The position numbers were made by a program, and so were the translations under genes. DNA of 64,000 bases from a virus: the IMG/VR virus record IMGVR_UViG_3300048011_000525, positions 32,001 through 96,000 of that record, one strand, 5' to 3'. This document shows, piece by piece, positions 1-64,000 of the stretch (the stretch's first letter is position 1; the number at the start of each line of letters is the position of its first letter). The notes beneath the pieces are model-generated. The model was not told where the DNA came from. It saw only the letters and a program-made list of their open reading frames with translations, and did not search any database.

Positions 1-1194
1 ATCATAATGTATAACTAAATCCAGACCTTCTAAATAGGAGTCTGTTTTAGCTCCCGGGCTTCTACTAGTAGTTGTAGTAATTGCAGCACTTGGAAGCCAA
101 TCACTCTTTAGCATAGGCTTAGGAATTTTATTATTATTAATATACACTATTTTCGTACTGTTGTCAACCAAATTATTTAAATTGTTACGTTTAATATACT
201 GATTAAAATCTACACCGTCTGAATTATTATCTAATCTAAACAACACACTACAACTTTCATTTGGTATAATACCATTAAATGCTTTATGAAATTGTACTAG
301 TTCACTATAACAATCTTTTTCTGTCAACACAACTATTAACGGAAATCTATATAATTCTAATACAGATTCTGCAATATTTTCTATTGTATATTCTTTAGGA
401 TTTATTTGAACTTGTGTCTTTTTTCTATTAACAATTTTTTGTGTTAAAGGTGTAAGAGTGCGCATACTTTGGATTAAATCTTCATCGTCAAAATGATTTA
501 AACCAAATTTATCTTTTTGATCATAATACCTACATAGGTTATCAATGTTTGGTTCACCTATGCTACTTACAGCATAATCAAAACTTTTCTCGTGTAAATT
601 TTTTAATTTCAAACTGTATATGCCTGGTAAATAATTTTCTTTATTATCTTTCATGTTTACTAACTTTCCGTAATATTCGTTTAATTGTTCTTCTACTTTA
701 AAATTGTTTGACTCGTTAAATTGAGAGATAATTTCGTATGCCGTTTGTTCTGTAAACGGAAAGTAGTGTATTTTGTTTTCTTTATCGTATATGCCTTCGC
801 CTAGATTACGTTTGATTGTTTCTATATTATTAATGAGCTTCTTTTGAAAAATAAATCGTACTGCTATCCAAGGTCCGTCACTTTGCTGTCTTTCCAAAAT
901 ATTATCTGGACTGTCTACAATCTTAACCCAACGACTTCTGTCAACTTCACGCAAAGGCATGCGTAAGTTTTCGATAGCAACTTCGATATCGTAACCGTTG
1001 TCTTCGTATTGTGTCTTATAATAGATAATTTTTTGTTTAGCCAACTCACACTGCCTATCAGTGTATGCTGTGCCTTTGAATGTTTGTCGTGCAAGACTTG
1101 TAACTAAATTATAGTCACTACGATCAATGTTGAATGTACCTTCGTGCTCTTGTAATCCAACAAGAATTTCTATGCAATCTTCTACTGTTTTCAT
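1..1194 (-). CDS. Hypothetical phage protein, truncated by the window start (MKTVEDCIEILVGLQEHEG...)
   Basis: ATG at 1192-1194 on the minus strand, 6 nt after a sigma70-like -10; the frame appears to run off the window edge and is absent from the ORF track. Confidence 0.7.
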   Translation of the reverse strand, partial: MKTVEDCIEILVGLQEHEGTFNIDRSDYNLVTSLARQTFKGTAYTDRQCELAKQKIIYYKTQYEDNGYDIEVAIENLRMPLREVDRSRWVKIVDSPDNILERQQSDGPWIAVRFIFQKKLINNIETIKRNLGEGIYDKENKIHYFPFTEQTAYEIISQFNESNNFKVEEQLNEYYGKLVNMKDNKENYLPGIYSLKLKNLHEKSFDYAVSSIGEPNIDNLCRYYDQKDKFGLNHFDDEDLIQSMRTLTPLTQKIVNRKKTQVQINPKEYTIENIAESVLELYRFPLIVVLTEKDCYSELVQFHKAFNGIIPNESCSVLFRLDNNSDGVDFNQYIKRNNLNNLVDNSTKIVYINNNKIPKPMLKSDWLPSAAITTTTSRSPGAKTDSYLEGLDLVIHYD

Positions 1195-1200
1195 GTTAAC

Positions 1201-1229
1201 AGTATAACTTAAATTATCTTGTTTGTCAA
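1201..1229 (-). promoter_or_regulatory. Sigma70-type promoter TTGACA-17-TATACT, probably leaderless
   Basis: Minus strand reads TTGACA aacaagataatttaagt TATACT gttaac ATG. Confidence 0.75.
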
Positions 1230-2063
1230 GCGTTTAAGTGGGATACCTTGAGAAATTTCTTCTACAGTGAACTCTGTCCAAGCGTAGTCGTTTAGCCATT
1301 GTTGTCTATCTAACATTGCGGGGTTTTCAATATCGTGCAGGAAGTCTATATCATTAGCCACCGGATACGCTAACGAGGCAGTACCTACAAACGCCGGAAC
1401 GCCATTAATGATACTGTGTATACCCGGATTGCTTGAGTAACTTATAGTGGCCCATACATTGTCAAAGCCCATATCATAATCATCATAGGTGCCTGATAAT
1501 TGTCTAGGTTCTTGTCTATAAACATGTTTTAATCCTCTCTCAATATGTTCTAGCCTACAACGCGGGTGTGGACGAAATAATATAGGACGGGTTGTATGCT
1601 TGCGTATTTCATCGTACGTTTGTAAGATCCAATTGCTTACGCTAGGCATACCTTGCCACTGTAAACTTTTGTCATGTTGCCCTGCTATTAAAATATAATC
1701 GCCGTTGGATCTCCAAGGCTTACAAACCAATCCCAGGCTATCAGCCCTAGTCCGATCATTGTCTTGCTCACCAAAGTAAGCAGTTCGATTGATTCCATTT
1801 AATCCTACCTTCCATGTTGTTCCTCTTTTGATTCCGCCAACTTCGAGTACGATGGTCGATTTGGATTGTGCCATGTTTCGTTCCCAGATGTTTTTATTCT
1901 GAGCCATTCGACCAGAGAAAAGAACACTCCAAATAACATCAACATCACAAACAGGATCATTCCAAACAACATCATGGCCAGCAGCCACAAGGCTGTCAGC
2001 AAAGGCAGTAAAAACTTCTCTACTATTAAGTGCGCCATATTGTGTCCATAAGCTAAATCTCAT
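1209..2063 (-). CDS. GT-B glycosyltransferase-like protein resembling the capsule-synthesis KpsC/KpsS type
   Basis: Motifs ILFRPHP and ISYSSNPGIHSIINGVPAFV; paralogous to 3481-4407 and to the C-terminal half of 4404-6098. Confidence 0.55.
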   Translation of the reverse strand: MRFSLWTQYGALNSREVFTAFADSLVAAGHDVVWNDPVCDVDVIWSVLFSGRMAQNKNIWERNMAQSKSTIVLEVGGIKRGTTWKVGLNGINRTAYFGEQDNDRTRADSLGLVCKPWRSNGDYILIAGQHDKSLQWQGMPSVSNWILQTYDEIRKHTTRPILFRPHPRCRLEHIERGLKHVYRQEPRQLSGTYDDYDMGFDNVWATISYSSNPGIHSIINGVPAFVGTASLAYPVANDIDFLHDIENPAMLDRQQWLNDYAWTEFTVEEISQGIPLKRLTNKII

Positions 2064-2067
2064 ATGT

Positions 2068-2092
2068 TAAATACTTCCATATAGCATATTTA
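2068..2092. promoter_or_regulatory. Pair of opposing TAAATA late-promoter motifs between divergent glycosyltransferase genes
   Basis: TAAATA on + at 2068-2073 and on - at 2087-2092. Confidence 0.55.
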
Positions 2093-2105
2093 CACGAGGA
2101 ACACA

Positions 2106-2945
2106 ATGTCAGCAATAACTGTGGTTACAACTTTTCATCCCGAAGGATATTCAGTATACGGTGAACGATTTTTAGATAGCTTTGCAAAAAGAGTAGACAA
2201 GCGTATTAAATTAATTGTTTATGCAGAAGACGTTAATCCTCATAATCCAGACCCTACAAGAATAGAAATATTAGATCAAAAAACTGCACTTCCTAAATTA
2301 GTTAAATTTAAAGAACAATGGAAAGATGTACCTAAAGCAAACGGCATACCTCCAGAAGATATTAAACGCAAACGTCCAAAAGATTGGCATAAAGAATTTA
2401 AATGGCATGCAATACGTTTTGCAAATAAAACTTATGCTGTATTTGATGCTTGCAAAAGATCAAAAGACTGGTGTGTTTGGATGGATGCAGACAGCTTTAT
2501 TCATAGCAACTGGAGTTTCGAAGAGTTTAGTAATCTACTGCCAGAAAATGCTTTCATTACATATGTGGGCAGAGGAAAAGGATCACAAACTTGGCCAGAG
2601 TGCGGATTTTACGGTATGAATTTAAATCATCCTGTGTGTCACGAATTTCTAAAAGATTTCGAGAAGATGTACGAAGATGCAGACAACGGAATCTTTACAT
2701 TAGAAGAATGGCATGACAGTTATGTGTTTGGCGAGTTGTTAAAGAAATATAGCGAATTTCCTTCACACGATTATAGTGCCGAAATGTATCTTAAGGAAGC
2801 AAAGACAGGCGGTGGCGGACATCCACTTATTAACGGACCATTGGGCAAGTGGATGGATCATATGAAGGGCGGACGCAAAGACAAAGGTAAAAGCAACGCA
2901 AAAGATATCATGGTAAATAGAACCGAAGACTACTGGAAATCATAA
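2106..2945 (+). CDS. GT-A fold glycosyltransferase (nucleotide-diphospho-sugar transferase)
   Basis: DxD motif in WCVWMDADSF, ECGF motif, C-terminal HMKG; GAGGA SD upstream. Confidence 0.7.
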   Translation: MSAITVVTTFHPEGYSVYGERFLDSFAKRVDKRIKLIVYAEDVNPHNPDPTRIEILDQKTALPKLVKFKEQWKDVPKANGIPPEDIKRKRPKDWHKEFKWHAIRFANKTYAVFDACKRSKDWCVWMDADSFIHSNWSFEEFSNLLPENAFITYVGRGKGSQTWPECGFYGMNLNHPVCHEFLKDFEKMYEDADNGIFTLEEWHDSYVFGELLKKYSEFPSHDYSAEMYLKEAKTGGGGHPLINGPLGKWMDHMKGGRKDKGKSNAKDIMVNRTEDYWKS

Positions 2946-3484
2946 TGAAACCATTTTTATTTGATGTAATGCGAGAAATTATAGGCGATACTAACTGCTC
3001 GTTTATAGGCGAAATAGGTACACACAAGGGCGGCACTGCACAACAGTTTATTAATCTATTTGCTCCAAGGGTAACAAAATTAACTTATTATGGATACGAT
3101 GTATTTGATGCAGATAACCCTGACAAAGTTATGCATAAAAAAGAACGCAACGGAAAAGCGCCTGCTAGTTATAATGTAGCATCTGCAACTCTAAATAAAC
3201 TTAAAAGAAATCATCCTAATTTAGATTACAAATTATACAAAGGATTTACTACTACTACACTAATAAAACCTGTTGTGTTTGACTTTGTGTATATTGACGG
3301 TGGACATAGTTACGATACTGTTAAGCATGATTATTCAATGGTTAAAGACAGTAAAATAATTGTATTTGACGATGTTAAAATTGCCGGCGTTAATCGTAAT
3401 ATCAAAGAACTACAAGAGCAAGGCATTGAAGTGGAATTAGTTAAAACTGACTCAAAGCACACTTGGGCTGTAGTTCGTAACTAA
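2945..3484 (+). CDS. Class I SAM-dependent methyltransferase (Methyltransf_24-like)
   Basis: EIGTHKGGT motif I, YGYDVF, FVYIDGGHSYDTV, IVFDD. Confidence 0.8.
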   Translation: MKPFLFDVMREIIGDTNCSFIGEIGTHKGGTAQQFINLFAPRVTKLTYYGYDVFDADNPDKVMHKKERNGKAPASYNVASATLNKLKRNHPNLDYKLYKGFTTTTLIKPVVFDFVYIDGGHSYDTVKHDYSMVKDSKIIVFDDVKIAGVNRNIKELQEQGIEVELVKTDSKHTWAVVRN

Positions 3485-4407
3485 ATGTACTGACGCATAT
3501 GCTTCCAGCAGGAGCCGTCTTCTAATTCACTAAACTTCCAATGAAACATACTAATGCGTTCTAACCACTTTTGTCTATCAAACTCTTTTGGATTTTCAAT
3601 ATTTTCAAATCCGTGATGTGAAACTTCTGCACATTGACTAGTCGCAGGATCCGTTATAAAAGCATGGTATCCTTGTATAATAGGTCCTACAATAGCACTA
3701 CTGTTATGGTTAACTACGGCCCAACAGTTAACTAAATCTTTTTCTATGTTGTCTCTATTACTACTAAGAGCAACTTTATTAATTTTTCTTAATGTTTGTG
3801 CAATCTTATTTGCTTGTCTATTAGATTCATTATCTTTAGGATGCAACCTAACAATAATTGGGCGATCACTGTGATTGCGTATTTTTGTACAAGTAACTAA
3901 TAACCAATCAATTAACTTATGTTTACCTAAACTCCAGCCGCCTTCTCGTTGAGCACAAATTAAAATATGATTTCCGTTTGACTTTGTATTTTCTAGAGTA
4001 ATATTGGTATCTGTACTAATTTGTTGCCATCGCTTAGTATCTATGTCTGTATCACAATAGATACCAGTATTTGGAAATACGCCGTCAAAACTATATCTTA
4101 AATAATGATGCGGTGCATTTGTCTTATTAGCATATAAGAATAAATTAGCATCACCACTAACAACATGCTTATTATTAGTACAGTCAATAACACTTTGACG
4201 CAATCGTAAGTGAGGTGCATTTTTGCCACGTTCATGTTGCCAGCCTTGTATTACGCCCACGTCGGCATCTATTAAGGTGTTGCCTGTATGTAATACTCCT
4301 GTATCTCCTACTGCATTAACGCCTTGTACAAATTTAGTTAATATGTTAAACTTTTCTTGGCTTTTGTTTTTGCTAGGCACTACATTATAGTAACTAACTA
4401 CTTTCAC
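3481..4407 (-). CDS. KpsC/KpsS-like GT-B glycosyltransferase
   Basis: IIVRLHPKD and VVNHNSSAIVGPIIQGYHAF; paralogue of 1209-2063. Confidence 0.55.
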   Translation of the reverse strand: MKVVSYYNVVPSKNKSQEKFNILTKFVQGVNAVGDTGVLHTGNTLIDADVGVIQGWQHERGKNAPHLRLRQSVIDCTNNKHVVSGDANLFLYANKTNAPHHYLRYSFDGVFPNTGIYCDTDIDTKRWQQISTDTNITLENTKSNGNHILICAQREGGWSLGKHKLIDWLLVTCTKIRNHSDRPIIVRLHPKDNESNRQANKIAQTLRKINKVALSSNRDNIEKDLVNCWAVVNHNSSAIVGPIIQGYHAFITDPATSQCAEVSHHGFENIENPKEFDRQKWLERISMFHWKFSELEDGSCWKHMRQYI

Positions 4408-6098
4408 TTAACTATTTCCCAAGCATAGCCGCTCATCATTTCTTCACGGTTAAATTGGCAATAACTTAGATGACACATTAAAGAATGCATTTCGTCTTTA
4501 TCTGGCATATTAAGATTTTCAACATCGGTTAAACTTGTATTACATACTGCTGTAGCACAGTTGGGACCTAGTGCAATAGCAGGTTTACCAAAATTTAATG
4601 CTTCGAGTGCTGCAATACTGTTATATGTAATAACACAGTATACATCATCTGCCATTGCTGCTTCTAATGATTGATTAGTGATTCTATCTCTACGATCTGG
4701 TTTTAGTCTAATTTCAATAGGACGATCAGTATACTTACGCAACTCGTTACTTACATTATTAACCCACTCTTCTGGCATTGGTTGATCCCATAACATCATA
4801 ACTTTTTCGCTAGGCGGAACTAATAGAATTTTTTTACCTTCACCTTTAAATTTTTTATATTTCCAATTTAATAATCTATCATCAGGTCTACTAACAATTG
4901 ATTGCGTATTTTGTAATTCGTTCTTTGTAACACGATGCCATATCTTTGCTTTACTACCTTCGTTGCCAAAATATCCTGTATCAATAGCATAAAACTCTCT
5001 ACCAGTTTCCCAACAGTGTTTAATAGCTTTGCGACTTCCGCCGCCAAGACCTCTGATAATTAAAGGTGTATCGGTAGTTTCTTCTGTCTTCCAGTCACTT
5101 AGTCGACCATTACTGCCAATTACAAAAGATTGCAAGTACTCATCGTATTGCAATCCATCCTTATAATTACTAATACCTTCTTCAGGCGCAATTGCAGCAT
5201 TTTTGTGAACAGTGCCTTTCATAAATTTATTTTGTATAACTTTCATGGCTTCTTCCTGTGTATTGCTGTAGTACTTACCGTGTATGTCCAGCGGTCCGGT
5301 TATTAATGTATGTATTGCTGTTTTTAAATCTTCAGGCAATGTTAATGCATTAAAGTGCGAACCTTTTGATTTTGCGTTAATTACTTTTTGTTCAGCGCCT
5401 TTAATACTTTCTAATAGATACTTACGTTCAGCTCTATAATATTCTAAGTTGTACTCACAGTCTTTATATTCTTCAAACCAAGGGCCGCCTTCTGTGTAAT
5501 GTAAAAACTTAGGCTTGCCGTCTTTAGGCTCTTTGTACCAACCTACTAACCAGTTCCATTCGTGACTGATCTTGCCTATTTCGCTATCATTAAGCCAGCT
5601 AAATCTATGTAAATACTTGCCATCAATGTCTGGGTCGTTTACTAAGTCTTTTGTTAGTTTTTCATTTGAAGGGTGACCACAGTTGAATAACATCATGCTT
5701 GACCAATTTTTACGTGGATAGTTAAGTTGTTGTTTGCCATCCATCTTTGTGCCTTCTTTTGGCGTATAATCATGCTGTGCGCACATTACTGCATATTTGT
5801 CGTCTGCTTGATCAAATAGTTTTTTAACATCATCGAGTGCAATAAAGTCACAGTCGATAAACAATGCCCAGCCATTAAATTCAGCAAGTTCTGGTACAAG
5901 AAATCTAGTAAATGTAAATTCAGTGCTTGCTAGTTTATCTGATTTGCGCCAGTATAAACCTTCTCGTTTTAAATTACGCTGCTTTAGCGGAACAATTTCA
6001 ACATTAACACTTGCAGTATCTATTAGGCTTTGTTTACAGGCCTGAAAAGCTATGTCTTCTCTACTATCCCAACCTACATAAATTCTTAATGGTTCCAT
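4404..6098 (-). CDS. Bifunctional glycosyltransferase: N-terminal GT-A (GT8/CDI-like) fused to a C-terminal KpsS-like GT-B domain
   Basis: N-terminal IYVGWDSRE, STEFTFTRF, FIDCDF, KNWSS, HYTEGGPW; C-terminal VITYNSIAALEALNFGKP. Confidence 0.7.
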   Translation of the reverse strand: MEPLRIYVGWDSREDIAFQACKQSLIDTASVNVEIVPLKQRNLKREGLYWRKSDKLASTEFTFTRFLVPELAEFNGWALFIDCDFIALDDVKKLFDQADDKYAVMCAQHDYTPKEGTKMDGKQQLNYPRKNWSSMMLFNCGHPSNEKLTKDLVNDPDIDGKYLHRFSWLNDSEIGKISHEWNWLVGWYKEPKDGKPKFLHYTEGGPWFEEYKDCEYNLEYYRAERKYLLESIKGAEQKVINAKSKGSHFNALTLPEDLKTAIHTLITGPLDIHGKYYSNTQEEAMKVIQNKFMKGTVHKNAAIAPEEGISNYKDGLQYDEYLQSFVIGSNGRLSDWKTEETTDTPLIIRGLGGGSRKAIKHCWETGREFYAIDTGYFGNEGSKAKIWHRVTKNELQNTQSIVSRPDDRLLNWKYKKFKGEGKKILLVPPSEKVMMLWDQPMPEEWVNNVSNELRKYTDRPIEIRLKPDRRDRITNQSLEAAMADDVYCVITYNSIAALEALNFGKPAIALGPNCATAVCNTSLTDVENLNMPDKDEMHSLMCHLSYCQFNREEMMSGYAWEIVK

Positions 6099-6869
6099 TT
6101 AATCCCTTCTTTCAATGTCTTCTTCATAACACTTTCCCCGTTGTATTTCAAGGATGTGTGCATTTTCTTTACCTGGATTGCTTGCTTTGTGCCAAACTTC
6201 TTTAGCAATGTTATAAGGTCTACTTTCAGGTTCTAATAGTATTGAACTTTGTACACTGTTCCATTCAGTGTCCATTTTTACTTTACCTTCTAGTACGGCC
6301 CATTGTTCTGAACGTTTAAAATGTTTTTGATCACTTAAACTTTTGCCAGGATAAATTACAAGTTCTTTTACTTTGTAACCTTTCTCAGGCTTGTCATCTA
6401 GCACACGCCAATAGCCCCAGTCACGTTCTGTCTTTTGCGTTTTCCACTCATCAAGTATCCAACTGCTACTGTTGGCTTTGTTACTGCCGCCTACGCCAAA
6501 TGCAAACTCGCACCAACGATAGCCACCGTATACTTCATATTCAGGAGTTGTTGTATTGGTTCGATCTCCGCCGTTTGCAAAGATCATAATGTCGTCACCT
6601 GAAATCATTGTTGCTACTTGGCCAATTGCTTTGTTTGCTGTGTTGTCTAGATCGTCAAATCCAATAACCTGATCAACTACTTCTAGTTCTTTTATAATAG
6701 CACAACGTTCTTCAAAAGACATAAATGGTCTGCCTTTTTTGCGTGTTAACCAGTCGTCGCTATTCACGCCAACAATAAGTTTGTTGCCGAGTTTTTTTGC
6801 TGCTTTAAAATAGGCAATATGCCCTGAATGGAGAGGATCAAACCCTCCGGTAACTAACACTACTTTCAT
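6099..6869 (-). CDS. HIGH-family cytidylyl/nucleotidyltransferase fused to a type II mannose-6-phosphate-isomerase-like cupin
   Basis: GGFDPLHSGH, GVNSD, FANGGDR, NSSSW; then RDWGYW, LSDQKHFKRSEQW, EIQRGKCYEEDIER. Confidence 0.8.
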   Translation of the reverse strand: MKVVLVTGGFDPLHSGHIAYFKAAKKLGNKLIVGVNSDDWLTRKKGRPFMSFEERCAIIKELEVVDQVIGFDDLDNTANKAIGQVATMISGDDIMIFANGGDRTNTTTPEYEVYGGYRWCEFAFGVGGSNKANSSSWILDEWKTQKTERDWGYWRVLDDKPEKGYKVKELVIYPGKSLSDQKHFKRSEQWAVLEGKVKMDTEWNSVQSSILLEPESRPYNIAKEVWHKASNPGKENAHILEIQRGKCYEEDIERRD

Positions 6870-6874
6870 GTAGA

Positions 6875-6881
6875 TATTTAT
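6875..6881 (-). promoter_or_regulatory. Late promoter ATAAATA, 5 nt before ATG
   Basis: Minus strand ATAAATA tctac ATG. Confidence 0.6.
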
Positions 6882-6889
6882 GTGCGCAG

Positions 6890-7528
6890 TTATTGACTTT
6901 TTATGTTATTGAGTTCTTCTATTGTTAATGCCCAAGTAGACATTGCAAGATCATAATTGTAATTAACGATATCTTGATACTCGTCGTTGCTTAGATTTTG
7001 AAAATTATGATTTTCTAAATATTTAAAAGTTTTTAAGAAATTTTTACCTAAGGGTGTTTCTTTAAATAGTATTGGAACTGTTTTGGAAAAAACGGTTTCT
7101 ATAAATCTATACGTCCAAGCATTATCATGATTATACCATTCGCCATTATGATTAGGAACAAGACTATATTTTGTTTGTGATATTATAGTATAGTATTCTT
7201 TATCAAAATCGTACTTTATTGCCTTATCTCTTCCTTTTTTTGAATTAACAATAAAGCTATTTTTGCCTTTGTACTTTTGAAGTAATTCTTGTCTACCTTT
7301 ATCTTCAAAGTGTCCTACAAAGCAAAAATCATATTTTTTATCCTTTGCTATTTTATCAATTTGATTAATATAACTTAAAGGATATTTAAGTTCAAATTTA
7401 AGTGTGTCGTTAAGAGTTATAAATCCATTTTGATGATCTACTATAATATCAAATTTAGAAGAGTCTATATTATTTTCTATTAAACACTTTTCAAATAGTT
7501 TATATTGTAATTTGTCTTTATCTTTCAT
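6890..7528 (-). CDS. Hypothetical protein, possible GT-B/exostosin-like glycosyltransferase
   Basis: YDFCFVG, KYSLVP and RFIETVFSKTVPI resemble GT47-type C-terminal motifs; very AT-rich. Confidence 0.45.
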   Translation of the reverse strand: MKDKDKLQYKLFEKCLIENNIDSSKFDIIVDHQNGFITLNDTLKFELKYPLSYINQIDKIAKDKKYDFCFVGHFEDKGRQELLQKYKGKNSFIVNSKKGRDKAIKYDFDKEYYTIISQTKYSLVPNHNGEWYNHDNAWTYRFIETVFSKTVPILFKETPLGKNFLKTFKYLENHNFQNLSNDEYQDIVNYNYDLAMSTWALTIEELNNIKSQ

Positions 7529-8229
7529 GCTAACTCTAAAAATTGTTCTTCTATATCTTTTGTTAAATCTTTGTTTCGATCATAATATTTTATGTTATCT
7601 AAACTCTTATTTGGATCAGTTAAACTGCATCCTACTGACATAAAGTAATCATAAAATTTTGTATCATCGCCTTTTACTTTTTTACTTAGTTTAATCCAAG
7701 CGGCCGGAATACCATACGCATGTGCTGCAATAATTCCGTGTAAACTACTACTAATTATTTTTTCACATTTAGTAATTTCTTGTGCTACTACTAATGGATC
7801 TTGATTAATAACGTCTATAATATTATATTTTGGAAAGTTCTCTTTTGCAAATTTATAATCTACAAAATGTGGAACAATACCTATCTTATATTCTTTTTTA
7901 CTTTCTTTACAAAACTTTGGCAACAATAAAGCAGGATCTCCATAAATATCGGGACAGACACCTCCGTCTCGAATTACATACTTTCTTGTTAACGGACCTC
8001 TTACAAATTTATATGTAGAATTAGGATTTAACTTATATTTTTTACTTGCAGTTCCTGATCCTAAAATTAATGCATTATCGTTTGCTAATCTTGCTATGCT
8101 TCCTATGCATAAAGTATTAGCACTATCCTTTTCTGTAAATTTGTAATTTAAATTATAGTAATCAAAAATATAAGGACTTAATAAGTCTCCAAAGTTATTA
8201 TCTTGTTTCATCCACCAAAGATTATACAT
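7525..8229 (-). CDS. Polysaccharide pyruvyltransferase (ExoV-like)
   Basis: NFGDLLS, VRGPLT, GDPALL, IVPH, SSSLHGIIAAHAYGIP, KFYDY. Confidence 0.85.
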   Translation of the reverse strand: MYNLWWMKQDNNFGDLLSPYIFDYYNLNYKFTEKDSANTLCIGSIARLANDNALILGSGTASKKYKLNPNSTYKFVRGPLTRKYVIRDGGVCPDIYGDPALLLPKFCKESKKEYKIGIVPHFVDYKFAKENFPKYNIIDVINQDPLVVAQEITKCEKIISSSLHGIIAAHAYGIPAAWIKLSKKVKGDDTKFYDYFMSVGCSLTDPNKSLDNIKYYDRNKDLTKDIEEQFLELA

Positions 8230-8909
8230 TAAAGATTCCTTGTTAAACTTTCAGTTTCAATATTACTACCAATTGCATAAAAAGGATGTAATCTTACTAC
8301 AGTAGGTACAGTAGTTTTAAGATTCAAAAGAGTATTGTTTATTTGCTGATCAGCAGGTCTATGTCCGTATGTTCTTGCACTATATACTAGTTTCCGGGCG
8401 CCCCTGGGTTTTAGTATATATGAATACGCACCTTTAAAGTAATTACTTATACCGTGTTTGCTTAAATTTTTACTAGAAGGATTTATATAATCTTGTATAG
8501 TTATAGAACTATGCTTTTCTTGATCTAATAATTTATCGTACTTACTACTATAAGGATCTAATCTGTCTAATTTAAGTACATCAGTAAATCCGTCTAATAT
8601 GTCGTTAGGCAATCTTCTAATAAAATAACCGTCATGTTCTAGTATAATAATGGGCTCATTTAGATCTATACATTTTTCCCAGAGATAGAAATGACTGAAA
8701 AAACAACCCGAAACACCGGGTCTATTTTTCTTAAATTTACCAGCTTTTACAATTCCAGTACGTTCGTAATGGTATTCTGAATTATGACCGTTTATAGCTT
8801 TAAAAAAATCAGGCTGCAAGTTAAATTTAACAGCCTGTTCGTAACACTCTTGTGCCATTCGACACGAATGATCATTTTCTTCTAGTCGAATAATAAAACT
8901 TTTTATCAA
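8229..8909 (-). CDS. Glycosyltransferase family 25
   Basis: GCFFSHFYLW, IILEHD, GAYSYILKPRGARKL, PAD. Confidence 0.8.
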   Translation of the reverse strand: MIKSFIIRLEENDHSCRMAQECYEQAVKFNLQPDFFKAINGHNSEYHYERTGIVKAGKFKKNRPGVSGCFFSHFYLWEKCIDLNEPIIILEHDGYFIRRLPNDILDGFTDVLKLDRLDPYSSKYDKLLDQEKHSSITIQDYINPSSKNLSKHGISNYFKGAYSYILKPRGARKLVYSARTYGHRPADQQINNTLLNLKTTVPTVVRLHPFYAIGSNIETESLTRNL

Positions 8910-9361
8910 AGACTTGCATCCTCCATGCCAGCAACACGTAACTTAACTACATTAGTAATTTGCCATTGCTTTTGATCAAGTGCTTTAAGCACACCTAACC
9001 ACTTGTTGCGCATAAGAGCAAACTCGTTAATAATCTTTTCGTAGTCAACAACGTCTGCCTCACCGTCTACGTATTTTTCAACGTCACGGCTTGACAGAGC
9101 TCGTTGATAATTTTCAAGATATTTCTTAAAGTATGAACTACGCAATCTGCGTAGCTCAATATTTAAGTAGTTTAGGATTGCTTCAATTTCTTGAAGTTGG
9201 TTAAAGCGATGTTCTACAATGCCCGGCATACTTGCTGCCGCTTTTTCTACATTGCCTGCAAGTTTGCATTCAACTCTTGCGTCTACTAATTCCTGTTCAA
9301 AGTATGCTACAGCATTAGGAATTTTGCCTACGTCACGAGATATCTCGCTATACCAACCCAT
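8906..9361 (-). CDS. uvsY: UvsY-like recombination mediator
   Basis: Helical 151-aa protein two genes downstream of uvsX; DVEKYVDGE and KQWQITNVVKLRVAG resemble the UvsY C-terminus. Confidence 0.7.
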   Translation of the reverse strand: MGWYSEISRDVGKIPNAVAYFEQELVDARVECKLAGNVEKAAASMPGIVEHRFNQLQEIEAILNYLNIELRRLRSSYFKKYLENYQRALSSRDVEKYVDGEADVVDYEKIINEFALMRNKWLGVLKALDQKQWQITNVVKLRVAGMEDASL

Positions 9362-9364
9362 AAA

Positions 9365-9595
9365 TTAATCCCATTCTTCTTCTTCGTCAAGAACATCATC
9401 GTCATCTAAGTCTAAATAATAGTTAATGGCATGATCAAGTGCATAATCATTTCCTAAACAATTAGTAAGTGTATCATCAGCTGTACCCATGTCTGCCATT
9501 AAATCTACAAATCGTTCAGCAGCCATCTCGACATGTTTTTTATCAAGATACTCCTTAAACATATTCCAAACATCTATGATCTGTTCTTCTTCCAT
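9365..9595 (-). CDS. Small acidic hypothetical protein
   Basis: 76-aa ORF packed between uvsX and uvsY, with a GAGGAG SD. Confidence 0.65.
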   Translation of the reverse strand: MEEEQIIDVWNMFKEYLDKKHVEMAAERFVDLMADMGTADDTLTNCLGNDYALDHAINYYLDLDDDDVLDEEEEWD

Positions 9596-9600
9596 ACAGT

Positions 9601-10692
9601 TTACTCCTCGACTGGTTGTAATTCATCAGTGTCAATGTCTTCGGTAACATCGTCGTCCGCGGTATTTACCACTTGCGATTGTTTTACGAGATAATCTGAC
9701 ATTACCTTGTCGAGGTTTTCACCAATCCACTTTTTACGATAGTCAAGGATTTCTTCACCATCAAGTGTAGTGTATGCAAGCCTGTTGCCTTGCTTTTTAA
9801 TAATGTCTTTTGCTTCAAACAATTCAAGCAAGCCACTATAAGGATTCATACCTGTTTCGTATGGAATCTTAACCTGTACGCCTTCAAACGGTTTAGCATA
9901 ACGTGTTTTCATAACTTTACAGCCTGCACGAATACCCATAACCTGGCTAATCTTATTGCCATCTTCATCTTCTTTTAGTTTCAATTTCTTCATTGCAACT
10001 ACAATAGATGATGCATAGATAAAGCCTTGTCCACCTGAAATCTTATCATCTGGATCAAACATATCTTGCGATGCGTATGTGTGGTTAGTACAAACTAATC
10101 CTACGTTATGGCTACCAATCATGTTAACTGTATTACGAACAAGTGAAGTCAATGCCTTAGGCTTACGACCCATATCACCTTTCATATCACCTTTGTTAAA
10201 CTGATCAACATCTGTAGGTGTTAGCAACATACCCAAACTATCAATAACAAACAATACTTTAGGACGATCTTCGTCTGGCATTGCTTTGTAGTCTGTCATA
10301 AATGTTGAAATAGTTTTTGCTACATCATCAATCATTGACATATTAAGTTTAAGTAGTTTTTCTTCTGAAGTGTCTACATCTAATGCATGTAGCCACGATT
10401 CATCAAGTGCATTCTCTGAGTCAATTAGTACTACAAAAATGCCTTGTTTTTGTGCTTCTTTTACAATGTTACCTGCACAGATATATGATTTACCTGCACC
10501 AGACTCTCCTGCAAAAACTGTAACCTTACCCATTGGAACACCTTTGTTAAAGTCTCCTGAGATAAGATAGTTGAGTGCGTAGTTACCTGTGCTAATCCAA
10601 TCAGTAGGGTCATTAAAACCTGCACTCATACCTGAAATAGATTTAGTTAACGAGTTTCTAAACTTCGTTGGGTCGAATGATTTATTCGCCAT
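9601..10692 (-). CDS. uvsX: RecA-like recombinase UvsX
   Basis: Walker A GESGAGKS, LIDSENA, VIDSLG, SGG; AGGAG SD. Confidence 0.93.
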   Translation of the reverse strand: MANKSFDPTKFRNSLTKSISGMSAGFNDPTDWISTGNYALNYLISGDFNKGVPMGKVTVFAGESGAGKSYICAGNIVKEAQKQGIFVVLIDSENALDESWLHALDVDTSEEKLLKLNMSMIDDVAKTISTFMTDYKAMPDEDRPKVLFVIDSLGMLLTPTDVDQFNKGDMKGDMGRKPKALTSLVRNTVNMIGSHNVGLVCTNHTYASQDMFDPDDKISGGQGFIYASSIVVAMKKLKLKEDEDGNKISQVMGIRAGCKVMKTRYAKPFEGVQVKIPYETGMNPYSGLLELFEAKDIIKKQGNRLAYTTLDGEEILDYRKKWIGENLDKVMSDYLVKQSQVVNTADDDVTEDIDTDELQPVEE

Positions 10693-10715
10693 GTGTATCT
10701 CCTATCTAAAAAGTT

Positions 10716-10766
10716 GGGCAACTAAAAAGGGTTGCAATCAGTAAAAGCAACCCTTTTAGCTTGCTC
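10716..10766. terminator. Long hairpin between gp32 and uvsX (terminator or RNA-processing site)
   Basis: aaaagggttgc ... gcaaccctttt 11-bp stem with additional outer pairing. Confidence 0.55.
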
Positions 10767-10769
10767 TTA

Positions 10770-11741
10770 TTAACCTTGACGGCTTCTAATCATTGCTAGA
10801 ATGTCTTGGGCGTTGCCACCTTCTGCAGGAGCCGCTTCAGCCGCTGGTGCTGGAGTTGCTACTGGTGCTGCCTCTGCTACTGGAGCAGGTGCTGCCGCAG
10901 GAGTTGGTGCAGGAGTACTTGCTGCCGGAGCAACAGGGTCACCTGTACGTTGTGCCATACCCGCTGGACGGAAATATTGTCCCCAACGATCCATGTCAAA
11001 TGCTTCACCATCTACTGATGCTTCGAACATTTCTTGCATGACTTTGAGTTCAACATCGCCTGGCTTTTTAGGTAAGAAGTCACTTAGATTAAACAATCCG
11101 TGTGCATTAACAGCAGCCATTTCATTATCACCTAGTGGACGATCTCTACGTGCCCAATTAGATGTTGAATAGTCTGCATATCCGCCTTTAGTAGTTTTAT
11201 TAAGACGGAAGTCTACACCAGCAGTATAATCTGTTGGCAATTCTTCCATATCTGGATCCATAAGCGCCTGCTTAATGATATTGAAGATTTGAGGACCGAT
11301 AATAAATCTACGGATTGGATTCTCCGGAGTAGTGTCCTCGTTTAATGGGTTATCCGTTACAAAGCCTTGGAAGATGTAAGAACGCTTTTTCCAATACTTA
11401 CGACCCATATCTTCTAGACTTGGATCTTTAAACCAACCACGTACTTCGTTAAGAATGTTACATGTTTCGCCATACATTTCCATACACGGAATTTGTACTT
11501 GTACTGGACGCGAATCTGTTTGTCCTTTAACGCCTGCAAATGGTAGTTTAATTACCAAACGCTCTTGCCAAAAGAATGTGTTATCAGCGTTGCCATCAGG
11601 AAGGAAACGCAGAGTTGAACTCTCGCCTTCTTTCATATTCCAAAATGGGTAAATGCTGTTGTCACCACCGCCTGAATTGCGGTTGTTGTTTCCTGATTCT
11701 TGCTCTTTGAGCTTTGCTCGGATTTCTGCTAATGATGCCAT
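10770..11741 (-). CDS. 32: Single-stranded DNA-binding protein (gp32-like)
   Basis: LRFLP, YWKKRSY, GVDFRLNKT, YADYSTS; Ala/Pro-rich linker and C-terminal DILAMIRSR. Confidence 0.88.
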   Translation of the reverse strand: MASLAEIRAKLKEQESGNNNRNSGGGDNSIYPFWNMKEGESSTLRFLPDGNADNTFFWQERLVIKLPFAGVKGQTDSRPVQVQIPCMEMYGETCNILNEVRGWFKDPSLEDMGRKYWKKRSYIFQGFVTDNPLNEDTTPENPIRRFIIGPQIFNIIKQALMDPDMEELPTDYTAGVDFRLNKTTKGGYADYSTSNWARRDRPLGDNEMAAVNAHGLFNLSDFLPKKPGDVELKVMQEMFEASVDGEAFDMDRWGQYFRPAGMAQRTGDPVAPAASTPAPTPAAAPAPVAEAAPVATPAPAAEAAPAEGGNAQDILAMIRSRQG

Positions 11742-11822
11742 AGTTAATGCCTCCTAAATGTTATGCCTATGTGCAGTAGCTACATTGCTACTAGTGCCTG
11801 TTTTGTTTGTAGCACAGTTCTT

Positions 11823-11851
11823 ATTATATGCTATTCTACAAACGTTGTCAA
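11823..11851 (-). promoter_or_regulatory. Perfect sigma70 promoter for the gp32-uvsX-uvsY unit
   Basis: Minus strand TTGACA acgtttgtagaatagca TATAAT (17-nt spacer). Confidence 0.85.
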
Positions 11852-11904
11852 GTCTTTTTTAAAGAAAAACTTAAAAACTTAATGGATTACTCATCCAATT
11901 CTAT

Positions 11905-14031
11905 TTATCTTAAGCCTGCTAGTTCTTTCATTCTTTCGAATTCTTCTGACTGTCCTGCTTTTGATCTAATGTAGTCTGCTAAGATTAACATTCTATCAGC
12001 AGCTTCGCCTGCTGTATCTTTCTTTAAAGGATTGTCAAAAATGCTAAATGTTTTCTTAGTAAATTCTTTTGCTTTCTGCTCAAGCATGTCTGCAACTTTA
12101 TCCATCGGTGCATTATACTTCTTGAGCATATCAACCATTTTTTGTGCTGCACTGTCGTCGCCCATAACAAAATCTTTAGTAATACCTTGTAACAGCTTTT
12201 CAAGTACACCTGCTCCGCCATCGTCTGGTAGACCTTCTTCCATGTCTGCTTCTTTGTAGCCCATTACTTCTGCAACTTTGTCACTGATCATTTCAATGAA
12301 CTTTTTAGCAGGAGTAATGTATTGCTCGCCGTAGTCTTTTTCTACCATTGTTAATACTGCTGTTTCGCCTTTTGGAAACTGCCCTGTTTCACGATCGAAG
12401 TAACTAAGAATAAATTCGCCTAACGGTGTTTTTTCGTCTTCTTTTTCTAATTTAATCTTTTCGCCATCTGGACCATCAATTTCGTCGCCTTTTTTCTTGC
12501 CATCTCTTTTAGCATCTTGTACTGCTTTAGCGTATGCATTGCCTTCATCCATGTTGTCCATTACGTTAGCAACCATTTCGGCAGCTTCTTCGCCGTCTGT
12601 TCCGGTAATTTTTTCTATATCGTCAAACATTGCTTTAGTAATAGGCATAGCTTCTAGTGCTTTTTCTTGATCGTCGTAATCCCAATCTGCGTAAGGCTTA
12701 CCAATCATTTTTTCTGCTTTTGCAGTTTCATTTTGTTCGTAAGCATCACTAAAGATTCCACTATCCATTAAGAACTTTACGTAGCCTTCTGGAAGAGTGT
12801 CGCCGTTGTTACCAATTTTTGTTTCGTATTTTTTGACCCAGGCTTCAATCTCACTTGTCTTTTCTTCTTCGCCTTCTGCAAATTGACCCATCATCTCGTT
12901 AAAGCCTTGCTCTAGTTCGGCTTCTTCTGGTACACAATTGTTGACACGTTTGCCGCCCTTCATTTTAGTTTTAGGGTTGCCAATCTTTTTACCGTCCCAA
13001 CATGCTGGCCCGCCTGCTGGTGAGCTTTTCTTTTCACTCATTAAATCTTCAGCAGTAAGTTCTTCAGCCTTAGTTGCTTCACTTACTAGTTTATAAATGT
13101 ACGGGAATACATCTGCTAATTCTTCATTAAACTGCTTGATAGTTAATTGATCAATCCAATTTTCAGCAACATCACTTGGAACATCTTCCATTACTGCTGG
13201 AGCAAATGCTTCAAATGTTTCTTTGTAATATGCAGGACGTTGTAGAGATTCTAGTGTCTTTTTAACTGTGGCGATACGTGTTTTAACTACGTCCATATAC
13301 TCGCTTAGGCTTTCTGCCATTACAGCACTACGACCCATGTAAGTTTTAAACTTGCGCAATTTTGACATTTCTTCTGACATACTAACAATATGCTTACCAA
13401 AATCATCATAAGCGTTTCCGCCTTCTGCTACGTGACGTGCCATTGCTCTTGCACCAGTTAAGTGCTTGTATGGATATTTAAATCTTTCGCCTTCTGCGCT
13501 TTCGATGTATAATGAGCCAACTTTCTTTGCTCTACCACCTGGTATTTCTTGATTAATGCCTTCGGTGTGTTTAATCATTAAACGTGCTCCATCAAAGTCT
13601 TGATAACTTACTCTTGATGTGCCGTACATCTTTGATTCATTCATGTTTTCGTCCCCGCCACGGTTATTTGCTAAAAATTTGTAATCTCTACTATCTAAAT
13701 TTGATTTAGTAATATCTCTTGTGTCAAATGCTAGTGTTCGCTTTCTTGCAAACATTCTCAATTCTTTTAAAAAGTCGTACCAGCCAGTCTTAGTTGAGTC
13801 ACCTTCGTTGGCAACTAAATCTTCACCATAAACAACTGCTACACCTTTTTCATCTAAACTTATGCTTACTTTTCCTACAGGACGTCCTTCACTAACAAAG
13901 TTAAAGTCGAAGTAACGACCTAACTTAGGTTCGTTTGTTACATTACCTTCGGCATCGCCGATAGTAACACTAGGAAAACGTCCTCGTATTTTATTGAATA
14001 GTTCTTCTGCTGTTAAGTCTAAATTCTGCAT
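11905..14031 (-). CDS. Large acidic late protein, probable head/internal virion protein (true start probably 14031, MQNLDLT)
   Basis: TAAATA 4 nt before the ATG at 14031; the longer ORF-track start overlaps gp17; modular acidic C-terminal half ending RMKELAGLR. Confidence 0.6.
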   Translation of the reverse strand: MQNLDLTAEELFNKIRGRFPSVTIGDAEGNVTNEPKLGRYFDFNFVSEGRPVGKVSISLDEKGVAVVYGEDLVANEGDSTKTGWYDFLKELRMFARKRTLAFDTRDITKSNLDSRDYKFLANNRGGDENMNESKMYGTSRVSYQDFDGARLMIKHTEGINQEIPGGRAKKVGSLYIESAEGERFKYPYKHLTGARAMARHVAEGGNAYDDFGKHIVSMSEEMSKLRKFKTYMGRSAVMAESLSEYMDVVKTRIATVKKTLESLQRPAYYKETFEAFAPAVMEDVPSDVAENWIDQLTIKQFNEELADVFPYIYKLVSEATKAEELTAEDLMSEKKSSPAGGPACWDGKKIGNPKTKMKGGKRVNNCVPEEAELEQGFNEMMGQFAEGEEEKTSEIEAWVKKYETKIGNNGDTLPEGYVKFLMDSGIFSDAYEQNETAKAEKMIGKPYADWDYDDQEKALEAMPITKAMFDDIEKITGTDGEEAAEMVANVMDNMDEGNAYAKAVQDAKRDGKKKGDEIDGPDGEKIKLEKEDEKTPLGEFILSYFDRETGQFPKGETAVLTMVEKDYGEQYITPAKKFIEMISDKVAEVMGYKEADMEEGLPDDGGAGVLEKLLQGITKDFVMGDDSAAQKMVDMLKKYNAPMDKVADMLEQKAKEFTKKTFSIFDNPLKKDTAGEAADRMLILADYIRSKAGQSEEFERMKELAGLR

Positions 14032-14041
14032 ATTGTATTTA

Positions 14042-15619
14042 TCATATGTTACTGCTAATGAAGATTGGCATTGGTGGTTCGTAATCTTCGTCATGTTCTG
14101 CTTGATTAAATGTATTATATACTCTCGGATCCCAGTCTTTGAGTACAGCCATCATTCTAATAGCTAATAAAGTTGCACTAATTAAATCATCAGTCATACC
14201 CGATTTAGCATTAAAACTTGAACCTGTTGCTACAAAACCTTTTAACTCGCCTATTAAAGGTTTTGAATGTACAGTCATTTTGTCGCCTTCTACCATTGTT
14301 TTTAAACGACTACATGCTGTAATCTTTGTACTGTGTGTAGTATTAAAGCCTTTGCGGAACTTCCTAACGTGACCTTTTCTCATCGGTTCACTAACGAACA
14401 AACCCGGTATGTTCTCTTCCCCAAAATCGTTTATAACGATCAGCGCCGCTTCTCCTATGCCATTGTTTTCCACACTCCAGTACACATTGTTAGCACCCGA
14501 TGCATCTGCAAGATATTTACATATATCAGATAGGATTCTAATTTGTCCTGGTATAGCAGTTTGATTGTGTTGCCATTCTGCTACCTGTTCATAGCTTGGT
14601 AGCTCAAACACTTGTATAGCTGCATTGTCGCCGCCTGTTCCCATGCTAGGGTCAAGTGCTACTGCATACGTAAACTGGCTTGTAGGCTTCTTATACCAGC
14701 GTGTTTGCCCCATATTAAGTACAGGATTTCCACCTTCCATAGCTGCTAATTTAATTGAGTTAATAAGAGTTTCGTCGAATACTAGGAATTCACAACCGTA
14801 TTCACGACGGAATTTTTCTTCACCAATACGACCAATTTCATCTTCTTTCCATTTGTCGTCACGATCTGGATGTTCATTCCAGTTAGCCATAAATGATCGA
14901 AAGCCATTAACTCCTGTTTCAGTTTCATTGCCATGTGCATCAAACTTTTGCTCTGCTTGTTTCCAAATAGTAGCAAATGTATCTTCATCCGAGTTAGGTG
15001 TGCTGGTAATAATAGCACGACCACCTGTTGCTAGTGTAGGAGATATTGATGTCCAAAACTCTTCCGCAATGTTAGGTTGCACAAATGCAAACTCGTCACA
15101 GTATAGTAATGATATACTCATACCACGTCCTGTATTACCTGTGGTAGTTTGCGCTACAATACGACTTCCGTTTTCAAACTCAATTGATTGTTTGTTGTAA
15201 CTAGTAACACCAGCTCTAATATGATCCGGACAAGTTTCGTACACATAACGTATACGTGACATAATCTCTTGTGCGCCTGTATACTTGTGAGCTGCAACAA
15301 GTATAGTTTGATCTGGATTATACATTGCATACCAAGCAAGATAGATACTAGCACAAGTAGTTTTACCTGTCTGCCTAGGCATCATATTAATATTAAATCG
15401 ATAGTTATGGTAAGTGTCCATTAGACCTAACTGATAGTCATAAGGATCAAACAACAACTTCCCTTTTACAGGATGCTGAATGTATGCAAAATGTTTTGCA
15501 AAATACAAATAGCCATCTTTAGGATCCATGCATTTAGCAATGTCCTCTATTTGAGCATTTGTAAATGTTTCTTGTTTGTTCGCCTTTTTAATTAGGACGC
15601 CGTCTAATGATGCTGCCAT
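14042..15619 (-). CDS. 17: Terminase large subunit (gp17-like)
   Basis: PRQTGKT Walker A, LLYCDEFAF Walker B, ITSTPN, nuclease ALDPS, VENN, DDL. Confidence 0.95.
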   Translation of the reverse strand: MAASLDGVLIKKANKQETFTNAQIEDIAKCMDPKDGYLYFAKHFAYIQHPVKGKLLFDPYDYQLGLMDTYHNYRFNINMMPRQTGKTTCASIYLAWYAMYNPDQTILVAAHKYTGAQEIMSRIRYVYETCPDHIRAGVTSYNKQSIEFENGSRIVAQTTTGNTGRGMSISLLYCDEFAFVQPNIAEEFWTSISPTLATGGRAIITSTPNSDEDTFATIWKQAEQKFDAHGNETETGVNGFRSFMANWNEHPDRDDKWKEDEIGRIGEEKFRREYGCEFLVFDETLINSIKLAAMEGGNPVLNMGQTRWYKKPTSQFTYAVALDPSMGTGGDNAAIQVFELPSYEQVAEWQHNQTAIPGQIRILSDICKYLADASGANNVYWSVENNGIGEAALIVINDFGEENIPGLFVSEPMRKGHVRKFRKGFNTTHSTKITACSRLKTMVEGDKMTVHSKPLIGELKGFVATGSSFNAKSGMTDDLISATLLAIRMMAVLKDWDPRVYNTFNQAEHDEDYEPPMPIFISSNI

Positions 15620-15633
15620 ACAAGTATTTAACC

Positions 15634-15660
15634 AAAAAAATAGGCACCGGAGTGCCTATT
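15634..15660 (-). terminator. Rho-independent terminator
   Basis: Stem aataggcac/gtgcctatt with a 4-nt loop, followed by a U-tract on the minus strand. Confidence 0.75.
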
Positions 15661-15682
15661 GAGTTAAGTGTTACGATAGTTA

Positions 15683-16393
15683 TTAACTACAGCCGCAACT
15701 GCCGCAAGCCATTAACTTTTGTTTTGCTTCGCCACATTCTGGACATGCTTCCATATCTGCGCCGTCTTCGTGATCGTGATCGCCTTCTGGATCACCTTCT
15801 TTAAAGTTTGCATAATCATCTTGTAATGCTTTAAGAATTATTTGCTCTAATGTTTCTTCTTCATCTTCAACAGCCATTGGATTGTCGCCGTCTTGTGTAG
15901 CAGCGTATGCTTTTTTAGACTTATGCAAATCATCACCGGAATCAATTACGTCATCAATTGAACTATACTGTTCGTCTGGCTCGTTATCGTATTCTGATAC
16001 TGCTTCGTCATCCATCTCAATTGAGTCATTACAGCTACTTGCACCAATATGCTTTTTGCCGCATTTTGGACAAGGTTCGTCTTGTATGCCTGGTTTTAGG
16101 TCGTCCATGTCTTTTGGTCCGTCTACAATATCACGTAGTCTTTCCATGTCTTGGCGCGGTGGCATCATATCTGCACCAACTTCGCCTGCATCTTTTAATC
16201 CTGCATTTTTCATCATGTCAATTAAGTCTGCAACATGATCTTTACCACGTGCATTTAATGACACATTCATTGAAACTGGATCGCCTTTGTCTTCTGCTGG
16301 TTGTGGCGGCATAGGTGGTACCATTGGCATGCCTTCTTCTACGCCACATTCTTCAATATTATCCATTGATTCTAGTAGTTTTTTCATATTCAT
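15683..16393 (-). CDS. Acidic hypothetical protein with Cys/His clusters (start probably 16393, MNMKKLLES)
   Basis: GGAGG SD before 16393; CPKCGKKH and C-terminal CPEC...CGSCGCS. Confidence 0.6.
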   Translation of the reverse strand: MNMKKLLESMDNIEECGVEEGMPMVPPMPPQPAEDKGDPVSMNVSLNARGKDHVADLIDMMKNAGLKDAGEVGADMMPPRQDMERLRDIVDGPKDMDDLKPGIQDEPCPKCGKKHIGASSCNDSIEMDDEAVSEYDNEPDEQYSSIDDVIDSGDDLHKSKKAYAATQDGDNPMAVEDEEETLEQIILKALQDDYANFKEGDPEGDHDHEDGADMEACPECGEAKQKLMACGSCGCS

Positions 16394-16394
16394 T

Positions 16395-16907
16395 TTAGTT
16401 AGCCTCCGGTGCCGCTGCACTTGGATCGTGCTCACGTTCTTTGCGAGCCACTTCTAGCTCTTTTAACAAATCCATAACACGGTTTCCGCCTACACTTTCT
16501 TGTGCGCTTTCGCCGCCCATGTCTTCTTGTGTTAATTTAGTTTGGTAAGTAGTATCTTCTGGCATTGCTTGATACTTCTCTTGCATTTCATCTGGATTAC
16601 GTACAATAATGTGTGCTTGATCAATATTACAACATTGTCCAATGTATTCTTGCAACACTTGCTGTGTTGAGGGATAATTAAGTTCAACTTCGTAATATGT
16701 AACTTCCATGTTTTCTAATTGTGGAAAATCTAATGGACGTTCTTGTATTGGAGTCTTTTTACCTTTAGACATTGAAGCAACACTGTACTTTTCTAAACAG
16801 CTTTTGATGCTATCTTCGCAGCCTTCGGGTAGTGCGCCAGCAATACCAACTTTAAAGTTATAAGTCTTTTTAGACTCATTTAGTAATTCTTGAAATCGTG
16901 TTTCCAT
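16395..16907 (-). CDS. Hypothetical late protein
   Basis: 170-aa ORF preceded by TAAATA (16929-16934) and AGGA. Confidence 0.65.
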   Translation of the reverse strand: METRFQELLNESKKTYNFKVGIAGALPEGCEDSIKSCLEKYSVASMSKGKKTPIQERPLDFPQLENMEVTYYEVELNYPSTQQVLQEYIGQCCNIDQAHIIVRNPDEMQEKYQAMPEDTTYQTKLTQEDMGGESAQESVGGNRVMDLLKELEVARKEREHDPSAAAPEAN

Positions 16908-16927
16908 TGTACATATCCTATTATATG

Positions 16928-17428
16928 TTATTTATCTTTATCGAGTCCTTTGAGCTTCTCTAGTAGACTATTTCTATCTGTAACAACATACCCTTCGCCG
17001 CTGATCATACCGTCATCGCTAGGGCCGCTGTCCTTGTCCATCTTTTCTTTTTTAAGTTGTAGCTCAATCATCTTTAATTTTTTGTCTAGTTTAGCAGTTT
17101 TTGCGTCTAATGATGTTTTAAGCATGTTACCTGCAACTTCAAATACACGCCCACTGTAGCGACTTTCTACATTCATGCCTAAATCCATTAAATCGTCATA
17201 TGCTGTTAAAGCACGTTGTGCAATGTCTTCAAGTTCACTGTCTGCTCTATCGCCTAAACCCTTTACTCGAGGTAACGCACTTGCAATTTTGTCAAAGTCT
17301 TCTATATCACGAAAACTTTCTTCGTGAGCTAGTTCATGTTTAGCTTGAGCTTTTTCTTGCTCTTGTGCTTGTTTGATGATTTCTTTCGAATCATCCATAT
17401 TAAGCAAATCTTCTAATTTTTTAGTCAT
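16928..17428 (-). CDS. 16: Terminase small subunit (gp16-like)
   Basis: Helical protein with GRVFEVAGNMLKT (cf. the gp16 RAFEV-type motif) and C-terminal DRNSLL; close to gp17. Confidence 0.65.
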   Translation of the reverse strand: MTKKLEDLLNMDDSKEIIKQAQEQEKAQAKHELAHEESFRDIEDFDKIASALPRVKGLGDRADSELEDIAQRALTAYDDLMDLGMNVESRYSGRVFEVAGNMLKTSLDAKTAKLDKKLKMIELQLKKEKMDKDSGPSDDGMISGEGYVVTDRNSLLEKLKGLDKDK

Positions 17429-17457
17429 TGTTCCATACCATTAACTGCTACTATTAT

Positions 17458-18093
17458 TTAGTCAAATTCATAGTTGTATGTATTAATATCAGTTTTGTAT
17501 TTTTTATATACAATATCTTTTAGTTTAGGTGTATAATAATCTTGATATGATGTTCGATTAATTGTTTTATTTTTTATAGGGAGAGGAGTAAAACAATTAA
17601 TTTTTTCTTGTACAACTAAAAAATCGTTGTTTATATTTTCTAATTTTAAAACATAATCGCATTCGTGTGCCCAGTGATGTTGATTAAGTTTTTTAAATTC
17701 TGTTAAATAACCTTCAAACCCTATAGATTCTAAATGAAATGCTCGATGTTTTTGTAGCTCTAAATTATATTTAGATTTTCTTTTTTTTTCAAGTTCGAGA
17801 TTGTTTTTTAGTTTATCTACATAGATTTTTGCAAGTTCTAATTCAAAAGTATACCAACTAACGCACCAGTTCCACGGATTTCTTACTACACAAAATGTCC
17901 AACCTAATTCTTGTCGCGTTAAAGGTCCTAAACTATGATTGCCGTTTATAACTTGCTGTAATGTGGCGTGTTGTTTTCTTTTTGTAGTTTTTGTAGTTGC
18001 ATTTTCCTTTAACCAGTCAGTGATACTATTACCGCCAGTTTTTGGAATATGTATAAAAGTACAATTATAAGGTTCTGTTAATATTGTTGCCAT
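17458..18093 (-). CDS. Sulfotransferase family 2 protein
   Basis: PAPS-binding FIHIPKTGGNSI and VVRNPW..CVSWY; C-terminal YKTDINTYNY; AT-rich. Confidence 0.8.
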   Translation of the reverse strand: MATILTEPYNCTFIHIPKTGGNSITDWLKENATTKTTKRKQHATLQQVINGNHSLGPLTRQELGWTFCVVRNPWNWCVSWYTFELELAKIYVDKLKNNLELEKKRKSKYNLELQKHRAFHLESIGFEGYLTEFKKLNQHHWAHECDYVLKLENINNDFLVVQEKINCFTPLPIKNKTINRTSYQDYYTPKLKDIVYKKYKTDINTYNYEFD

Positions 18094-18530
18094 TATCTTC
18101 GTTTTCCGCTATGGAATATATCTTGTTCAGTTATAATTCTAAAAAATATACCCTTTTGTTTGCAATAAGCTCTGGCTGCTTCCCACTTGGCTTGATTAAC
18201 AATCCATGCTGCTTGATTGTGTCTACTACGACCTAATTTTTCTTTAACTGTTTGATTTTCAGGTTTAACTTCTATAAGTTCAACTCTTGATTTACCTTTT
18301 TTATCGGCATAAGCAATAAAAAAGTCGGGAACATAAATTGTATGCTTACCAGTTAATGGATTTTTATATGGAATTTTAATTGCTTCTGAAGCCCATTTTG
18401 CAACACTCGGGTGTTCGTCGCAAAATTTCATAAATGTAAACTCCCAACTGCTTCTATAAGTTGGAGTCTTTGTACCTATATATTTCTCTGGATTTTTGAG
18501 AGTAAATTTTCCCTGTGCAAATCTTCCCAT
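18093..18530 (-). CDS. 4: Head completion protein (gp4-like, TnsA endonuclease fold)
   Basis: KNPEKY, YRSSWE, WASE, YVPDF, LIEVKP, NQAKWEAA. Confidence 0.88.
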   Translation of the reverse strand: MGRFAQGKFTLKNPEKYIGTKTPTYRSSWEFTFMKFCDEHPSVAKWASEAIKIPYKNPLTGKHTIYVPDFFIAYADKKGKSRVELIEVKPENQTVKEKLGRSRHNQAAWIVNQAKWEAARAYCKQKGIFFRIITEQDIFHSGKRR

Positions 18531-18536
18531 AGCATA

Positions 18537-18902
18537 CTAGTAGATAATATTTCTTTTCTCAAGTCGTTCATACTTGGATTCAACTTTAAAACCTAGTGTA
18601 CTAGTTTTTTCTCTATTATAGTTTAGTACATTAGCAACAATGTCACTTAGTTGTGTTTTGTTTAGTCCTTGCAAACTATCTATAAGTTCAAATACTTTTA
18701 TATTATCAATCTTTGCTTGTTGTAATAAAACTGTTGCAACTGCAATAGCACTTGATTTTTCAAAATCTCTATTTTCAAAAAATCCAATAACTGCGTCAAC
18801 ATCACTTGCAGGGTAAGATATTTTTTCTGTTAAATATTGATTAAAAAATTCTTTAACTGCACCTGCACTATCATTTGATTGTTGTTTTGGTAAATTTGAC
18901 AT
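18537..18902 (-). CDS. Hypothetical protein in the tail/head cluster
   Basis: 121-aa ORF translationally coupled to the upstream gene. Confidence 0.65.
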   Translation of the reverse strand: MSNLPKQQSNDSAGAVKEFFNQYLTEKISYPASDVDAVIGFFENRDFEKSSAIAVATVLLQQAKIDNIKVFELIDSLQGLNKTQLSDIVANVLNYNREKTSTLGFKVESKYERLEKRNIIY

Positions 18903-20311
18903 TATGTATTTCCTAACGGATTTTTCTGACTAGGTATTGTTCTTAAATTGCCTTGTCCATTTTCGTTAAAGTTATTTACAACTTGATTAGCAATACCAAT
19001 AACTTTTTGGTTGCCGTTTTCTATAGCTTCATCAACATTTTGCAATAGTGTTGCTTGTTCTGTTGCATTTAAATCATCAAATGCGGTAAGACTGCTGCCA
19101 GCTTGTCCTGTAGATGTAGTCAGCACACCAATAGCAAGCGCCTTCTTAGCAACAGTTTCTTTTAGTTCGATATTGCCGTCTAAAGATGCTTGTAGTGCAA
19201 CTGGTGGATAGAATTTGTCTTCTTTTTGTAATGTTATTGCTGTTGCTTCAGTGGATTGTGTGCCATTGCCGCCCGACTTAGGGAAACTTGTATTTGATAG
19301 TCCGCTTACATTTGTACCAGTTGCTGTTCTAATAGTTTTTCCGGCAACTTGAAATGCTTCACTTCTTACACCTTCTTTGGTAAGTTTTTTAGCATTGTTT
19401 ACTGTACGTGCTGCTGTTAGCAACGTGCCTAAGTCTGCTTTGCCACTTGCTAAATCTCCTAGCACACTAGTTCCGCCTGCTAATACACCCGCACTACCAA
19501 ATAAACTTGCACTACTGCCTGCTGAGATAGGACTTGGTGTACTATCATAATGGTCTGTAGCAAATCCTTTGGGCGATGTTCCTTCTGCAATAGGTCCGTC
19601 TGCATAAAATACTGTTTCATATGCAACAGTCATACTACTTTGTACTGGCTCTGCACTTGCACTATTATCTAAAGTGTCATGTTGCCAGCTTTCTATCATA
19701 GGATTAACAAGTGTCATTGTTAGATATTGATGTCTTGCAAGTTGGCTTATTTGGATACTTGTAAAGAATGGTTCGTAACTATCGTTGTCAAAACCAAATC
19801 TATATCCGTTTTGTTCTCTTCCTTTATAGGAATTAAATCTATCGTATGCTCTATCTGTTTGATTAGGGGCGCCAGCGCCGTCTCTACTACCGTATGTTCC
19901 ATCTGCATAATAATAGTTATAATAAGCAGTCCATAGTTGAGTAACAATACTGTTGCTGTCATCATGAAATGTAATATTTACAGGGCTGTAATCAATTCTA
20001 GTTTGTAAATTTTTCTTACGATTGTATTTGTTTTTAGTTTCTAAACTAATATCAAACTTAGGCATTGTTACTGCTTTTACAAGCATATTAACTTCGTTAG
20101 TGTGTCTTTGTACCCATTGAGGTAATATCTTATTAACTACATTATCATTTAAGTTAAGAGTTACATGATATAGAAATTTTTGTTTTGGAGATAGGCGAAA
20201 CTCGTTATCAGTGAACAAACGAGCCGCATGAGCGTAGTCAGCCATATTGCCTTTAGGGCTTAATGCTCCATTTACTACGTTATCTAAGAAACCATTGAAT
20301 ATACTTGCCAT
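18902..20311 (-). CDS. Tail-tube-fold baseplate/tube initiator protein (gp54/gp48-like) with a C-terminal extension
   Basis: VKAVTMPKF, YSPVNITFHDD and MTVAYET parallel the tube protein; adjacent to gp19. Confidence 0.55.
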   Translation of the reverse strand: MASIFNGFLDNVVNGALSPKGNMADYAHAARLFTDNEFRLSPKQKFLYHVTLNLNDNVVNKILPQWVQRHTNEVNMLVKAVTMPKFDISLETKNKYNRKKNLQTRIDYSPVNITFHDDSNSIVTQLWTAYYNYYYADGTYGSRDGAGAPNQTDRAYDRFNSYKGREQNGYRFGFDNDSYEPFFTSIQISQLARHQYLTMTLVNPMIESWQHDTLDNSASAEPVQSSMTVAYETVFYADGPIAEGTSPKGFATDHYDSTPSPISAGSSASLFGSAGVLAGGTSVLGDLASGKADLGTLLTAARTVNNAKKLTKEGVRSEAFQVAGKTIRTATGTNVSGLSNTSFPKSGGNGTQSTEATAITLQKEDKFYPPVALQASLDGNIELKETVAKKALAIGVLTTSTGQAGSSLTAFDDLNATEQATLLQNVDEAIENGNQKVIGIANQVVNNFNENGQGNLRTIPSQKNPLGNT

Positions 20312-20349
20312 ACTAATATTTATCCAATGTAATAAAGTACGTACATAAA

Positions 20350-20376
20350 GAAAAAGGGAGCATTGCTCCCCTTTTC
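20350..20376. terminator. Rho-independent terminator after gp19
   Basis: gaaaaa gggagc att gctccc cttttc. Confidence 0.7.
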
Positions 20377-20402
20377 AGTCGACTGTTTGACTAGTTTAGT
20401 TT

Positions 20403-21041
20403 TTAACTTGTACCTGTTGTTGATGCAATAGCTGCTACGCTTCTGCCAATAGCAGTACCAACTCCGCCGCCTGATGCGCCTTGAGTTTGGATTGCATTAT
20501 CGTACTTAACTGTAAGTGCAACAGTTACTGGCTCGTTAGCAGAATATGCTAGTGAGTTGTAATTTGCACTTTCTAAGTAACAACCGTATAGTTCAAAAGT
20601 TTCTAATACTTCTGGTGCATAGTTACCGTTACCACCGTCTAGAATTTCAATTCTAGTTACAAACTTGTAATCAATACCTGATGCTGCACTTGACTGTTCC
20701 ATAAAGTCGAACTGTCTTTGTAGTTGTTCACCAACTAGTTTTTGTACTGCACCTGTTGCATCGTCACGTAAGTTTAATGTAATAGCTTCCCAGGTATGTT
20801 TACCTGCAAGATAAACTCTTGAGTTATATACGTCAACAGTCATTGTCTCGAAGCTTACGTTAGGTCTAGTAACATCAACCACCTGTTTTGTTAGTTCAGT
20901 AACTTCGCCTGCACTTACACCAAAGTTTTCCAAGCTCACTCTAAAGCGATATTGGAGTTTTGGCATAAGCAACCCTTGTGTAGAGTTGCTTGCATCCGAA
21001 GCTAATGGAACTGTGATTTTTGATAATGATGAAATAGCCAT
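20403..21041 (-). CDS. 19: Tail tube protein (gp19-like)
   Basis: YRFRV, VTRPNV, YLAGKHTWEAITLNLRDD; directly follows the sheath gene. Confidence 0.85.
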   Translation of the reverse strand: MAISSLSKITVPLASDASNSTQGLLMPKLQYRFRVSLENFGVSAGEVTELTKQVVDVTRPNVSFETMTVDVYNSRVYLAGKHTWEAITLNLRDDATGAVQKLVGEQLQRQFDFMEQSSAASGIDYKFVTRIEILDGGNGNYAPEVLETFELYGCYLESANYNSLAYSANEPVTVALTVKYDNAIQTQGASGGGVGTAIGRSVAAIASTTGTS

Positions 21042-21078
21042 TTAATTTGCTCCTAATTTGTTATATGTATTTATCAAT

Positions 21079-24000
21079 TTACAGTCCTGCTATCTCACCA
21101 GTGTTTTTCAAGCGTAGTGGAACGTAAATAAATTCAACTGCTTTCACTGGTTCAATTGCTATATCTAAATACAGCTCGTTTCTATCGATACGTGCCGGTG
21201 TGTTATTGCTTTCGTCACATACTACTAAGAAGTCGTATAGTGCTCTAGCGCCAACTAGCTCTAGACATAAACTCTCTGCTGCCTGTTTGATTTGATCACG
21301 TGTAATCTTATCGTTTGGCTCAAAGATGTAAGGTTTAGCAAGTTTGTTAAGTTGGCTACGTAAGTAGATAACCAAACGTGCTACGTTAATTCTATCTAAA
21401 GAACTAGCACCTCTTGCACGAGTCTTTTGACCGTAGTTAACAAGTCCTGCTCCGTTGATAAATGTAATCGGGTTAACGTTAACACTGTATAGCGTATCAC
21501 GCTGTCCTTCGTTTAGTGCAACACTTGTAAATTCGCCTTCGGCATTAATATAACCTGTTGCTGTTGCGTTAGTAACTCCACCGCGTCTTGTACCTGCTGG
21601 TGCAAACCATGGATAAGAAACTTGATCGCTTAGTGCAATAGTGCGTAGCATCATGTGACTTGGTGGAACAACTACGTTGTTACCTGCGTTATCACTTGTG
21701 AAGCCTGCTGGGTAGAAGATACCTAAGTATTCATCTCTACTAACTAAGCCGTCATCGTTATCTTCAACTGCTAGTGCAACGTTCTGACCCCACTCATTAA
21801 GTGAAGTAGCGTCTGACGCTAATCTAAATGGACTGTCGCCTACAATAAATGCACTTAGTCCTCTATCATAGTTTAGGCTTACCATTTCGCCAATTAGCTC
21901 TGGATAACCTGGTGTTGCCATTATGTTAAACACTCTTGATTCGTCATCTCTGATTTCATCGTTGCTGTTAACCATTGATTGTAGCTGCTGTACAACAACC
22001 TTACGCTGTGCATGACGTCCAAAACTACCTGATCCATCTTCTTGGTTAGCTGATTCAGTAACCCAACGGTCAGTTCCGTATCCACTCATGCTTACGTCAC
22101 CCATTCTGCCGTTATCAGCAGTTGTATCAATGTAGTTACGTACATATTTCTTAACGTTGAATCCGCTACGTCTCATGTTCCATAGCAACATACCTTGTGG
22201 ATATAGTGCTGGATCTGGAGCATCTGGATCTAAGAAGTCGCTTGCGGCTAATTCTGCAATAGTTGCTTCTGTGCCGCTTCCGTCTGTACTCCAACGTGCA
22301 TCTGCAAATAGTACACCGTCTTCTGTGGTTTGATCTGATTTATCAACTAAATCCCACTGTGTAGTGCCGCCGTTGTAACGATAAATTGTTGGATAATTTT
22401 CTAAGTCAGCTGTGCTTACCCAAATGTCTTGATCAGTTGGGCTGCTTGGCTCAGTTGCTGCTGTAGTAACACCTGCTAACGGATGTAGAGTGTTGTATCC
22501 TACCCATGTAGTACCATTGTGTACCATCATGTCAACTTCGTCAACAACTGAACTATACCATAGTGTACCGTCTGCTGTTGTTGAGGTCGGAGCATCTGCT
22601 GATGCTGTAAATGTATCTAGTACTGCCCAGTTACTAACACCGTTTGTTGGAGTTATACCAATAGCTGCTAATGCGCCATCAGTATCAGCCATTTCAATGT
22701 CGCCGCCCAACTTGTGTGAAATAGTAACTTTATCGTTTGCATCTACTGAAGCAACAATATTAGTAAATCCTGAACTATTAATGGCATCGGCCATGTCATC
22801 AGCATCTGATGCTGCGCCTGCTGCTGTAAATGTTATAGTTCTTGTGCTTACTGTAGCATTTCCTACAAGTGTTTCTGATAAATTAAAGCTAACTGAACCA
22901 GCACTAATTTGTGTTGCTACTGCATTTGATGTAACAGAACTTGCACCTGCTGCACTTCTTCTAAATACTTTAAATTCAGCTAGTGGGCTTGCTGCTTCTG
23001 TCCAGTTAGACTGTACATACAAGTCACCAATTGGTAAGTTAACTCCGCCGCCTGTTTTGTCTAATGCTACAAGTGCTGCTTCATTATCAGCATAAATTGG
23101 TGCGCTTACTAAGTCCCATAGTGCAGTATCAGCATTCCAAGTTTTAATTCTCCAACGTGCGCCGCCATTTGGTTCTGTTGTTTTAACCCATACACTACCT
23201 GTTGGGCGTGTGTCGGTTCCTGAAGATTTGTACTGCGGTACACTTGTATGAGGTGCAATAGCTAGTTTTGGAACTGCATAATTGCCAATTGTAATACCTA
23301 GTGTGCCTTCTAAATCGTTGTTTCCTGCTTTTACTTCAAGCGTTGTAGCAACAGTTCCGTCATTTAAAATAGCAAGTTGATCGTCAATATTTGCTAATGA
23401 AACGCCAGTACTTGTTAGTACACTATTACCGTTTGAAACAATATCAGCCAATGTAGTTGCTGCGCCGCCTGATGCTGCTGCTGTAATTGTGTAATCACTA
23501 CCAGAAACATTAATAATAAATGTATCTGTATCAAGTAGTCCACTTGTAACTGCTTCAGTTCCTAATACGCTCGGAGTAGAACCTACCCAGTCATCTGATC
23601 CAACTTTAACCCATGTACCTAAATAATTTTTCTTGTACACTGCATATGATGTAGTTTGTCCTGCAACAATAGCATAATCGCCAATTGCGCCTACTGATCC
23701 TTTTGGAGCTCCGCCGCTGAGTTTGTCAGCATCAGTAATAATCATTGGACTTTGTACAGAGAAACTTTGTCCGCCTGCTGTGGTTGCTGCTTCGCCATTC
23801 CACTCAAAAATGCCAAATGCTGTAGAAGCTGTGTCTACCCAATAAGCGCCATCTGCTGGATCGCCTGTTGGTGCATCTGCTGTTGCTTGTAGTGCGCCTA
23901 AGTCTACATCTGCTCTTACAATCCAAGCTCTATTACTTACACCTAATAGTGAGTAAGCTGCTTGTAGTCCGTATTCATTAAGTTCACCTGCATGAATTGG

Positions 24001-24246
24001 ATTGTTATTGTTATCAGTGTAAAAAATTGGATCGCCGAATGTTTCAGTTAGATCGCGCTGCGATGTAAGCAAGTAAGGTTTGCCTGCGTTTGCTGCGGTT
24101 GTACCCGGAGCAATACCTGTGCCAGCGCCATTTGTTTTGTTTTCGGCGGTGGCTACAAAAATCATTGGAACTGTACCTGGTTCAGCGGGTGTGTAAAAAC
24201 TTTCGTCTACTACGCTTACCTGTACGCCTGGTGATGTTAGTGCCAT
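21079..24246 (-). CDS. 18: Contractile tail sheath protein (gp18-like), enlarged to 1055 aa
   Basis: MALTSPGV start, WFAPAGTRRG, NPI, RINVARL, FEPND, AVEFIY. Confidence 0.95.
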   Translation of the reverse strand: MALTSPGVQVSVVDESFYTPAEPGTVPMIFVATAENKTNGAGTGIAPGTTAANAGKPYLLTSQRDLTETFGDPIFYTDNNNNPIHAGELNEYGLQAAYSLLGVSNRAWIVRADVDLGALQATADAPTGDPADGAYWVDTASTAFGIFEWNGEAATTAGGQSFSVQSPMIITDADKLSGGAPKGSVGAIGDYAIVAGQTTSYAVYKKNYLGTWVKVGSDDWVGSTPSVLGTEAVTSGLLDTDTFIINVSGSDYTITAAASGGAATTLADIVSNGNSVLTSTGVSLANIDDQLAILNDGTVATTLEVKAGNNDLEGTLGITIGNYAVPKLAIAPHTSVPQYKSSGTDTRPTGSVWVKTTEPNGGARWRIKTWNADTALWDLVSAPIYADNEAALVALDKTGGGVNLPIGDLYVQSNWTEAASPLAEFKVFRRSAAGASSVTSNAVATQISAGSVSFNLSETLVGNATVSTRTITFTAAGAASDADDMADAINSSGFTNIVASVDANDKVTISHKLGGDIEMADTDGALAAIGITPTNGVSNWAVLDTFTASADAPTSTTADGTLWYSSVVDEVDMMVHNGTTWVGYNTLHPLAGVTTAATEPSSPTDQDIWVSTADLENYPTIYRYNGGTTQWDLVDKSDQTTEDGVLFADARWSTDGSGTEATIAELAASDFLDPDAPDPALYPQGMLLWNMRRSGFNVKKYVRNYIDTTADNGRMGDVSMSGYGTDRWVTESANQEDGSGSFGRHAQRKVVVQQLQSMVNSNDEIRDDESRVFNIMATPGYPELIGEMVSLNYDRGLSAFIVGDSPFRLASDATSLNEWGQNVALAVEDNDDGLVSRDEYLGIFYPAGFTSDNAGNNVVVPPSHMMLRTIALSDQVSYPWFAPAGTRRGGVTNATATGYINAEGEFTSVALNEGQRDTLYSVNVNPITFINGAGLVNYGQKTRARGASSLDRINVARLVIYLRSQLNKLAKPYIFEPNDKITRDQIKQAAESLCLELVGARALYDFLVVCDESNNTPARIDRNELYLDIAIEPVKAVEFIYVPLRLKNTGEIAGL

Positions 24247-24361
24247 TATAAATCTCCTATAATAATGTTTGAGCGTTTGTTATAGTTATTTAGCAGAGTT
24301 TCAATAATTCACTGCTTATAACACCATAAAAAAGGTACCGAAAAGGTGAGCTAAATACAAT

Positions 24362-24697
24362 ATGAGACCATTATGCACATGCGGACAGCGTCCTGCTGCA
24401 ATAAACTACAAAAAAGGTAATAAAACCTATTATAGAAAGCTATGCGAACGTTGTTTACGTAACGGACTAGGACACGGCATTCCTAAGTGGAAACAACGAG
24501 GATATAAGAAAAAAGATGTTTGTGAAAAGTGTGGTTATAAGTCTAAACATCCTGAACAGTTTAATGTATTTCATATAGACGGGGATTTAAATAATTGCCG
24601 GCCAGGCAACTTAAAAACTATATGTGCTAACTGTCAGCGTATTCTTCAAAAAGATGGAGTTGTGTGGAAGCAGGGAGACTTAGTCCCTGATTTTTAA
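24362..24697 (+). CDS. Zn-ribbon/HNH-like protein with a degenerate active site
   Basis: CTC, CERC, CEKC, then FHIDGDLNNCRPGNLKTICANCQ; TAAATA 4 nt before the ATG. Confidence 0.7.
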   Translation: MRPLCTCGQRPAAINYKKGNKTYYRKLCERCLRNGLGHGIPKWKQRGYKKKDVCEKCGYKSKHPEQFNVFHIDGDLNNCRPGNLKTICANCQRILQKDGVVWKQGDLVPDF

Positions 24698-25187
24698 AGA
24701 TAGTTTTAATTAGTATTTCTACGTTCTTTTCAAGTCTTGCTAAATCGCCATTGTTGTCAATAGTATAATCACACATCCATTGTTCAATGCTCATCGAGTC
24801 AGGATCTTCTTTAGGCAAATGATCTGTACGATCAACCCAAATAGCATAATCAAAAATTTCTTCGTTCTGCATTGCAAAGAACTCGCGCTTGTTACGTAGC
24901 CCACAATAGATATCGTGTTTTGCAAACAAGTTACGCCCTAGACGTGCTAAATCATCTTTGCAGTAATTATGAATCATGTTGTACCATAGCACACGATGAT
25001 GGTGTCTATCTATATAACACTGTTCTTCGTCAGCATATCCGTACTCGTGTTTTAGTTCTTCAAATATAAAAAGCTCTGAACAGAACTTAGAACTTGATTG
25101 AAATGTATATCCGTACTTCTCTAACATTTCACAGACAGTATCTTTGCCGTGCCTGCCGTGTCCAACAATTAATAATTTAGGTAACAT
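24627..25187 (-). CDS. Deoxynucleoside monophosphate kinase (gp1-like)
   Basis: P-loop GHGRHGKDT, LRNKRE, IWVDR, IDNNGDL. Confidence 0.7.
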   Translation of the reverse strand: MLPKLLIVGHGRHGKDTVCEMLEKYGYTFQSSSKFCSELFIFEELKHEYGYADEEQCYIDRHHHRVLWYNMIHNYCKDDLARLGRNLFAKHDIYCGLRNKREFFAMQNEEIFDYAIWVDRTDHLPKEDPDSMSIEQWMCDYTIDNNGDLARLEKNVEILIKTIFKNQGLSLPASTQLHLFEEYADS

Positions 25188-25211
25188 ACAAACTCCTCTA
25201 AGAATATGTAT

Positions 25212-25239
25212 ATTATAGCATCTTAGTTTACGTTGTCAA
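25212..25239 (-). promoter_or_regulatory. Sigma70 promoter with extended -10 for the dNMP kinase gene
   Basis: Minus strand TTGACA-16-TATAAT with TG upstream of the -10 (TGcTATAAT). Confidence 0.75.
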
Positions 25240-25246
25240 GAAGTTT

Positions 25247-26230
25247 TTAGCCAATAGTGAAGCCGTAGCCTACACCGCCTGCCATTTGAGTTGAAACCTC
25301 TGCTTCAAGTTTTTCCATTTCGGCTTGTGCTTCTGCTTTGAGTGCGTCACCGTTAAGTGCTGATCCGCCTTGTGGTCCTGCAATAGTAGCAAACTTACTA
25401 CGTGCTTCGCCTAACATAAATTTACATGCAGCAAGTGTGTAGTCTTTAATCCATTGACTTGCTAGGTAGTCGTTTAACAACTCGCTGTCTGGTCGATAGT
25501 TGTAGCAATATAATAAAATAGTTTCGTTTGCTCTAGGACGCTGAAGCAGTGTTAGCTTTTTGCTTGTAGTGTTCCATTTAAATTCAATAAAGCTACCAAA
25601 CATTCTACCTACCAGTTCTTGGTATTGACTAAACATATCGTATGTTGCTAGTCCTCCTAAGTTAGAACTTGATAGCAAGTATGCGTTTGTGTATGCTAAA
25701 CTAAAAGGATCAAATAAACTTCCGCCGCCATTTTCGCCACTATCATAAAGTTTTACATTTACAACATCTCCAGTAGTTAACCCTGTGTTGAATGTAATAG
25801 TTCTTGCATTATAATCAGTAGAATAATCTGTAGTAACTGCACCGTTAACTGTTACTACAATAGATTGCACTATTCCTAAATTGTAATTTACATTAAAAAC
25901 TTGTTGAGATGCTGTTGATATTAACGTAGTTGAATATAATGCTGGTCCTGAGACTGAAGTACTTGGGCGTGAGCCAATGCTTCTGCGAAATGTTTTACGA
26001 ACTTCTACAACTTCGTTAGGCAATGTATATTCGCTTTGATCAACTATAGTATCCATAAACAAATAGCTTTCTTCTACGCTATTGTCACTACGCTGTCTAA
26101 ATTTAGAAAATGCTTTTTTAAGTGCAGTTTCGTAGTGGATAGGATCTAGTTCAACATCTACCATGCCTCCGCCAAGGAAGGCATTTACATAGTCGAATAC
26201 TTCTTGCTTTTGTGTTTGTGCTACTGCCAT
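25247..26230 (-). CDS. 13: Neck protein (gp13-like) with an inserted beta-rich domain
   Basis: LGGGMVDVEL, WIKDYTLA, GEARSKF, GPQGG..LNG. Confidence 0.85.
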   Translation of the reverse strand: MAVAQTQKQEVFDYVNAFLGGGMVDVELDPIHYETALKKAFSKFRQRSDNSVEESYLFMDTIVDQSEYTLPNEVVEVRKTFRRSIGSRPSTSVSGPALYSTTLISTASQQVFNVNYNLGIVQSIVVTVNGAVTTDYSTDYNARTITFNTGLTTGDVVNVKLYDSGENGGGSLFDPFSLAYTNAYLLSSSNLGGLATYDMFSQYQELVGRMFGSFIEFKWNTTSKKLTLLQRPRANETILLYCYNYRPDSELLNDYLASQWIKDYTLAACKFMLGEARSKFATIAGPQGGSALNGDALKAEAQAEMEKLEAEVSTQMAGGVGYGFTIG

Positions 26231-26249
26231 TTACATTTCTCCGTCATAG

Positions 26250-26269
26250 TATTTATCTTTCGATAAATA
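26250..26269. promoter_or_regulatory. Palindromic bidirectional late promoter
   Basis: tatttatc tttc gataaata: GATAAATA on both strands, between divergent gp13 and gp14. Confidence 0.75.
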
Positions 26270-26274
26270 TGTGT

Positions 26275-27642
26275 ATGCCAAGACTTAGTTTATATAAACC
26301 AGAGCGCGGTGCAGACTTTAAATTTCTGGATCGACAAATTAACGAAATGTTCACAATAGGTGGTACAGACCTGTTTGTCCACAAATATATCGGTACGAAT
26401 GACGGTACAACTGAAAAGGATCATACACAAATCCAAGATATGTTGTTCTTAGAAAATCGCGATAGAAAATATGATTCAGACATATACACCATACGTGGTA
26501 TTTACAATGTACAAGACATTGACTTTGATTTAAGTCAATTTGGTTTGTTCCTTAGTAATGACACACTGTTTATGACTGTGCATATTAGTAGTTCTGTAGA
26601 TGCTATAGGACGCAAACTAATGCCAGGTGATGTAATTGAATTACCACATTTGAAAGACGAGTATGCACTAAATGATTTTAGTGTAGCACTTAAACGTTTT
26701 TATGTTATTGAAGATATCAACAGAGCAGCTGAGGGATTTAGTCCTACTTGGTATCCGCACTTATATAGACTAAAACTTAAACAGATTGTTGATTCGCAAG
26801 AATACAAAGATATACTCGACTTACCTGCAAGTGAAGATTATCCAGAAGACGGAACACTGCGTGATGTATTAAGTACATTTGAAGCGGAGATGAATGTTAA
26901 CAATGCAGTAGTTGCAGAAGCAGAAGCAAACACGCCTAAGAGCGGCTATGATGTTGACGACAATTATTACACACTTGCTGTGGACGAAAACACAGGTAGG
27001 AAAAAAGTTCAACAAGTTGCACAAGATGGTAGTACTATTACAGATAGTGCAACACCTACAACCCACGGATATAAGGGTGTACTAATTGGTGACGAATTTG
27101 CTCCTAACGGTAGTAACTTTAGTAGCGGGATTAGTTTTCCACTAGACAGTACCGAAGGTGACTACTTTTTACGCACAGACTTTTTGCCACAACGTATGTT
27201 CCGCTATGACGGTAGACGTTGGCTGAAAGCACATGATGTTAAGAGAGCTCCAATGAATAACGATACAACACAGACACTACGTGGTTCGTTTATTAATGAT
27301 ATAGATTCGTTTATTTACGACAGACACATTGCACAAGACTTTGTACGTTTAGATGTTGGAGATACTGTTATTAATACTGAGATTGCATATATGACTGCAA
27401 AGTATGTACAACTAGAATATACTAGTGATACAGGAGATGGTGCTCTAAGATTAAATTATGTTGTTGCTGACAATGCAGGCATGCTAACAAGTTATGACGA
27501 CAGCGGCACAGATAGAGTACGTATTACTTTACCAGCAGGTGCAATTAAAGACGAAGGATTGTATAGTTTAACACTACACAATGAAAGAACACAACAACGT
27601 CAAGCACTATCACAAGTGCTAAAACCTAAGGCAGACAACTAA
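26275..27642 (+). CDS. 14: Neck protein (gp14-like) with a C-terminal extension; start at 26275 (MPRLSLY)
   Basis: LFLENRDRKY, LSQFGL, PGDVIELPHL; TAAATA 5 nt before the ATG at 26275. Confidence 0.8.
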   Translation: MPRLSLYKPERGADFKFLDRQINEMFTIGGTDLFVHKYIGTNDGTTEKDHTQIQDMLFLENRDRKYDSDIYTIRGIYNVQDIDFDLSQFGLFLSNDTLFMTVHISSSVDAIGRKLMPGDVIELPHLKDEYALNDFSVALKRFYVIEDINRAAEGFSPTWYPHLYRLKLKQIVDSQEYKDILDLPASEDYPEDGTLRDVLSTFEAEMNVNNAVVAEAEANTPKSGYDVDDNYYTLAVDENTGRKKVQQVAQDGSTITDSATPTTHGYKGVLIGDEFAPNGSNFSSGISFPLDSTEGDYFLRTDFLPQRMFRYDGRRWLKAHDVKRAPMNNDTTQTLRGSFINDIDSFIYDRHIAQDFVRLDVGDTVINTEIAYMTAKYVQLEYTSDTGDGALRLNYVVADNAGMLTSYDDSGTDRVRITLPAGAIKDEGLYSLTLHNERTQQRQALSQVLKPKADN

Positions 27643-29156
27643 TGGCTGAACACTTTTATGACGGACAAATAAGAAAATATCTCGTACAGATGATGCGGTT
27701 GTTTAGTAATTTTAGTTACCAAACAGGCGACGGTACTGAAAAACAAGTACCTGTTTTGTATGGAGACTTAACACGCCAAGTAGGAAGTATTTTAAGAGAC
27801 AATTCTGAAAATAAAATTCCAAGTGCTCCTCGCATGGCAGTTTATATTACAGGCTTAGAACTTGATAGAGATAGAACTAGTGATGCTAGTTATGTAAACA
27901 AGCGTCATGTAAGAGAACGTGCTAAAGATTCAAACGGTGATTATACCGATGAACAAGGACGTCAATATACAGTTGAGCGTTTAATGCCTACACCATATAA
28001 ACTAACTATAAATGTTGACATATGGAGTACAAATACAGATATGAAACTACAGATTATGGAGCAAATATTAATGCTGTTTAATCCTAGTTTAGACATCCAA
28101 ACCACAGACAACTATTTAGACTGGACAAGTTTAACAACAGTAATGCTAGACAGTGTAAACTTTAGCTCACGTTCAATTCCAGTTGGAGTCGATAGTGAAA
28201 TTGATGTAGGACAAATGACATTTAGCACACCAATTTATATTAGTCCTCCTGCTAAAGTTAAACGTCTTGGTGTTGTTACTAATATTGTTACTAGCATATT
28301 TGACGGTGACGGATATTATGACTTTGAAAAAATGCTTGAAGGTACTAACTTGTTTAGTATAGGCGGAGCAACTGCACCTTATGAAAAGGGTAGCGAGCAA
28401 AACGAAGTTGTTGATACAGGTGCCATGCCCAATGACGGTGATGGTGTTCTTACTCCTAGAAAACAAATTACAAGAACTGTTAAACCTATTATTAAAAATC
28501 CATTACAACATCGCATACTGATACTTAATGGACAAATTCAGTTGCTTGATAACGGCTTACCTAGCAACACTGCATGGTCTGAGTATTTTGAAGAAATTCA
28601 AGGTACTTATAAGCCGGGGTTAAGCATAATGTATTTTAGAAAGCCGGACATAAGCGGACTAGTTGCAGGACGTATTACAATCAATCCATTAGACGAAACT
28701 AAACTGTCAATTGCTTGGGATAGAGATACATTGCCAAGCAATGATACAATACAAGGCCCTGCTCGTAATGCTAATCAATATTCAAGTGTAGATTATATTG
28801 TAGATCCGTTGCGTTATGATCCGCAATCAGATACTTCAAAAGCAGGAGTACGATTGCTTATACTTGGTGCAATAGGTGATGCAGATAATGTAGATGGTGC
28901 TGATGCTTGGAAAAATACTGACAACACAGATTTTGTAGCAGGTGATAATGACATTATCGAATATGATGGCGCTAATTGGCATATTGTATTTGATGCAAGC
29001 AAAGACTACCTTCCGTACAATGACGAAACTATTACAACCTTATACACTACAAACTTAAATACCGGTGTACAATACTACTGGGATGGCGATCAGTGGTTAT
29101 TAAGCGTAGACGGCGAATATGCCAAAGGTGACTGGGTAATTGAGCTAGACGGCTAA
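27642..29156 (+). CDS. 15: Tail sheath stabiliser/terminator (gp15-like) with a C-terminal extension
   Basis: HFYDGQIRKY, VPVLYG, PRMA, PTPY, QIMEQILMLFNP. Confidence 0.85.
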   Translation: MAEHFYDGQIRKYLVQMMRLFSNFSYQTGDGTEKQVPVLYGDLTRQVGSILRDNSENKIPSAPRMAVYITGLELDRDRTSDASYVNKRHVRERAKDSNGDYTDEQGRQYTVERLMPTPYKLTINVDIWSTNTDMKLQIMEQILMLFNPSLDIQTTDNYLDWTSLTTVMLDSVNFSSRSIPVGVDSEIDVGQMTFSTPIYISPPAKVKRLGVVTNIVTSIFDGDGYYDFEKMLEGTNLFSIGGATAPYEKGSEQNEVVDTGAMPNDGDGVLTPRKQITRTVKPIIKNPLQHRILILNGQIQLLDNGLPSNTAWSEYFEEIQGTYKPGLSIMYFRKPDISGLVAGRITINPLDETKLSIAWDRDTLPSNDTIQGPARNANQYSSVDYIVDPLRYDPQSDTSKAGVRLLILGAIGDADNVDGADAWKNTDNTDFVAGDNDIIEYDGANWHIVFDASKDYLPYNDETITTLYTTNLNTGVQYYWDGDQWLLSVDGEYAKGDWVIELDG

Positions 29157-29164
29157 TTACTAGT

Positions 29165-29602
29165 ATGAACAAGATAGTTTGCAGTGGTGCTCTCTTTTAC
29201 GCACTCAATACAAAACGTTTTTTATTTTTACACAGAGCTGGCGGCAAGACTTCTGGCACTTGGGGACTTGTAGGTGGCGGCAACGAAGAAGGTGAAACAC
29301 CTTTTGAAGGACTTACACGTGAAATACAAGAAGAAGTAGGAAAACTACCTAAGTTTGTAAAAACAATACCTTTAGAAACGTTTGTATCAAATGATGAAAA
29401 GTTTAACTTTCACACATACCTTGTTGTAATAAAAGAAGAATTTTTACCTACACTAAATCATGAACACAACGGGTATGCTTGGACTACATTTGGTAATTGG
29501 CCTAAAACCCTACACCAGGGATTGCGCAACACACTACAAAATAAAACTAATCTTACAAAGTTAGAAACTGTATTTCAAGTAATAGACTTACTTGACAATT
29601 AA
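29165..29602 (+). CDS. NUDIX hydrolase
   Basis: Nudix box GGNEEGETPFEGLTREIQEEVG. Confidence 0.9.
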   Translation: MNKIVCSGALFYALNTKRFLFLHRAGGKTSGTWGLVGGGNEEGETPFEGLTREIQEEVGKLPKFVKTIPLETFVSNDEKFNFHTYLVVIKEEFLPTLNHEHNGYAWTTFGNWPKTLHQGLRNTLQNKTNLTKLETVFQVIDLLDN

Positions 29603-29620
29603 CTCAAAAGACTGTATAAT
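29592..29620 (+). promoter_or_regulatory. Perfect sigma70 promoter for the heptose operon
   Basis: TTGACA (29592-29597), 17 nt, TATAAT (29615-29620); ATG at 29627. Confidence 0.88.
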
Positions 29621-29626
29621 ATGAGT

Positions 29627-30763
29627 ATGAAAGTTTTAGTTCTCGGTGACATCATTGTCGACAAATATATCTACGGTACATCAACACGCATTAGCCCAGA
29701 AGCGCCAGTGCCTGTTGTAACATATCAGCGTGAAGTTGAGACTGTAGGTGGTGCCGGACTTGTTTACGAAAATCTTAAAAGTCTAGGTGTAGATGTTACT
29801 CTGTTTGTAATGCCTGGAAAGCCAAGCGTTAAAACACGAGTTATATGTGACGGACATTATATAACACGCATCGACAACGATGTACACACAAACGGATTAG
29901 ATGTATTAAAACGTGTATTAACTACCGACTTTACAGTATATGATTATGTTATTTTAAGTGATTACAATAAAGGTACACTAGACGAAAGTATTGAAATAAT
30001 CAAACACATTAATACATACGGATGTCGTATTATTGTTGATCCTAAAGAACACTCTAGTCACTATGAAGGTGCTTGGTTAGTAAAACCCAACGAAAAAGAA
30101 TTTCAAGAATACTTTATCAACTGGCACGGTAACATTATTACAACTAGAGCAGATAAAAGCGTTGTTGCTAACATTGACAATGAAGTATTTGAAATAGATG
30201 TGGAGCCGGTTGAGGTATCGGATGTAACAGGAGCAGGAGATTGTTTCTTAGCAGCATTTGTATATGGTCTTACTAAAGGTTATGATTACAAACATGCAAT
30301 TGAACTAGCAGTTAAAGGCTCTACAGAAAGTGTTAAGCATGTAGGCACATACACGCTACAACAGCGCGATTTAGAAGAAAGAGTAGTCTTTACTAATGGA
30401 GTATTTGATATACTGCACAAGGGTCATTTTGAGCTCTTAAAAGAAGCTAAATTTCTCGGTGCTAAACTAATTGTAGGTATTAATAGCGATGCTAGTGTAA
30501 AACGTCTTAAAGGCGAAACACGCCCAATTAATAATCAAATGAAGCGTATTAGTCAGTTAGAAATTTTACCGTGGGTAGATCAAGTAGTTGTATTTGATGA
30601 AGATACCCCATACGAATTAATTAAAAAAATTAAGCCGCATGTAATAGTTAAGGGCGGCGACTATACAGTAGAAACCGTAGTAGGACACGATTTAGCCGAG
30701 GTGCATCTTGTACCTACTGTTGAAGGCTACAGCACTACAGAAATTATAGAGGCAAGCAAATGA
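29627..30763 (+). CDS. hldE: Bifunctional heptose-7-phosphate kinase / heptose-1-phosphate adenylyltransferase (compact HldE)
   Basis: RISPEAPVPV, LSDYNKG, DVTGAGD (PfkB); TNGVFDILHKGH, VKGGDY, GYSTT. Confidence 0.92.
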   Translation: MKVLVLGDIIVDKYIYGTSTRISPEAPVPVVTYQREVETVGGAGLVYENLKSLGVDVTLFVMPGKPSVKTRVICDGHYITRIDNDVHTNGLDVLKRVLTTDFTVYDYVILSDYNKGTLDESIEIIKHINTYGCRIIVDPKEHSSHYEGAWLVKPNEKEFQEYFINWHGNIITTRADKSVVANIDNEVFEIDVEPVEVSDVTGAGDCFLAAFVYGLTKGYDYKHAIELAVKGSTESVKHVGTYTLQQRDLEERVVFTNGVFDILHKGHFELLKEAKFLGAKLIVGINSDASVKRLKGETRPINNQMKRISQLEILPWVDQVVVFDEDTPYELIKKIKPHVIVKGGDYTVETVVGHDLAEVHLVPTVEGYSTTEIIEASK

Positions 30764-31578
30764 AAATTTTAATTACTGGCCATAAAGGATTTATTGGACA
30801 AAATCTAACCCTGTTCTTACAAAACGAACACGAACTATTTGGATACGAATGGCAAGAAGATAGCTTACCAGAAGTTGAAGGTTTTGATTGGGTTATACAT
30901 ACTGGAGCGATTAGCAGCACTACAGAAACAGATGTAGATAAAGTAATGTTGCAAAATTACGAGTTTAGTAAATGGTTATATAACGAATGTAATACTAAAG
31001 GTGTTAATTTGCAATATGCATCAAGTGCAAGTGTTTACGGAACAAATACAGAGTTTAGCGAAGATGCTCCTAAACAGCCACAGAGCCCTTATGCTTGGAG
31101 CAAGTATTTGTTTGATCGCTGGGTTTGGGGTTTAAGTTCTCATAATATTATTGTACAAGGTTTCCGTTACTTTAATGTATACGGTCCATTTGAGGATCAT
31201 AAAGGTAATCAGGCAAGTCCAGTTACTAAGTTTACTGAACAAGCAATTAAGACTGGTAGAATAAAACTATTTGAAAACAGTGATAAGTACTTACGTGATT
31301 TTATATTTGTAGGCGATGTGTGCGAAGCACATAAACAATTGTTAGAAAATAAAACAGCAGGTCTGTATAATATAGGTACTGGTAACACAACTAGTTTTAA
31401 AGAAGTAGCAGAAGTAATTGCTAAAAAATATAATGCTGAAATTACAGAAATACCAATGCCAAAAAACTTAAAAGGACAATATCAAGAATATACTTGTGCA
31501 GACACAAATAAATTAAGTACAGTAACAGATATTGATTTTGCAACAGTAAAGGAGTATGTAAATGAGTCAACCAACTAG
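30760..31578 (+). CDS. hldD: ADP-L-glycero-D-manno-heptose 6-epimerase
   Basis: TGHKGFIG, GAISSTTE, YASSASVYG, YAWSK, FRYFNVYGP.EDHKG.QAS, YQEYTCAD. Confidence 0.88.
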   Translation: MKILITGHKGFIGQNLTLFLQNEHELFGYEWQEDSLPEVEGFDWVIHTGAISSTTETDVDKVMLQNYEFSKWLYNECNTKGVNLQYASSASVYGTNTEFSEDAPKQPQSPYAWSKYLFDRWVWGLSSHNIIVQGFRYFNVYGPFEDHKGNQASPVTKFTEQAIKTGRIKLFENSDKYLRDFIFVGDVCEAHKQLLENKTAGLYNIGTGNTTSFKEVAEVIAKKYNAEITEIPMPKNLKGQYQEYTCADTNKLSTVTDIDFATVKEYVNESTN

Positions 31579-31981
31579 AAAAACAGGCGTAGATCAAAAA
31601 GGCTGGGGATACGAGATGATTTGGGCTACTAACGACAAATACTGTGGCAAGATTATGGCCTTTACTAGAGAAGGTGCAACAACAAGTATGCACTTCCACA
31701 GAGAAAAAGACGAAACTTGGTTTGTTAATAACGGACGGTTTAAAGTGCGATATATTGATACATCTAATAGTATGTTGTACGAAAGAGATTTAAAAGAAGG
31801 TGATGTATGGCATAATCCGCCATTGCAGCCGCATCAATTAGTCTGTCTTTCTAAAGAAGGTAGTATTACAGAAGTAAGTACACCCGACAGTGTTGAAGAT
31901 AACTTCCGTATTGGCCCTGGAGACAGTCAAATAGCCGAAAAAACTCAAGACCAATTGCAAACTCAAACAACAGGAAAGTAA
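31562..31981 (+). CDS. Cupin sugar isomerase-like protein (lyxose/mannose ketol-isomerase type)
   Basis: KGWGYE, YCGK, SMHFHREKDETW, PHQ, EVSTPDSVEDNFR. Confidence 0.7.
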   Translation: MSQPTRKTGVDQKGWGYEMIWATNDKYCGKIMAFTREGATTSMHFHREKDETWFVNNGRFKVRYIDTSNSMLYERDLKEGDVWHNPPLQPHQLVCLSKEGSITEVSTPDSVEDNFRIGPGDSQIAEKTQDQLQTQTTGK

Positions 31982-31984
31982 CAA

Positions 31985-32608
31985 ATGACATTTGAAGAAA
32001 ATGTTATAGAACTTCCATTCCTGTCAGAAGACGAATGTAAAGACATAGCAGAGTGGGCATTTGATTTTGAGCAGCAGCTTATTAATGCAGGGTATGGCGA
32101 TAACAAACCTTCACCAGAGCACTTTGATAATGTAACAACTTCAAATTATCAAAACTATAACTTTTTTAATTATTTTCCAGAATTAGCTGATAGATTAGTA
32201 GAATGTTTGTTCCACGTAAACAAAGATTTAGAGTGGCCAATTATATGTCAAGCATGGATAAACATCTATAGAAAAGGTCAAGGAATAAATTGGCATAACC
32301 ATCAAGGTCGAATGGGTAAAAGTTTTAGTTGTAATGTGTTTATTGCAGGCGATACTACTCCCGGAATAACATATAAACCGTTTGGTGAGAAAGGTATGGT
32401 ACGAGAAAATAAAGTAGGATATTTACACTTGTTCCCTTGTGAACTATTTCATTATGTTCCGCCTATCGAAACAGACACTCCTAGAATTACATTAGGAATG
32501 ACAGTGCATAGTAGCTCGGATATAAATATTAACATTATGAACCAATTAGCATTTAATAGTAAAATGCCTCAAGATTCAGTAATACTTACTAAGGATCATT
32601 ATGAGTAA
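31985..32608 (+). CDS. 2OG-Fe(II) oxygenase-like protein
   Basis: WINIY, WHNH, LFP, FHYV, RIT. Confidence 0.75.
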   Translation: MTFEENVIELPFLSEDECKDIAEWAFDFEQQLINAGYGDNKPSPEHFDNVTTSNYQNYNFFNYFPELADRLVECLFHVNKDLEWPIICQAWINIYRKGQGINWHNHQGRMGKSFSCNVFIAGDTTPGITYKPFGEKGMVRENKVGYLHLFPCELFHYVPPIETDTPRITLGMTVHSSSDININIMNQLAFNSKMPQDSVILTKDHYE

Positions 32609-32945
32609 AGAAATTCTACCAAAAGTTAGATGTAGTCATATATTGCTAAGTTATGACAAAGCAATTGAATCAACACATACTAGAGAGTTGTATTACGCAA
32701 TATGGGACGCTAAACAAATAATTGCAGAGTTAAAAGGCGGTGGAGTTTCCTGGGCATCTGCTGTTAAAGAACACAGCGCATGTCCACATAGCTGGTATAG
32801 AGATGGTGATTTAGGATGGTTTGATCTAAATGATGGAGTTGTACCGGAACTATATCTTTCAGTCAGAGCAGCGCCAAAAGATCAATTATTAGAAGAACCG
32901 ATACAAACTCCGTATGGTATTCATATCATAGTACGAACTGGTTAG
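32601..32945 (+). CDS. Parvulin-type peptidyl-prolyl cis-trans isomerase
   Basis: VRCSHILL, HSACP, GDLGWF, PIQTPYGIHII. Confidence 0.88.
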   Translation: MSKEILPKVRCSHILLSYDKAIESTHTRELYYAIWDAKQIIAELKGGGVSWASAVKEHSACPHSWYRDGDLGWFDLNDGVVPELYLSVRAAPKDQLLEEPIQTPYGIHIIVRTG

Positions 32946-33277
32946 TCGTCTAATTCGCCGTCAATTGTAAAGGTTGTTAATTTCCCTACAAGTTCTTCAT
33001 TGTCTTTATTACGATAACTTCTTACACCGTTATGGGTATTAGGGTCATCTGCTAGACGCTCTTTTTCTATAAGCTCTTCTTCAGTTTGTGCAGCTTCTAG
33101 CTGAATTTCTACAATTTCACAACCTTTGTTTGGGTGATTTTCGTCAATCCATTTCTGAGCGTTTTCTCTTACTACAAACTTTCTAACTTCTTCATAGCCG
33201 TCGCCGTCTGGATCCCAAGTATGCCAAATTTTGACATTTGAATGCTGCGGGTGTGGTTTCTTAATTGCAAATGGCAT
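32942..33277 (-). CDS. Hypothetical protein
   Basis: 111-aa ORF with an AGGAG SD; last gene of the minus-strand operon. Confidence 0.65.
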   Translation of the reverse strand: MPFAIKKPHPQHSNVKIWHTWDPDGDGYEEVRKFVVRENAQKWIDENHPNKGCEIVEIQLEAAQTEEELIEKERLADDPNTHNGVRSYRNKDNEELVGKLTTFTIDGELDD

Positions 33278-33287
33278 TTTTTATCTC

Positions 33288-33845
33288 CTATATATTTTCT
33301 GCAAATTCTTGCAGTGAATCAAAAACGTATGTTGTACGCTTAATGCTTTTATATGTATATTTATCTAAGTCTCTTTCTGTTTGCTCTCCATAACCTGTTC
33401 TCACTAGTACAGGTCGAGCTCCTACTTTTGATGCTGCTTTCAAGTCTTTCATCTTATCACCTACATAAAAACTATTTTTCCAATTTAAACCAGAAATCTG
33501 TTGTTGACTCATCTTAAACATACCAGTATTTGGTTTGGCATACAAATCTTTCTTATTACTGCTTTCGCTGTAATAAATCCCGTCAATATCAGTACACCCG
33601 GCTTGACCAAGTAAGTTTAACATATGTTCGTGTATATTGTCAACATCATCGGCTGTCATTATACCTTTTTCTATTCCGCCTTGATTAGTAATAATAACAA
33701 TTCTGTAACCTTTTCTTCTTAGTTCTGCCATAGCTTCCAAACTGCCTGGAATAGGCTCAAAGTCCTTAGGATGCGTAACATATGTACCTAAGTCTCTATT
33801 AATTACTCCGTCTCTGTCCAAACCTATAAAGATTTCTTTACTCAT
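33288..33845 (-). CDS. gmhB: D,D-heptose-1,7-bisphosphate phosphatase (HAD IIIA)
   Basis: LDRDGVIN, ITNQGGI, KPNTGM, VGDKMKD, LVRTGYG. Confidence 0.85.
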   Translation of the reverse strand: MSKEIFIGLDRDGVINRDLGTYVTHPKDFEPIPGSLEAMAELRRKGYRIVIITNQGGIEKGIMTADDVDNIHEHMLNLLGQAGCTDIDGIYYSESSNKKDLYAKPNTGMFKMSQQQISGLNWKNSFYVGDKMKDLKAASKVGARPVLVRTGYGEQTERDLDKYTYKSIKRTTYVFDSLQEFAENI

Positions 33846-34419
33846 CGTATGTGTACCAGCCAGTGATAATATATTTGTAGCCTTTATAAATTGGATTACC
33901 TCTATGCGGATATATAAAGTTAGTAGGAAAAAATACTACTTTGCCTTGTTCTGGTTTAAGTTTTACACCTTGGTATAAGAATTCAGTTTCGCCGCCTTCT
34001 TCAATATCGTTCAAGTAAAGCATATAATTAATAACTCTAGTGCTACTGCTTTGGTCAGATGCCTCTGCATGCCAAGCGTGATAGCCTTCGTGTGGGCCTG
34101 TTCTTTGAAGGCTCATTCCTTTCGGGCTATGTTGTGCTCCGTGCTTTAACATAGAATATTTTTCAACATACTGATTTAAATATAGATCATTAATTTTTTC
34201 ATAAAAATGATCGCAAAGATTGTAGTCGTAGTGATATACTTTTTGAGTATGTGCCCAGTCAAACACAATTCGGTTATCTGTTACAAATCCGTGTCCTCTA
34301 TTATTAGGCTTAACAACATCTCTGCGAGCCATTACTTCAAAATGCTTAATAATTTCTTCGCAATACTCTGGTTCAAATGCGTTAGGATATTCTTCAATTC
34401 CTGAATAAGTGTTAGTCAT
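33838..34419 (-). CDS. 2OG-Fe(II) oxygenase, prolyl-4-hydroxylase-like
   Basis: YHAWHAE, YLNDIEEGGETEF, HRGNP, KYIITGW. Confidence 0.88.
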   Translation of the reverse strand: MTNTYSGIEEYPNAFEPEYCEEIIKHFEVMARRDVVKPNNRGHGFVTDNRIVFDWAHTQKVYHYDYNLCDHFYEKINDLYLNQYVEKYSMLKHGAQHSPKGMSLQRTGPHEGYHAWHAEASDQSSSTRVINYMLYLNDIEEGGETEFLYQGVKLKPEQGKVVFFPTNFIYPHRGNPIYKGYKYIITGWYTYDE

Positions 34420-35225
34420 TTGTTCTCCTTTAAAAACGGTATGTAATCTTTTGCGATGAGACCGTGTATATAGTAATTATAGTGTTCGCCGTCTAAAGTT
34501 TCGCAATCAAGACTTTTATCGGTTTTATGTTGTAAAAAGTTTATTGCATCAACTTTTGAAAATGTAGTTTGTGTCAAATTAGTATAAAATCCATCAACAC
34601 TATTTGGTATAAAACATCTATCATTAATGTTCCAGACATACAATGGTATGTCTTTATCTCGACATAGCATGTCCATAAATGTTATATCTTTGATATAATC
34701 TTGTTGCTCTAAATGCGTTTGACTATAGTGATACATTCTTAAATACATATAAGACAATCGCCTTACATCTGGCTCTGCTTCAAACGGAATAGCATTTATG
34801 TAAGGAAATGCTTTATAATCAAAAGGTTCTGGTTTTAAATACTGTTCTAAGTATGTTTTATTTTGACACAGTCCTAAACTATATCGAGTTAGCTCATCTG
34901 TTTGCAAATCATTTTCTATAAAAAAATCTAACGGCAATATTTCTTTTTCATTTAGTGTTGGATTAATGGCTACTGGAAATCTACTCCAGTAAGTAGACTG
35001 TACAAATACTTCTTCAATGTCATCGTGTTGCTTTAGTGCATGTGCTAAAAAGTTAGGATATGCTCTATTAGCAGTTCCGCCGCTTGCCATTACTATTACA
35101 GATTTATTGTTTTCCTTGCCATATATTTCAGCATAATTATTATCTTGCCAAATTTTTGCACCTTCTGTTTTATGACCATAATACCCCATTGTATGACTAC
35201 AACCGATAAAAAGTGTTTTACCCAT
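34416..35225 (-). CDS. SGNH/GDSL-like protein
   Basis: LFIGCSHT block I, GGTAN block II, DGEHY block V. Confidence 0.55.
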   Translation of the reverse strand: MGKTLFIGCSHTMGYYGHKTEGAKIWQDNNYAEIYGKENNKSVIVMASGGTANRAYPNFLAHALKQHDDIEEVFVQSTYWSRFPVAINPTLNEKEILPLDFFIENDLQTDELTRYSLGLCQNKTYLEQYLKPEPFDYKAFPYINAIPFEAEPDVRRLSYMYLRMYHYSQTHLEQQDYIKDITFMDMLCRDKDIPLYVWNINDRCFIPNSVDGFYTNLTQTTFSKVDAINFLQHKTDKSLDCETLDGEHYNYYIHGLIAKDYIPFLKENK

Positions 35226-35769
35226 TCCAGGTTACCTCGAAGTCAAATACCATTACTCTACGTTCGTCTATTGTAGGATACGCTCCGTGCCAAATTTGAG
35301 AATCCATAATTAAAAGTTTTCCTTGTTTTGGTTGCCACCATTCAACATGTGTCTCTCCAAGTTTATCTTGTAATATGGCATAAAATGCGCCTTCGTCATT
35401 TGGCTGATCTTCTATGTCGTCAAAATATAATACTGCGGTACATCCTGTGTTACCCTTTGCATGATTATGCAACCCTTTCCATCCACCAGGATAATATTTA
35501 ATGCTCCAAGTTTGTATATGCTGTTGTAGCTTGCATAAAACGTTGCCGTCTTGTAATACACTATTTGTTTTTTCTATAATAAAGTCGGCAATTCCTTTAG
35601 TTTCAGCAAGTGTGTGCGGAATTTGGTATCCGTTAACTGTAGTACTTTTTCCTGGCTCTACCAAGTTAGGATGATCAGCGTCAAATAAATGTTCATATTC
35701 TTTCCACATTGGTGCGTGTGTTTCTACAATCCATTGATTATTTGCAATATATAATATATCATCCATCAT
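35218..35769 (-). CDS. 2OG-Fe(II) oxygenase-like protein
   Basis: LHNH, AVLY, WHGAYP, RRVMVFD. Confidence 0.75.
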   Translation of the reverse strand: MMDDILYIANNQWIVETHAPMWKEYEHLFDADHPNLVEPGKSTTVNGYQIPHTLAETKGIADFIIEKTNSVLQDGNVLCKLQQHIQTWSIKYYPGGWKGLHNHAKGNTGCTAVLYFDDIEDQPNDEGAFYAILQDKLGETHVEWWQPKQGKLLIMDSQIWHGAYPTIDERRVMVFDFEVTWNG

Positions 35770-36364
35770 TTTGTGCCGGTGTTATTACAAAGTTTGCTGC
35801 AATACTTGCTCTTAATTTATCTGACTTATTAGGTAAGACATAATGAGAAATCCAGCTAGGGAATAAAATTAATGTTCCCCGCTCCATTTGAGGAGTAATG
35901 TGCTGATAGTTGTATGCATTAAAAATTCTATCTAGTCCAGAACCCCTAACCATTTGAAAGTTAGGACATTCAAATACAATTTGTCCGCCGGCATCCTCTT
36001 CATTGGGATATTCTAACAAATATATTAGACTTAGTCCTCTTCCTGGAAATGCATGGTCATGCGGTTCTTGATAATCAGTTTTATTATATACGTTTAGCCA
36101 ATGTTCATCGCACATGATATTATAAGAAACTTGAGGTTCTAACGATTCTAAAAAGCTATTTACATGTGGTTCAACAGTCTTAAAGAAAGAATCCCACGGC
36201 AATGAATCATTTTTGTTACTTCTAATACTAGTTTTAGCTTGCGCCATTGACCAGTCACTTTTCATAACCATTTCAGAGTCGTCAAAGTATGGTGCCCATT
36301 CTTTTAGCATTTCGTCGCAGTTGTCAAGTTTGGCTGAATAAAAGTGTGTTCCCCATATGTGCAT
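35759..36364 (-). CDS. 2OG-Fe(II) oxygenase-like protein (TIGR02466 type)
   Basis: WLNVY, QEPHDH, LFPSWISHYV, RASIAANF. Confidence 0.82.
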   Translation of the reverse strand: MHIWGTHFYSAKLDNCDEMLKEWAPYFDDSEMVMKSDWSMAQAKTSIRSNKNDSLPWDSFFKTVEPHVNSFLESLEPQVSYNIMCDEHWLNVYNKTDYQEPHDHAFPGRGLSLIYLLEYPNEEDAGGQIVFECPNFQMVRGSGLDRIFNAYNYQHITPQMERGTLILFPSWISHYVLPNKSDKLRASIAANFVITPAQNDG

Positions 36365-36867
36365 TATATCATTCCTTGTATAGTCGATTCTGCATTAAAA
36401 AAGAATACTTGTGTTAGCCTTCCGGTTTCTGGAGAGTTACCAAATCCCGGGACCATGCTAGAGTGATTAATATTTCCTTTGTATAATATCAGTCTATTAT
36501 AAACATTACTAATAGTTGTAATTGGATTGTTATCTTCGTCGTATAGTGCAGTACCTGAATCTAACATTGCATTAGGAGTAAGGTATAATACTCCTGCCCA
36601 GTCGCAACCGTCTTTATGAATCCAGGTCTTGGCGCCTTCGTATACTAACTGAAAACAAAAACTGTCGTACACAAATTCTTTTACTCTTACATTTAAAATT
36701 TCAGTAATTCGTTGTTGAAAAAATTGTTGATAGTTACCGTCTGCTGCATCGCTGCGCATACCTGGATATTCGCCTTCGTGTTCGTGAAACGGTAGTTGTA
36801 TAACCTGTTCTCTTACTAGATCAGGATTAGGTAGAAAGTCGTCAATTATTACAGTAGTTGTATCCAT
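36364..36867 (-). CDS. 2OG-Fe(II) oxygenase-like protein (DUF6445 type)
   Basis: IIDDFLPNPD, YPGMRS, IHKD, AGVLYL, YNRLILY, HS, RLTQVFF. Confidence 0.8.
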   Translation of the reverse strand: MDTTTVIIDDFLPNPDLVREQVIQLPFHEHEGEYPGMRSDAADGNYQQFFQQRITEILNVRVKEFVYDSFCFQLVYEGAKTWIHKDGCDWAGVLYLTPNAMLDSGTALYDEDNNPITTISNVYNRLILYKGNINHSSMVPGFGNSPETGRLTQVFFFNAESTIQGMI

Positions 36868-37385
36868 TACATAAAATCCATATAAATATTTCCAGAAATA
36901 GTTGTTCCTTCATTTCCGGGCCTAACAAAGTGTTCGATAAAACTAGGAAAGAATATAATATCTCCTTTTTTGCATTCAGGTCTAAAATCTAACGGAAACT
37001 CACTTACATTTGTTCCAAATTGATTTTGTACATCTTTAAATATTGGGCTCATAAATACGGTCTTTGAAGAATCAACTGTTTCGTATATTACAAAACTCCA
37101 ACTTGATCTAGGATGAATGTGAATATCTTGCCAATCGTTTTTATCGTATTTGTTCCTCCAAATCTCACCAAATCTAGGATTATTTCCAATTAAATCTGGT
37201 CCTAAATTTTTAGAAACAACTTCAATAAGGTATTCGTAAGTGGAATCGGGTATGTTGTGTTGCTGCCCTAATGTTGAATTCGTTTCACTTAGCCATATTT
37301 TTTCATACGGTGCTTCGCCAATATCTATTTTACTTAAATCCACGCTGTCTATAAAAAACGGTACATGAAACATATTGTACTTCAT
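36867..37385 (-). CDS. 2OG-Fe(II) oxygenase-like protein lacking the usual C-terminal Arg
   Basis: WRNKY, QDIHIH, FFPSFIEHFV, GTTISGN. Confidence 0.75.
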   Translation of the reverse strand: MKYNMFHVPFFIDSVDLSKIDIGEAPYEKIWLSETNSTLGQQHNIPDSTYEYLIEVVSKNLGPDLIGNNPRFGEIWRNKYDKNDWQDIHIHPRSSWSFVIYETVDSSKTVFMSPIFKDVQNQFGTNVSEFPLDFRPECKKGDIIFFPSFIEHFVRPGNEGTTISGNIYMDFM

Positions 37386-37403
37386 TATTATGTCCTTTGT
37401 ATA

Positions 37404-38039
37404 TTATTTAAAGGGTGTTGGCGGCAAAGGTACTGCTCGCATAGCCTTATAAACTAACGTAGCACGTAGTCCTTTATAGTTTTCATTAGGCGGAAGACCA
37501 TGATGAGGAATATTTCCTTTAAACAAAAATATTCTTCCAGGTTTAGGGTAAACTTTTTCCCATTTGCCATTAAGTTTAATAACTGTTTCGCCGGCCCACT
37601 CTTCTTTCCATTCTCGGTTTACGTAATAAATCCAACTAATACCGTTGTCGCACTGACAATCAGTATGTTCAATAGTATTGTGTATCCACTGTTGTCCATT
37701 AACAAGTATTTCACCAACTTCAAGTTCAAATGGTATTAGTTGTGCAACGGCATTGTACACCATGTTCCATGCACTATCATGTGCATTAGGACTATTAGGA
37801 GGATAAATTTGTTGCTTAAATGCAGGAACTTCTGGCCAGTTTGGATCTGCTCCTATATCGTACTTAGGGTCTTCGGGATAGTTGCTAGTATGGCCATAAG
37901 TCCAGCTATACGACTTAAATACTAAGTCATGTATATGCTCTATCATCCAGTTAGGAAAAAGATCATCAATAACAATCATTTGATCTTTTGCTAAATCATA
38001 ATCGTATAAGTTGTCTTTTATTTCGCCGTTTACAATCAT
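37404..38039 (-). CDS. 2OG-Fe(II) oxygenase
   Basis: VNGQ, HTD, YVNREW, GET, PKPGR, PHHG, RATLVYK. Confidence 0.85.
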   Translation of the reverse strand: MIVNGEIKDNLYDYDLAKDQMIVIDDLFPNWMIEHIHDLVFKSYSWTYGHTSNYPEDPKYDIGADPNWPEVPAFKQQIYPPNSPNAHDSAWNMVYNAVAQLIPFELEVGEILVNGQQWIHNTIEHTDCQCDNGISWIYYVNREWKEEWAGETVIKLNGKWEKVYPKPGRIFLFKGNIPHHGLPPNENYKGLRATLVYKAMRAVPLPPTPFK

Positions 38040-39856
38040 GTATTTTCAACTTTCAATATCTTTTTGTGCTCTGGCAAATATACATACTCAATGTCGCTAT
38101 TTGCAAGAGTGCGCAATGCATCGTCTAGTGTTTCAACTAATGGCTCACCGCCTAAGTTAAAACTAGTATTAAAAATAATCGGAACGCCTGTCTGATTATA
38201 GAACTCGTTAATTACTGCATAATAATTTTCATTTTGTTCTTCTTTAACTGTCTGAATACGACAAGTACCGTCTACATGGATAATACTAGGAATCTTTTCA
38301 GCAACACCTTCTTGACAATTCATAGCATACATCATGTGTGGGGATTCTTCTAATCCTCGCATATCAAACCATTCGTGTGCGTGTTCTGCGAGAATTGATC
38401 CTGCAAACGGACGGAAGTATTCTCTACGTTTTACCTGGTTAACAAAGTCTTTTCCGTCTTCCATTGTTGGGTCAAACATCAAACTTCTGTTACCTAATGC
38501 TCTAGGACCTGCTTCCGATCTTCCTTGAAACATTGCAACAATGTTTCGGTCTCGAATTAATGATACAACATCTTTATGATCTGCTTCACTAATAGTTGCA
38601 TTATACTTTTTAGCAACTTCATTAATATCGTCAGTTGTATATTCTTTTGGCGGACCTAAATATAAACTTTCTCCAAATGGTTTAGTTTCGCTATCTCTTG
38701 ACGATTGATGCCAGGCGAGCATTGCTGCTCCAAGTGCTGTGCCTGCATCGGAACTAATAGGTTCTACATATAAATTAATTCCATACTTATTAAGCTCGTC
38801 GAGATAATGATAGTTTGCTACACAGTTAAGCCCGTATCCGCCTGACAAAACAATATTCTTTTTGCCAGTCATTTCGTGTGCTTTTAAAATTAATTTTAAA
38901 ATTTGCGCTTGACTTTCTTGCTGCAACGCATATGCTAAGTCTCTTCTGTTTTCTAATTTAGTTACATCATTGAGAGATCCGTCTTCATTATGGTATTCAG
39001 CAGGGGTATACAAATACTCATAAAACCCTTCGTTAATTATAGAACTGTTTGGATATGTAGGTATTACTAAATGCCTATTGGCTACAGTCCAATCGCCGCC
39101 TGCTTCAACATACAATGGTGGAATTTTATCATTAGGTTTACCGTATGGTGAAAGTCCCATTGTTTTACCAGCTTCAATTGCCTGAAAGCCGCAATAGTTA
39201 GTTACTGCTTCGTACACTTTGGTTATGCCTGCTCCGTCGTCAATAACACACTCGTGTGTACCGTATTCGTCAAATCTATCACTAGGCATGTCTTTAGTAT
39301 ATGACGATCTAAATGGACCGTTACCTCCAAGATGTTTCCACAATGTTTTTATATCAAATGGATAGTCACAATCAAATATTGTTTCTAGTTCAAATAACAT
39401 TTCTGTTTTTCCTGGTTCTATTTCAGCAGGAATAAATGTGCCGGCTCCGTCTACAATAACTGCGGCTGCTGAATCAAATCCCGAACGATAAAACGCACAC
39501 GCTGCATGTAGTTTGTGATGTACATGTGCTAAGTCAACTACCTGAGGGTGATTATAAATATCAATTTTAGGGCTATTATCAATTAATCCAAGTTTCCGTG
39601 CAAGGCCAGTATACACATCGTCGCCAGTAAAGTCAACACGTCCGGCTGTTTCAGCAAGTGGTTGCGTATGTGCAATAACAAGATAATCTAATTTATCAGT
39701 GTATTCTAAAATCTTAACCATTCCTGCAAAAGGGCCACCGTCGTATTTTTGACGACTTAGTCTTTCTTCTTCAACTGAAAATACAATTTCGCCGTCCTTA
39801 AGAAGACATACTGCACCGTTATGTCCTCGTGTTATTGCTGCTATCCATTTAGCCAT
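38036..39856 (-). CDS. O-carbamoyltransferase (NodU/CmcH/TobZ family)
   Basis: GHNGA, EEERLSRQK, HHKLHA, IVDGAG, GKTMGLSPYG, SGGYGLNCVAN, EAGPRALGNRS, FRPFA, NTSFN. Confidence 0.93.
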   Translation of the reverse strand: MAKWIAAITRGHNGAVCLLKDGEIVFSVEEERLSRQKYDGGPFAGMVKILEYTDKLDYLVIAHTQPLAETAGRVDFTGDDVYTGLARKLGLIDNSPKIDIYNHPQVVDLAHVHHKLHAACAFYRSGFDSAAAVIVDGAGTFIPAEIEPGKTEMLFELETIFDCDYPFDIKTLWKHLGGNGPFRSSYTKDMPSDRFDEYGTHECVIDDGAGITKVYEAVTNYCGFQAIEAGKTMGLSPYGKPNDKIPPLYVEAGGDWTVANRHLVIPTYPNSSIINEGFYEYLYTPAEYHNEDGSLNDVTKLENRRDLAYALQQESQAQILKLILKAHEMTGKKNIVLSGGYGLNCVANYHYLDELNKYGINLYVEPISSDAGTALGAAMLAWHQSSRDSETKPFGESLYLGPPKEYTTDDINEVAKKYNATISEADHKDVVSLIRDRNIVAMFQGRSEAGPRALGNRSLMFDPTMEDGKDFVNQVKRREYFRPFAGSILAEHAHEWFDMRGLEESPHMMYAMNCQEGVAEKIPSIIHVDGTCRIQTVKEEQNENYYAVINEFYNQTGVPIIFNTSFNLGGEPLVETLDDALRTLANSDIEYVYLPEHKKILKVENT

Positions 39857-39857
39857 A

Positions 39858-40901
39858 TTATTTTTCTCCGATGCGTTTAATAGTAGTGTTTCCAGGAATA
39901 AGTTTAGGCTTATTTGATTTTTTAGCTTCTAAGGCTGGAGACTTTAATGGTTGAGGTTTATTTGTAGGTCCAAGACGTGTTCTTACACTTTTTAAAATAC
40001 TATCAATTTGTTTTTGATCAAGTTCCATAACTTCGTCATTTAATCGATCTTGTTCTTCTTCCATCGTAATTCTAATCGGTGAATAGACACGTTTCCCTTC
40101 GCCTACATCAATTATATCAAAGTTTGTATCATCTACATAAGAAATATTAACAGGATAAGTTGATCCAGTCACGATAGTAGCTGTCTTTCCTAGTGCTTTT
40201 ACAATATGTTGACCTACACTATCACAACCTAAAAAGTGATCTGCTACGTCAATAATTCCGGCCCAAACACGCATATCTGGAATTTCTGGCTGTGCAACTG
40301 GAAACTTTGTATTAGGATTGTCATCTACTACTACAGGATGTTCACTCATAATAATGACACCGTATTCTTTTTTAAGTTCATTAATGATATCAATGATATT
40401 ATTTAATTGGAAACTTCTTGAGGTTGTGTCTACTAAAAACTCTCCAATACTTTCTACAGTCCTTCCAAAAGGCTGTACTACCAAAACTTTGTCAAATCCA
40501 GTTACTGTTTTAACTTCTTCAACAACATTAGCCGCACTTACAATTTCTTGTTTATTTAAAGCTAAAGTTGGCTTATCTAAAGATCTTACGCCTTTATTGT
40601 TGATTTCAATATCAAACGCTTGTGACAAGCTACACTGTTGATTGTAGTATTCCCAAATTCTATAAGGTTCTGGACTTATGCAGTTTCGATCTTTAATTTT
40701 TTCTTCAAACAAACCTTTATGCCAATTATCGTATGCTCGCTTAGATAGTGTCGGATGGCCTTTAAAAAAGTCAGTTCCTCCTTCACATACAATAATAAAA
40801 TCGTTATTTGGATTTTCCTTTTCAAATAATTCAAATGCAGGAATACTGGCAATTACTCTCCCTGCTCCGCCGTTAATAAAAAATGCTGTTGATCTTGACA
40901 A
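39858..40901 (-). CDS. GT9-like (heptosyltransferase-type) GT-B glycosyltransferase; TTG start
   Basis: INGGAGRVIASIPA near the N-terminus, VVQPFG, FLGCDSVGQHIVKALG; AGGAG SD. Confidence 0.65.
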   Translation of the reverse strand: MSRSTAFFINGGAGRVIASIPAFELFEKENPNNDFIIVCEGGTDFFKGHPTLSKRAYDNWHKGLFEEKIKDRNCISPEPYRIWEYYNQQCSLSQAFDIEINNKGVRSLDKPTLALNKQEIVSAANVVEEVKTVTGFDKVLVVQPFGRTVESIGEFLVDTTSRSFQLNNIIDIINELKKEYGVIIMSEHPVVVDDNPNTKFPVAQPEIPDMRVWAGIIDVADHFLGCDSVGQHIVKALGKTATIVTGSTYPVNISYVDDTNFDIIDVGEGKRVYSPIRITMEEEQDRLNDEVMELDQKQIDSILKSVRTRLGPTNKPQPLKSPALEAKKSNKPKLIPGNTTIKRIGEK

Positions 40902-40923
40902 AATGTTACTCCTATATAGTATT

Positions 40924-40960
40924 ATTATAGCACCATATTACATCGATTGCAAGATATTTA
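40924..40960 (-). promoter_or_regulatory. Tandem late (TAAATA) and sigma70 (TTGCAA-17-TATAAT, extended -10) promoters
   Basis: TAAATA at 40955-40960; -35 at 40947-40952; -10 at 40924-40929. Confidence 0.75.
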
Positions 40961-40973
40961 TTGAGGTACAGAC

Positions 40974-41001
40974 AAAAAATGCGCCATTGTGGCGCATTTT
41001 T
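40974..41001. terminator. Strong rho-independent terminator
   Basis: aaaaatgcgcca ttg tggcgcattttt perfect inverted repeat. Confidence 0.85.
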
Positions 41002-41024
41002 CATTTGACATTTTAGTTGAGTAA

Positions 41025-41738
41025 TTACATTACAATTATATCACCAGTTAGCGGATCTTCTTCACTTGCAGGATCAATTGGTTCCATATTATAAGCAATC
41101 CAAGCTGGTATACCTGCGTCTTGCATTGTAGCGGGCCAATCTCTTAAACGCTGTCTATAATCTAACCATTTAGCTTTTAGGTCAGTAGGCATATCGTCAA
41201 CTACTTCGCTATCACTGTTGGATAGTAACTGCATTCGTTTAGCTCGTACATCATCCCAATCCGGAAGTCTGTCTCCTGACCCCATAACTGCCCAAGGTAT
41301 TGTCCTTGCTTGTACTGTTATGTTGTCATCTTCGTCTACATGTATTGAGTCGGGTTCGTATACGTCAAGTGGACGTAACGGTGTTTGATACGTAAATGTA
41401 TTGTGTCCTTCCATATCCATGCCGCCCGGAGGATGCGTGAAGCTAGTATAATCTTCGTCCATCTCGTCTAATATAGGACCTTTCAGTTCGCATATTAACG
41501 GATTAGATATACAATCTACTTCTACATATCTACAACCTTTCGGAACTGGTCTGCCATCTGCCTTTTCAAGCTCTGTTACAGGTCCTAAATGTTCTTTACC
41601 TGTATCGTTTTCGATAATCAAGTATAACTTATCCGGACCGTCGTATACGCAAGTTCTTGTATGACCATCAGTAAAACTGTGATCAACCATATATTCGTTA
41701 GGTAATTTCATTGTCCATTCAAATTCTACCATTGCCAT
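41025..41738 (-). CDS. Tail fibre assembly chaperone-like protein
   Basis: C-terminal WDDVRAKRMQLLSNSD...WLDYRQRLRDWP; exact TATAAATA at 41760-41767. Confidence 0.75.
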   Translation of the reverse strand: MAMVEFEWTMKLPNEYMVDHSFTDGHTRTCVYDGPDKLYLIIENDTGKEHLGPVTELEKADGRPVPKGCRYVEVDCISNPLICELKGPILDEMDEDYTSFTHPPGGMDMEGHNTFTYQTPLRPLDVYEPDSIHVDEDDNITVQARTIPWAVMGSGDRLPDWDDVRAKRMQLLSNSDSEVVDDMPTDLKAKWLDYRQRLRDWPATMQDAGIPAWIAYNMEPIDPASEEDPLTGDIIVM

Positions 41739-41771
41739 AATCTAATATCTCCTTCTGAGTATTTATATTTT

Positions 41772-42584
41772 TTAAAAAAATGTTACTTTAACAACGCCAC
41801 CGCCGCCGGTGCCACCTTGCCCGCAACAACGTCCACAATAGTTCGATGTTGCACTTTGTCCTCCTGCGCCGTAAGGAACAATCCAACAGCCGCATCTAAT
41901 CCAACAATAGTTGGAGTTTTGTTCGTACCAGTTGTCACTTAAATTTGGTGCACCTGTTGAGTGGCCGTTGTGTTTCCAACAGTGACATGCGTTACCTGGA
42001 TAAAAGTATCCAGACTGTGCTTGGAAGTTACCACCGTGTGTATAACTTGCCCAATCACCGCTTGCGCTTGTTCCTACGCAGCCTGGACGCACACAGTAAG
42101 GCATAGATGAATAACACATGTCTGTCCACGAGCTATTAGTACACCCTCTTTGTCCGCCACATGCACAAAGGTTACTTAAATTATATCCATTAACATAAGT
42201 AGTACACCCGTTACAGCCATTACACTCACGACTTAGGCATCTGTATACACCAGCTGCACATACACTGTATGTACATCCTGAATTAGTAGTTACACTTTTT
42301 GAAGTATATGCACCGCCGCCTGCTGGGCCAGTATGTTGGCATCGTTGACAACTACATGCACCTGCACCATTGCCACCTGCGCCCCATAGTTCCCAATTTA
42401 AACGTCTAGTACAGCTAGGTACAGTCCAGTTACAACAACAACCTGAACTACATCTACAACTAATTCCGTAAAACCATTTAACACAAAAGTTGTCTCTTAC
42501 ACCGCCTGTCAAATTATTATAATCAACAACACTATCAGTTAACTGATCTGAGCGCACTTTTTTGTAATCTGTATAATTTGCCAT
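41772..42584 (-). CDS. Cys/Gly-rich fibre-tip-like protein, paralogue 3 (30 Cys)
   Basis: WTVP...ELWGAGG.G...GGGAY...GQGGTGGGGVVKVT glycine-rich scaffold. Confidence 0.75.
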   Translation of the reverse strand: MANYTDYKKVRSDQLTDSVVDYNNLTGGVRDNFCVKWFYGISCRCSSGCCCNWTVPSCTRRLNWELWGAGGNGAGACSCQRCQHTGPAGGGAYTSKSVTTNSGCTYSVCAAGVYRCLSRECNGCNGCTTYVNGYNLSNLCACGGQRGCTNSSWTDMCYSSMPYCVRPGCVGTSASGDWASYTHGGNFQAQSGYFYPGNACHCWKHNGHSTGAPNLSDNWYEQNSNYCWIRCGCWIVPYGAGGQSATSNYCGRCCGQGGTGGGGVVKVTFF

Positions 42585-42593
42585 CTTTAATCC

Positions 42594-43376
42594 TTAAATA
42601 TATGTCACTCGTACAAGTCCGCCGCCGCCAGTGCCGCTTTGTCCGCAACAATTATTACCACAGAATGTGTTCATTGCACTTTGTCCACCACTGCCATATG
42701 GCACACTCCAGCATCCGCATTTAATCCAACACTGTCTAAGTCCTTGTGTTGATCCGCCAGCTATTCTAAATCCCTGACCTTGATGTATTTCTTGTGGGTG
42801 ACAGTGACAGTATCCTGAAGCAGTGGAGAAACCTTGTGTTGTTCCTCCGATAGCAAAGTCACTACCTGTTGTAGTTGGCGCAAGGCAATAATAGTTTGTG
42901 CCAAAACAACCTGTTGACCAAGATGTATTTGCTTCTGCTCTATGGCCTCCACAAGCACAAAAATCACTTAGGTTGTATCCGTTTACATAACTAGAGCATC
43001 CATAACACCCTACACATTCACGATTTAAACATCTGTATACTCCAGCTGCACATACAGTGTATGTACACCCGGGATTAGTTGCAACCGTCTTTTGTGCAAA
43101 GGCGCCGCCTGATGCAGCTCTAAAATGGTGACATCTCTGATTACTACATGCACCACTTCCGTTGCCTCCTGCTCCCCACAATTCCCAAGTAAGTCTTTTT
43201 ACTTGGCTAGGTACAGTCCAGTTACAACAACAACCTGCACTACATCTACACGGAACACCATAAAACCACTTAACACCAAAGTTGTTTAGTGTATTTGGAT
43301 TAATCATATTATCATCTAACCCACCGTCGGGTAATTGCGATCCGTTTACTTTTTTATAACTTGAATACGTTGCCAT
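42594..43376 (-). CDS. Cys/Gly-rich fibre-tip-like protein, paralogue 2 (25 Cys)
   Basis: Same scaffold as its neighbours. Confidence 0.75.
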   Translation of the reverse strand: MATYSSYKKVNGSQLPDGGLDDNMINPNTLNNFGVKWFYGVPCRCSAGCCCNWTVPSQVKRLTWELWGAGGNGSGACSNQRCHHFRAASGGAFAQKTVATNPGCTYTVCAAGVYRCLNRECVGCYGCSSYVNGYNLSDFCACGGHRAEANTSWSTGCFGTNYYCLAPTTTGSDFAIGGTTQGFSTASGYCHCHPQEIHQGQGFRIAGGSTQGLRQCWIKCGCWSVPYGSGGQSAMNTFCGNNCCGQSGTGGGGLVRVTYI

Positions 43377-43386
43377 TTAATGTTCC

Positions 43387-44163
43387 CTATGCAAAAGTTA
43401 TCTTTACTACGCCTGGGCCACCAGTGCCGCCTTGTCCACAACAACGTCCGCAATATGATGTCATTGCGCCCTGACCGCCATGACCTGGAGGTGCAATCCA
43501 ACAACCGCAACGTATCCAACAAACGTTGTTGGCCATAGCTACGTTGCCGCCTAAGAAAGGAGCTGCTGTTGGTCTAACATATTGATGGTGACAGTGACAG
43601 TTAAAAATTCCACTAAAGTGGCCAGCGTGGCTGCTCATTCCGAAATCTCCGTTGTTAGCAGTTGGGCCTAAACAACAAGACCAACAACTAAAACAATATT
43701 GTGTCCAGTCAGTATTGGCTCTGCCGCATCCGCCTCCAACTGCGCAGAAATCTGAAAGATTATATCCGTTTACATATGTCGAACATCCTGTGCATCCGAT
43801 ACACTCGCGACTTAGGCATCTGTATACACCAGCTGCACACATTGTGTATGTACAGCCAGGGTTAGTTGAAATCATTTTAGAATTATATGCACCGCCGCCT
43901 GCGCCTTGATAGTGATGACATCTGTTACATGAACATGCACCACTTCCGTTGCCTCCTGCTCCCCATAGTTCAAAAAACACTCGTCTAGTACATCCAGGTA
44001 CAGTCCAGTTACAACAACATCCTGCACTACATCTACAAGCATTGCCAATTAGCCATTTAGTACATAAACGGTGTCGAGTATCAGTACCGAATTTATTTTC
44101 AGTAACTGTTCCATCGATAATTTGCGGATTGTAAATTTTCTTATAACTTGAATATGTTGCCAT
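43387..44163 (-). CDS. Cys/Gly-rich fibre-tip-like protein, paralogue 1 (30 Cys)
   Basis: Same scaffold; GAGGA SD. Confidence 0.75.
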   Translation of the reverse strand: MATYSSYKKIYNPQIIDGTVTENKFGTDTRHRLCTKWLIGNACRCSAGCCCNWTVPGCTRRVFFELWGAGGNGSGACSCNRCHHYQGAGGGAYNSKMISTNPGCTYTMCAAGVYRCLSRECIGCTGCSTYVNGYNLSDFCAVGGGCGRANTDWTQYCFSCWSCCLGPTANNGDFGMSSHAGHFSGIFNCHCHHQYVRPTAAPFLGGNVAMANNVCWIRCGCWIAPPGHGGQGAMTSYCGRCCGQGGTGGPGVVKITFA

Positions 44164-44181
44164 CTATTTCGTTATCCTCTA

Positions 44182-46182
44182 TTAGATTGAGAAGATTCTC
44201 CATCCATAACTATCACTGTGCCATACAAGCTCAAATGCTGCGCCTTCGGTGTTAACGGTTAAGTTTGAAGTATCACCTTGGATTCTTTTACTATTTCTTG
44301 CAACTGTTAGTGCATTTGAATCAAATGTTTTTCTTAAATCAAAGAATCTAATAGTGTCGCCTTTAATTAATCCTGAATTTGGTAATGTAATTGTTCTTGC
44401 TCCGCCGTTTGTATCAACAAAGTAACAGTTCCATACACTAGCTGTAATATTTGAACTTACATCACTGTACAAGAATCCTGGACCTAATGAACGCCAAGTT
44501 GCACCATCACTAAATTCAATACAGTCAATACTATTATTGTAGCGAATATAACCGTCAACACCTGTTGGACGTTGTGCAGTTGTACCACGTGCAATACGTG
44601 TGGCACCTGTTGAGTTGTGGTTAAATCCGTTGTCAACAGTTAAGCTACCATTAACATCAACACTATCACTTGTAGCGTTACCTAGTGTAACGTTGCCATT
44701 TACAGTTAATGTACCACTAACACTTGCATTACTTGTTGCGGTTAATCCTGTAAATCTACCAGTGCTTGCAGTAGTAGCACCGATTGACATGTTGTTAATT
44801 GAGCCGCCGCCTGCTGGTGACAATGTAACTGTACCTGATCCTGTTGGACTTAGTGTTACGTTAGCACCCGGGCTAAGTGTGACTGTTGAGTTTGCTGTTA
44901 GTGTTGTAAATGCACCTGTGCTTCTTGATATGTTACCAATTGCGCCTTGGAAACCACCGCCTGCATAAACACGTTTAGCAATACTTGCGCCGCCTTCAAC
45001 ACGAAGTGTACCTGTATCACCAGTTGCGTCTGTTGCTTCAGTTGTAGCAGTAAAGTCTACAGTTGAGTTTGATGTAAGTGTTGTAAATGCACCTGATGAA
45101 CGTGTTGAACTACCAATTGGAGTATTTTGTATTCCAGCTGCATGTAATGCGCCTGCAATACCAACGCCGCCGCTTACTACTAGTGTACCAGTAGTGGTGT
45201 TAGTTGATGCTACGTTTTTAGTAAGTGTTACATCACCATCTGATGTTAAATTAGTAAATGCACCAGTGCTTGCAGTGCCGCCGCCAATTGGGCCGTTAAT
45301 TCCGCCTGCATAAATGTCGCCACTAATACCAGCACCGCCAGTTACAATAATTGTACCGCTTGTAGTACTAGTTGATGCTGCATTGGCTGTAAATGTAGCC
45401 GAGCCACCTGCTGTTAAACTTGTAAATGCACCTGTACTTGGATTACTACTACCAATTGACATATTAGTAATTGTACCAAGTGTACTAGATGCAATTGTTA
45501 ATTGTCCGCCTGCGTCAATAGTAGTATCGCCACCTGGATTAATAGTAACACTACCTGTTCCAGTTGGTGACATATTAATTGTTTGATTATTTGCTGTAAA
45601 CTCTAGATTACCAGGGAATGCTGTAGGTTTTCCTGCTTCACCTAATGTAATTGTTCCTGATGCTGATGCTAGTGTTAGATCTCCTACTGGACGAAGAGTT
45701 GCCTGTGCCCCTGGCTGAATAGATACGGAAGATTGAGGGCTAATGTCAACTAAGCCTGTTCCAGTAGGTTTAATTTCTACATTGTTGTCTAGCGGATTAA
45801 GTTCTACTTTTGCATCGGCATTTAGTACATCGTTAAATGTAACAGGAAGTTCAAATATTGTAGTACCTGCTAATGCACTTGTTAGTACATAGTTTGTGCC
45901 GTCTGATGTTAGCTGATACGTTGAGTTAGTTGGAATATCAATTGAAGTTCCAAGTGTAACGCCGTTACCAGTAATTTGTCCTGCTGCTGTTTCAATAGTA
46001 ATCATATCCGCAGTAGCATTATAAAATGTTTGTCTACTACCTGGGAAAAACACCGGACTTACCATTGTTACAGTATAACCTGGTGTGCCAGTTAAACTAA
46101 TAATTCCGCCTGTAAACGCATAGGTGAATTCTGTTTCGCCTGTCACTTCCAGTGTTTGTGGTGCTGTATTATAACGTGCCAT
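44182..46182 (-). CDS. Tail fibre protein with Ser/Thr/Gly-rich repeats
   Basis: Five IG....S(T/S)G(A/R)FT.LT repeats; GTTAQRP..GYIRYN; C-terminal FVDTNGGARTITLP..GDTIRFFD..GWR module. Confidence 0.75.
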   Translation of the reverse strand: MARYNTAPQTLEVTGETEFTYAFTGGIISLTGTPGYTVTMVSPVFFPGSRQTFYNATADMITIETAAGQITGNGVTLGTSIDIPTNSTYQLTSDGTNYVLTSALAGTTIFELPVTFNDVLNADAKVELNPLDNNVEIKPTGTGLVDISPQSSVSIQPGAQATLRPVGDLTLASASGTITLGEAGKPTAFPGNLEFTANNQTINMSPTGTGSVTINPGGDTTIDAGGQLTIASSTLGTITNMSIGSSNPSTGAFTSLTAGGSATFTANAASTSTTSGTIIVTGGAGISGDIYAGGINGPIGGGTASTGAFTNLTSDGDVTLTKNVASTNTTTGTLVVSGGVGIAGALHAAGIQNTPIGSSTRSSGAFTTLTSNSTVDFTATTEATDATGDTGTLRVEGGASIAKRVYAGGGFQGAIGNISRSTGAFTTLTANSTVTLSPGANVTLSPTGSGTVTLSPAGGGSINNMSIGATTASTGRFTGLTATSNASVSGTLTVNGNVTLGNATSDSVDVNGSLTVDNGFNHNSTGATRIARGTTAQRPTGVDGYIRYNNSIDCIEFSDGATWRSLGPGFLYSDVSSNITASVWNCYFVDTNGGARTITLPNSGLIKGDTIRFFDLRKTFDSNALTVARNSKRIQGDTSNLTVNTEGAAFELVWHSDSYGWRIFSI

Positions 46183-46202
46183 TCTTTGTTTCCTCTATCA
46201 AG

Positions 46203-46523
46203 TTACGTAGTTGATGTTTCAATGCCGTACACAGTTACACCAACGTTGGCTTGATTTGCTCTTGCTACTATATTTAGTCCGCCTTGCATTACAAGTCCTG
46301 TGCGCTCAAAGACTCCGTTTGGAATAATTACAGTTTCATATTCTATAAATTCCTGCGGGTCTGGTGTAGACGTTGTTGCCATCGCCAGTCTCAATGTAAT
46401 TGAGGTTTGATTTCTATTTGTTACAGACACATTTGCGACTGCATACGTGCCTACGGGAACAGTGTACACAGTAGTATCTGTGTCTGCTGTTAAATCCGTT
46501 ACTCCTAATCTTCCTGTTGCCAT
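46203..46523 (-). CDS. Small beta-rich virion-associated protein
   Basis: 106 aa, TVYTVP motif, GGAG SD, located between fibre genes. Confidence 0.6.
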   Translation of the reverse strand: MATGRLGVTDLTADTDTTVYTVPVGTYAVANVSVTNRNQTSITLRLAMATTSTPDPQEFIEYETVIIPNGVFERTGLVMQGGLNIVARANQANVGVTVYGIETSTT

Positions 46524-46537
46524 TTTATTTTTCTCCG

Positions 46538-49500
46538 TTATCTGCTTAAGAAGTAGCCTAGTGCTACTGGTGCACCATCAACACCACCTGTGAAGTTCAT
46601 CTTCGCTTTAATATTTAGCTGTCCTCCGCTGGTTGTTGTAATTTCATCGCCTGCAATGAATACTGTACCAGCAGTAAGTGTGTTAACATTCAAGCTAGAC
46701 TGACCGCCACCAATCTGTGCTGTAATATAGCTTCTAATTGCACGTTGTGTTGGTACAATGTTATCACTATTTTCAGTAAAGAATGGATCTGTACTGAACT
46801 GTGTAATAATCGCTGAGCCAATACCTAGTCCAAGACCGTTAATTTGTAGTGACTGTAGTCCTGCTAAGTTAAATGCATCAGCATCTAGTGTCGCTGTACC
46901 AGTCGACTGTTGAACACCAAACAATCCGCCAACATTAAAGTTACCATCTTGGTCAGTACTTGTGTAGAACACTCGTCCTCCACCACTACTTAATTGTTGT
47001 GCTTCAATGTATGCTGACGTAATATCAACAAACGGATAGTTAGTTTTTGCTTTATTACCAGTACCAATATACAAGAAGTCATGTCCTGTTAGACGTACTT
47101 GCGAGTACTTGTTAGTAGTTGTAATTACTGTACCGTCTTTTGGTGCATTTAGTACATCTAGTCCTGGACTAATTTGGAATGTTGCTGTGTAGCTACCTTC
47201 TTGTCCAATAACATTACTAATTGTAACTAGTTTGTAATATTTTTCAGGAATATTTGCAAACTCAACATTTGATCCAGGTTCTGGCAGTTCAAACAAGTTA
47301 CGCACAGCAATAAATGTACTTGGTTGATACAAGTCTGCACTACCGTCGCCGCCTAGTTCTGATGTTGCACTAGTATATCCTGAACCTCTGTTAGTAAACG
47401 TTGGTTGTCCTAGAACACCGTTTCTAATTCTTGGATTAATGTTAGCATCAACTGTTGAACTTGGGTCAGTAATAGTAACTAGCGGTCCTGCTTGGAATGT
47501 TGAACCTACCATGTCTTGCGTTACAATAGATTCAATATTGTAGCTTGGGCCGCCGCTTAATAAACTTACTTCAATAGTACTACCAGTTACGTCTGATACA
47601 TAATATAGTATTTCACTGTTAAGTGCTGCTGTTTCTAAGTCTGCGCCCTCAAATGTGATCGGTTGTCCTACATACATATTATCTGTTGAATCTAATTCAA
47701 TAGTGTGTGGTGATGTAAATGATACAATGTCACCAACTGGATATCCTGAACCCGGTTCTAACAATGTAGTAGCAATAAGTGTACCATCATCTGCATAACA
47801 TCTACCATGTGCTCTTGCACCAGTTTTAATTTTGTTAGCAGTTGTATTAGCATCACTTGTTAATGCAACCCAGGTCGGAACGTTATTTGGGTTACCAAAT
47901 ATTGGTGTTGACCAGCTTGCTGTTCCACTTAGGTCACCTTCGTTCCAAATTAAACCATCTGAACTAATTGCACAGCTAGAAGCACCGTCGCACACTGCTA
48001 CGAACAAGCCTTGTCCGTATGCTACTCTTGTCCAACCAGTTGCACTAATGTTGTTTAGTGTTGTACCTTCGCTGTACCAATTTGCGCCAAAGTCATAGCT
48101 GATTGCATATTCGCCGGCATCTGAAATTGCAACAAAGCGTCCGTTACCCCATGCAAGACTTGTCCAGTCTCCGATTGCACTTGGCATATTGCCGCCGGCT
48201 TCCCATAGAATACCGTTTGAACTAACTGCTGTGTAACCGTCTGTATTAATTGCAACAAACTTTCCTGCTCCGTAGCGCACCGCACTAAACGTTCCGCTTG
48301 CAGGTGTTGTCATTGTACGCGGTGTCCAATTAGACCCGTTTGTTGACGTTTGTGCTGCGTCTACGCCGCCGACACTACCTACTGTAACAAACGTTCCTGC
48401 ACCGTATGCAATTCCTACATAGTGTGATTGACTAAACACATCGCCTGCTGTCCAGTTAGTATTTGCTTCGTCAATTGTCGGTAAGTATGCATTTGTAGTT
48501 GATCCGTTTGCAACAGCTACCCATTTAGCTTCGGTGTCAACAATCTCAACAGTTGGTGTAGTTGTATATCCTTCACCAAACAACGGATTGTCATCAACAT
48601 CAACATCTAGTCTAATAGCTATTACACCTTCGTTTTCTAAATTTGCAATTACTTGTGCTTGTGTGCTTGCGCCGCCTCCTGAAATAGTTACAGTTGGCGT
48701 GTTTAGGTATCCACTACCGCGTGTTTCAACAATTACTTCTGTAAGTTTATCTGTTGCTGCTGCAACAGTTGGTGCTTGTGCATAACCAGCACCTGTACTT
48801 GTAATAATAATATTTTGAATAGCACCGTCTTTAACAGTTGCTACAGCAGTTGCACCGCCGCCACCTAGTGTTGATGTAAACACAATAGTTGGAGGCGTAG
48901 TATAACCAGTACCACCTGCAACTACATTTACTCTAGCAATCTGTGTAGGTCCTGGTAAACCAATACTGTTTAGTTCGCCTAGTTCTGCTTCTAGTACTGC
49001 GCCAGTACCTCCAAGTCCGCCAACTACTGCTCTTGCAGTTGCACCCTGGCCTCCGCCGTATGCAACATCGCTCCAGTTAGCACTTGCAGGTAATGCTCCA
49101 CCTGTTGTCCAATTTTCGCCATCTAGTGAGTAATTTGTAGATGCTCCTGCTCCTCCTTCGAGTGCAATGAATCTACCATCAGCAAATATACCTGGACCAA
49201 AGTCTATTGCATCAGCTGTGCTTACACTGCTTGAGGTAAATCCTGGCTTAGCATAAACAATTGCAGGTTCAACAGTATAACCAGTTGTTAAGTCTAGTGA
49301 AGCTTCGCTAGGTTTTCCTGGAATAATGTTATCAAAACCTGCTGCATATATTGTTGCACTAGTAGTGTCATTGGTTAATACTTCAGTTACACCGCCTACT
49401 TCTGTGCTTACAGTAAATTGACCTCCGCTTACAATATTATTTACATAGTAAACATCGCTTGGACTATCACCTCTGCTTAGACCACCTACGTCTTCACTAA

Positions 49501-52500
49501 AATATATTGGCATATCAACATAAAGTGTAGTAGTATCATCAACAGTAATTACGTTATTGATTGAACTAGTTGCTGTTACAAATAAGTTGTCAAAACTTGG
49601 TTTGTAAACAGTACAGTTCTTAGTACCGTTGTTAAAGTTCAATACTTTACCGTATTGCCCAACACCTGTACCTGCTGTAATTTGTACTCTCATGCCGTTG
49701 TATGCATCACCTAGTGCAAAGTCTGTTGCAGCTAATGTAATGTGTACTGGATCGCCGCCCTGAGCAACGTTCTGTGCAATAACAAAATCTTCGCCGCCAA
49801 CAGTTGTGCCGTCATCAACGTCAATAATACGTGCTTCAACAACTGCTTGATCACGGAATTCATCTCCAACTGTAGCTGCATTAAATCCTGATCCACTAAT
49901 TGCATATTGTACATTAGTGTAACCTGTACCAGCATTGCTGTATTCCATTGCAAGCACTTCTTCTTCACCGTCAGTTGATACACTATAAACTAGTGCGTTC
50001 TGTGATAAGTTATCTGCATCTGCAACAATTGGTTCTTCACCTAAGTCTGTACCTTCAGCAATAACACCAAATGTACCATATGAGCTGTTACCGTTTGTAG
50101 CACGAATACGTCCGCCAAAGTCTGCAATATATCCTGCATAGTTGTAGTAAGCAAACACAGATACAAGTTCTGTTAGTGAGTTATTACCGCTACACCAAAC
50201 ACCAATGCCATCACTTAAGATTTGTGTAAAGTCGTTACTAACAACAGATCTGTTTCCGCCGGCATGTAAAGAACCATCAATCTTATTACCAATACATCCT
50301 GTACCAAATGTTGATACGTTTTGTACATAACATGATTTATTAGTTACCCATGCTTCTGTATCCCATGGTCCAAATCCTGGATCAAGCGATACATATGCGC
50401 CGCCAGTTGGTCGTCTTGTACCAAACTCGTTCTTTTCGCTTAGGTTACCGCGTAGTCCGTTAAATGTCATATTACGTGCGCCAGTTGCGTTACGTACATA
50501 GAACATATCTGAGTATTCAGAACCTTCTACAGCATTAACATATAGTCTTGCTGCTCGTAGTGAGTGATAATTACCTGGATATTGTAAATCATATATCATA
50601 GCATCAATGTATGATGACATGTCACGCTTACATGCAGTTTCGTCAAAGTCGTAACTTGCAGTCATTGTTCCTGTGCCGCCTGTAAACGTATTAATACTTT
50701 CTCCGTCTACTTCGTCTGTAACTTCAATTTCAGTTGCAGAAACTACATTTGAAACATAGTAAGTAGTAGCAAGTTCAATGCCTCCAAACACTGTTCCAGT
50801 AAACACAATAGGATCGTTAAGTTGTAGATTGTGCGCACTTGTAAATGTAAGTGTTCCTGGAGATCCTCCTAGATCTGTAACAGTTCCTCCGTAGCTTGCT
50901 TTAATCCAAGCTGTTGCTTCTTCGCCCAAAAAGTCTTTGTTAACTTTTAGAGCATCAACTGCATTAATTGTTTCTCTATCATTAAAGTATGTTGTAGTAC
51001 CTTGGAATTCTGGAGTTACTTTATCACCGTTTTTAACTACATTAATAACAATATCCATCAAGTTATTAATACGTACTTTTGCTTTGGTGTTATCGTTACG
51101 TCCACCGTAAGCATTTGTAGTTCCTTCGCCTGTAACATATGTAGTAATATAGTTTTTAAGTTCTCTATATGCTTGTACAGTTACTAAACGCTGTTCTTTA
51201 ATCACTACATCAGCCTGTGTGCCTCTGTAATATGACAGTGCTGCTATAGTTGTTAGATAGTTAGTATCAAGTAACATATCTTTACCTACAGCATCAATAA
51301 TGAGTCCTACATCTCTTTCGCACTTAGCTTGATCGTAAACTAGTGTTGGGAATTTTTCACGTATATAATCTGTAACATCTTCAACTATTGCTGATTTAGA
51401 ACCCTGAATGTTTGTAAACTGTTGTTTTAAATTAGCAGTTACATTACTATAGTCAGGCCCTGGAATAAACTGCCATTCCTCTGTAAAGCTCCCTAATTCG
51501 GATTCAGGAAGTGTAAGTTCTGGTCCATTGAAGTACGCTGATACAGTAAATGTATTAACTGCTGGGACACTCTTAATGTAATATGTTCCTGCACTAACAT
51601 CGCTAAATCCGTTTTCAAAATATAGTTCACTACCAACAGTTAGACCGTGGTTAACTGCTGTTGTTACTACATTTGATGAAATTTCTATAACTTCAATACG
51701 TTTTCTAAATGCACCATCACCTAATGAATTATAAAACAGTGTCATTAGATCTTCAACTCTAGTAACAGTTCCTGAATCGCCAATTAGTTGCGATTCATCT
51801 CTAAGGGTAGGTTCAACTTTTGTCTGTAATGCACCCGGACTAGACACACTATTTACTGCTAGACCCATTGCAATAAACTTGATATAGTCAAATGCTGCTA
51901 ATGTTGCTTCTAATTCGTTATCGCCAAGTTGAATATTGTTAGTTGCATCGTAGTAGTAATCTACTGCTCTGCGCATACCTGATTCGCCACCGAACGTTAA
52001 GTCATAACGCAATGCATCTATAACATATTTGATATCTCTACGACATTTAGCTTCATTATAATCTAGATCTGGATAAGTTTGTGCAATATATTCAACAGTT
52101 TCTTCTTGAATGTACGCTGTGTTTTCCCAGATAGTAGAAGCACCCACAATGTCGGGTGTATCTTCTAAGTTAGTGTCAACCCACTTTGGAGTAGGTAATG
52201 ATCCGCCGTCAATGTAGCTAGTAATATCAGTTATTAGTTGTTTAATAGCTTCATTTGGTGCAGTTAATGCAACACGTCTTACTTTCTCAGCTAAGAAGTT
52301 CATTGCGCCTACTGTTGCTGATTGTTCAAAACGTAAAGTTTTAAGTGCTGACGGAACAGCTCTGTAATATGCCATGCCTGCTTTAATTGTTGCAAAGTTA
52401 GAACCTGTAATAATATCACGTGCAAGTGCGTCAACAATTAATCCCGCATCTCTGCGACAAGTTGCTTGATTGTATTCTAAATCTTGATGATATTTTTCTA

Positions 52501-55500
52501 CCCAAAACACAACATCGTCTACAATTTCGTCTTTACGATCTTTAATTCTTTCATATGCTGTAGTAAGTTCTGTTAACTGCCATTCTGTTGCAACTTCTGT
52601 CTGTGTTTCAAAAGTTGAGTTGTTTAGCCAATATGTAATATCATCTACACGTTCTTGTGCAAATTCAATTGATGCTGCATTACCTACTGTACCGCTAGTA
52701 TCTTGTGTTTCGGTAACACCTGGGCTAGTTGTAACACTAGTTTCAGCAACAATTTCGCCAATGATTTCACGCAGTCTTGCATAAGATGCAAGTGTTGCTT
52801 GTAATTCGTTGTTTTGAATTGTTAGTACAAAGTTTGAGAAGTAAGCTGCTCCTGCAACGTTGGTTTGCGTATTACCACCGTAAGTTAAATCGTAACGGAT
52901 AGCATCAACAATAAACTGTGCGTCACGGATGCAACGTTCTTGTGCATTTGGCGATAATCCTCCCCAAATATCGTCGTATCCGTTTGCTGGATCAACTAAC
53001 CACTGTTGTAGTTCGTCTGCAATAAAGTCTCTATTAGCTAACAATTGATCTGCTGCATTGCCGTAAGTACTACTATCACCAGTAGTATTAGTAGTTGTAG
53101 CATACGCTGTATCAATTAATGCATCAGTATTGTATCCTGTTGGCGTTGGTAGTTTAATTGGAGGTACACTGTTTAGACCGTTTTGTATAACAGTTGTCAT
53201 ATCCTTAACAAGTTTAAATGCTTCATTTGCAGCATTTGCTTGTCCAATTGTTGTATCAACACCGATTGTTAATTCAGTTAGCGATTCGTTAATATAATCA
53301 ATAGTGTCAACTGTTGCGCCTAACTGGTTTGCTAGTACTAATTCAGTTGAAGTAATGCCTCTTTGATATGACTTGCCTGCTGTAATACTACGGAAGTTGC
53401 TATCAAAAATTACATCGTATGCAATAGCATCAATCATGTATCCTACATCACGAGCACACTTAGTTTCGTCGTAATCTAATGCTGGATGCACTTTGTTAAT
53501 ATAATCAATTGCTCCAGCTTGGATCAGTGATCTACGTGCATCTACTACAGCTTTAAACTCTTGTAAGCCAGTATCTACCCAAGCAATACTTGGATTAATT
53601 ATAGCTGGCAACACTCCAGTATCGACTGTATCTTTAATTTCTGTAAGACGATCAACTGCAAATGCTGCTGCACCTGCTGAGCCAACAGTTCCAGCTGTAT
53701 CTTGCGATGTAATATTGCCTGCACTTGGTGTAATACTTACACCAGTTGCAATATCGTCAATTATTGTTGCAAGGTGTGTTGCTAAATCAACTCTTGCAGT
53801 TTTTTGATTTGATGGATGAACTAGCACACCGTCTACATAGTTAGCTCTTGCAATAACAACAGACTCTATGTTTCCTCGATATGTTAGATCATAACGTAAT
53901 GCATCAACTAATTCATCTATTCCGTCAAGCCACGTGTTTTGTTCATCTAAAGTCAGTGCTGTCCATACTGCGTTGTGATTAGTATTTAGGTATGCTGCTG
54001 CTTCGTCTAATATAAACTGTTTGTTAGCAACAACAAGTCTTCTTGCGTTAAAGAACCCTGTATCATATCCAGTAGGATCAGTAATTGTATAAGATCCAGG
54101 AACATTATTGTTAACTACAATATCTTTAATTGTTGTACTATTAGAAACAAGTTTATCAGTGCCACTAGTAATATCTCTAATCTCTCTTCTCAAGTGATCA
54201 ACAGCACCTAGTGTTGCTTCTAGTTGTTCGTCAATAACAACTTCGGCGGAACTTATAGCTCTACGATATGCCATTCCTGATTTTGTACCATTAAATTTAG
54301 AATCAAACAGCATGTCGTAAACTAGTCCGTCAATAATGTATCCAGTATCTCTAGAACATTTAGTATGATTGTATACAAATCCAGTATAGTTATTTGTAAT
54401 GTATTGTAATAAATCTGGAACAACTGTTGTGTCGTCTAAAGTTGCCTCAGCATCGGTTTGAATTGCAGCAGTTACCCATGTAATAACCGGATATACTGTT
54501 GTTGGTAATGCAATTGTGTCGCCTGCATTAACAACATCTGAAATAATCTGTACTAATGTTGCAACTTCTGCTTCTTCAGTTGCTCCAGACATATAAGTTG
54601 CTGCAATTACTGCGATTTGCTCAATAGCAGCAGCAGTTCTTTCACGCTGTGCTCCTGGTAGTACTTCAATATAGCCATTAAAGTATGCTTTAGCTGCTTC
54701 AACGCTTGCGCTGTTACCACCGTACTGTACGTCATAAGATACAGCATCAATAATGTAACCAGTGTCTCTTTCACACAATGTTTGATCATATGTAAAGTTA
54801 GGGTAATTAGTATTAATCCAAGTAATTACATCTGTAATAATTGTTGCTCGATTAGTTTGAAGTTCTGTACGAGCAGTAGTTTTATCTACATCGCCTGATC
54901 CGCCGCTCCAAGTAATTGCATTAGGTGTATTGTTCTCAACAATGTCAAGTACTTCGTCCCAATAAGTATTGCTTCTAGTAATAGCAGTAGGATCGCTCAT
55001 CAATGCAGCAACTAATGATTTCTGTTCAGTAATTGCACCAAGTGTTTCCGTAATCTGTTCTTCAAGAACTTTTTCGCCTGCATAACTTCTTCTATAAGCC
55101 AATCCGTTACGAATAGAGTTATAGTTTGTTTCTAATGCAACGTCATACGCTGCGCCAGTTTGTAAAATTCCTGCATCTCTACGACAGCTAGAACTGTTAT
55201 AAACGAATTTACCATAGTTTGTATTAATAAAATCAATTACAGAATTTTGTAAAGTTGTTTTTTCAGTAGTAATGTCGTCAGTAATTGAAACTAATGAAGT
55301 TGATACCCAACTAGTATCTGGAGTAATTGGTGTAGGTAACGTACCATCAGTATCAATTGTATCAAAAATTTCTTGAATACGATCGTCAGCAAAAGTTTCT
55401 GCTGCTGCACTACCAGGTGATCCAGCAGTATCTTGTGCTTCACCATTGCCGGAAGTTGGTGTAATTGCTGTTTCAGTAATTACATCGCCTATAATTGATT

Positions 55501-58500
55501 TTAGATGTGTATATGTTGCAAGTGTTTCTTCTTTCTTGCCTGTACCGTATACTGGATTACCGTCTACAAAATAACTTCTAGCTGCAACAGTAGTTTGGAA
55601 GTTGCCGCCGTAAGTTAAATCATAACGTAGCGCATTTAAGATGTAACGTGTATCTCTTTCACAGTTTGCAGTATCAAATGTAAAGTCTGCTGCAAACGGT
55701 GCAATTACACCATCAACTTGTGCTTGAATCCATGCAGTTTGTTCTGCAACAATAAAGTCAATGTTTGCTTCAATTTGTGCAATAGCATTTGCAAAGCCGC
55801 TGTCGCTTGCATTATTTGATCCACTTGTTGGTGTTACACCAACATCTGGAACTAACGCAACATCTTCAATGCCATTTTCTAAGATATCAAGAGTTTTAAC
55901 AATTGACATATCTAAACGCTGTGTTGATTCAGTTGCTCCGCCATATCCATTTAAATATCTTTGTGAAGCTGTATTACCGCTAGTAGCATCAATAGTAATG
56001 TTTTGAATTACTTGCTCTGATACGTCTTTAATTCTGTTCAGTGCGCTTGTAGTTTTATCTTTGTCGTTAGCAAGTAGTGGAATTGCAGGTTGCGGTTGAA
56101 TAACTGATGTACGCAATTCGTCACCAACAATAGCAGTATATTCTGGAATAATAATTGGAAGTATTTCGTTATATGTACCAGTTTTAATGAATATTGTTGT
56201 GTTTGGTAATTGCGGAAGTGCAATAGCCGTATTTGATTCTGCTTCTAATCCAACAGTTACAATATCAATTAATGTACCTGCTTTTGCCTTACCGCTATCT
56301 TCTGCAACCAAGGTTAAATCAATAAATTGTGCTGCACGTTCTTCAATTGCAATTCCCATTAGCGACTGATAGCTAACTGGTTTTTCGTTGTTTAATACTT
56401 TTGCTACTAACGATTTTAACTGCTCGTATGCTTCGATAGTTTGTGTACGCTGATATCCAAACACATCGGTGATGTATTCATTCCCAGCTTCTGTATAGTA
56501 TGACTTAGCAGCTTCAGTAGTTCTTAGTGTGCCGCCGCGGCCAATATCGTAGTACAATGCATCAATAATGTAGCCGGTGTCTCTTTCGCATTTTGCTGAA
56601 TTATAAGAAAGTTTACCAGTCATAACGCCAGTTGCATCAGTTGGGATAAAGGAAATTCCGCCTTGTGTTTCTGAAATTCTAAATGTAGTTGAGCTTATAA
56701 TACTATCAACATAATAAGTTTGTCCTTCTACTACACCTCCAAATATGTCTACGCCGTCAAATTCAATTGGCATTCCGTCTTTTAAATTACTAGTGTCGTA
56801 AGTAGTAAACAAGCGCGATGCAGCCACTGTTTCGGTTACTATAACAGAATAAGTATAGTCTAACCAAGAAGTAATTTCTTTCTTAAAGAACTGTTTGTTG
56901 TTTTGTAAAATTTGTTTTGTTTGAGGATTTAAGTAGCCGTCACGTACTTGCTCTAGTGCATAACGTACACTTCTCCAAGGTTTGTCAATAGATAGACCTG
57001 AACGTGGAGCTGGCTCGTTTTCGCCTAGTGGTCCTACATAAACAACGTTATCAACTAGACCATAGTTTGCCCAGTCTGGCTTACCATCTGTAGCACGTAA
57101 AATCTGACCGTCAACGCCGATTGGAAGTCTAGTTGGTCCTTGATTTCCGTAATACACCATGTCGCCTTCAGTAGTAAGAGCAAGTGCTTCACTACCAAGT
57201 GTTAATAGGTTCCAGTAATCTGCTTCTAAATCGTTATCTGGACGATTTGCATTTTCTGATGTATGGGTTGCTGTAGCAATAAACGAACTTGCACCGTAAA
57301 TAACAACATCGCCAACAACATAATCTGTAGCTGGTGTCCAAGTAGATGAATAACCTACATGTGAAACTGTATCAACTGCTCCTCCTGTTACACCTGTTAC
57401 TGTTACAACAATGTCGTTAGCAGGAGTAGTACCGCCTACACTGTTACCGGCAACTAAAATAGTATCATCTTCTGCATATCCAGTACCAGCAAATCCAGTT
57501 GAAACATTTACTGTGTATACTGTTTTAGATTTAGTAACGTCAAATCGTACTCCAGAACCAGATCCTTCTACATTAGTACCTTGTACTTGTAGGAAGGTTT
57601 GTGTACTGTTAGTCCAGTTAATTCCTGAGTTTAGTTTACTCCAGTAAATATCATTTGGTGGAGTAACGTCTGTACTATCAGCAACAGACACATAAGTTGT
57701 TCCGCCTAAGCGAACAACATCACCTACTTTATATGAGTCTAATGAGCTCCAGTCTCCTTGAAAGCTAAAGCCAGTTGTAAATACTTCCCAGTCATTTGGG
57801 CTGGCAGTTGGTTGTGCAGCAGTGTTATTAGTTTTAGCAACATAAACATAACCACCGTATGTTACAGTGTCGCCAATTTGATAAACTGTTGAACTATTCC
57901 AGCTGTCTTCAAACTGGAAGCCTTCAATAAATACGTCCCAGTTTGTTTCGTCAGTTAAGAAATCATCTGAAGTGTGCGGAGCAACACAAATGAATACGTT
58001 GCCGCCAAATTTAACAACATCGTTAACTTTGTAACGTGTAGCAGTTTGCCATTCACCTAAGTAAACAAGTCCGTCACTAAATAGTTCCCAGTTACCTTGG
58101 TTTGCTTCTAGGCCAAGTGTTGCTGTAGCAGCAGAAATGTGTGCAGTGGTACATAGATATACAAAGCCGCCGTAGCGTACTAGGTCGTTAATTTTAAAAC
58201 GTGTATCAGTTGTCCAATCACCTTTCCAATCAAACGATGTAGCAAACGGAGTCCAATTATCAAGATTTTCTTCTAAACCTAAAAAGTCAGGTGCTTCAAA
58301 TGTAGCCGACGTGTGTCCTGTTTCAGCAATATACACTAATGAACCGTATTTAACAACGTCACCTGGTGCGTATTCTACTTCGGGCTCCCAAAGTCCTCTC
58401 CATTTAGTACCATCTGAAACTACTTCCCATTTTGGAATTTCATTACTAAAATCAGTATTAAATGCTTCTGATGATGTATGGTTTTTAATACAAATATATG

Positions 58501-58603
58501 ATTTACCACCAAAGCTCACTACATCATCTGCAACATATGTTGCGGCTGATGACCATTCGCCCTGCCATACAAACCTAATTCGTCCTAGTTTAAACTCTGC
58601 CAT
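46538..58603 (-). CDS. Giant (4021 aa) virion structural/fibre protein: 7 CBM-like N-terminal repeats, split beta-helix, 12 CxRD helical repeats, propeller-like repeats, shared C-terminal domain
   Basis: Uninterrupted 12-kb ORF; TAAATA at 58631-58636 and GGAG SD; repeats read directly from the translation. Confidence 0.85.
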   Translation of the reverse strand: MAEFKLGRIRFVWQGEWSSAATYVADDVVSFGGKSYICIKNHTSSEAFNTDFSNEIPKWEVVSDGTKWRGLWEPEVEYAPGDVVKYGSLVYIAETGHTSATFEAPDFLGLEENLDNWTPFATSFDWKGDWTTDTRFKINDLVRYGGFVYLCTTAHISAATATLGLEANQGNWELFSDGLVYLGEWQTATRYKVNDVVKFGGNVFICVAPHTSDDFLTDETNWDVFIEGFQFEDSWNSSTVYQIGDTVTYGGYVYVAKTNNTAAQPTASPNDWEVFTTGFSFQGDWSSLDSYKVGDVVRLGGTTYVSVADSTDVTPPNDIYWSKLNSGINWTNSTQTFLQVQGTNVEGSGSGVRFDVTKSKTVYTVNVSTGFAGTGYAEDDTILVAGNSVGGTTPANDIVVTVTGVTGGAVDTVSHVGYSSTWTPATDYVVGDVVIYGASSFIATATHTSENANRPDNDLEADYWNLLTLGSEALALTTEGDMVYYGNQGPTRLPIGVDGQILRATDGKPDWANYGLVDNVVYVGPLGENEPAPRSGLSIDKPWRSVRYALEQVRDGYLNPQTKQILQNNKQFFKKEITSWLDYTYSVIVTETVAASRLFTTYDTSNLKDGMPIEFDGVDIFGGVVEGQTYYVDSIISSTTFRISETQGGISFIPTDATGVMTGKLSYNSAKCERDTGYIIDALYYDIGRGGTLRTTEAAKSYYTEAGNEYITDVFGYQRTQTIEAYEQLKSLVAKVLNNEKPVSYQSLMGIAIEERAAQFIDLTLVAEDSGKAKAGTLIDIVTVGLEAESNTAIALPQLPNTTIFIKTGTYNEILPIIIPEYTAIVGDELRTSVIQPQPAIPLLANDKDKTTSALNRIKDVSEQVIQNITIDATSGNTASQRYLNGYGGATESTQRLDMSIVKTLDILENGIEDVALVPDVGVTPTSGSNNASDSGFANAIAQIEANIDFIVAEQTAWIQAQVDGVIAPFAADFTFDTANCERDTRYILNALRYDLTYGGNFQTTVAARSYFVDGNPVYGTGKKEETLATYTHLKSIIGDVITETAITPTSGNGEAQDTAGSPGSAAAETFADDRIQEIFDTIDTDGTLPTPITPDTSWVSTSLVSITDDITTEKTTLQNSVIDFINTNYGKFVYNSSSCRRDAGILQTGAAYDVALETNYNSIRNGLAYRRSYAGEKVLEEQITETLGAITEQKSLVAALMSDPTAITRSNTYWDEVLDIVENNTPNAITWSGGSGDVDKTTARTELQTNRATIITDVITWINTNYPNFTYDQTLCERDTGYIIDAVSYDVQYGGNSASVEAAKAYFNGYIEVLPGAQRERTAAAIEQIAVIAATYMSGATEEAEVATLVQIISDVVNAGDTIALPTTVYPVITWVTAAIQTDAEATLDDTTVVPDLLQYITNNYTGFVYNHTKCSRDTGYIIDGLVYDMLFDSKFNGTKSGMAYRRAISSAEVVIDEQLEATLGAVDHLRREIRDITSGTDKLVSNSTTIKDIVVNNNVPGSYTITDPTGYDTGFFNARRLVVANKQFILDEAAAYLNTNHNAVWTALTLDEQNTWLDGIDELVDALRYDLTYRGNIESVVIARANYVDGVLVHPSNQKTARVDLATHLATIIDDIATGVSITPSAGNITSQDTAGTVGSAGAAAFAVDRLTEIKDTVDTGVLPAIINPSIAWVDTGLQEFKAVVDARRSLIQAGAIDYINKVHPALDYDETKCARDVGYMIDAIAYDVIFDSNFRSITAGKSYQRGITSTELVLANQLGATVDTIDYINESLTELTIGVDTTIGQANAANEAFKLVKDMTTVIQNGLNSVPPIKLPTPTGYNTDALIDTAYATTTNTTGDSSTYGNAADQLLANRDFIADELQQWLVDPANGYDDIWGGLSPNAQERCIRDAQFIVDAIRYDLTYGGNTQTNVAGAAYFSNFVLTIQNNELQATLASYARLREIIGEIVAETSVTTSPGVTETQDTSGTVGNAASIEFAQERVDDITYWLNNSTFETQTEVATEWQLTELTTAYERIKDRKDEIVDDVVFWVEKYHQDLEYNQATCRRDAGLIVDALARDIITGSNFATIKAGMAYYRAVPSALKTLRFEQSATVGAMNFLAEKVRRVALTAPNEAIKQLITDITSYIDGGSLPTPKWVDTNLEDTPDIVGASTIWENTAYIQEETVEYIAQTYPDLDYNEAKCRRDIKYVIDALRYDLTFGGESGMRRAVDYYYDATNNIQLGDNELEATLAAFDYIKFIAMGLAVNSVSSPGALQTKVEPTLRDESQLIGDSGTVTRVEDLMTLFYNSLGDGAFRKRIEVIEISSNVVTTAVNHGLTVGSELYFENGFSDVSAGTYYIKSVPAVNTFTVSAYFNGPELTLPESELGSFTEEWQFIPGPDYSNVTANLKQQFTNIQGSKSAIVEDVTDYIREKFPTLVYDQAKCERDVGLIIDAVGKDMLLDTNYLTTIAALSYYRGTQADVVIKEQRLVTVQAYRELKNYITTYVTGEGTTNAYGGRNDNTKAKVRINNLMDIVINVVKNGDKVTPEFQGTTTYFNDRETINAVDALKVNKDFLGEEATAWIKASYGGTVTDLGGSPGTLTFTSAHNLQLNDPIVFTGTVFGGIELATTYYVSNVVSATEIEVTDEVDGESINTFTGGTGTMTASYDFDETACKRDMSSYIDAMIYDLQYPGNYHSLRAARLYVNAVEGSEYSDMFYVRNATGARNMTFNGLRGNLSEKNEFGTRRPTGGAYVSLDPGFGPWDTEAWVTNKSCYVQNVSTFGTGCIGNKIDGSLHAGGNRSVVSNDFTQILSDGIGVWCSGNNSLTELVSVFAYYNYAGYIADFGGRIRATNGNSSYGTFGVIAEGTDLGEEPIVADADNLSQNALVYSVSTDGEEEVLAMEYSNAGTGYTNVQYAISGSGFNAATVGDEFRDQAVVEARIIDVDDGTTVGGEDFVIAQNVAQGGDPVHITLAATDFALGDAYNGMRVQITAGTGVGQYGKVLNFNNGTKNCTVYKPSFDNLFVTATSSINNVITVDDTTTLYVDMPIYFSEDVGGLSRGDSPSDVYYVNNIVSGGQFTVSTEVGGVTEVLTNDTTSATIYAAGFDNIIPGKPSEASLDLTTGYTVEPAIVYAKPGFTSSSVSTADAIDFGPGIFADGRFIALEGGAGASTNYSLDGENWTTGGALPASANWSDVAYGGGQGATARAVVGGLGGTGAVLEAELGELNSIGLPGPTQIARVNVVAGGTGYTTPPTIVFTSTLGGGGATAVATVKDGAIQNIIITSTGAGYAQAPTVAAATDKLTEVIVETRGSGYLNTPTVTISGGGASTQAQVIANLENEGVIAIRLDVDVDDNPLFGEGYTTTPTVEIVDTEAKWVAVANGSTTNAYLPTIDEANTNWTAGDVFSQSHYVGIAYGAGTFVTVGSVGGVDAAQTSTNGSNWTPRTMTTPASGTFSAVRYGAGKFVAINTDGYTAVSSNGILWEAGGNMPSAIGDWTSLAWGNGRFVAISDAGEYAISYDFGANWYSEGTTLNNISATGWTRVAYGQGLFVAVCDGASSCAISSDGLIWNEGDLSGTASWSTPIFGNPNNVPTWVALTSDANTTANKIKTGARAHGRCYADDGTLIATTLLEPGSGYPVGDIVSFTSPHTIELDSTDNMYVGQPITFEGADLETAALNSEILYYVSDVTGSTIEVSLLSGGPSYNIESIVTQDMVGSTFQAGPLVTITDPSSTVDANINPRIRNGVLGQPTFTNRGSGYTSATSELGGDGSADLYQPSTFIAVRNLFELPEPGSNVEFANIPEKYYKLVTISNVIGQEGSYTATFQISPGLDVLNAPKDGTVITTTNKYSQVRLTGHDFLYIGTGNKAKTNYPFVDITSAYIEAQQLSSGGGRVFYTSTDQDGNFNVGGLFGVQQSTGTATLDADAFNLAGLQSLQINGLGLGIGSAIITQFSTDPFFTENSDNIVPTQRAIRSYITAQIGGGQSSLNVNTLTAGTVFIAGDEITTTSGGQLNIKAKMNFTGGVDGAPVALGYFLSR
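50540..56900 (-). repeat. Protein-level array of 12 helical C-x-R-D repeats (approximate bounds)
   Basis: Cys codons at about 56589, 55662, 55185, 54774, 54357, 53457, 52932, 52458, 52044, 51321 and 50631, plus a Cys-less copy near 53930. Confidence 0.85.
57200..58570 (-). repeat. Seven W-x5-Y-x3-DVV-x2-GG-x2-Y repeats (CBM5/12-like)
   Basis: For example WSSAATYVADDVVSFGGKSY and WQTATRYKVNDVVKFGGNVF. Confidence 0.75.
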
Positions 58604-58638
58604 TTTTGTTATAACTCCGTCTTGTTCATGTATTTATC

Positions 58639-61600
58639 TTATTGTTGTCCGCCGCGTGTAGGATCGACAAGCGTCTTAAAGAAATATGCCATTGCTAATC
58701 CATCTCCGGCCCATCCACTGTTACCAAATGGTCCATCAAAATTAGTAAGTGTTGGCATTTTAACTTGCCATCCTTCTCCGCCTTCTTGTACTGAAGATGT
58801 AATAATATCAGGTCCACCTACTTTAACAGTACCTGCTTGTAGCAAGCCTGTAAACGTATCTGCACCACCTTGTGACAATCTACTTGCCAAATATGTTCTA
58901 ATTGCTCTCTGTGTTGGAATCAAGTTGTTCGAGTTAGCAACGAACGTTCCGTCTGTTGAGAAAGCATTAATTGTTACCGGTGATCCGCCAAGTGCAACAC
59001 CGCCAATTGCTAGTTCTGTTAGCCCGTCTAGTCCAAATTCATCTGCACTCAATGTAACAATACCAGTTGCCTGTTCAACAGCAAACAAGTCACCAACTCT
59101 AAAGTTACCGTCTTGGTCTGTACTTGAATAGAACACACGCCCGTTGTTTGTTTCTTGAATTTCGTCTTGCGGTTCTAAGTTTGTATTTTCAGGTAAGTCG
59201 GGATAGTTAGACTGCTGTTCGTTACCAAAACCAATATTTAGGAAGTCATGGTTTGTTAGACGTACTTGGCTAAATTTACTACGAATAGTAAATGGTGTAT
59301 TGTGTGCCGGAGAGTCTGCTTGATCAACTTGCGGACTTAATTGAATTACTGCTTCTAAGTTTGGTATAGATGTGCCTCTTAGCGCAGTTGCAGTTGCAAC
59401 ACGGTATATTTCAGAATTACCTTCAAATTGTAAGTTGTCACCTGGTGCCGGAAAGCGTGTAATATCTTTTGCAATTATTCTTAGACCTTCTTGAAACTGA
59501 TCTGAAAATCCGCTGCCTCGTAGTGCAATACCAGTAGATGTTGTGTTATACCCACTACCAAAATCTACAAAGCTAGGTGCACCTAGTGTACCGTTGCCTA
59601 TACGTAAATCTGTAACTGCTTCTTCTGAGTTGTTAGGATCAATAATTTTAATTGTTGGACCAAAGCTGTCATCAGTATAACCTGATCCAGGTTCAAACAT
59701 ATTAATATCTGTTAGTGACTGACTTGTTACGCTTGCAAATGCTTGTGCCCTAGCACCTGCTGAAATTTTATTTGCTATCTGTCCTGTGCTATCCATTGTT
59801 AAGAACCAGCCCTGTTTAGTGTCTGCATTGAACGTGAATCCAATTACACTATACAAAGACTGGTTAATTATAGGCTGTACATCCCACTGTAAACCGTCAA
59901 AGGATGTGCAACAAATTCCAGACTCGTTGTTAATAACAACAAATACGCCTTGTCCGTATTCTAATACAGTTCCTTTTACATTTGTAGTTGACTCATACCA
60001 AGTTACACCGTCGAAACTGTATGCTGCTGTCCTGTCGTCTGTCGAGACTGCAACAAAACGTCCGTTACCGTACTTAATCGAGCGCCAGTTGTTAACTGTA
60101 GAATCTTGTGCAGTATCTAAGCTGCCCACTGTCCAGTTATCAAGCGCATCGCCAGGGCCGTTTGATAACACTTCGTGGCTTGATCCGTTAATGATAACAA
60201 AAGTACCTTTACCGTATGCAATATCAACTTGATCGTTATCTGATACAATAGAGTTAAAAGATGTAATACTAGTCCAAGTTGCACAATTGTCTGTAGAATA
60301 GTAAGCTTCTCCGGCGCCCCTTGTGATTGCTATAAATATGCCGTTGCCGTATTGTACTTTTTGATAAGTTCCTTGCGACAATGTTGGCAAATCAACACTT
60401 AGCCAAGTTAATCCATTTGATACTGAATATAAACAATTTTTTCCAGTCTCTGAAAGTATAAACCAGCATCCGTTACCGTATGTTCCGTCTATCCAACCAT
60501 TGTTTTCATTCGGATTGTCAACATCAATTGCTTGACCATATTGAGGAAGTGTAATTTTAGTATCCCATGCTGTATAGTCACTAGTTGTATACACTTCATT
60601 TCCATATCTTGGAATAACTATCGGAAAAAATCCATTTGAAATTATAGTTTGCGGAACTAAGTCTTCATTTACAAATCCTGTCATCCCTTCTTGATAAAAT
60701 GGAGGTGTGTCAAATTCTATTCTTGGTGAAACTTCATAAACTGATGTTGAGTCAAATGCACTAGTTGGTGGCGTCCCAGGATTAATATGATCCCATCCTA
60801 CTGCATTAATTTGCATTGACCCTGTTTCATCATCTAATGCAAATTCAACAACGCCGCCGTCAGTGTCTGTTAGTGTTAACTCAAAAGTTGAACCAAGATC
60901 GGTTGCTTGGAGTACATAGTAATTTGTACCTGATTGCACGCCGCCAAATATTTCAGTAAAGAAGGAAGCCTCCATTAAATCTCGTCCTGCTTCAAGTTCT
61001 TCTTTTCCGCCTGGCAAAGTACCTACAACTGAACCATTTTCAGTTGTAAGAATAACTTCGTCTAGTACTGTTCTTACAATTACTTCACCTGTTGCTGTAG
61101 TTAGCGGTACTGCTGCGCCGCCTTCTGTAGCGGAAATTGTAAACGAGGTAGCATCGTTAATAACTTGAATAAAATAAACTGTATCGTTTGCAATTTCGCC
61201 AAACGTAATACCAGTAAACATAATCGGACTGCCAACAGTAAATCCAGCAGTACTATCAACTGTAATTAGGTTTGTAATTGCTTCAGTAGCAGTCGAAGTT
61301 CTTGTAATTACATCACTTGCTATACTAAACTTAGTACCGTCAATGATGTCGTTAACATAATATCTTGTTTTTTCTTGTATGCCACCAAGTGTGCCTGACT
61401 TAAAAATAATTGCATCAAGTGGTGTTAGTACAGAAGTATCTGAAGTTAGTAAAGAATTGTCTGATGCACTAGTGTCTGTCACTGTTATATTTCGAAGTGC
61501 TGTTGAAACTGAGAATTTATTATTTTCATAAACATCGTGAATGTAATAAGTATCGCCTAATTCAATTCCTCCAATACTTCTGCCAGTAAATTGAATTGGC

Positions 61601-64000
61601 AGTGTAACTTGCATATTATCAGTTGAACTTGCTTCTAAGAAACTAGTACCGTCTGGATAGTTTAGTGTAAACTGTTCAAACCCTTGGAATTCGTCAACTG
61701 CATCTTCAACGTTAACATTAATTAATGGCCATACAGCGCCACCAAATACTGTTGAAATTTGTATGCTAGTATCGTCAATTACATCGATAATATAATAATC
61801 AAAGTTAGTAATAACTCCACCGAAAACCGGGCCACTAAAGTTAATTTTTTGTCCTACACGAAGTCTTTCAGTACTTTCAACAATCATGCGATTGTTTTGA
61901 TCACCAAGAGTACCAACAACTGCTACTTGACTTTGTGAACTTGATAGAACATCAATATCGTAAACTGTTGGAGTAAATGTAATAACTTGATTTTGATAAA
62001 GTCTATGAAAATCTGCTCCGGATCCTAATGTTAATACATTATCAACAGCCCTAGCTGCAACAACTTCTTGTTGCCCAAATGATTCTTTGGTTATATTAGC
62101 AAATTTAGTTATTGGATCATAGCTAGAAATAATACCGTATTGTCCAGCGCCTTTACCGGACGATACGCTTAAACGCATACCTTCGTATTCTGCTGCTGTT
62201 GAAACTTCTGACTGCGCTAGTACTAGATATTCGGTGTTTCCGCCCTGTGCATTGTTTGATTGAAAGTTATAACCTAAGCCGCCTTTTCTAATAATATTAC
62301 TTTCTAACAATCTAGTTTGATATATAGATCCAGAACGTAACTCATCTGCAACTATTCTTGCATCTTGACCAGCACCTTGTACATTTATATTTGCATAAGA
62401 TGTAGGCATATCGGCAAATGTTTCTAAGAAGAAATTCATAGTGTCACCAATTTCAATCTGTGTTCCGTAAAAGTTAGTATATCCTGTAATACCGTCGACG
62501 CCTCGAGGATACAATCTAAATTGTAAATTTGTATTTTGTGCAGTTTCGTCATATACTGTATACTGTATTCTCCACCAACCATCTGATAGGAAATTAGCTT
62601 TGATATTAGTTGGAGTTGTTTCGCTGTCAGTTAACACTTGAGTCGATACATCCTGTGATTCAAAGTTAAATCTTACATAGGAAGTCCTAGTTTCAAACCC
62701 ACTAAAAATATTATAAAAATCTACATAGTTTGTGTCACCTTGTTTTACGTGTACACTAACTGTATACGGTAATGCACTTCCAGTTGGCACTGTTCCTACA
62801 CTATCAAATGACTGAATTGCTGTAATACTCAATTCTTGTACTGTAATTACAATATCATTTACGTCATCTCTGCCGCCAAAGTTTGTACCTGCAAGAGTAA
62901 TCTGGTTACCAACAACGTAGCCGCTGCCACTGTTGTTTAATGTAACTTCATAAAACTCACTAGTTACTGTAACATCAAATGTTGCGTCTATACCAGAACC
63001 TGAAATGTTTGTACCTGCAATATTAGTATATGTTCTACCTTGCGGAGATATAGTAACATCTTGATAAACGTATGCGCTATCTGACAGTGAAGTGTTTGCT
63101 GTTATTTTCCAGGCAAATTCACCATCGTACGGTGTTGTGTTTGCTCTAACAATTGAAATATTACCGTCTGTTTGCCAATATTCGTCTGGTAAATTATTAC
63201 TTAATAAGCTATTTGAATGTTTTAATAAATTAGTTGTAGAAGTAAAATAATCTTCGCCAGCGTGTTTATATTCTAATTTTAGTACTTCTGAGTTAGCACC
63301 TAGTGCAGATACTGGCAGTGCAATAGCATCGTTGTCTCTGTTGTTAACTGTGCCTGTTGCAGGTACTTCTGCAACGTCAAATCCTTCAGCAACACAACCA
63401 AATGTACCATATGAACTGTTACCGTTTGTAGCACGAATACGTCCACCGTCTTCCGCAAAATATCCTGCATAGTTATAGTATGAAAACACAGAAACACACT
63501 CTGTTAATGAGTCGCCACCTGTACACCAAATTCCAATACCGTCTGATATAATTTGTGTAAAGTCATTTGAAACCATTGAGCGGTTGCCACCGTTATGTAG
63601 CGTACTATCAATTTTACATCCAGTACATCCTTTGCCAAAGTTAGTAACATTTTGGATATAAGGAGAACGTGCTGTAATCCATACACTAGTATCATCCGGT
63701 CCGGTGCCTGGATCAAAACCTACATATGCGCCGCCAGTTGGTCGTCTTGTTAAAAATTCGTTTTCTACAGACAATGTTCCTAATAATCCTTTAAGTGTCA
63801 TATTACGGACACCGCAGTCATTAGTTACTTGAATCATATCTCCAAGTGCTTCGCCGCCATATACATACATTGCTCCAATGTTAGTTGTTATTTCGACTTG
63901 ATCACCGTCGGGTTCTTCTGACACACTAAATCTGTCAGATTCAATTGAACTACCAATTACATAATAAGTTTTACCAGGAATTACATCGCCAATAACTGTA
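58639..64000 (-). CDS. Second giant virion protein, paralogue of the 4021-aa protein; N-terminus lies beyond the window
   Basis: Frame stays open to the window end (TVIGDVIPGKTYYVIG before the GTG used by the ORF track); shares RRPTGGAYV, GGNRS.VSNDFTQI, SQVRLT.HDFL.IG and PTQRAIR.Y. Confidence 0.85.
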   Translation of the reverse strand, partial: TVIGDVIPGKTYYVIGSSIESDRFSVSEEPDGDQVEITTNIGAMYVYGGEALGDMIQVTNDCGVRNMTLKGLLGTLSVENEFLTRRPTGGAYVGFDPGTGPDDTSVWITARSPYIQNVTNFGKGCTGCKIDSTLHNGGNRSMVSNDFTQIISDGIGIWCTGGDSLTECVSVFSYYNYAGYFAEDGGRIRATNGNSSYGTFGCVAEGFDVAEVPATGTVNNRDNDAIALPVSALGANSEVLKLEYKHAGEDYFTSTTNLLKHSNSLLSNNLPDEYWQTDGNISIVRANTTPYDGEFAWKITANTSLSDSAYVYQDVTISPQGRTYTNIAGTNISGSGIDATFDVTVTSEFYEVTLNNSGSGYVVGNQITLAGTNFGGRDDVNDIVITVQELSITAIQSFDSVGTVPTGSALPYTVSVHVKQGDTNYVDFYNIFSGFETRTSYVRFNFESQDVSTQVLTDSETTPTNIKANFLSDGWWRIQYTVYDETAQNTNLQFRLYPRGVDGITGYTNFYGTQIEIGDTMNFFLETFADMPTSYANINVQGAGQDARIVADELRSGSIYQTRLLESNIIRKGGLGYNFQSNNAQGGNTEYLVLAQSEVSTAAEYEGMRLSVSSGKGAGQYGIISSYDPITKFANITKESFGQQEVVAARAVDNVLTLGSGADFHRLYQNQVITFTPTVYDIDVLSSSQSQVAVVGTLGDQNNRMIVESTERLRVGQKINFSGPVFGGVITNFDYYIIDVIDDTSIQISTVFGGAVWPLINVNVEDAVDEFQGFEQFTLNYPDGTSFLEASSTDNMQVTLPIQFTGRSIGGIELGDTYYIHDVYENNKFSVSTALRNITVTDTSASDNSLLTSDTSVLTPLDAIIFKSGTLGGIQEKTRYYVNDIIDGTKFSIASDVITRTSTATEAITNLITVDSTAGFTVGSPIMFTGITFGEIANDTVYFIQVINDATSFTISATEGGAAVPLTTATGEVIVRTVLDEVILTTENGSVVGTLPGGKEELEAGRDLMEASFFTEIFGGVQSGTNYYVLQATDLGSTFELTLTDTDGGVVEFALDDETGSMQINAVGWDHINPGTPPTSAFDSTSVYEVSPRIEFDTPPFYQEGMTGFVNEDLVPQTIISNGFFPIVIPRYGNEVYTTSDYTAWDTKITLPQYGQAIDVDNPNENNGWIDGTYGNGCWFILSETGKNCLYSVSNGLTWLSVDLPTLSQGTYQKVQYGNGIFIAITRGAGEAYYSTDNCATWTSITSFNSIVSDNDQVDIAYGKGTFVIINGSSHEVLSNGPGDALDNWTVGSLDTAQDSTVNNWRSIKYGNGRFVAVSTDDRTAAYSFDGVTWYESTTNVKGTVLEYGQGVFVVINNESGICCTSFDGLQWDVQPIINQSLYSVIGFTFNADTKQGWFLTMDSTGQIANKISAGARAQAFASVTSQSLTDINMFEPGSGYTDDSFGPTIKIIDPNNSEEAVTDLRIGNGTLGAPSFVDFGSGYNTTSTGIALRGSGFSDQFQEGLRIIAKDITRFPAPGDNLQFEGNSEIYRVATATALRGTSIPNLEAVIQLSPQVDQADSPAHNTPFTIRSKFSQVRLTNHDFLNIGFGNEQQSNYPDLPENTNLEPQDEIQETNNGRVFYSSTDQDGNFRVGDLFAVEQATGIVTLSADEFGLDGLTELAIGGVALGGSPVTINAFSTDGTFVANSNNLIPTQRAIRTYLASRLSQGGADTFTGLLQAGTVKVGGPDIITSSVQEGGEGWQVKMPTLTNFDGPFGNSGWAGDGLAMAYFFKTLVDPTRGGQQ

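What the first reader, a model, noticed from the sequence alone, without database searches (positions are those of the whole stretch)
31562..31981. Cupin as a candidate non-orthologous replacement for GmhA
Seen: HldE, HldD and GmhB are present, but no SIS-fold GmhA occurs in the window; a metal-binding cupin (HFH..KDE..H) overlaps the end of hldD. Known: GmhA converts sedoheptulose-7-P (a ketose) to a manno-configured aldose, the same chemistry that cupin phosphomannose and lyxose isomerases perform. Inference: a new type of sedoheptulose-7-phosphate isomerase.
Basis: inference. Interest (0 to 1): 0.7.

Follow-up and report, generated by a model that had tools for sequence, protein, structure and literature searches.

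The report
Phage cupin in the GmhA slot
A large marine phage carries every gene for making the activated sugar ADP-heptose except the usual first enzyme (GmhA), and a small metal-binding cupin that always travels with these genes is the best candidate for that missing step, though this is untested and has credible rivals.

Summary
ORF 31562-31981 (+) encodes a 139-aa cupin with a complete metal motif (H44, H46, E51, H91). It overlaps the stop of an HldD-like gene by 17 nt. It sits in a block NUDIX / HldE / HldD / cupin ... GmhB.

No SIS-fold GmhA was found:
- in the 115-kb phage record (about 33% of the genome);
- in 50 related viral fragments;
- in 10 of 11 complete cyanomyophages that carry a homologous cupin.

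Evidence for the isomerase reading:
- The cupin keeps company with two unrelated heptose activation routes (PfkB + cytidylyltransferase, or HddA + HddC).
- It is found fused to the kinase, the phosphatase, the nucleotidyltransferase and a GT9 heptosyltransferase domain.
- Many family members weakly match type II phosphomannose and D-lyxose isomerase models.

Evidence against:
- Exclusivity with GmhA is not strict. One cyanophage and several MAGs have both.
- The best structural match is the CapF epimerase cupin.
- A large cellular clade sits next to GDP-mannose 4,6-dehydratase.
- The same window holds a second, bona fide PMI-type cupin fused to a nucleotidyltransferase (6099-6869).

Verdict: a probable (about 50%) non-homologous sedoheptulose-7-phosphate isomerase. 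There is no experiment and I found no paper on it. This scan reached the same reading earlier on related phage DNA.

The parts
29165..29602 (+). NUDIX hydrolase, first gene of the conserved block
   Evidence: Pfam NUDIX E 2e-13. Present directly upstream of HldE in every one of the 80 related viral loci whose fetched stretch reaches that far.
29621..30763 (+). HldE-like bifunctional heptose-7-P kinase / heptose-1-P adenylyltransferase (380 aa, kinase domain shortened)
   Evidence: PfkB + CTP_transf_like. NF008454 HldE E 7e-85, TIGR02198 179 bits, TIGR02199 168 bits, all below the curated cut-offs. It holds the only PfkB domain in the 115-kb record.
30760..31578 (+). HldD-like ADP-heptose 6-epimerase (272 aa)
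   Evidence: TIGR02197 at 241 bits against a cut-off of 275. The top four PDB hits are all HldD (1eq2 E 2e-48), with the next SDRs at about 1e-18. TGHKGFIG and YAWSK motifs are present.
31550..31554 (+). Shine-Dalgarno-like AGGAG, 7 nt before the cupin ATG and inside the end of hldD
   Evidence: Read directly from the sequence.
31562..31981 (+). The cupin (P0001, 139 aa). Metal ligands H44, H46, E51, H91. Family-invariant K13, E18, Y27, K30, K49, E104, D113, R116.
31985..32608 (+). 2OG-Fe(II) oxygenase, inserted here relative to most relatives
   Evidence: PF13759 E 9e-7. No match was found in any of the related loci, where GmhB usually follows the cupin directly.
32601..32945 (+). Parvulin-type PPIase, also an insertion
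   Evidence: Rotamase E 1e-9. Not found in the related loci.
33288..33845 (-). GmhB-like HAD-IIIA heptose-1,7-bisphosphate phosphatase, inverted in this window
   Evidence: NF006506 E 4e-43 (147 bits against a cut-off of 178) and TIGR00213 at 92 bits. In most relatives it lies directly downstream of the cupin on the same strand.
38036..39856 (-). NodU/NolO-type carbamoyltransferase that co-travels with the heptose genes in this clade and in cyanophages
   Evidence: Carbam_trans_C E 3e-58. 48% identical to P-SSM2 gp308. Present in many related loci.
6099..6869 (-). Second candidate in the same window: a 256-aa fusion of a cytidylyltransferase-like nucleotidyltransferase (residues 1-128) and a type II PMI-type cupin (C-terminus)
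   Evidence: PF01050 at 65.7 bits, over its cut-off. PF01467 at 59.7 bits. PDB hits to cytidylyltransferases. Only weakly related to the P0001 family (hhalign probability 58%).

Best explanation
The cupin is a metal-dependent aldose-ketose isomerase of the phosphomannose / D-lyxose isomerase kind. [quoted passage not shown]

Proposed mechanism (inferred):
- A divalent metal held by H44, H46, E51 and H91 binds O1 and O2 of the open-chain sugar.
- A carboxylate (E104 or E51), helped by K49, moves the proton between C1 and C2 through a cis-enediolate.
- Conserved K13, K30 and R116 hold the phosphate.

The product would then pass through the phage's own enzymes: HldE kinase domain, GmhB, HldE adenylyltransferase domain and HldD. 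This gives ADP-L-glycero-beta-D-manno-heptose for phage-directed glycosylation.

Shown: gene content, synteny, fusions, fold and conserved residues. Inferred: substrate, reaction and residue roles.
For: 1. Pathway hole. HldE, HldD and GmhB homologues are present, and no SIS or GmhA match is found in the record.

2. Synteny. NUDIX-HldE-HldD-cupin(-GmhB) is conserved in every one of the 80 related viral loci that extends far enough. No SIS_2 hit occurs in 50 of their records, which together span roughly 210 kb around the locus.

3. Independent lineage. Cupins 31-40% identical sit in the heptose clusters of 11 complete Kyanoviridae genomes. Ten of these have no SIS hit and none has a PF01050 protein. 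Marine Synechococcus hosts WH8102 and CC9311 have no heptose in their LPS (PMC4515613), so the phage pathway should be self-contained.

4. Two activation routes. The cupin accompanies both the PfkB + cytidylyltransferase route and, in Bellamy and SynMITS9220M01, the HddA-like GHMP kinase (279-287 bits) with an HddC-like transferase. What these routes share is the first step.

5. Fusions. The cupin is found fused with:
- a small HAD (P0135, P0157, P0204);
- a GmhB-type HAD + NT (P0290, P0292);
- an NT (P0215, P0257, P0272-P0278);
- PfkB (P0293, P0294);
- PfkB + NT (P0282, P0288, P0289);
- NTP_transferase (P0295);
- a GT9 heptosyltransferase domain (L131).
No SDR fusion was seen. The known precedent for a cupin-NT fusion is the bifunctional type II PMI/GMP enzyme (own knowledge), where the cupin is the entry isomerase.

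6. A cluster without an SDR. In Sf-CH8 no SDR or dehydratase was detected to make a keto-sugar for an epimerase, although two ORFs there are unannotated.

8. Small genomes. 10 of 14 MAGs with cupin + kinase/NT have no GmhA-like gene. In Saccharimonadia, 4 HldE-kinase genomes have the cupin only, 7 GmhA only, 2 both and 2 neither.
Against: - There is no biochemical or genetic test anywhere, and no paper was found.
- P0001 itself does not reach PF01050 or PF07385, even at E 10.
- Cupin and a GmhA-like SIS gene occur together in SynMITS9220M01, in L111 (one operon) and in L176.
- The Saccharimonadia complementarity is not significant (p 0.12).
- The largest cellular clade sits next to GDP-mannose 4,6-dehydratase, not heptose genes. 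All clades share the same invariant residues, so they may share a function that is not specific to sedoheptulose-7-P.
- The same phage has an NT-PMI-cupin fusion that could be the isomerase instead.
- The genome is only one-third sampled.
Confidence: 0.5

Rival explanations
1. The cupin is a CapF/WbuC-type metal-dependent epimerase, or another tailoring enzyme, that acts on the nucleotide sugar after activation. It could, for instance, work with the adjacent HldD-like SDR to make an unusual ADP-heptose epimer. The isomerase step would then come from the host or from another gene.
For: - P0001 hits PF14667 (CapF C-terminal domain by my recollection of InterPro; the tool labels it Polysacc_synt_C) at 23.9 bits and TIGR04366 WbuC at 23.7 bits, both below cut-off. 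24 of 66 family members hit PF14667.
- The gene follows and overlaps an SDR gene, the same order as the SDR-cupin domains of CapF.
- A 35-row cellular clade lies directly upstream of GDP-mannose 4,6-dehydratase. Other members lie beside SDRs or a UDP-GlcNAc 2-epimerase, as in WbuC loci.
- The huge phage LR756511 has HldE with neither cupin nor SIS, so a phage need not encode its own isomerase.
Against: - No SDR-cupin fusion appears among 175 longer or representative homologues. Fusions to kinase, phosphatase and NT are many.
- The Sf-CH8 and S-T4 clusters show no detected SDR near the cupin.
- The HldD reaction releases no keto intermediate for a second enzyme (established HldD mechanism, own knowledge).
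- This reading leaves 10 complete cyanophage pathways without any isomerase, in hosts whose LPS lacks heptose.
Confidence: 0.2
2. The cupin is a general phosphomannose-type isomerase (fructose-6-P to mannose-6-P). It is either not specific for heptose or feeds a hexose through the same kinase/phosphatase/transferase logic. The Gmd-linked cellular relatives would be stand-alone type II PMI domains.
For: - JGI names many close homologues 'mannose-6-phosphate isomerase-like protein (cupin superfamily)'.
- 29 of 66 members hit PF01050.
- The Gmd-linked clade shares all invariant residues with the phage clades.
- Small single-domain cupin PMIs exist (PDB 7zvy).
Against: - The partners in this operon are heptose-specific by homology. 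HldD is clearly separated from other SDRs, GmhB is present, and HddA/HddC occur in Bellamy.
- A 6-epimerase has no role on a hexose.
- One member is fused to a GT9 heptosyltransferase domain.
Confidence: 0.12
3. The missing isomerase of this phage is something else: the NT-PMI-cupin fusion at 6099-6869, a gmhA in the unsampled two-thirds of the genome, or the host's GmhA. P0001 would then have an unrelated role such as an oxygenase or a non-catalytic sugar-binding protein.
For: - A bona fide PF01050 cupin fused to a cytidylyltransferase-like NT lies 25 kb away in the same window.
- Two further small cupins lie just upstream of the window.
- The record is about 33% complete.
- RefSeq calls the cyanophage homologues 'cysteine dioxygenase'.
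- The block is full of 2OG-Fe(II) oxygenases.
Against: - The cyanophages have no PF01050 protein, yet they keep the operon cupin.
- The strict synteny and the fusions tie P0001 itself to the pathway.
- No family member matched a cysteine dioxygenase model at E 0.01.
- The 3-His-1-Glu site with a conserved K-x-E and acidic residues is typical of cupin isomerases rather than of the 3-His cysteine dioxygenase site (own knowledge).
Confidence: 0.15

Closest known systems
GmhA (LpcA), sedoheptulose-7-phosphate isomerase, SIS fold (TIGR00441, PF13580)
   Same: It has the proposed reaction and the place in the pathway: the first step before the HldE or HddA kinase. In SynMITS9220M01, L111 and several Saccharimonadia genomes, a SIS GmhA sits next to a heptose kinase just as the cupin does elsewhere.
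   Different: The fold is unrelated: Rossmann-like SIS against a beta-barrel cupin. There is no sequence similarity. The two are not strictly exclusive.
Type II phosphomannose isomerase cupin domain (PF01050; C-terminal domain of bifunctional PMI/GMP enzymes such as AlgA, XanB, ManC) and the stand-alone archaeal PMI (PDB 7zvy)
   Same: - Small metal cupin, with an N-terminal W-G-x-[YE] strand and an acidic C-terminal tail (E..D..R).
- It yields a manno-configured aldose phosphate from a ketose phosphate.
- It occurs fused to a nucleotidyltransferase.
   Different: - P0001 itself does not match PF01050.
- It has HxH where PMI has QxH (own knowledge of the PMI motif).
- Its partners are heptose enzymes.
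- The fused NT is cytidylyltransferase-like rather than NTP_transferase in most cases.
D-lyxose/D-mannose isomerase (PF07385; PDB 7nzo, 3kmh, 2y0o)
   Same: - The model superposes at rmsd 1.4 A over 104 residues on 7nzo, and is 24% identical over 119 residues to 3kmh.
- A profile of the family hits 2y0o at E 5e-5 over the C-terminal strand region.
- 29 of 66 members hit the Pfam model.
- The K / HxH / KxE / H / E(+13) pattern is parallel.
   Different: Lyxose isomerases are 170-225 aa with extra helices and act on unphosphorylated sugars. P0001 does not reach the model. Residue equivalence was not verified by a residue-level superposition.
CapF C-terminal cupin domain / WbuC family (PF14667, TIGR04366)
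   Different: CapF acts on a UDP-4-keto-6-deoxy sugar and is fused to an SDR. No SDR fusion is seen in this family, and its fusions are to kinase, phosphatase and NT.

Membership tests
Cupin superfamily (metal-binding) | Motif 1 G-x5-H-x-H-x3,4-E-x6-G and motif 2 G-x5-P-x-G-x2-H; double-stranded beta-helix fold | tested here: met
GmhA / SIS sedoheptulose-7-P isomerase | SIS fold; match to TIGR00441 or PF13580 | tested here: not met
   No SIS or TIGR00441 match anywhere in the record, including this ORF. The ORF is a cupin. Only functional analogy is proposed.
Type II PMI cupin domain (PF01050) | Match to PF01050 above its gathering score | tested here: inconclusive
   P0001 is not reported even at E 10 or 0.01. 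However, 29 of 66 family members match at E <= 0.01, best 3e-6, and the fused homologue P0143 scores 31 bits against a cut-off of 23.6.
D-lyxose isomerase (PF07385) | Match to PF07385; active-site set K, H, H, K, E, H, E, D around Mn | tested here: inconclusive
CapF_C / WbuC cupin | Match to PF14667 or TIGR04366 above cut-off; association or fusion with an SDR reductase acting on a 4-keto sugar nucleotide | tested here: inconclusive
RmlC-like sugar-nucleotide 3,5-epimerase | Match to the dTDP-sugar isomerase model; metal-free His/Tyr active site | tested here: not met
   No such family appears among the Pfam hits of any of the 66 members at E 0.01. A full metal-ligand set is conserved.
Cysteine dioxygenase (the RefSeq name of the cyanophage homologues) | Match to a cysteine dioxygenase model; 3-His iron site | tested here: not met
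   No cysteine dioxygenase family appears among the Pfam or NCBIfam hits of P0001, P-SSM2 gp312 or the 66 members. The site is 3-His-1-Glu.
ADP-heptose pathway operon (context) | HldE (kinase + adenylyltransferase), GmhB and HldD present and linked | tested here: met
   All scores are below the NCBIfam equivalog cut-offs, so these are homologues, not certified equivalogs. Synteny holds in 80 related loci.

The most novel reading that the evidence does not exclude
A widespread family of small metal cupins is a second, non-homologous sedoheptulose-7-phosphate isomerase. It is abundant in marine myophages and is also found in CPR bacteria, DPANN and other archaea. It would make nucleotide-heptose synthesis independent of GmhA, letting phages build heptose glycans in hosts that make none.
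Probability: 0.45. Interest if true: 0.75.

Novelty: new variant of a known kind. Interest (0 to 1): 0.6.

Why it matters
GmhA is treated as the universal entry to bacterial heptose synthesis. It is used as a marker of the pathway and as a target for antibiotic adjuvants. A non-homologous replacement would have several consequences:
- Heptose pathways are being missed in annotation. The cyanophage genes are currently named 'cysteine dioxygenase' or 'nucleotidyltransferase', while a small phosphatase carries the name 'phosphoheptose isomerase'.
- It would explain how cyanophages can run a heptose pathway in hosts whose LPS has no heptose.
- It would add a new substrate class to the cupin sugar isomerases.

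The claim can be tested directly with one cloned gene.

Tried and rejected
The 350-kb contigs that hold close homologues could therefore not be examined.
- Long metagenome contigs found by the search for related loci (up to 326 kb) are not held for whole-record search.
I fell back on the literature and on the Synechococcus elongatus control, which does not ring for TIGR00441.
- Alignment-based scans of genome contigs failed for lack of a conserved stretch. A hand-made degenerate pattern for KGWGxE-x8-YCGK worked instead, and all 80 loci returned encode family members.
- A PDB search with only the C-terminal half of P0001, meant to obtain a residue-level alignment to lyxose isomerase, gave nothing useful. 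Active-site equivalence therefore rests on motif order and spacing only.
There is no Pfam hit, no relevant NCBIfam hit and no PDB sequence hit.
- The 'phosphoheptose isomerase' annotated beside the cupin in P-SSM2 and other cyanophages was checked as a possible GmhA and rejected. It is a 100-115-aa HAD phosphatase (DxDxT; PDB 9iqw and 1xpj; TIGR01689).
- Literature searches for a cupin sedoheptulose-7-P isomerase or for phage heptose pathways with cupins found nothing relevant.
- The Atlas search gave only viral cupin clusters.

Full report
**What the window is**

The window is bases 32001-96000 of a 115,582-bp IMG/VR virus record that CheckV rates about 33% complete. The genome is therefore roughly 350 kb. 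A T4 gp15-like tail sheath stabiliser, a tail assembly chaperone and ORFs of 4021 and more than 1761 aa mark it as a large T4-like myophage.

**The observation**

ORF 31562-31981 (+) gives a 139-aa protein, P0001.
- AGGAG lies 7 nt before its ATG.
- The ORF overlaps the stop of the preceding gene by 17 nt.
- Both cupin motifs are complete, with H44, H46, E51 and H91 as the expected metal ligands.
- Cupin_2 passes its cut-off, and AlphaFold2 gives a confident barrel with pLDDT 94.

The genes around it:
- a NUDIX hydrolase (29165-29602);
- an HldE-like kinase/adenylyltransferase (29621-30763);
- an HldD-like epimerase (30760-31578). Its four best PDB matches are all ADP-heptose 6-epimerases at E 2e-48, thirty orders better than other SDRs;
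- a 2OG oxygenase and a parvulin;
- on the other strand, a GmhB-like phosphatase (33288-33845).

No SIS or GmhA model matches anywhere in the record.

**How conserved the arrangement is**

A scan of IMG/VR found 582 viral stretches encoding relatives. In the best 80 (71-89% identity), the order NUDIX-HldE-HldD-cupin is kept wherever the fetched stretch reaches those genes. GmhB usually follows directly on the same strand. In this window the oxygenase, the parvulin and a 111-aa ORF are inserted and gmhB is inverted. None of 50 of those records has a SIS_2 match. If they are collinear, they cover about 210 kb around the locus. This is one clade, so it counts as one evolutionary observation.

**An independent lineage: cyanomyophages**

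Cupins 31-40% identical to P0001 occur in cultured cyanomyophages of at least eight genera. In each they lie within a sugar cluster that contains a cytidylyltransferase-like NT, a PfkB kinase, a 100-115-aa HAD and usually an HldD-like SDR.

The neighbouring gene annotated 'phosphoheptose isomerase' is not a GmhA. It is a small HAD phosphatase.

In Bellamy and SynMITS9220M01 the cupin sits instead between an HddA-like GHMP heptose-7-P kinase (279-287 bits) and an HddC-like transferase. These are the enzymes of the GDP-heptose route. The cupin therefore accompanies two non-homologous activation systems whose common requirement is heptose-7-P.

Of 11 complete cyanophage genomes, ten have no SIS match and none has a PF01050 protein. 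The LPS of the host strains WH8102 and CC9311 contains no heptose (PMC4515613).

**Fusions**

Among cluster representatives and longer homologues, the cupin is fused to:
- the small HAD;
- a GmhB-type HAD plus NT;
- the NT alone (many clusters, some seen on 16-28 contigs);
- PfkB;
- PfkB plus NT;
- an NTP_transferase;
- in a planctomycete MAG, a GT9 heptosyltransferase domain.

No SDR fusion was seen. These fusions place the protein in the heptose activation module. They do not by themselves fix its position in the pathway. The only characterised precedent for a cupin-NT fusion that I know of is the type II PMI/GMP enzyme, where the cupin is the entry isomerase (own knowledge).

**What the protein resembles**

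Sequence searches of PDB give only generic metal cupins, plus D-lyxose isomerases with a family profile.

Scanning 66 diverse family members one by one gives Lyx_isomer in 29, MannoseP_isomer in 29 and PF14667 in 24. PF14667 is, by my recollection, the CapF C-terminal domain.

Across all clades the same residues are invariant: K13, W15, G16, E18, Y27, K30, H44, H46, K49, E51, H91, E104, S106, D113 and R116. Their order, and the H-to-E spacing of 13, parallels the substrate-contacting set K62, H75, H77, K86, E88, H143 and E156 of the lyxose isomerase. I could not check this by residue-level superposition.

**Evidence that cuts the other way**

1. Exclusivity with GmhA is loose.
   - SynMITS9220M01 has, 6 kb from the cupin, a second GHMP kinase next to a divergent SIS protein (TIGR00441 at 47 bits against a cut-off of 209).
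   - Locus L111 has PfkB-NT-cupin-HddA-SIS-HAD-SDR in one run.
   - 4 of 14 MAGs with cupin + kinase/NT have a GmhA-like gene.
   - In 151 Saccharimonadia genomes, the 15 with an HldE-type kinase split into 4 cupin only, 7 GmhA only, 2 both and 2 neither (one-sided Fisher p 0.12).

2. A degenerate-pattern scan of species genomes returned 80 loci, all true family members. In 29 of them a GDP-mannose 4,6-dehydratase gene lies near the cupin (directly downstream on the same strand in 24), and most of these cupins fall in one 35-row clade. Others lie beside SDRs, a UDP-GlcNAc 2-epimerase or a radical SAM gene. Several of those genomes have GmhA elsewhere. The family as a whole is therefore not tied to heptose. 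With an identical active site in all clades, a shared function such as PMI-like isomerisation or CapF/WbuC-like epimerisation must be considered.

3. The window's cupin groups (99% SH-aLRT, quick tree) with CPR cupins that are kinase/NT-linked, not with the Gmd-linked clade.

4. The same window holds a 256-aa fusion of a cytidylyltransferase-like NT with a bona fide PF01050 cupin at 6099-6869. Two more small cupins lie just upstream of the window. The huge phage LR756511 has HldE with neither cupin nor SIS.

**Weighing**

The isomerase reading explains the most:
- the pathway hole in ten complete cyanophage genomes;
- the association with two unrelated activation routes;
- the fusions;
- the cluster with no SDR detected (Sf-CH8);
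- the family's leaning towards manno-type cupin isomerases.

The heptose identity of the pathway rests on the HldD, GmhB, HddA/HddC and GT9 links. I put the isomerase reading at about 0.5, the CapF/WbuC-like tailoring role at 0.2, an unspecific PMI at 0.12, and 'isomerase supplied elsewhere, other role' at 0.15.

**Prior knowledge**

No paper describing a cupin sedoheptulose-7-P isomerase was found. Notes of this scan show that the same reading was reached on related phage DNA by two earlier follow-ups. I treated those notes as leads.

- the GDP-type route association;
- the misannotated HAD;
- the wider fusion catalogue;
- the Gmd-linked cellular clade;
- the cases of co-occurrence with SIS;
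- the Saccharimonadia contingency table;
- the second PMI-type cupin in the window.

Noticed in passing
window 6099-6869 (-): A 256-aa fusion of a cytidylyltransferase-like nucleotidyltransferase (residues 1-128) with a type II PMI-type cupin (PF01050 at 65.7 bits). Its motif reads Q-K-H-F-K-R-S-E-Q-W. It is the only other CTP_transf_like domain in the record and has no kinase beside it.
   Followed up: partly
G000 record 29608-29970 (-) and 29062-29265 (-), just upstream of the window: Two further small cupins. The first (120 aa) is 29% identical to P0001 over 58 residues and has a PMI-like DDIVR tail. Both give weak PF01050 hits (17.5 and 21.9 bits).
   Followed up: partly
L001 8735-9079, L089 7020-7331 and 8661-8990, and equivalents in L083-L095: The cyanophage genes named 'phosphoheptose isomerase' in RefSeq and GenBank are 100-115-aa HAD phosphatases (DxDxT; TIGR01689; PDB 9iqw, 1xpj), not GmhA. 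The adjacent cupin is named 'cysteine dioxygenase' or 'putative nucleotidyltransferase'. Both names look wrong.
   Followed up: yes
L090 12556-14324 (Synechococcus phage SynMITS9220M01): A second heptose module consisting of a divergent HddA-like kinase, a divergent GmhA-like SIS protein (168 aa) and a small HAD, 6 kb from the kinase-cupin-transferase module.
   Followed up: partly
window 33838-38039 (-): A run of 2OG-Fe(II) oxygenase-like genes: five match 2OG-Fe(II) oxygenase Pfam models and one matches DUF6445. One unassigned 269-aa ORF lies among them, and all sit between gmhB and the carbamoyltransferase. One more oxygenase lies at 31985-32608.
   Followed up: no
L098-L177 (for example L148 3126-4673, L168 96-2402): In Binataceae and related MAGs, the cupin sits in a conserved trio of GT4-family initiating glycosyltransferase (about 618 aa), cupin and GDP-mannose 4,6-dehydratase (338 aa).
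   Followed up: partly
L131 2747-4510: A Phycisphaerales MAG has a 587-aa reading frame that joins the cupin to a GT9 heptosyltransferase domain (PF01075 E 2e-20). The locus is GC-rich, so the gene model is not certain.
   Followed up: no
L092 4902-6047 and L089 1-231: A 'transketolase central region' gene lies directly upstream of the heptose kinase in P-TIM68 and S-SM2. Transketolase makes sedoheptulose-7-P.
   Followed up: no
L087 (uncultured huge phage LR756511, 595 kb): It encodes a fused HldE (32% identical) but neither a SIS protein nor a cupin of this family.
   Followed up: partly
window 46538-58603 (-) and 58639-63924 (-): Two giant ORFs (4021 aa and at least 1761 aa) lie downstream of the fibre and chaperone region.
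   Followed up: no
window 39858-40901 (-): A 347-aa protein, 44% identical to P-SSM2 gp307, that always accompanies the carbamoyltransferase. It has no Pfam, informative NCBIfam or PDB sequence match.
   Followed up: partly

Follow-up and report, generated by a model that had tools for sequence, protein, structure and literature searches.

The closest described relatives of the repeats reported here are the light-harvesting phycobiliproteins (CpcA/B, ApcA/B, CpeA/B; PF00502), with which they share a globin core, a C-x-R-D motif placed on Cys84 and the presence of two paralogous subtypes in equal numbers. In phycobiliproteins, the X-Y hairpin is the mark of the alpha-beta protomer (PMC4553884). 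BBAG-1, BBAG-3 and the photoglobins are phycobiliprotein paralogues that stand outside the antenna, some of them with a C-X-R-D motif, and representatives of these groups bind bilins with no lyase being required (Rockwell et al. 2023, PMC10151467). They are single-domain cellular proteins whose genes lie beside those of haem oxygenase and bilin reductase (PMC10151467), whereas the phage repeats are arranged in tandem within a virion protein, and profiles for haem oxygenase and ferredoxin-dependent bilin reductase (PF01126, PF05996) gave no match in the 115,582-bp viral record, which is ~33% complete. Sequence identity between the phage domains and the antenna proteins is 12–20%, the bilin site of the former is a predicted one, and the phage domains are fused in tandem, 12 of them here and up to 36 in homologues. 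The same repeat domain is found in giant tail-fibre or virion proteins of T4-like cyanophages (S-PM2 p091; PHROGs 4527, 5342 and 701).

The window, that is, the whole stretch of 64,000 nucleotides analysed, comes from a record of ~115 kb for which CheckV gives a completeness of 33%. It holds one uninterrupted frame of 4021 aa, P0001, at 46538..58603 on the minus strand, the strand on which all features described below also lie. PHROG families of tail fibre and virion structural proteins match P0001 with E-values from 4.7e-172 to 1e-26, the profiles of PHROG 9851, 4527, 5342 and 701 doing so at 4.7e-172, 2.1e-82, 6.4e-67 and 1.4e-43, respectively. Near its N-terminus (~aa 1–340; 57584..58603) are six CBM_5_12-like repeats (Pfam PF02839, 5.1e-33, six stretches). 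Homologues of P0001 number 332, and megablast of its region against 50,697 phage records gave no match. In its tail sheath, the phage is nearest to Pseudomonas phage PA5oct and Agrobacterium phage Atu_ph07. Judged from its sequence, P0001 is a giant tail-fibre-type protein, with a predicted location in the virion, of an uncultured jumbo myovirus.

The array consists of 12 copies of a helical domain of 137–160 aa with C-x-R-D, the motif being intact in 11 of the 12, and an HMM of the repeats recovers exactly these copies in P0001 at 94–167 bits apiece. The fold of the domains was established mainly by structural comparison. A Foldseek search of the PDB with a 577-aa model placed phycobiliproteins at probability 1.00 and TM 0.5–0.64, but with E-values of only 0.08–0.3, so a comparison with VIA was needed. 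In VIA-align, repeat R04 (type A, see below) has its best phycobiliprotein match at Z 16.7 (rmsd 2.0 Å over 120 residues); its matches to allophycocyanin and phycocyanin range over Z 15–16.7, rmsd 1.9–2.3 Å and 120–122 residues, and the top 50 rows are all phycobiliproteins or derivatives of them. For R05 (type B), an unbiased search through 48,161 chains gave allophycocyanin at Z 14.1 (rmsd 2.9 Å, 121 residues), then ApcE (12.7), phycoerythrin (11.9) and a photocobilin globin (11.4), the last being the structural likeness to the BBAG and photoglobin group; sensor globins (Z 8–10.6) and haemoglobins (6–7) rank lower. R04 found no usable match in the ESM Atlas.

The repeats were also compared by sequence profile. 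A profile of all 12 repeats, run against the whole PDB, matched only phycocyanin alpha chains (14 matches, best E 0.0033), and in these alignments C-x-R-D falls on the K-C-A-R-D of CpcA, with its Cys on the bilin-binding Cys84, and N-Y-P falls on the F-P-Y that ends the helix before helix E, a helix we read as helix B. C-x-R-D thus stands at the start of helix E in a core of helices A, B, E, F', F, G and H. PF00502 matches above its gathering score (22.2 bits) in three homologues, at 26, 27 and 38 bits, the 26-bit score also being that of R04 of an orthologue, and weak matches occur among single repeats from related loci (type A, 2 of 65; type B, 4 of 55). Whole P0001 gave no PF00502 match, and its 12 single repeats came up to the threshold of no Pfam family at all; phmmer with aa 936–2467 found nothing among PDB sequences at E up to 1, and a profile of type B repeats found no phycobiliprotein in the PDB, only spurious helical matches (haemagglutinin HA2, E 0.2 or worse). 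The domains of the array belong to the bilin-binding globin, or phycobiliprotein, fold.

By motif, the copies R01 to R12 run in the order A A B A B A B A B A B A. Ten of the 11 neighbouring pairs are thus of unlike type (p = 0.005 on shuffling the 12 labels), and the five A-B alternations that the first-pass annotation had described for repeats 2–11 are confirmed, as is the presence of every repeat motif it quoted in the translation of the frame. R01 is a terminal A-like copy (aa 627–803; 56195..56725; C-E-R-D, R-G-G-T; 146.7 bits) with its Cys at aa 672, window position 56590. It is followed by a half copy holding helices G and H, the C-terminal third of a type A domain only (~aa 845–923; 55835..56071), which matches the type A HMM at up to 37.6 bits and the type B HMM at only 12–16 bits. 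R02 (aa 936–1094; 55322..55798; Cys aa 981, 55663) is of type A, with Y-D-L-T-Y-G-G-N and an insert in the G-H loop that is modelled at pLDDT 92–95 by AF2. R03 (aa 1095–1231; 54911..55321; Cys aa 1140, 55186) is of type B by motif and tree, and R04 (aa 1232–1370; 54494..54910; Cys aa 1277, 54775) is a short copy of type A by its motif, Y-G-G-N, with no insert. R05 (aa 1371–1512; 54068..54493; Cys aa 1416, 54358) is of type B with seven helices (AF2 pLDDT 86.3). R06 (aa 1513–1670; 53594..54067), of type A with Y-R-G-N and an insert, has lost both the Cys and the Arg, reading T-W-L-D-G at aa 1558 (53932), where a copy lacking the Cys had been noted near 53930.

Farther along, R07 (aa 1671–1845; 53069..53593; Cys aa 1716, 53458) is of type B and ends in a long linker; R08 (aa 1846–2003; 52595..53068; Cys aa 1891, 52933) is of type A with an insert, and R09 (aa 2004–2141; 52181..52594; Cys aa 2049, 52459) is of type B. 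R10 (aa 2142–2304; 51692..52180; Cys aa 2187, 52045) is of type A with F-G-G-E and is followed by a beta-rich insert of ~80 aa, R11 (aa 2383–2538; 50990..51457; Cys aa 2428, 51322) is of type B by motif, and R12 (aa 2613–2718; 50450..50767; Cys aa 2658, 50632) is a truncated A-like copy, its N-terminal part only, which passes directly into a segment common to P0002.

The two types differ in structure as well as in motif. In type A, helix E is followed by Y-G-G-N and a loop or beta-hairpin takes the place of a regular F helix; the G-H loop usually carries an ordered insert of ~20 aa. Type B has F/L-x-S/T-N-F/Y...Y-x-R, all seven helices and no insert. The predicted models count six helices for type A and seven for type B. 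Over 1916 repeats from 121 proteins, A is told from B by columns of the F'/F region and of the G-H insert, and C-x-R-D itself is kept in most copies (C 95%, R 92%, D 98%). Residues of type B are retained family-wide (R78 84%, Q89 89%, V85 71%). In the cyanophage arrays, which are shorter and less regular, these motif classes are blurred (E-G-N, E-S-N, G-G-N, D-G-N).

The first-pass annotation had expected the repeats to fall into two clades, and in the main they do. The local tree has an A-core (R02, R06, R08, R10; support 90/88) and a B-core (R03, R05, R07, R09; 97/96), and it groups R01 with R12 (100/100); the expectation fails for R04 and R11, which are outliers, and a single A/B split is recovered in just 48% of the bootstrap trees once the motif columns are removed. 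In a tree of 237 repeats, also built without these columns, 13 changes suffice to account for the A/B label, where shuffled labels take 72.6, and one starred clade is made up of 90 A copies and one B. A and B are old, structurally distinct, family-wide subtypes.

The Cys/Arg/Asp triad is under a stronger constraint in type B than in type A. At each type B position, few if any of 32 orthologues lack it, and at type A positions it is lost sporadically, the R06 position keeping it in 16 of the 32. Loss of the Cys and loss of the Arg are coupled, with an odds ratio of 67 that is uncorrected for relatedness of the sequences, as expected if one ligand site uses both residues. It might be argued that the alternation plays no part in assembly and merely records an ancient duplication of two domains, which has persisted because neighbouring domains of high similarity are prone to joint misfolding. 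By BLASTP local identity, neighbours in the array are 19–35% identical and the closest copies of the same type 38–43%, as such an account would have it, and arrays of different order also occur, and these are conserved. However, the family-wide conservation of R78, Q89 and V85 in type B and the differing retention of the triad argue for distinct roles of A and B, and we regard an alternation devoid of such a role as unlikely.

Most orthologues keep the P0001 order. Among the 121 proteins, 20 have exactly the series A A B A B A B A B A B A, and the most frequent departure from it has repeat 10 scored as B and is otherwise the same. The orthologous arrays have 8, 10 or 12 copies, the shorter ones also alternating, down to ~35% identity, and the number of internal copies is always even (6, 8 or 10). 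We propose that the array expanded in cassettes of two domains, and contracts in the same way, by unequal crossing-over between same-type copies; as these stand two apart, crossing-over would both create and maintain the alternation. Steps of two are what alternation and homologous recombination would give in any case, and so they lend no independent support to a structural unit. The register of the duplicated cassette is weakly in favour of B-then-A in the sequence comparison, the neighbour-similarity correlation having a median r of 0.50 for B-then-A against 0.04 for A-then-B over 78 mutually related proteins with five units in each. Long linker inserts are equally frequent at the two junctions (A-to-B 27%, B-to-A 27%) and so give no hint of a tighter A-B unit.

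Is the A-B pair, then, an equivalent of the alpha-beta protomer? It had been proposed that the fused domains form such a heterodimer, stacked as (AB)3 discs in a trimeric fibre. The proposal has attractions: two globin subtypes alternate strictly at 1:1, the domains are true relatives of phycobiliproteins, and the BFVD model for a different phage protein can be fitted onto a pair of adjacent domains (rmsd 3.5 Å over 313 columns), which indicates that the geometry of the pair is reproducible. Nevertheless, the repeats align to phycobiliproteins from residues ~27–34 of the latter to the C-terminus, the alignments that fit well (rmsd ~2–3 Å) beginning at residues 27–45, with only two helices before helix E in each repeat, and in the structural alignments of R04 and R05 and in the models the X-Y hairpin, a mark of that protomer (PMC4553884), is absent from every copy. 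Longer VIA alignments, in which the preceding domain stood in for X-Y, had an rmsd of 5.4–6.8 Å and are not meaningful.

Nor can A and B be mapped onto alpha and beta. The best chain is 8or7_A for type A (Z 16.5) and for type B (14.1) alike; for type A, alpha and beta chains are tied, and the type A profile matches alpha and beta sequences alike, whereas the type B profile matches neither. D55, D60, N66 and Y76 are present at 79–100% in both types and are presumably missing from the antenna proteins, as judged by our alignment with phycocyanin sequences. Their being common to A and B and not to the antenna suggests that the A/B split postdates the split between this family and the antenna. AA and BB neighbours, moreover, are common in the paralogous arrays of 14–36 repeats, where such other orders are conserved; model confidence is the same for linkers at the two kinds of junction, the parity of long inserts points the same way, and any register that the cassette may have runs B-then-A. 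A and B are not the counterparts of the alpha and beta subunits, which they resemble solely as two paralogous globin types at 1:1, and the parallel is an analogy only. What survives of the paired unit is the two types, their alternation, the two-domain steps and the kinship with phycobiliproteins; the echo of the alpha-beta protomer does not, and the reading of a fused heterodimer stacked in such discs is very unlikely. A and B would accordingly make no use of the interface of that protomer.

For the arrangement of the array, the model of the four domains R02–R05 is informative, with a pTM of 0.82, a mean pLDDT of 87.7 and three linkers at pLDDT 85–95. The pTM and the confidence of the linkers, at 85 or above, suggest a continuous rod. 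On these two measures, the domains may be stacked end to end in a rigid rod with heterotypic junctions. A different path for the chain can be drawn, in which R02–R11 would be a closed excursion, the ten domains running out and back so that each A lies beside a B of the opposite arm (R02 with R11, R03 with R10, and so on), and in which the half copy (aa 845–923) and R12 would meet in space as one type A domain. The half copy covers positions 85–150 of the type A HMM in 35 of 35 orthologues and R12 of P0001 covers 10–85, so that the fragments are complementary at position 85; beta-rich segments flank the array (aa 806–842 and aa 2713 onwards, the latter being uninterrupted in P0002), and the internal copy number is even in all. 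Yet in other orthologues R12 can be aligned as far as position 150 of the HMM, recombination accounts for the even numbers as well, and R02–R05 is modelled by itself as a confident unit. We consider the folded-back path quite unlikely. The explanation to which we incline, at somewhat better than even chances, is that of an alternating array of phycobiliprotein-fold domains, built of two-domain cassettes and forming a rod with heterotypic junctions, with no equivalence to alpha and beta.

The analysis of the subtypes thereby corrects a parallel with alpha and beta that is tempting and unsupported, and it defines clear constructs for the bench, namely, each type on its own and the pairs A-B and B-A. 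It is tempting to go farther and to picture a fibre with bilins held covalently on the Cys of C-x-R-D, the B sites always loaded and the A sites loaded or empty, giving two distinct kinds of site along the shaft. Such a putative fibre would be a light sensor for cyanomyovirus adsorption and a client of phage CpeT and bilin synthesis genes; as a whole we think this improbable, with perhaps a modest minority of the chances on its side. If it were true, the alternation would set spectrally or functionally different sites along the shaft, a pigmented fibre could explain why adsorption depends on light in cyanomyoviruses, for example S-PM2 and P-HM2, and CpeT, the lyase that phages encode, and the genes for bilin synthesis would have the fibre as their true client. 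PF00502, psbA, CpeT and CpeS, like haem oxygenase and bilin reductase, were searched for in the record and none was found, which is uninformative for about one-third of a genome. Our literature search found no paper describing a phage fibre set with domains of the phycobiliprotein fold in which the chromophore motif is intact. 'Light-sensitive tail fibres' are among the suggested causes of light-dependent adsorption in cyanophages, itself an open question (PMC6628666).

The links of the repeat domain to cyanophages are several. The isolate phage records that matched in tblastn are cyanophages without exception (165 of 165), and structural matches in BFVD range from 7.6e-9 to ~1e-4. S-PM2, whose adsorption is light-dependent, has the array domain in a tail-fibre protein, p091, with at least five copies of C-x-R-D, and it also encodes the CpeT lyase.

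The twelve repeats, numbered R01 to R12 from the N-terminus, lie in a single open frame of 4021 aa (window 46538-58603, minus strand), whose product matches PHROG families of tail-fibre and virion structural proteins (4.7e-172 to 1e-26) and begins with six CBM_5_12-like repeats (Pfam, 5.1e-33). The first-pass annotation had described C-x-R-D repeats in strict alternation of two types, one copy having lost its Cys, and this description holds: every motif that it quoted is present in the protein, eleven copies carry C-x-R-D, and the one remaining copy has the Cys-less T-W-L-D-G, at aa 1558 (window 53932). An HMM made from these 12 segments recovers exactly 12 copies, at 94-167 bits. The residue that follows the conserved Y/F-x is G in some repeats (type A) and S or T in the others (type B); labelled in this way, the array reads A A B A B A B A B A B A, and shuffled labels seldom give as many unlike neighbours (p = 0.005).

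An HMM survey found 1916 repeats across 121 homologues, with a maximum of 36 per protein. The identical order occurs in 20 of the 121 proteins, the commonest variant being one in which only repeat 10 is scored B, and orthologues with shorter arrays show the same alternation, even at only about 35% identity. Elsewhere in the family, alternation is enriched in proteins of 33-36 repeats (22-24 of 32-35 junctions, p 0.004-0.04) and absent from those of 14-22 repeats, which have runs such as B-B-A-A-B-B. Alternation is strict in the orthologue group of the window protein, but it is no family-wide rule.

Four kinds of evidence agree that the repeat is related to the phycobiliproteins: Pfam, the sequence profile, and the structures of type A and of type B. 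PF00502 exceeds its gathering score (22.2 bits) in three homologues (26, 27.3 and 38.2 bits; profile positions 72-155), one of them a 58%-identical orthologue, where it is the R04 equivalent that matches. Against all PDB sequences, a profile made from the 12 repeats of the window protein gives 14 matches at E < 10, all 14 being phycocyanin alpha chains (best E 0.0033). Its alignment sets the repeat's K-C-x-R-D-x-G-Y over K-C-A-R-D-I-G-Y of CpcA, i.e., at Cys84, and N-Y-P, at the end of the preceding helix, over F-P-Y of CpcA; we read the CpcA helix that ends in F-P-Y as helix B. For type A, aa 936-1512 (R02-R05) were modelled with AlphaFold2 (53-row alignment, mean pLDDT 87.7, pTM 0.82) and compared by VIA, and each of the top 50 entries is a phycobiliprotein or an engineered derivative (Z 15-16.7, rmsd 1.9-2.3 Å, 120-122 residues), R04 (model residues 302-424) being aligned to the phycobiliproteins from residue ~32 through to their C-terminus. 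For type B, R05 was modelled alone (pLDDT 86.3, pTM 0.81) and compared, without Foldseek, with 48,161 representative chains: the best match is allophycocyanin (Z 14.1, rmsd 2.9 Å, 121 residues), followed by the ApcE bilin domain (Z 12.7), phycoerythrin (11.9) and photocobilin (11.4), then sensor globins and RsbR (8-10.6), and lastly haemoglobins (6-7). The phycobiliprotein fold consists of a seven-helix globin core and an X-Y hairpin (PMC4553884). Since Pfam, the profile and both structure comparisons agree, the repeat, as modelled, is a phycobiliprotein-fold globin core minus the N-terminal X-Y hairpin.

Types A and B are real types, with two outliers, R04 and R11. Across the family, column 65 is G in type A and S/T in type B, column 63 is Y in type A and F/L in type B, and type B has F/Y at column 67 together with R78 (84%), V85 (71%) and Q89 (89%). 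Seven helices are modelled in type B and six in type A, whose F helix gives way to a loop or short hairpin. A G-H loop insert, present in about 75% of type A and 25% of type B repeats, is modelled in type A as coil, yet at pLDDT 92-95 (AlphaFold2). In a FastTree phylogeny of 237 repeats from 13 architectures, with columns 61-67 removed, 13 changes are enough to account for the A/B labels, where shuffled labels take 72.6, and one starred clade holds 90 type A repeats and one type B. The two clades expected of such types are recovered only in part. In a local IQ-TREE analysis of the repeats of the window protein and two orthologues, motif columns removed, an A-core (R02, R06, R08, R10; support 90/88) and a B-core (R03, R05, R07, R09; 97/96) are supported and R01 groups with R12 (100/100), but R04 and R11 fall in neither core and just 48% of bootstrap trees show a single A/B split. 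If the motif columns are kept, type B forms one side of a branch (SH-aLRT 89). The nearest relatives of R04 (window 54494-54910, minus) are repeats of another giant protein family (58% identity to a repeat of the protein P0079), and they are closer to it than are the other repeats of the window protein; paralogous fibre genes may thus have exchanged repeats.

The A-B pair had also been likened to the phycobiliprotein alpha-beta protomer, and beyond a loose analogy this is not borne out: the types do not map onto alpha and beta, and the X-Y hairpin, the mark of that protomer, is missing in all twelve copies. Both types have the same best-matching chain, 8or7_A (type A Z 16.5, type B Z 14.1), and type A fits alpha-type chains as well as beta-type ones, to within 1 Z unit. 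At the sequence level, the profile of type A matches phycocyanin alpha and phycoerythrin beta (E 0.3-3), and that of type B has zero phycobiliprotein matches in the PDB; single repeats match PF00502 weakly in 2 of 65 type A and 4 of 55 type B cases. D55, D60, N66 and Y76 are common to A and B, and in our own alignment to phycocyanin sequences the antenna proteins have other residues at these positions. This suggests that A and B split from each other within the phage repeat family.

As for the unit of duplication, it is probably a pair of domains, though the case is weak. Orthologue arrays have 8, 10 or 12 copies, i.e., R01, then 3, 4 or 5 pairs, then R12; however, steps of two would be expected anyway, because recombination joins only same-type copies, which are two apart. 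In 78 proteins we asked whether the similarity of two copies predicts that of their neighbours. The median Spearman r is 0.50 for B-then-A and 0.04 for A-then-B, the latter being the higher in just 17 of the 78. Therefore, the register of a cassette, if there is one, would be B-then-A and not the A-B pairs first described; this is no more than a lead, since the proteins are related and have only five units each.

In the four-domain model R02-R05, the pTM of 0.82 and the pLDDT of 85-95 at all three linkers argue for a fixed predicted geometry at A-to-B and B-to-A junctions alike, as opposed to A-B beads that are flexibly strung together. The share of junctions with a long insert is 27% for A-to-B and 27% for B-to-A. 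Two neighbouring domains can be superposed on the BFVD model of a protein from another phage (3.5 Å rmsd, 313 columns), and BFVD alignments over all four domains have an rmsd of 20-30 Å. We propose that the globin-fold domains of the array probably build a rigid shaft and that they meet one another at heterotypic junctions. Its ends have a bearing on its path. Between R01 and R02, aa 845-923 (window 55835-56071, minus) resemble a type A domain in its last third only, matching type A HMM positions 85-150 in 35 of 35 orthologues at up to 37.6 bits, and R12 (window 50450-50767, minus) covers only an N-terminal part of the domain (positions 10-85), its end continuing into a beta-rich segment that is unbroken in the upstream paralogue. 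One type A domain appears to be split in two. The fragments are complementary at position 85 and enclose ten alternating copies. Were they to join in space, the array would be a closed out-and-back excursion with each A beside a B of the other arm; we consider this hairpin improbable. The aa 845-923 fragment lies about 1770 aa upstream of R12, and each adjoins a beta-rich segment. Short matches of 11-14 bits, to the first two helices alone, occur at window ~50882-50983 (minus; aa 2541-2574) and, in orthologues, at aa 562-590. They lie directly upstream of small T-Y-Y-V beta domains, which stand before R12 and, in the orthologues, before R01; this suggests that the beta domains were inserted into or beside degraded repeats.

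C-X-R-D is the chromophore motif of phycobiliproteins and is also present in bilin-binding globins, BBAGs (PMC10151467). Conserved columns of the repeat are C46 (95%), R48 (92%), D49 (98%), D55 (84%), A56 (84%), D60 (99%), N66 (82%) and Y76 (99%), and the motif Cys is practically the sole one (0.14 other Cys per repeat). The Arg is lost in 65 of 85 Cys-less repeats against 85 of 1831 Cys-bearing ones (odds ratio 67, uncorrected for relatedness). In 32 twelve-repeat orthologues the Cys/Arg/Asp triad is kept at the five type B positions in 32, 32, 32, 32 and 31, and at type A positions in 16 (R06), 27 (R12), 29 (R08), 29 (R10) and 30 (R04). A retained bilin site is a serious possibility, because the repeat has one conserved Cys, this Cys aligns exactly with Cys84, and Cys and Arg tend to be lost together. 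Covalent bilin binding by the fibre repeats is possible if doubtful, and a bilin-bearing fibre that senses light for cyanomyovirus adsorption seems unlikely. Neither bilin synthesis nor lyase genes were found in the 115,582-bp IMG/VR record, a fragment of 33% CheckV completeness. In cyanophages, the reported carriers of bilin synthesis genes and of CpeT are nearly all myoviruses (PMC10452541). S-PM2, whose tail-fibre protein p091 has at least five repeat copies, encodes a CpeT lyase (E 1.8e-40); a bilin reductase was looked for there and not found. We found no published account of a phycobiliprotein-like domain in phage fibres.

By tblastn against 50,697 isolate phage records, all 165 matching records are cyanophages, the proteins being annotated as tail fibre, short tail fibre or virion structural protein. 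The tail sheath (1055 aa; window 21079-24246, minus) has its nearest relatives, at 42-43% identity, in the jumbo phages PA5oct (Pseudomonas), Atu_ph07 (Agrobacterium) and Phosso (Sinorhizobium). Judged by this sheath, the genome is that of an uncultured jumbo myovirus and not a classical cyanomyovirus, and the fibre module and tail core indicate different relatives.

Upstream of the giant gene lies a paralogue (window 58639 to past the window end, minus; open frame 2620 aa) that has a beta-rich segment and the C-terminal region in common with it. The repeat HMM finds zero copies in its in-window part; a thirteenth copy (57.6 bits) stands in its N-terminal part at record G000:C1:96321-96761 (minus), 321-761 bases past the window end. 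Three tandem paralogues of 258-270 aa (window 41772-44163, minus; PHROG 4205, 1e-46 to 1e-52) are flanked by a 666-aa protein, tail-protein-like at its C-terminus, and by a 237-aa protein (window 41025-41738) with a weak tail-fibre-assembly match. A Nol-like carbamoyltransferase (window 38036-39856, minus; PHROG 1601, 2.4e-167) is encoded near the fibre genes.
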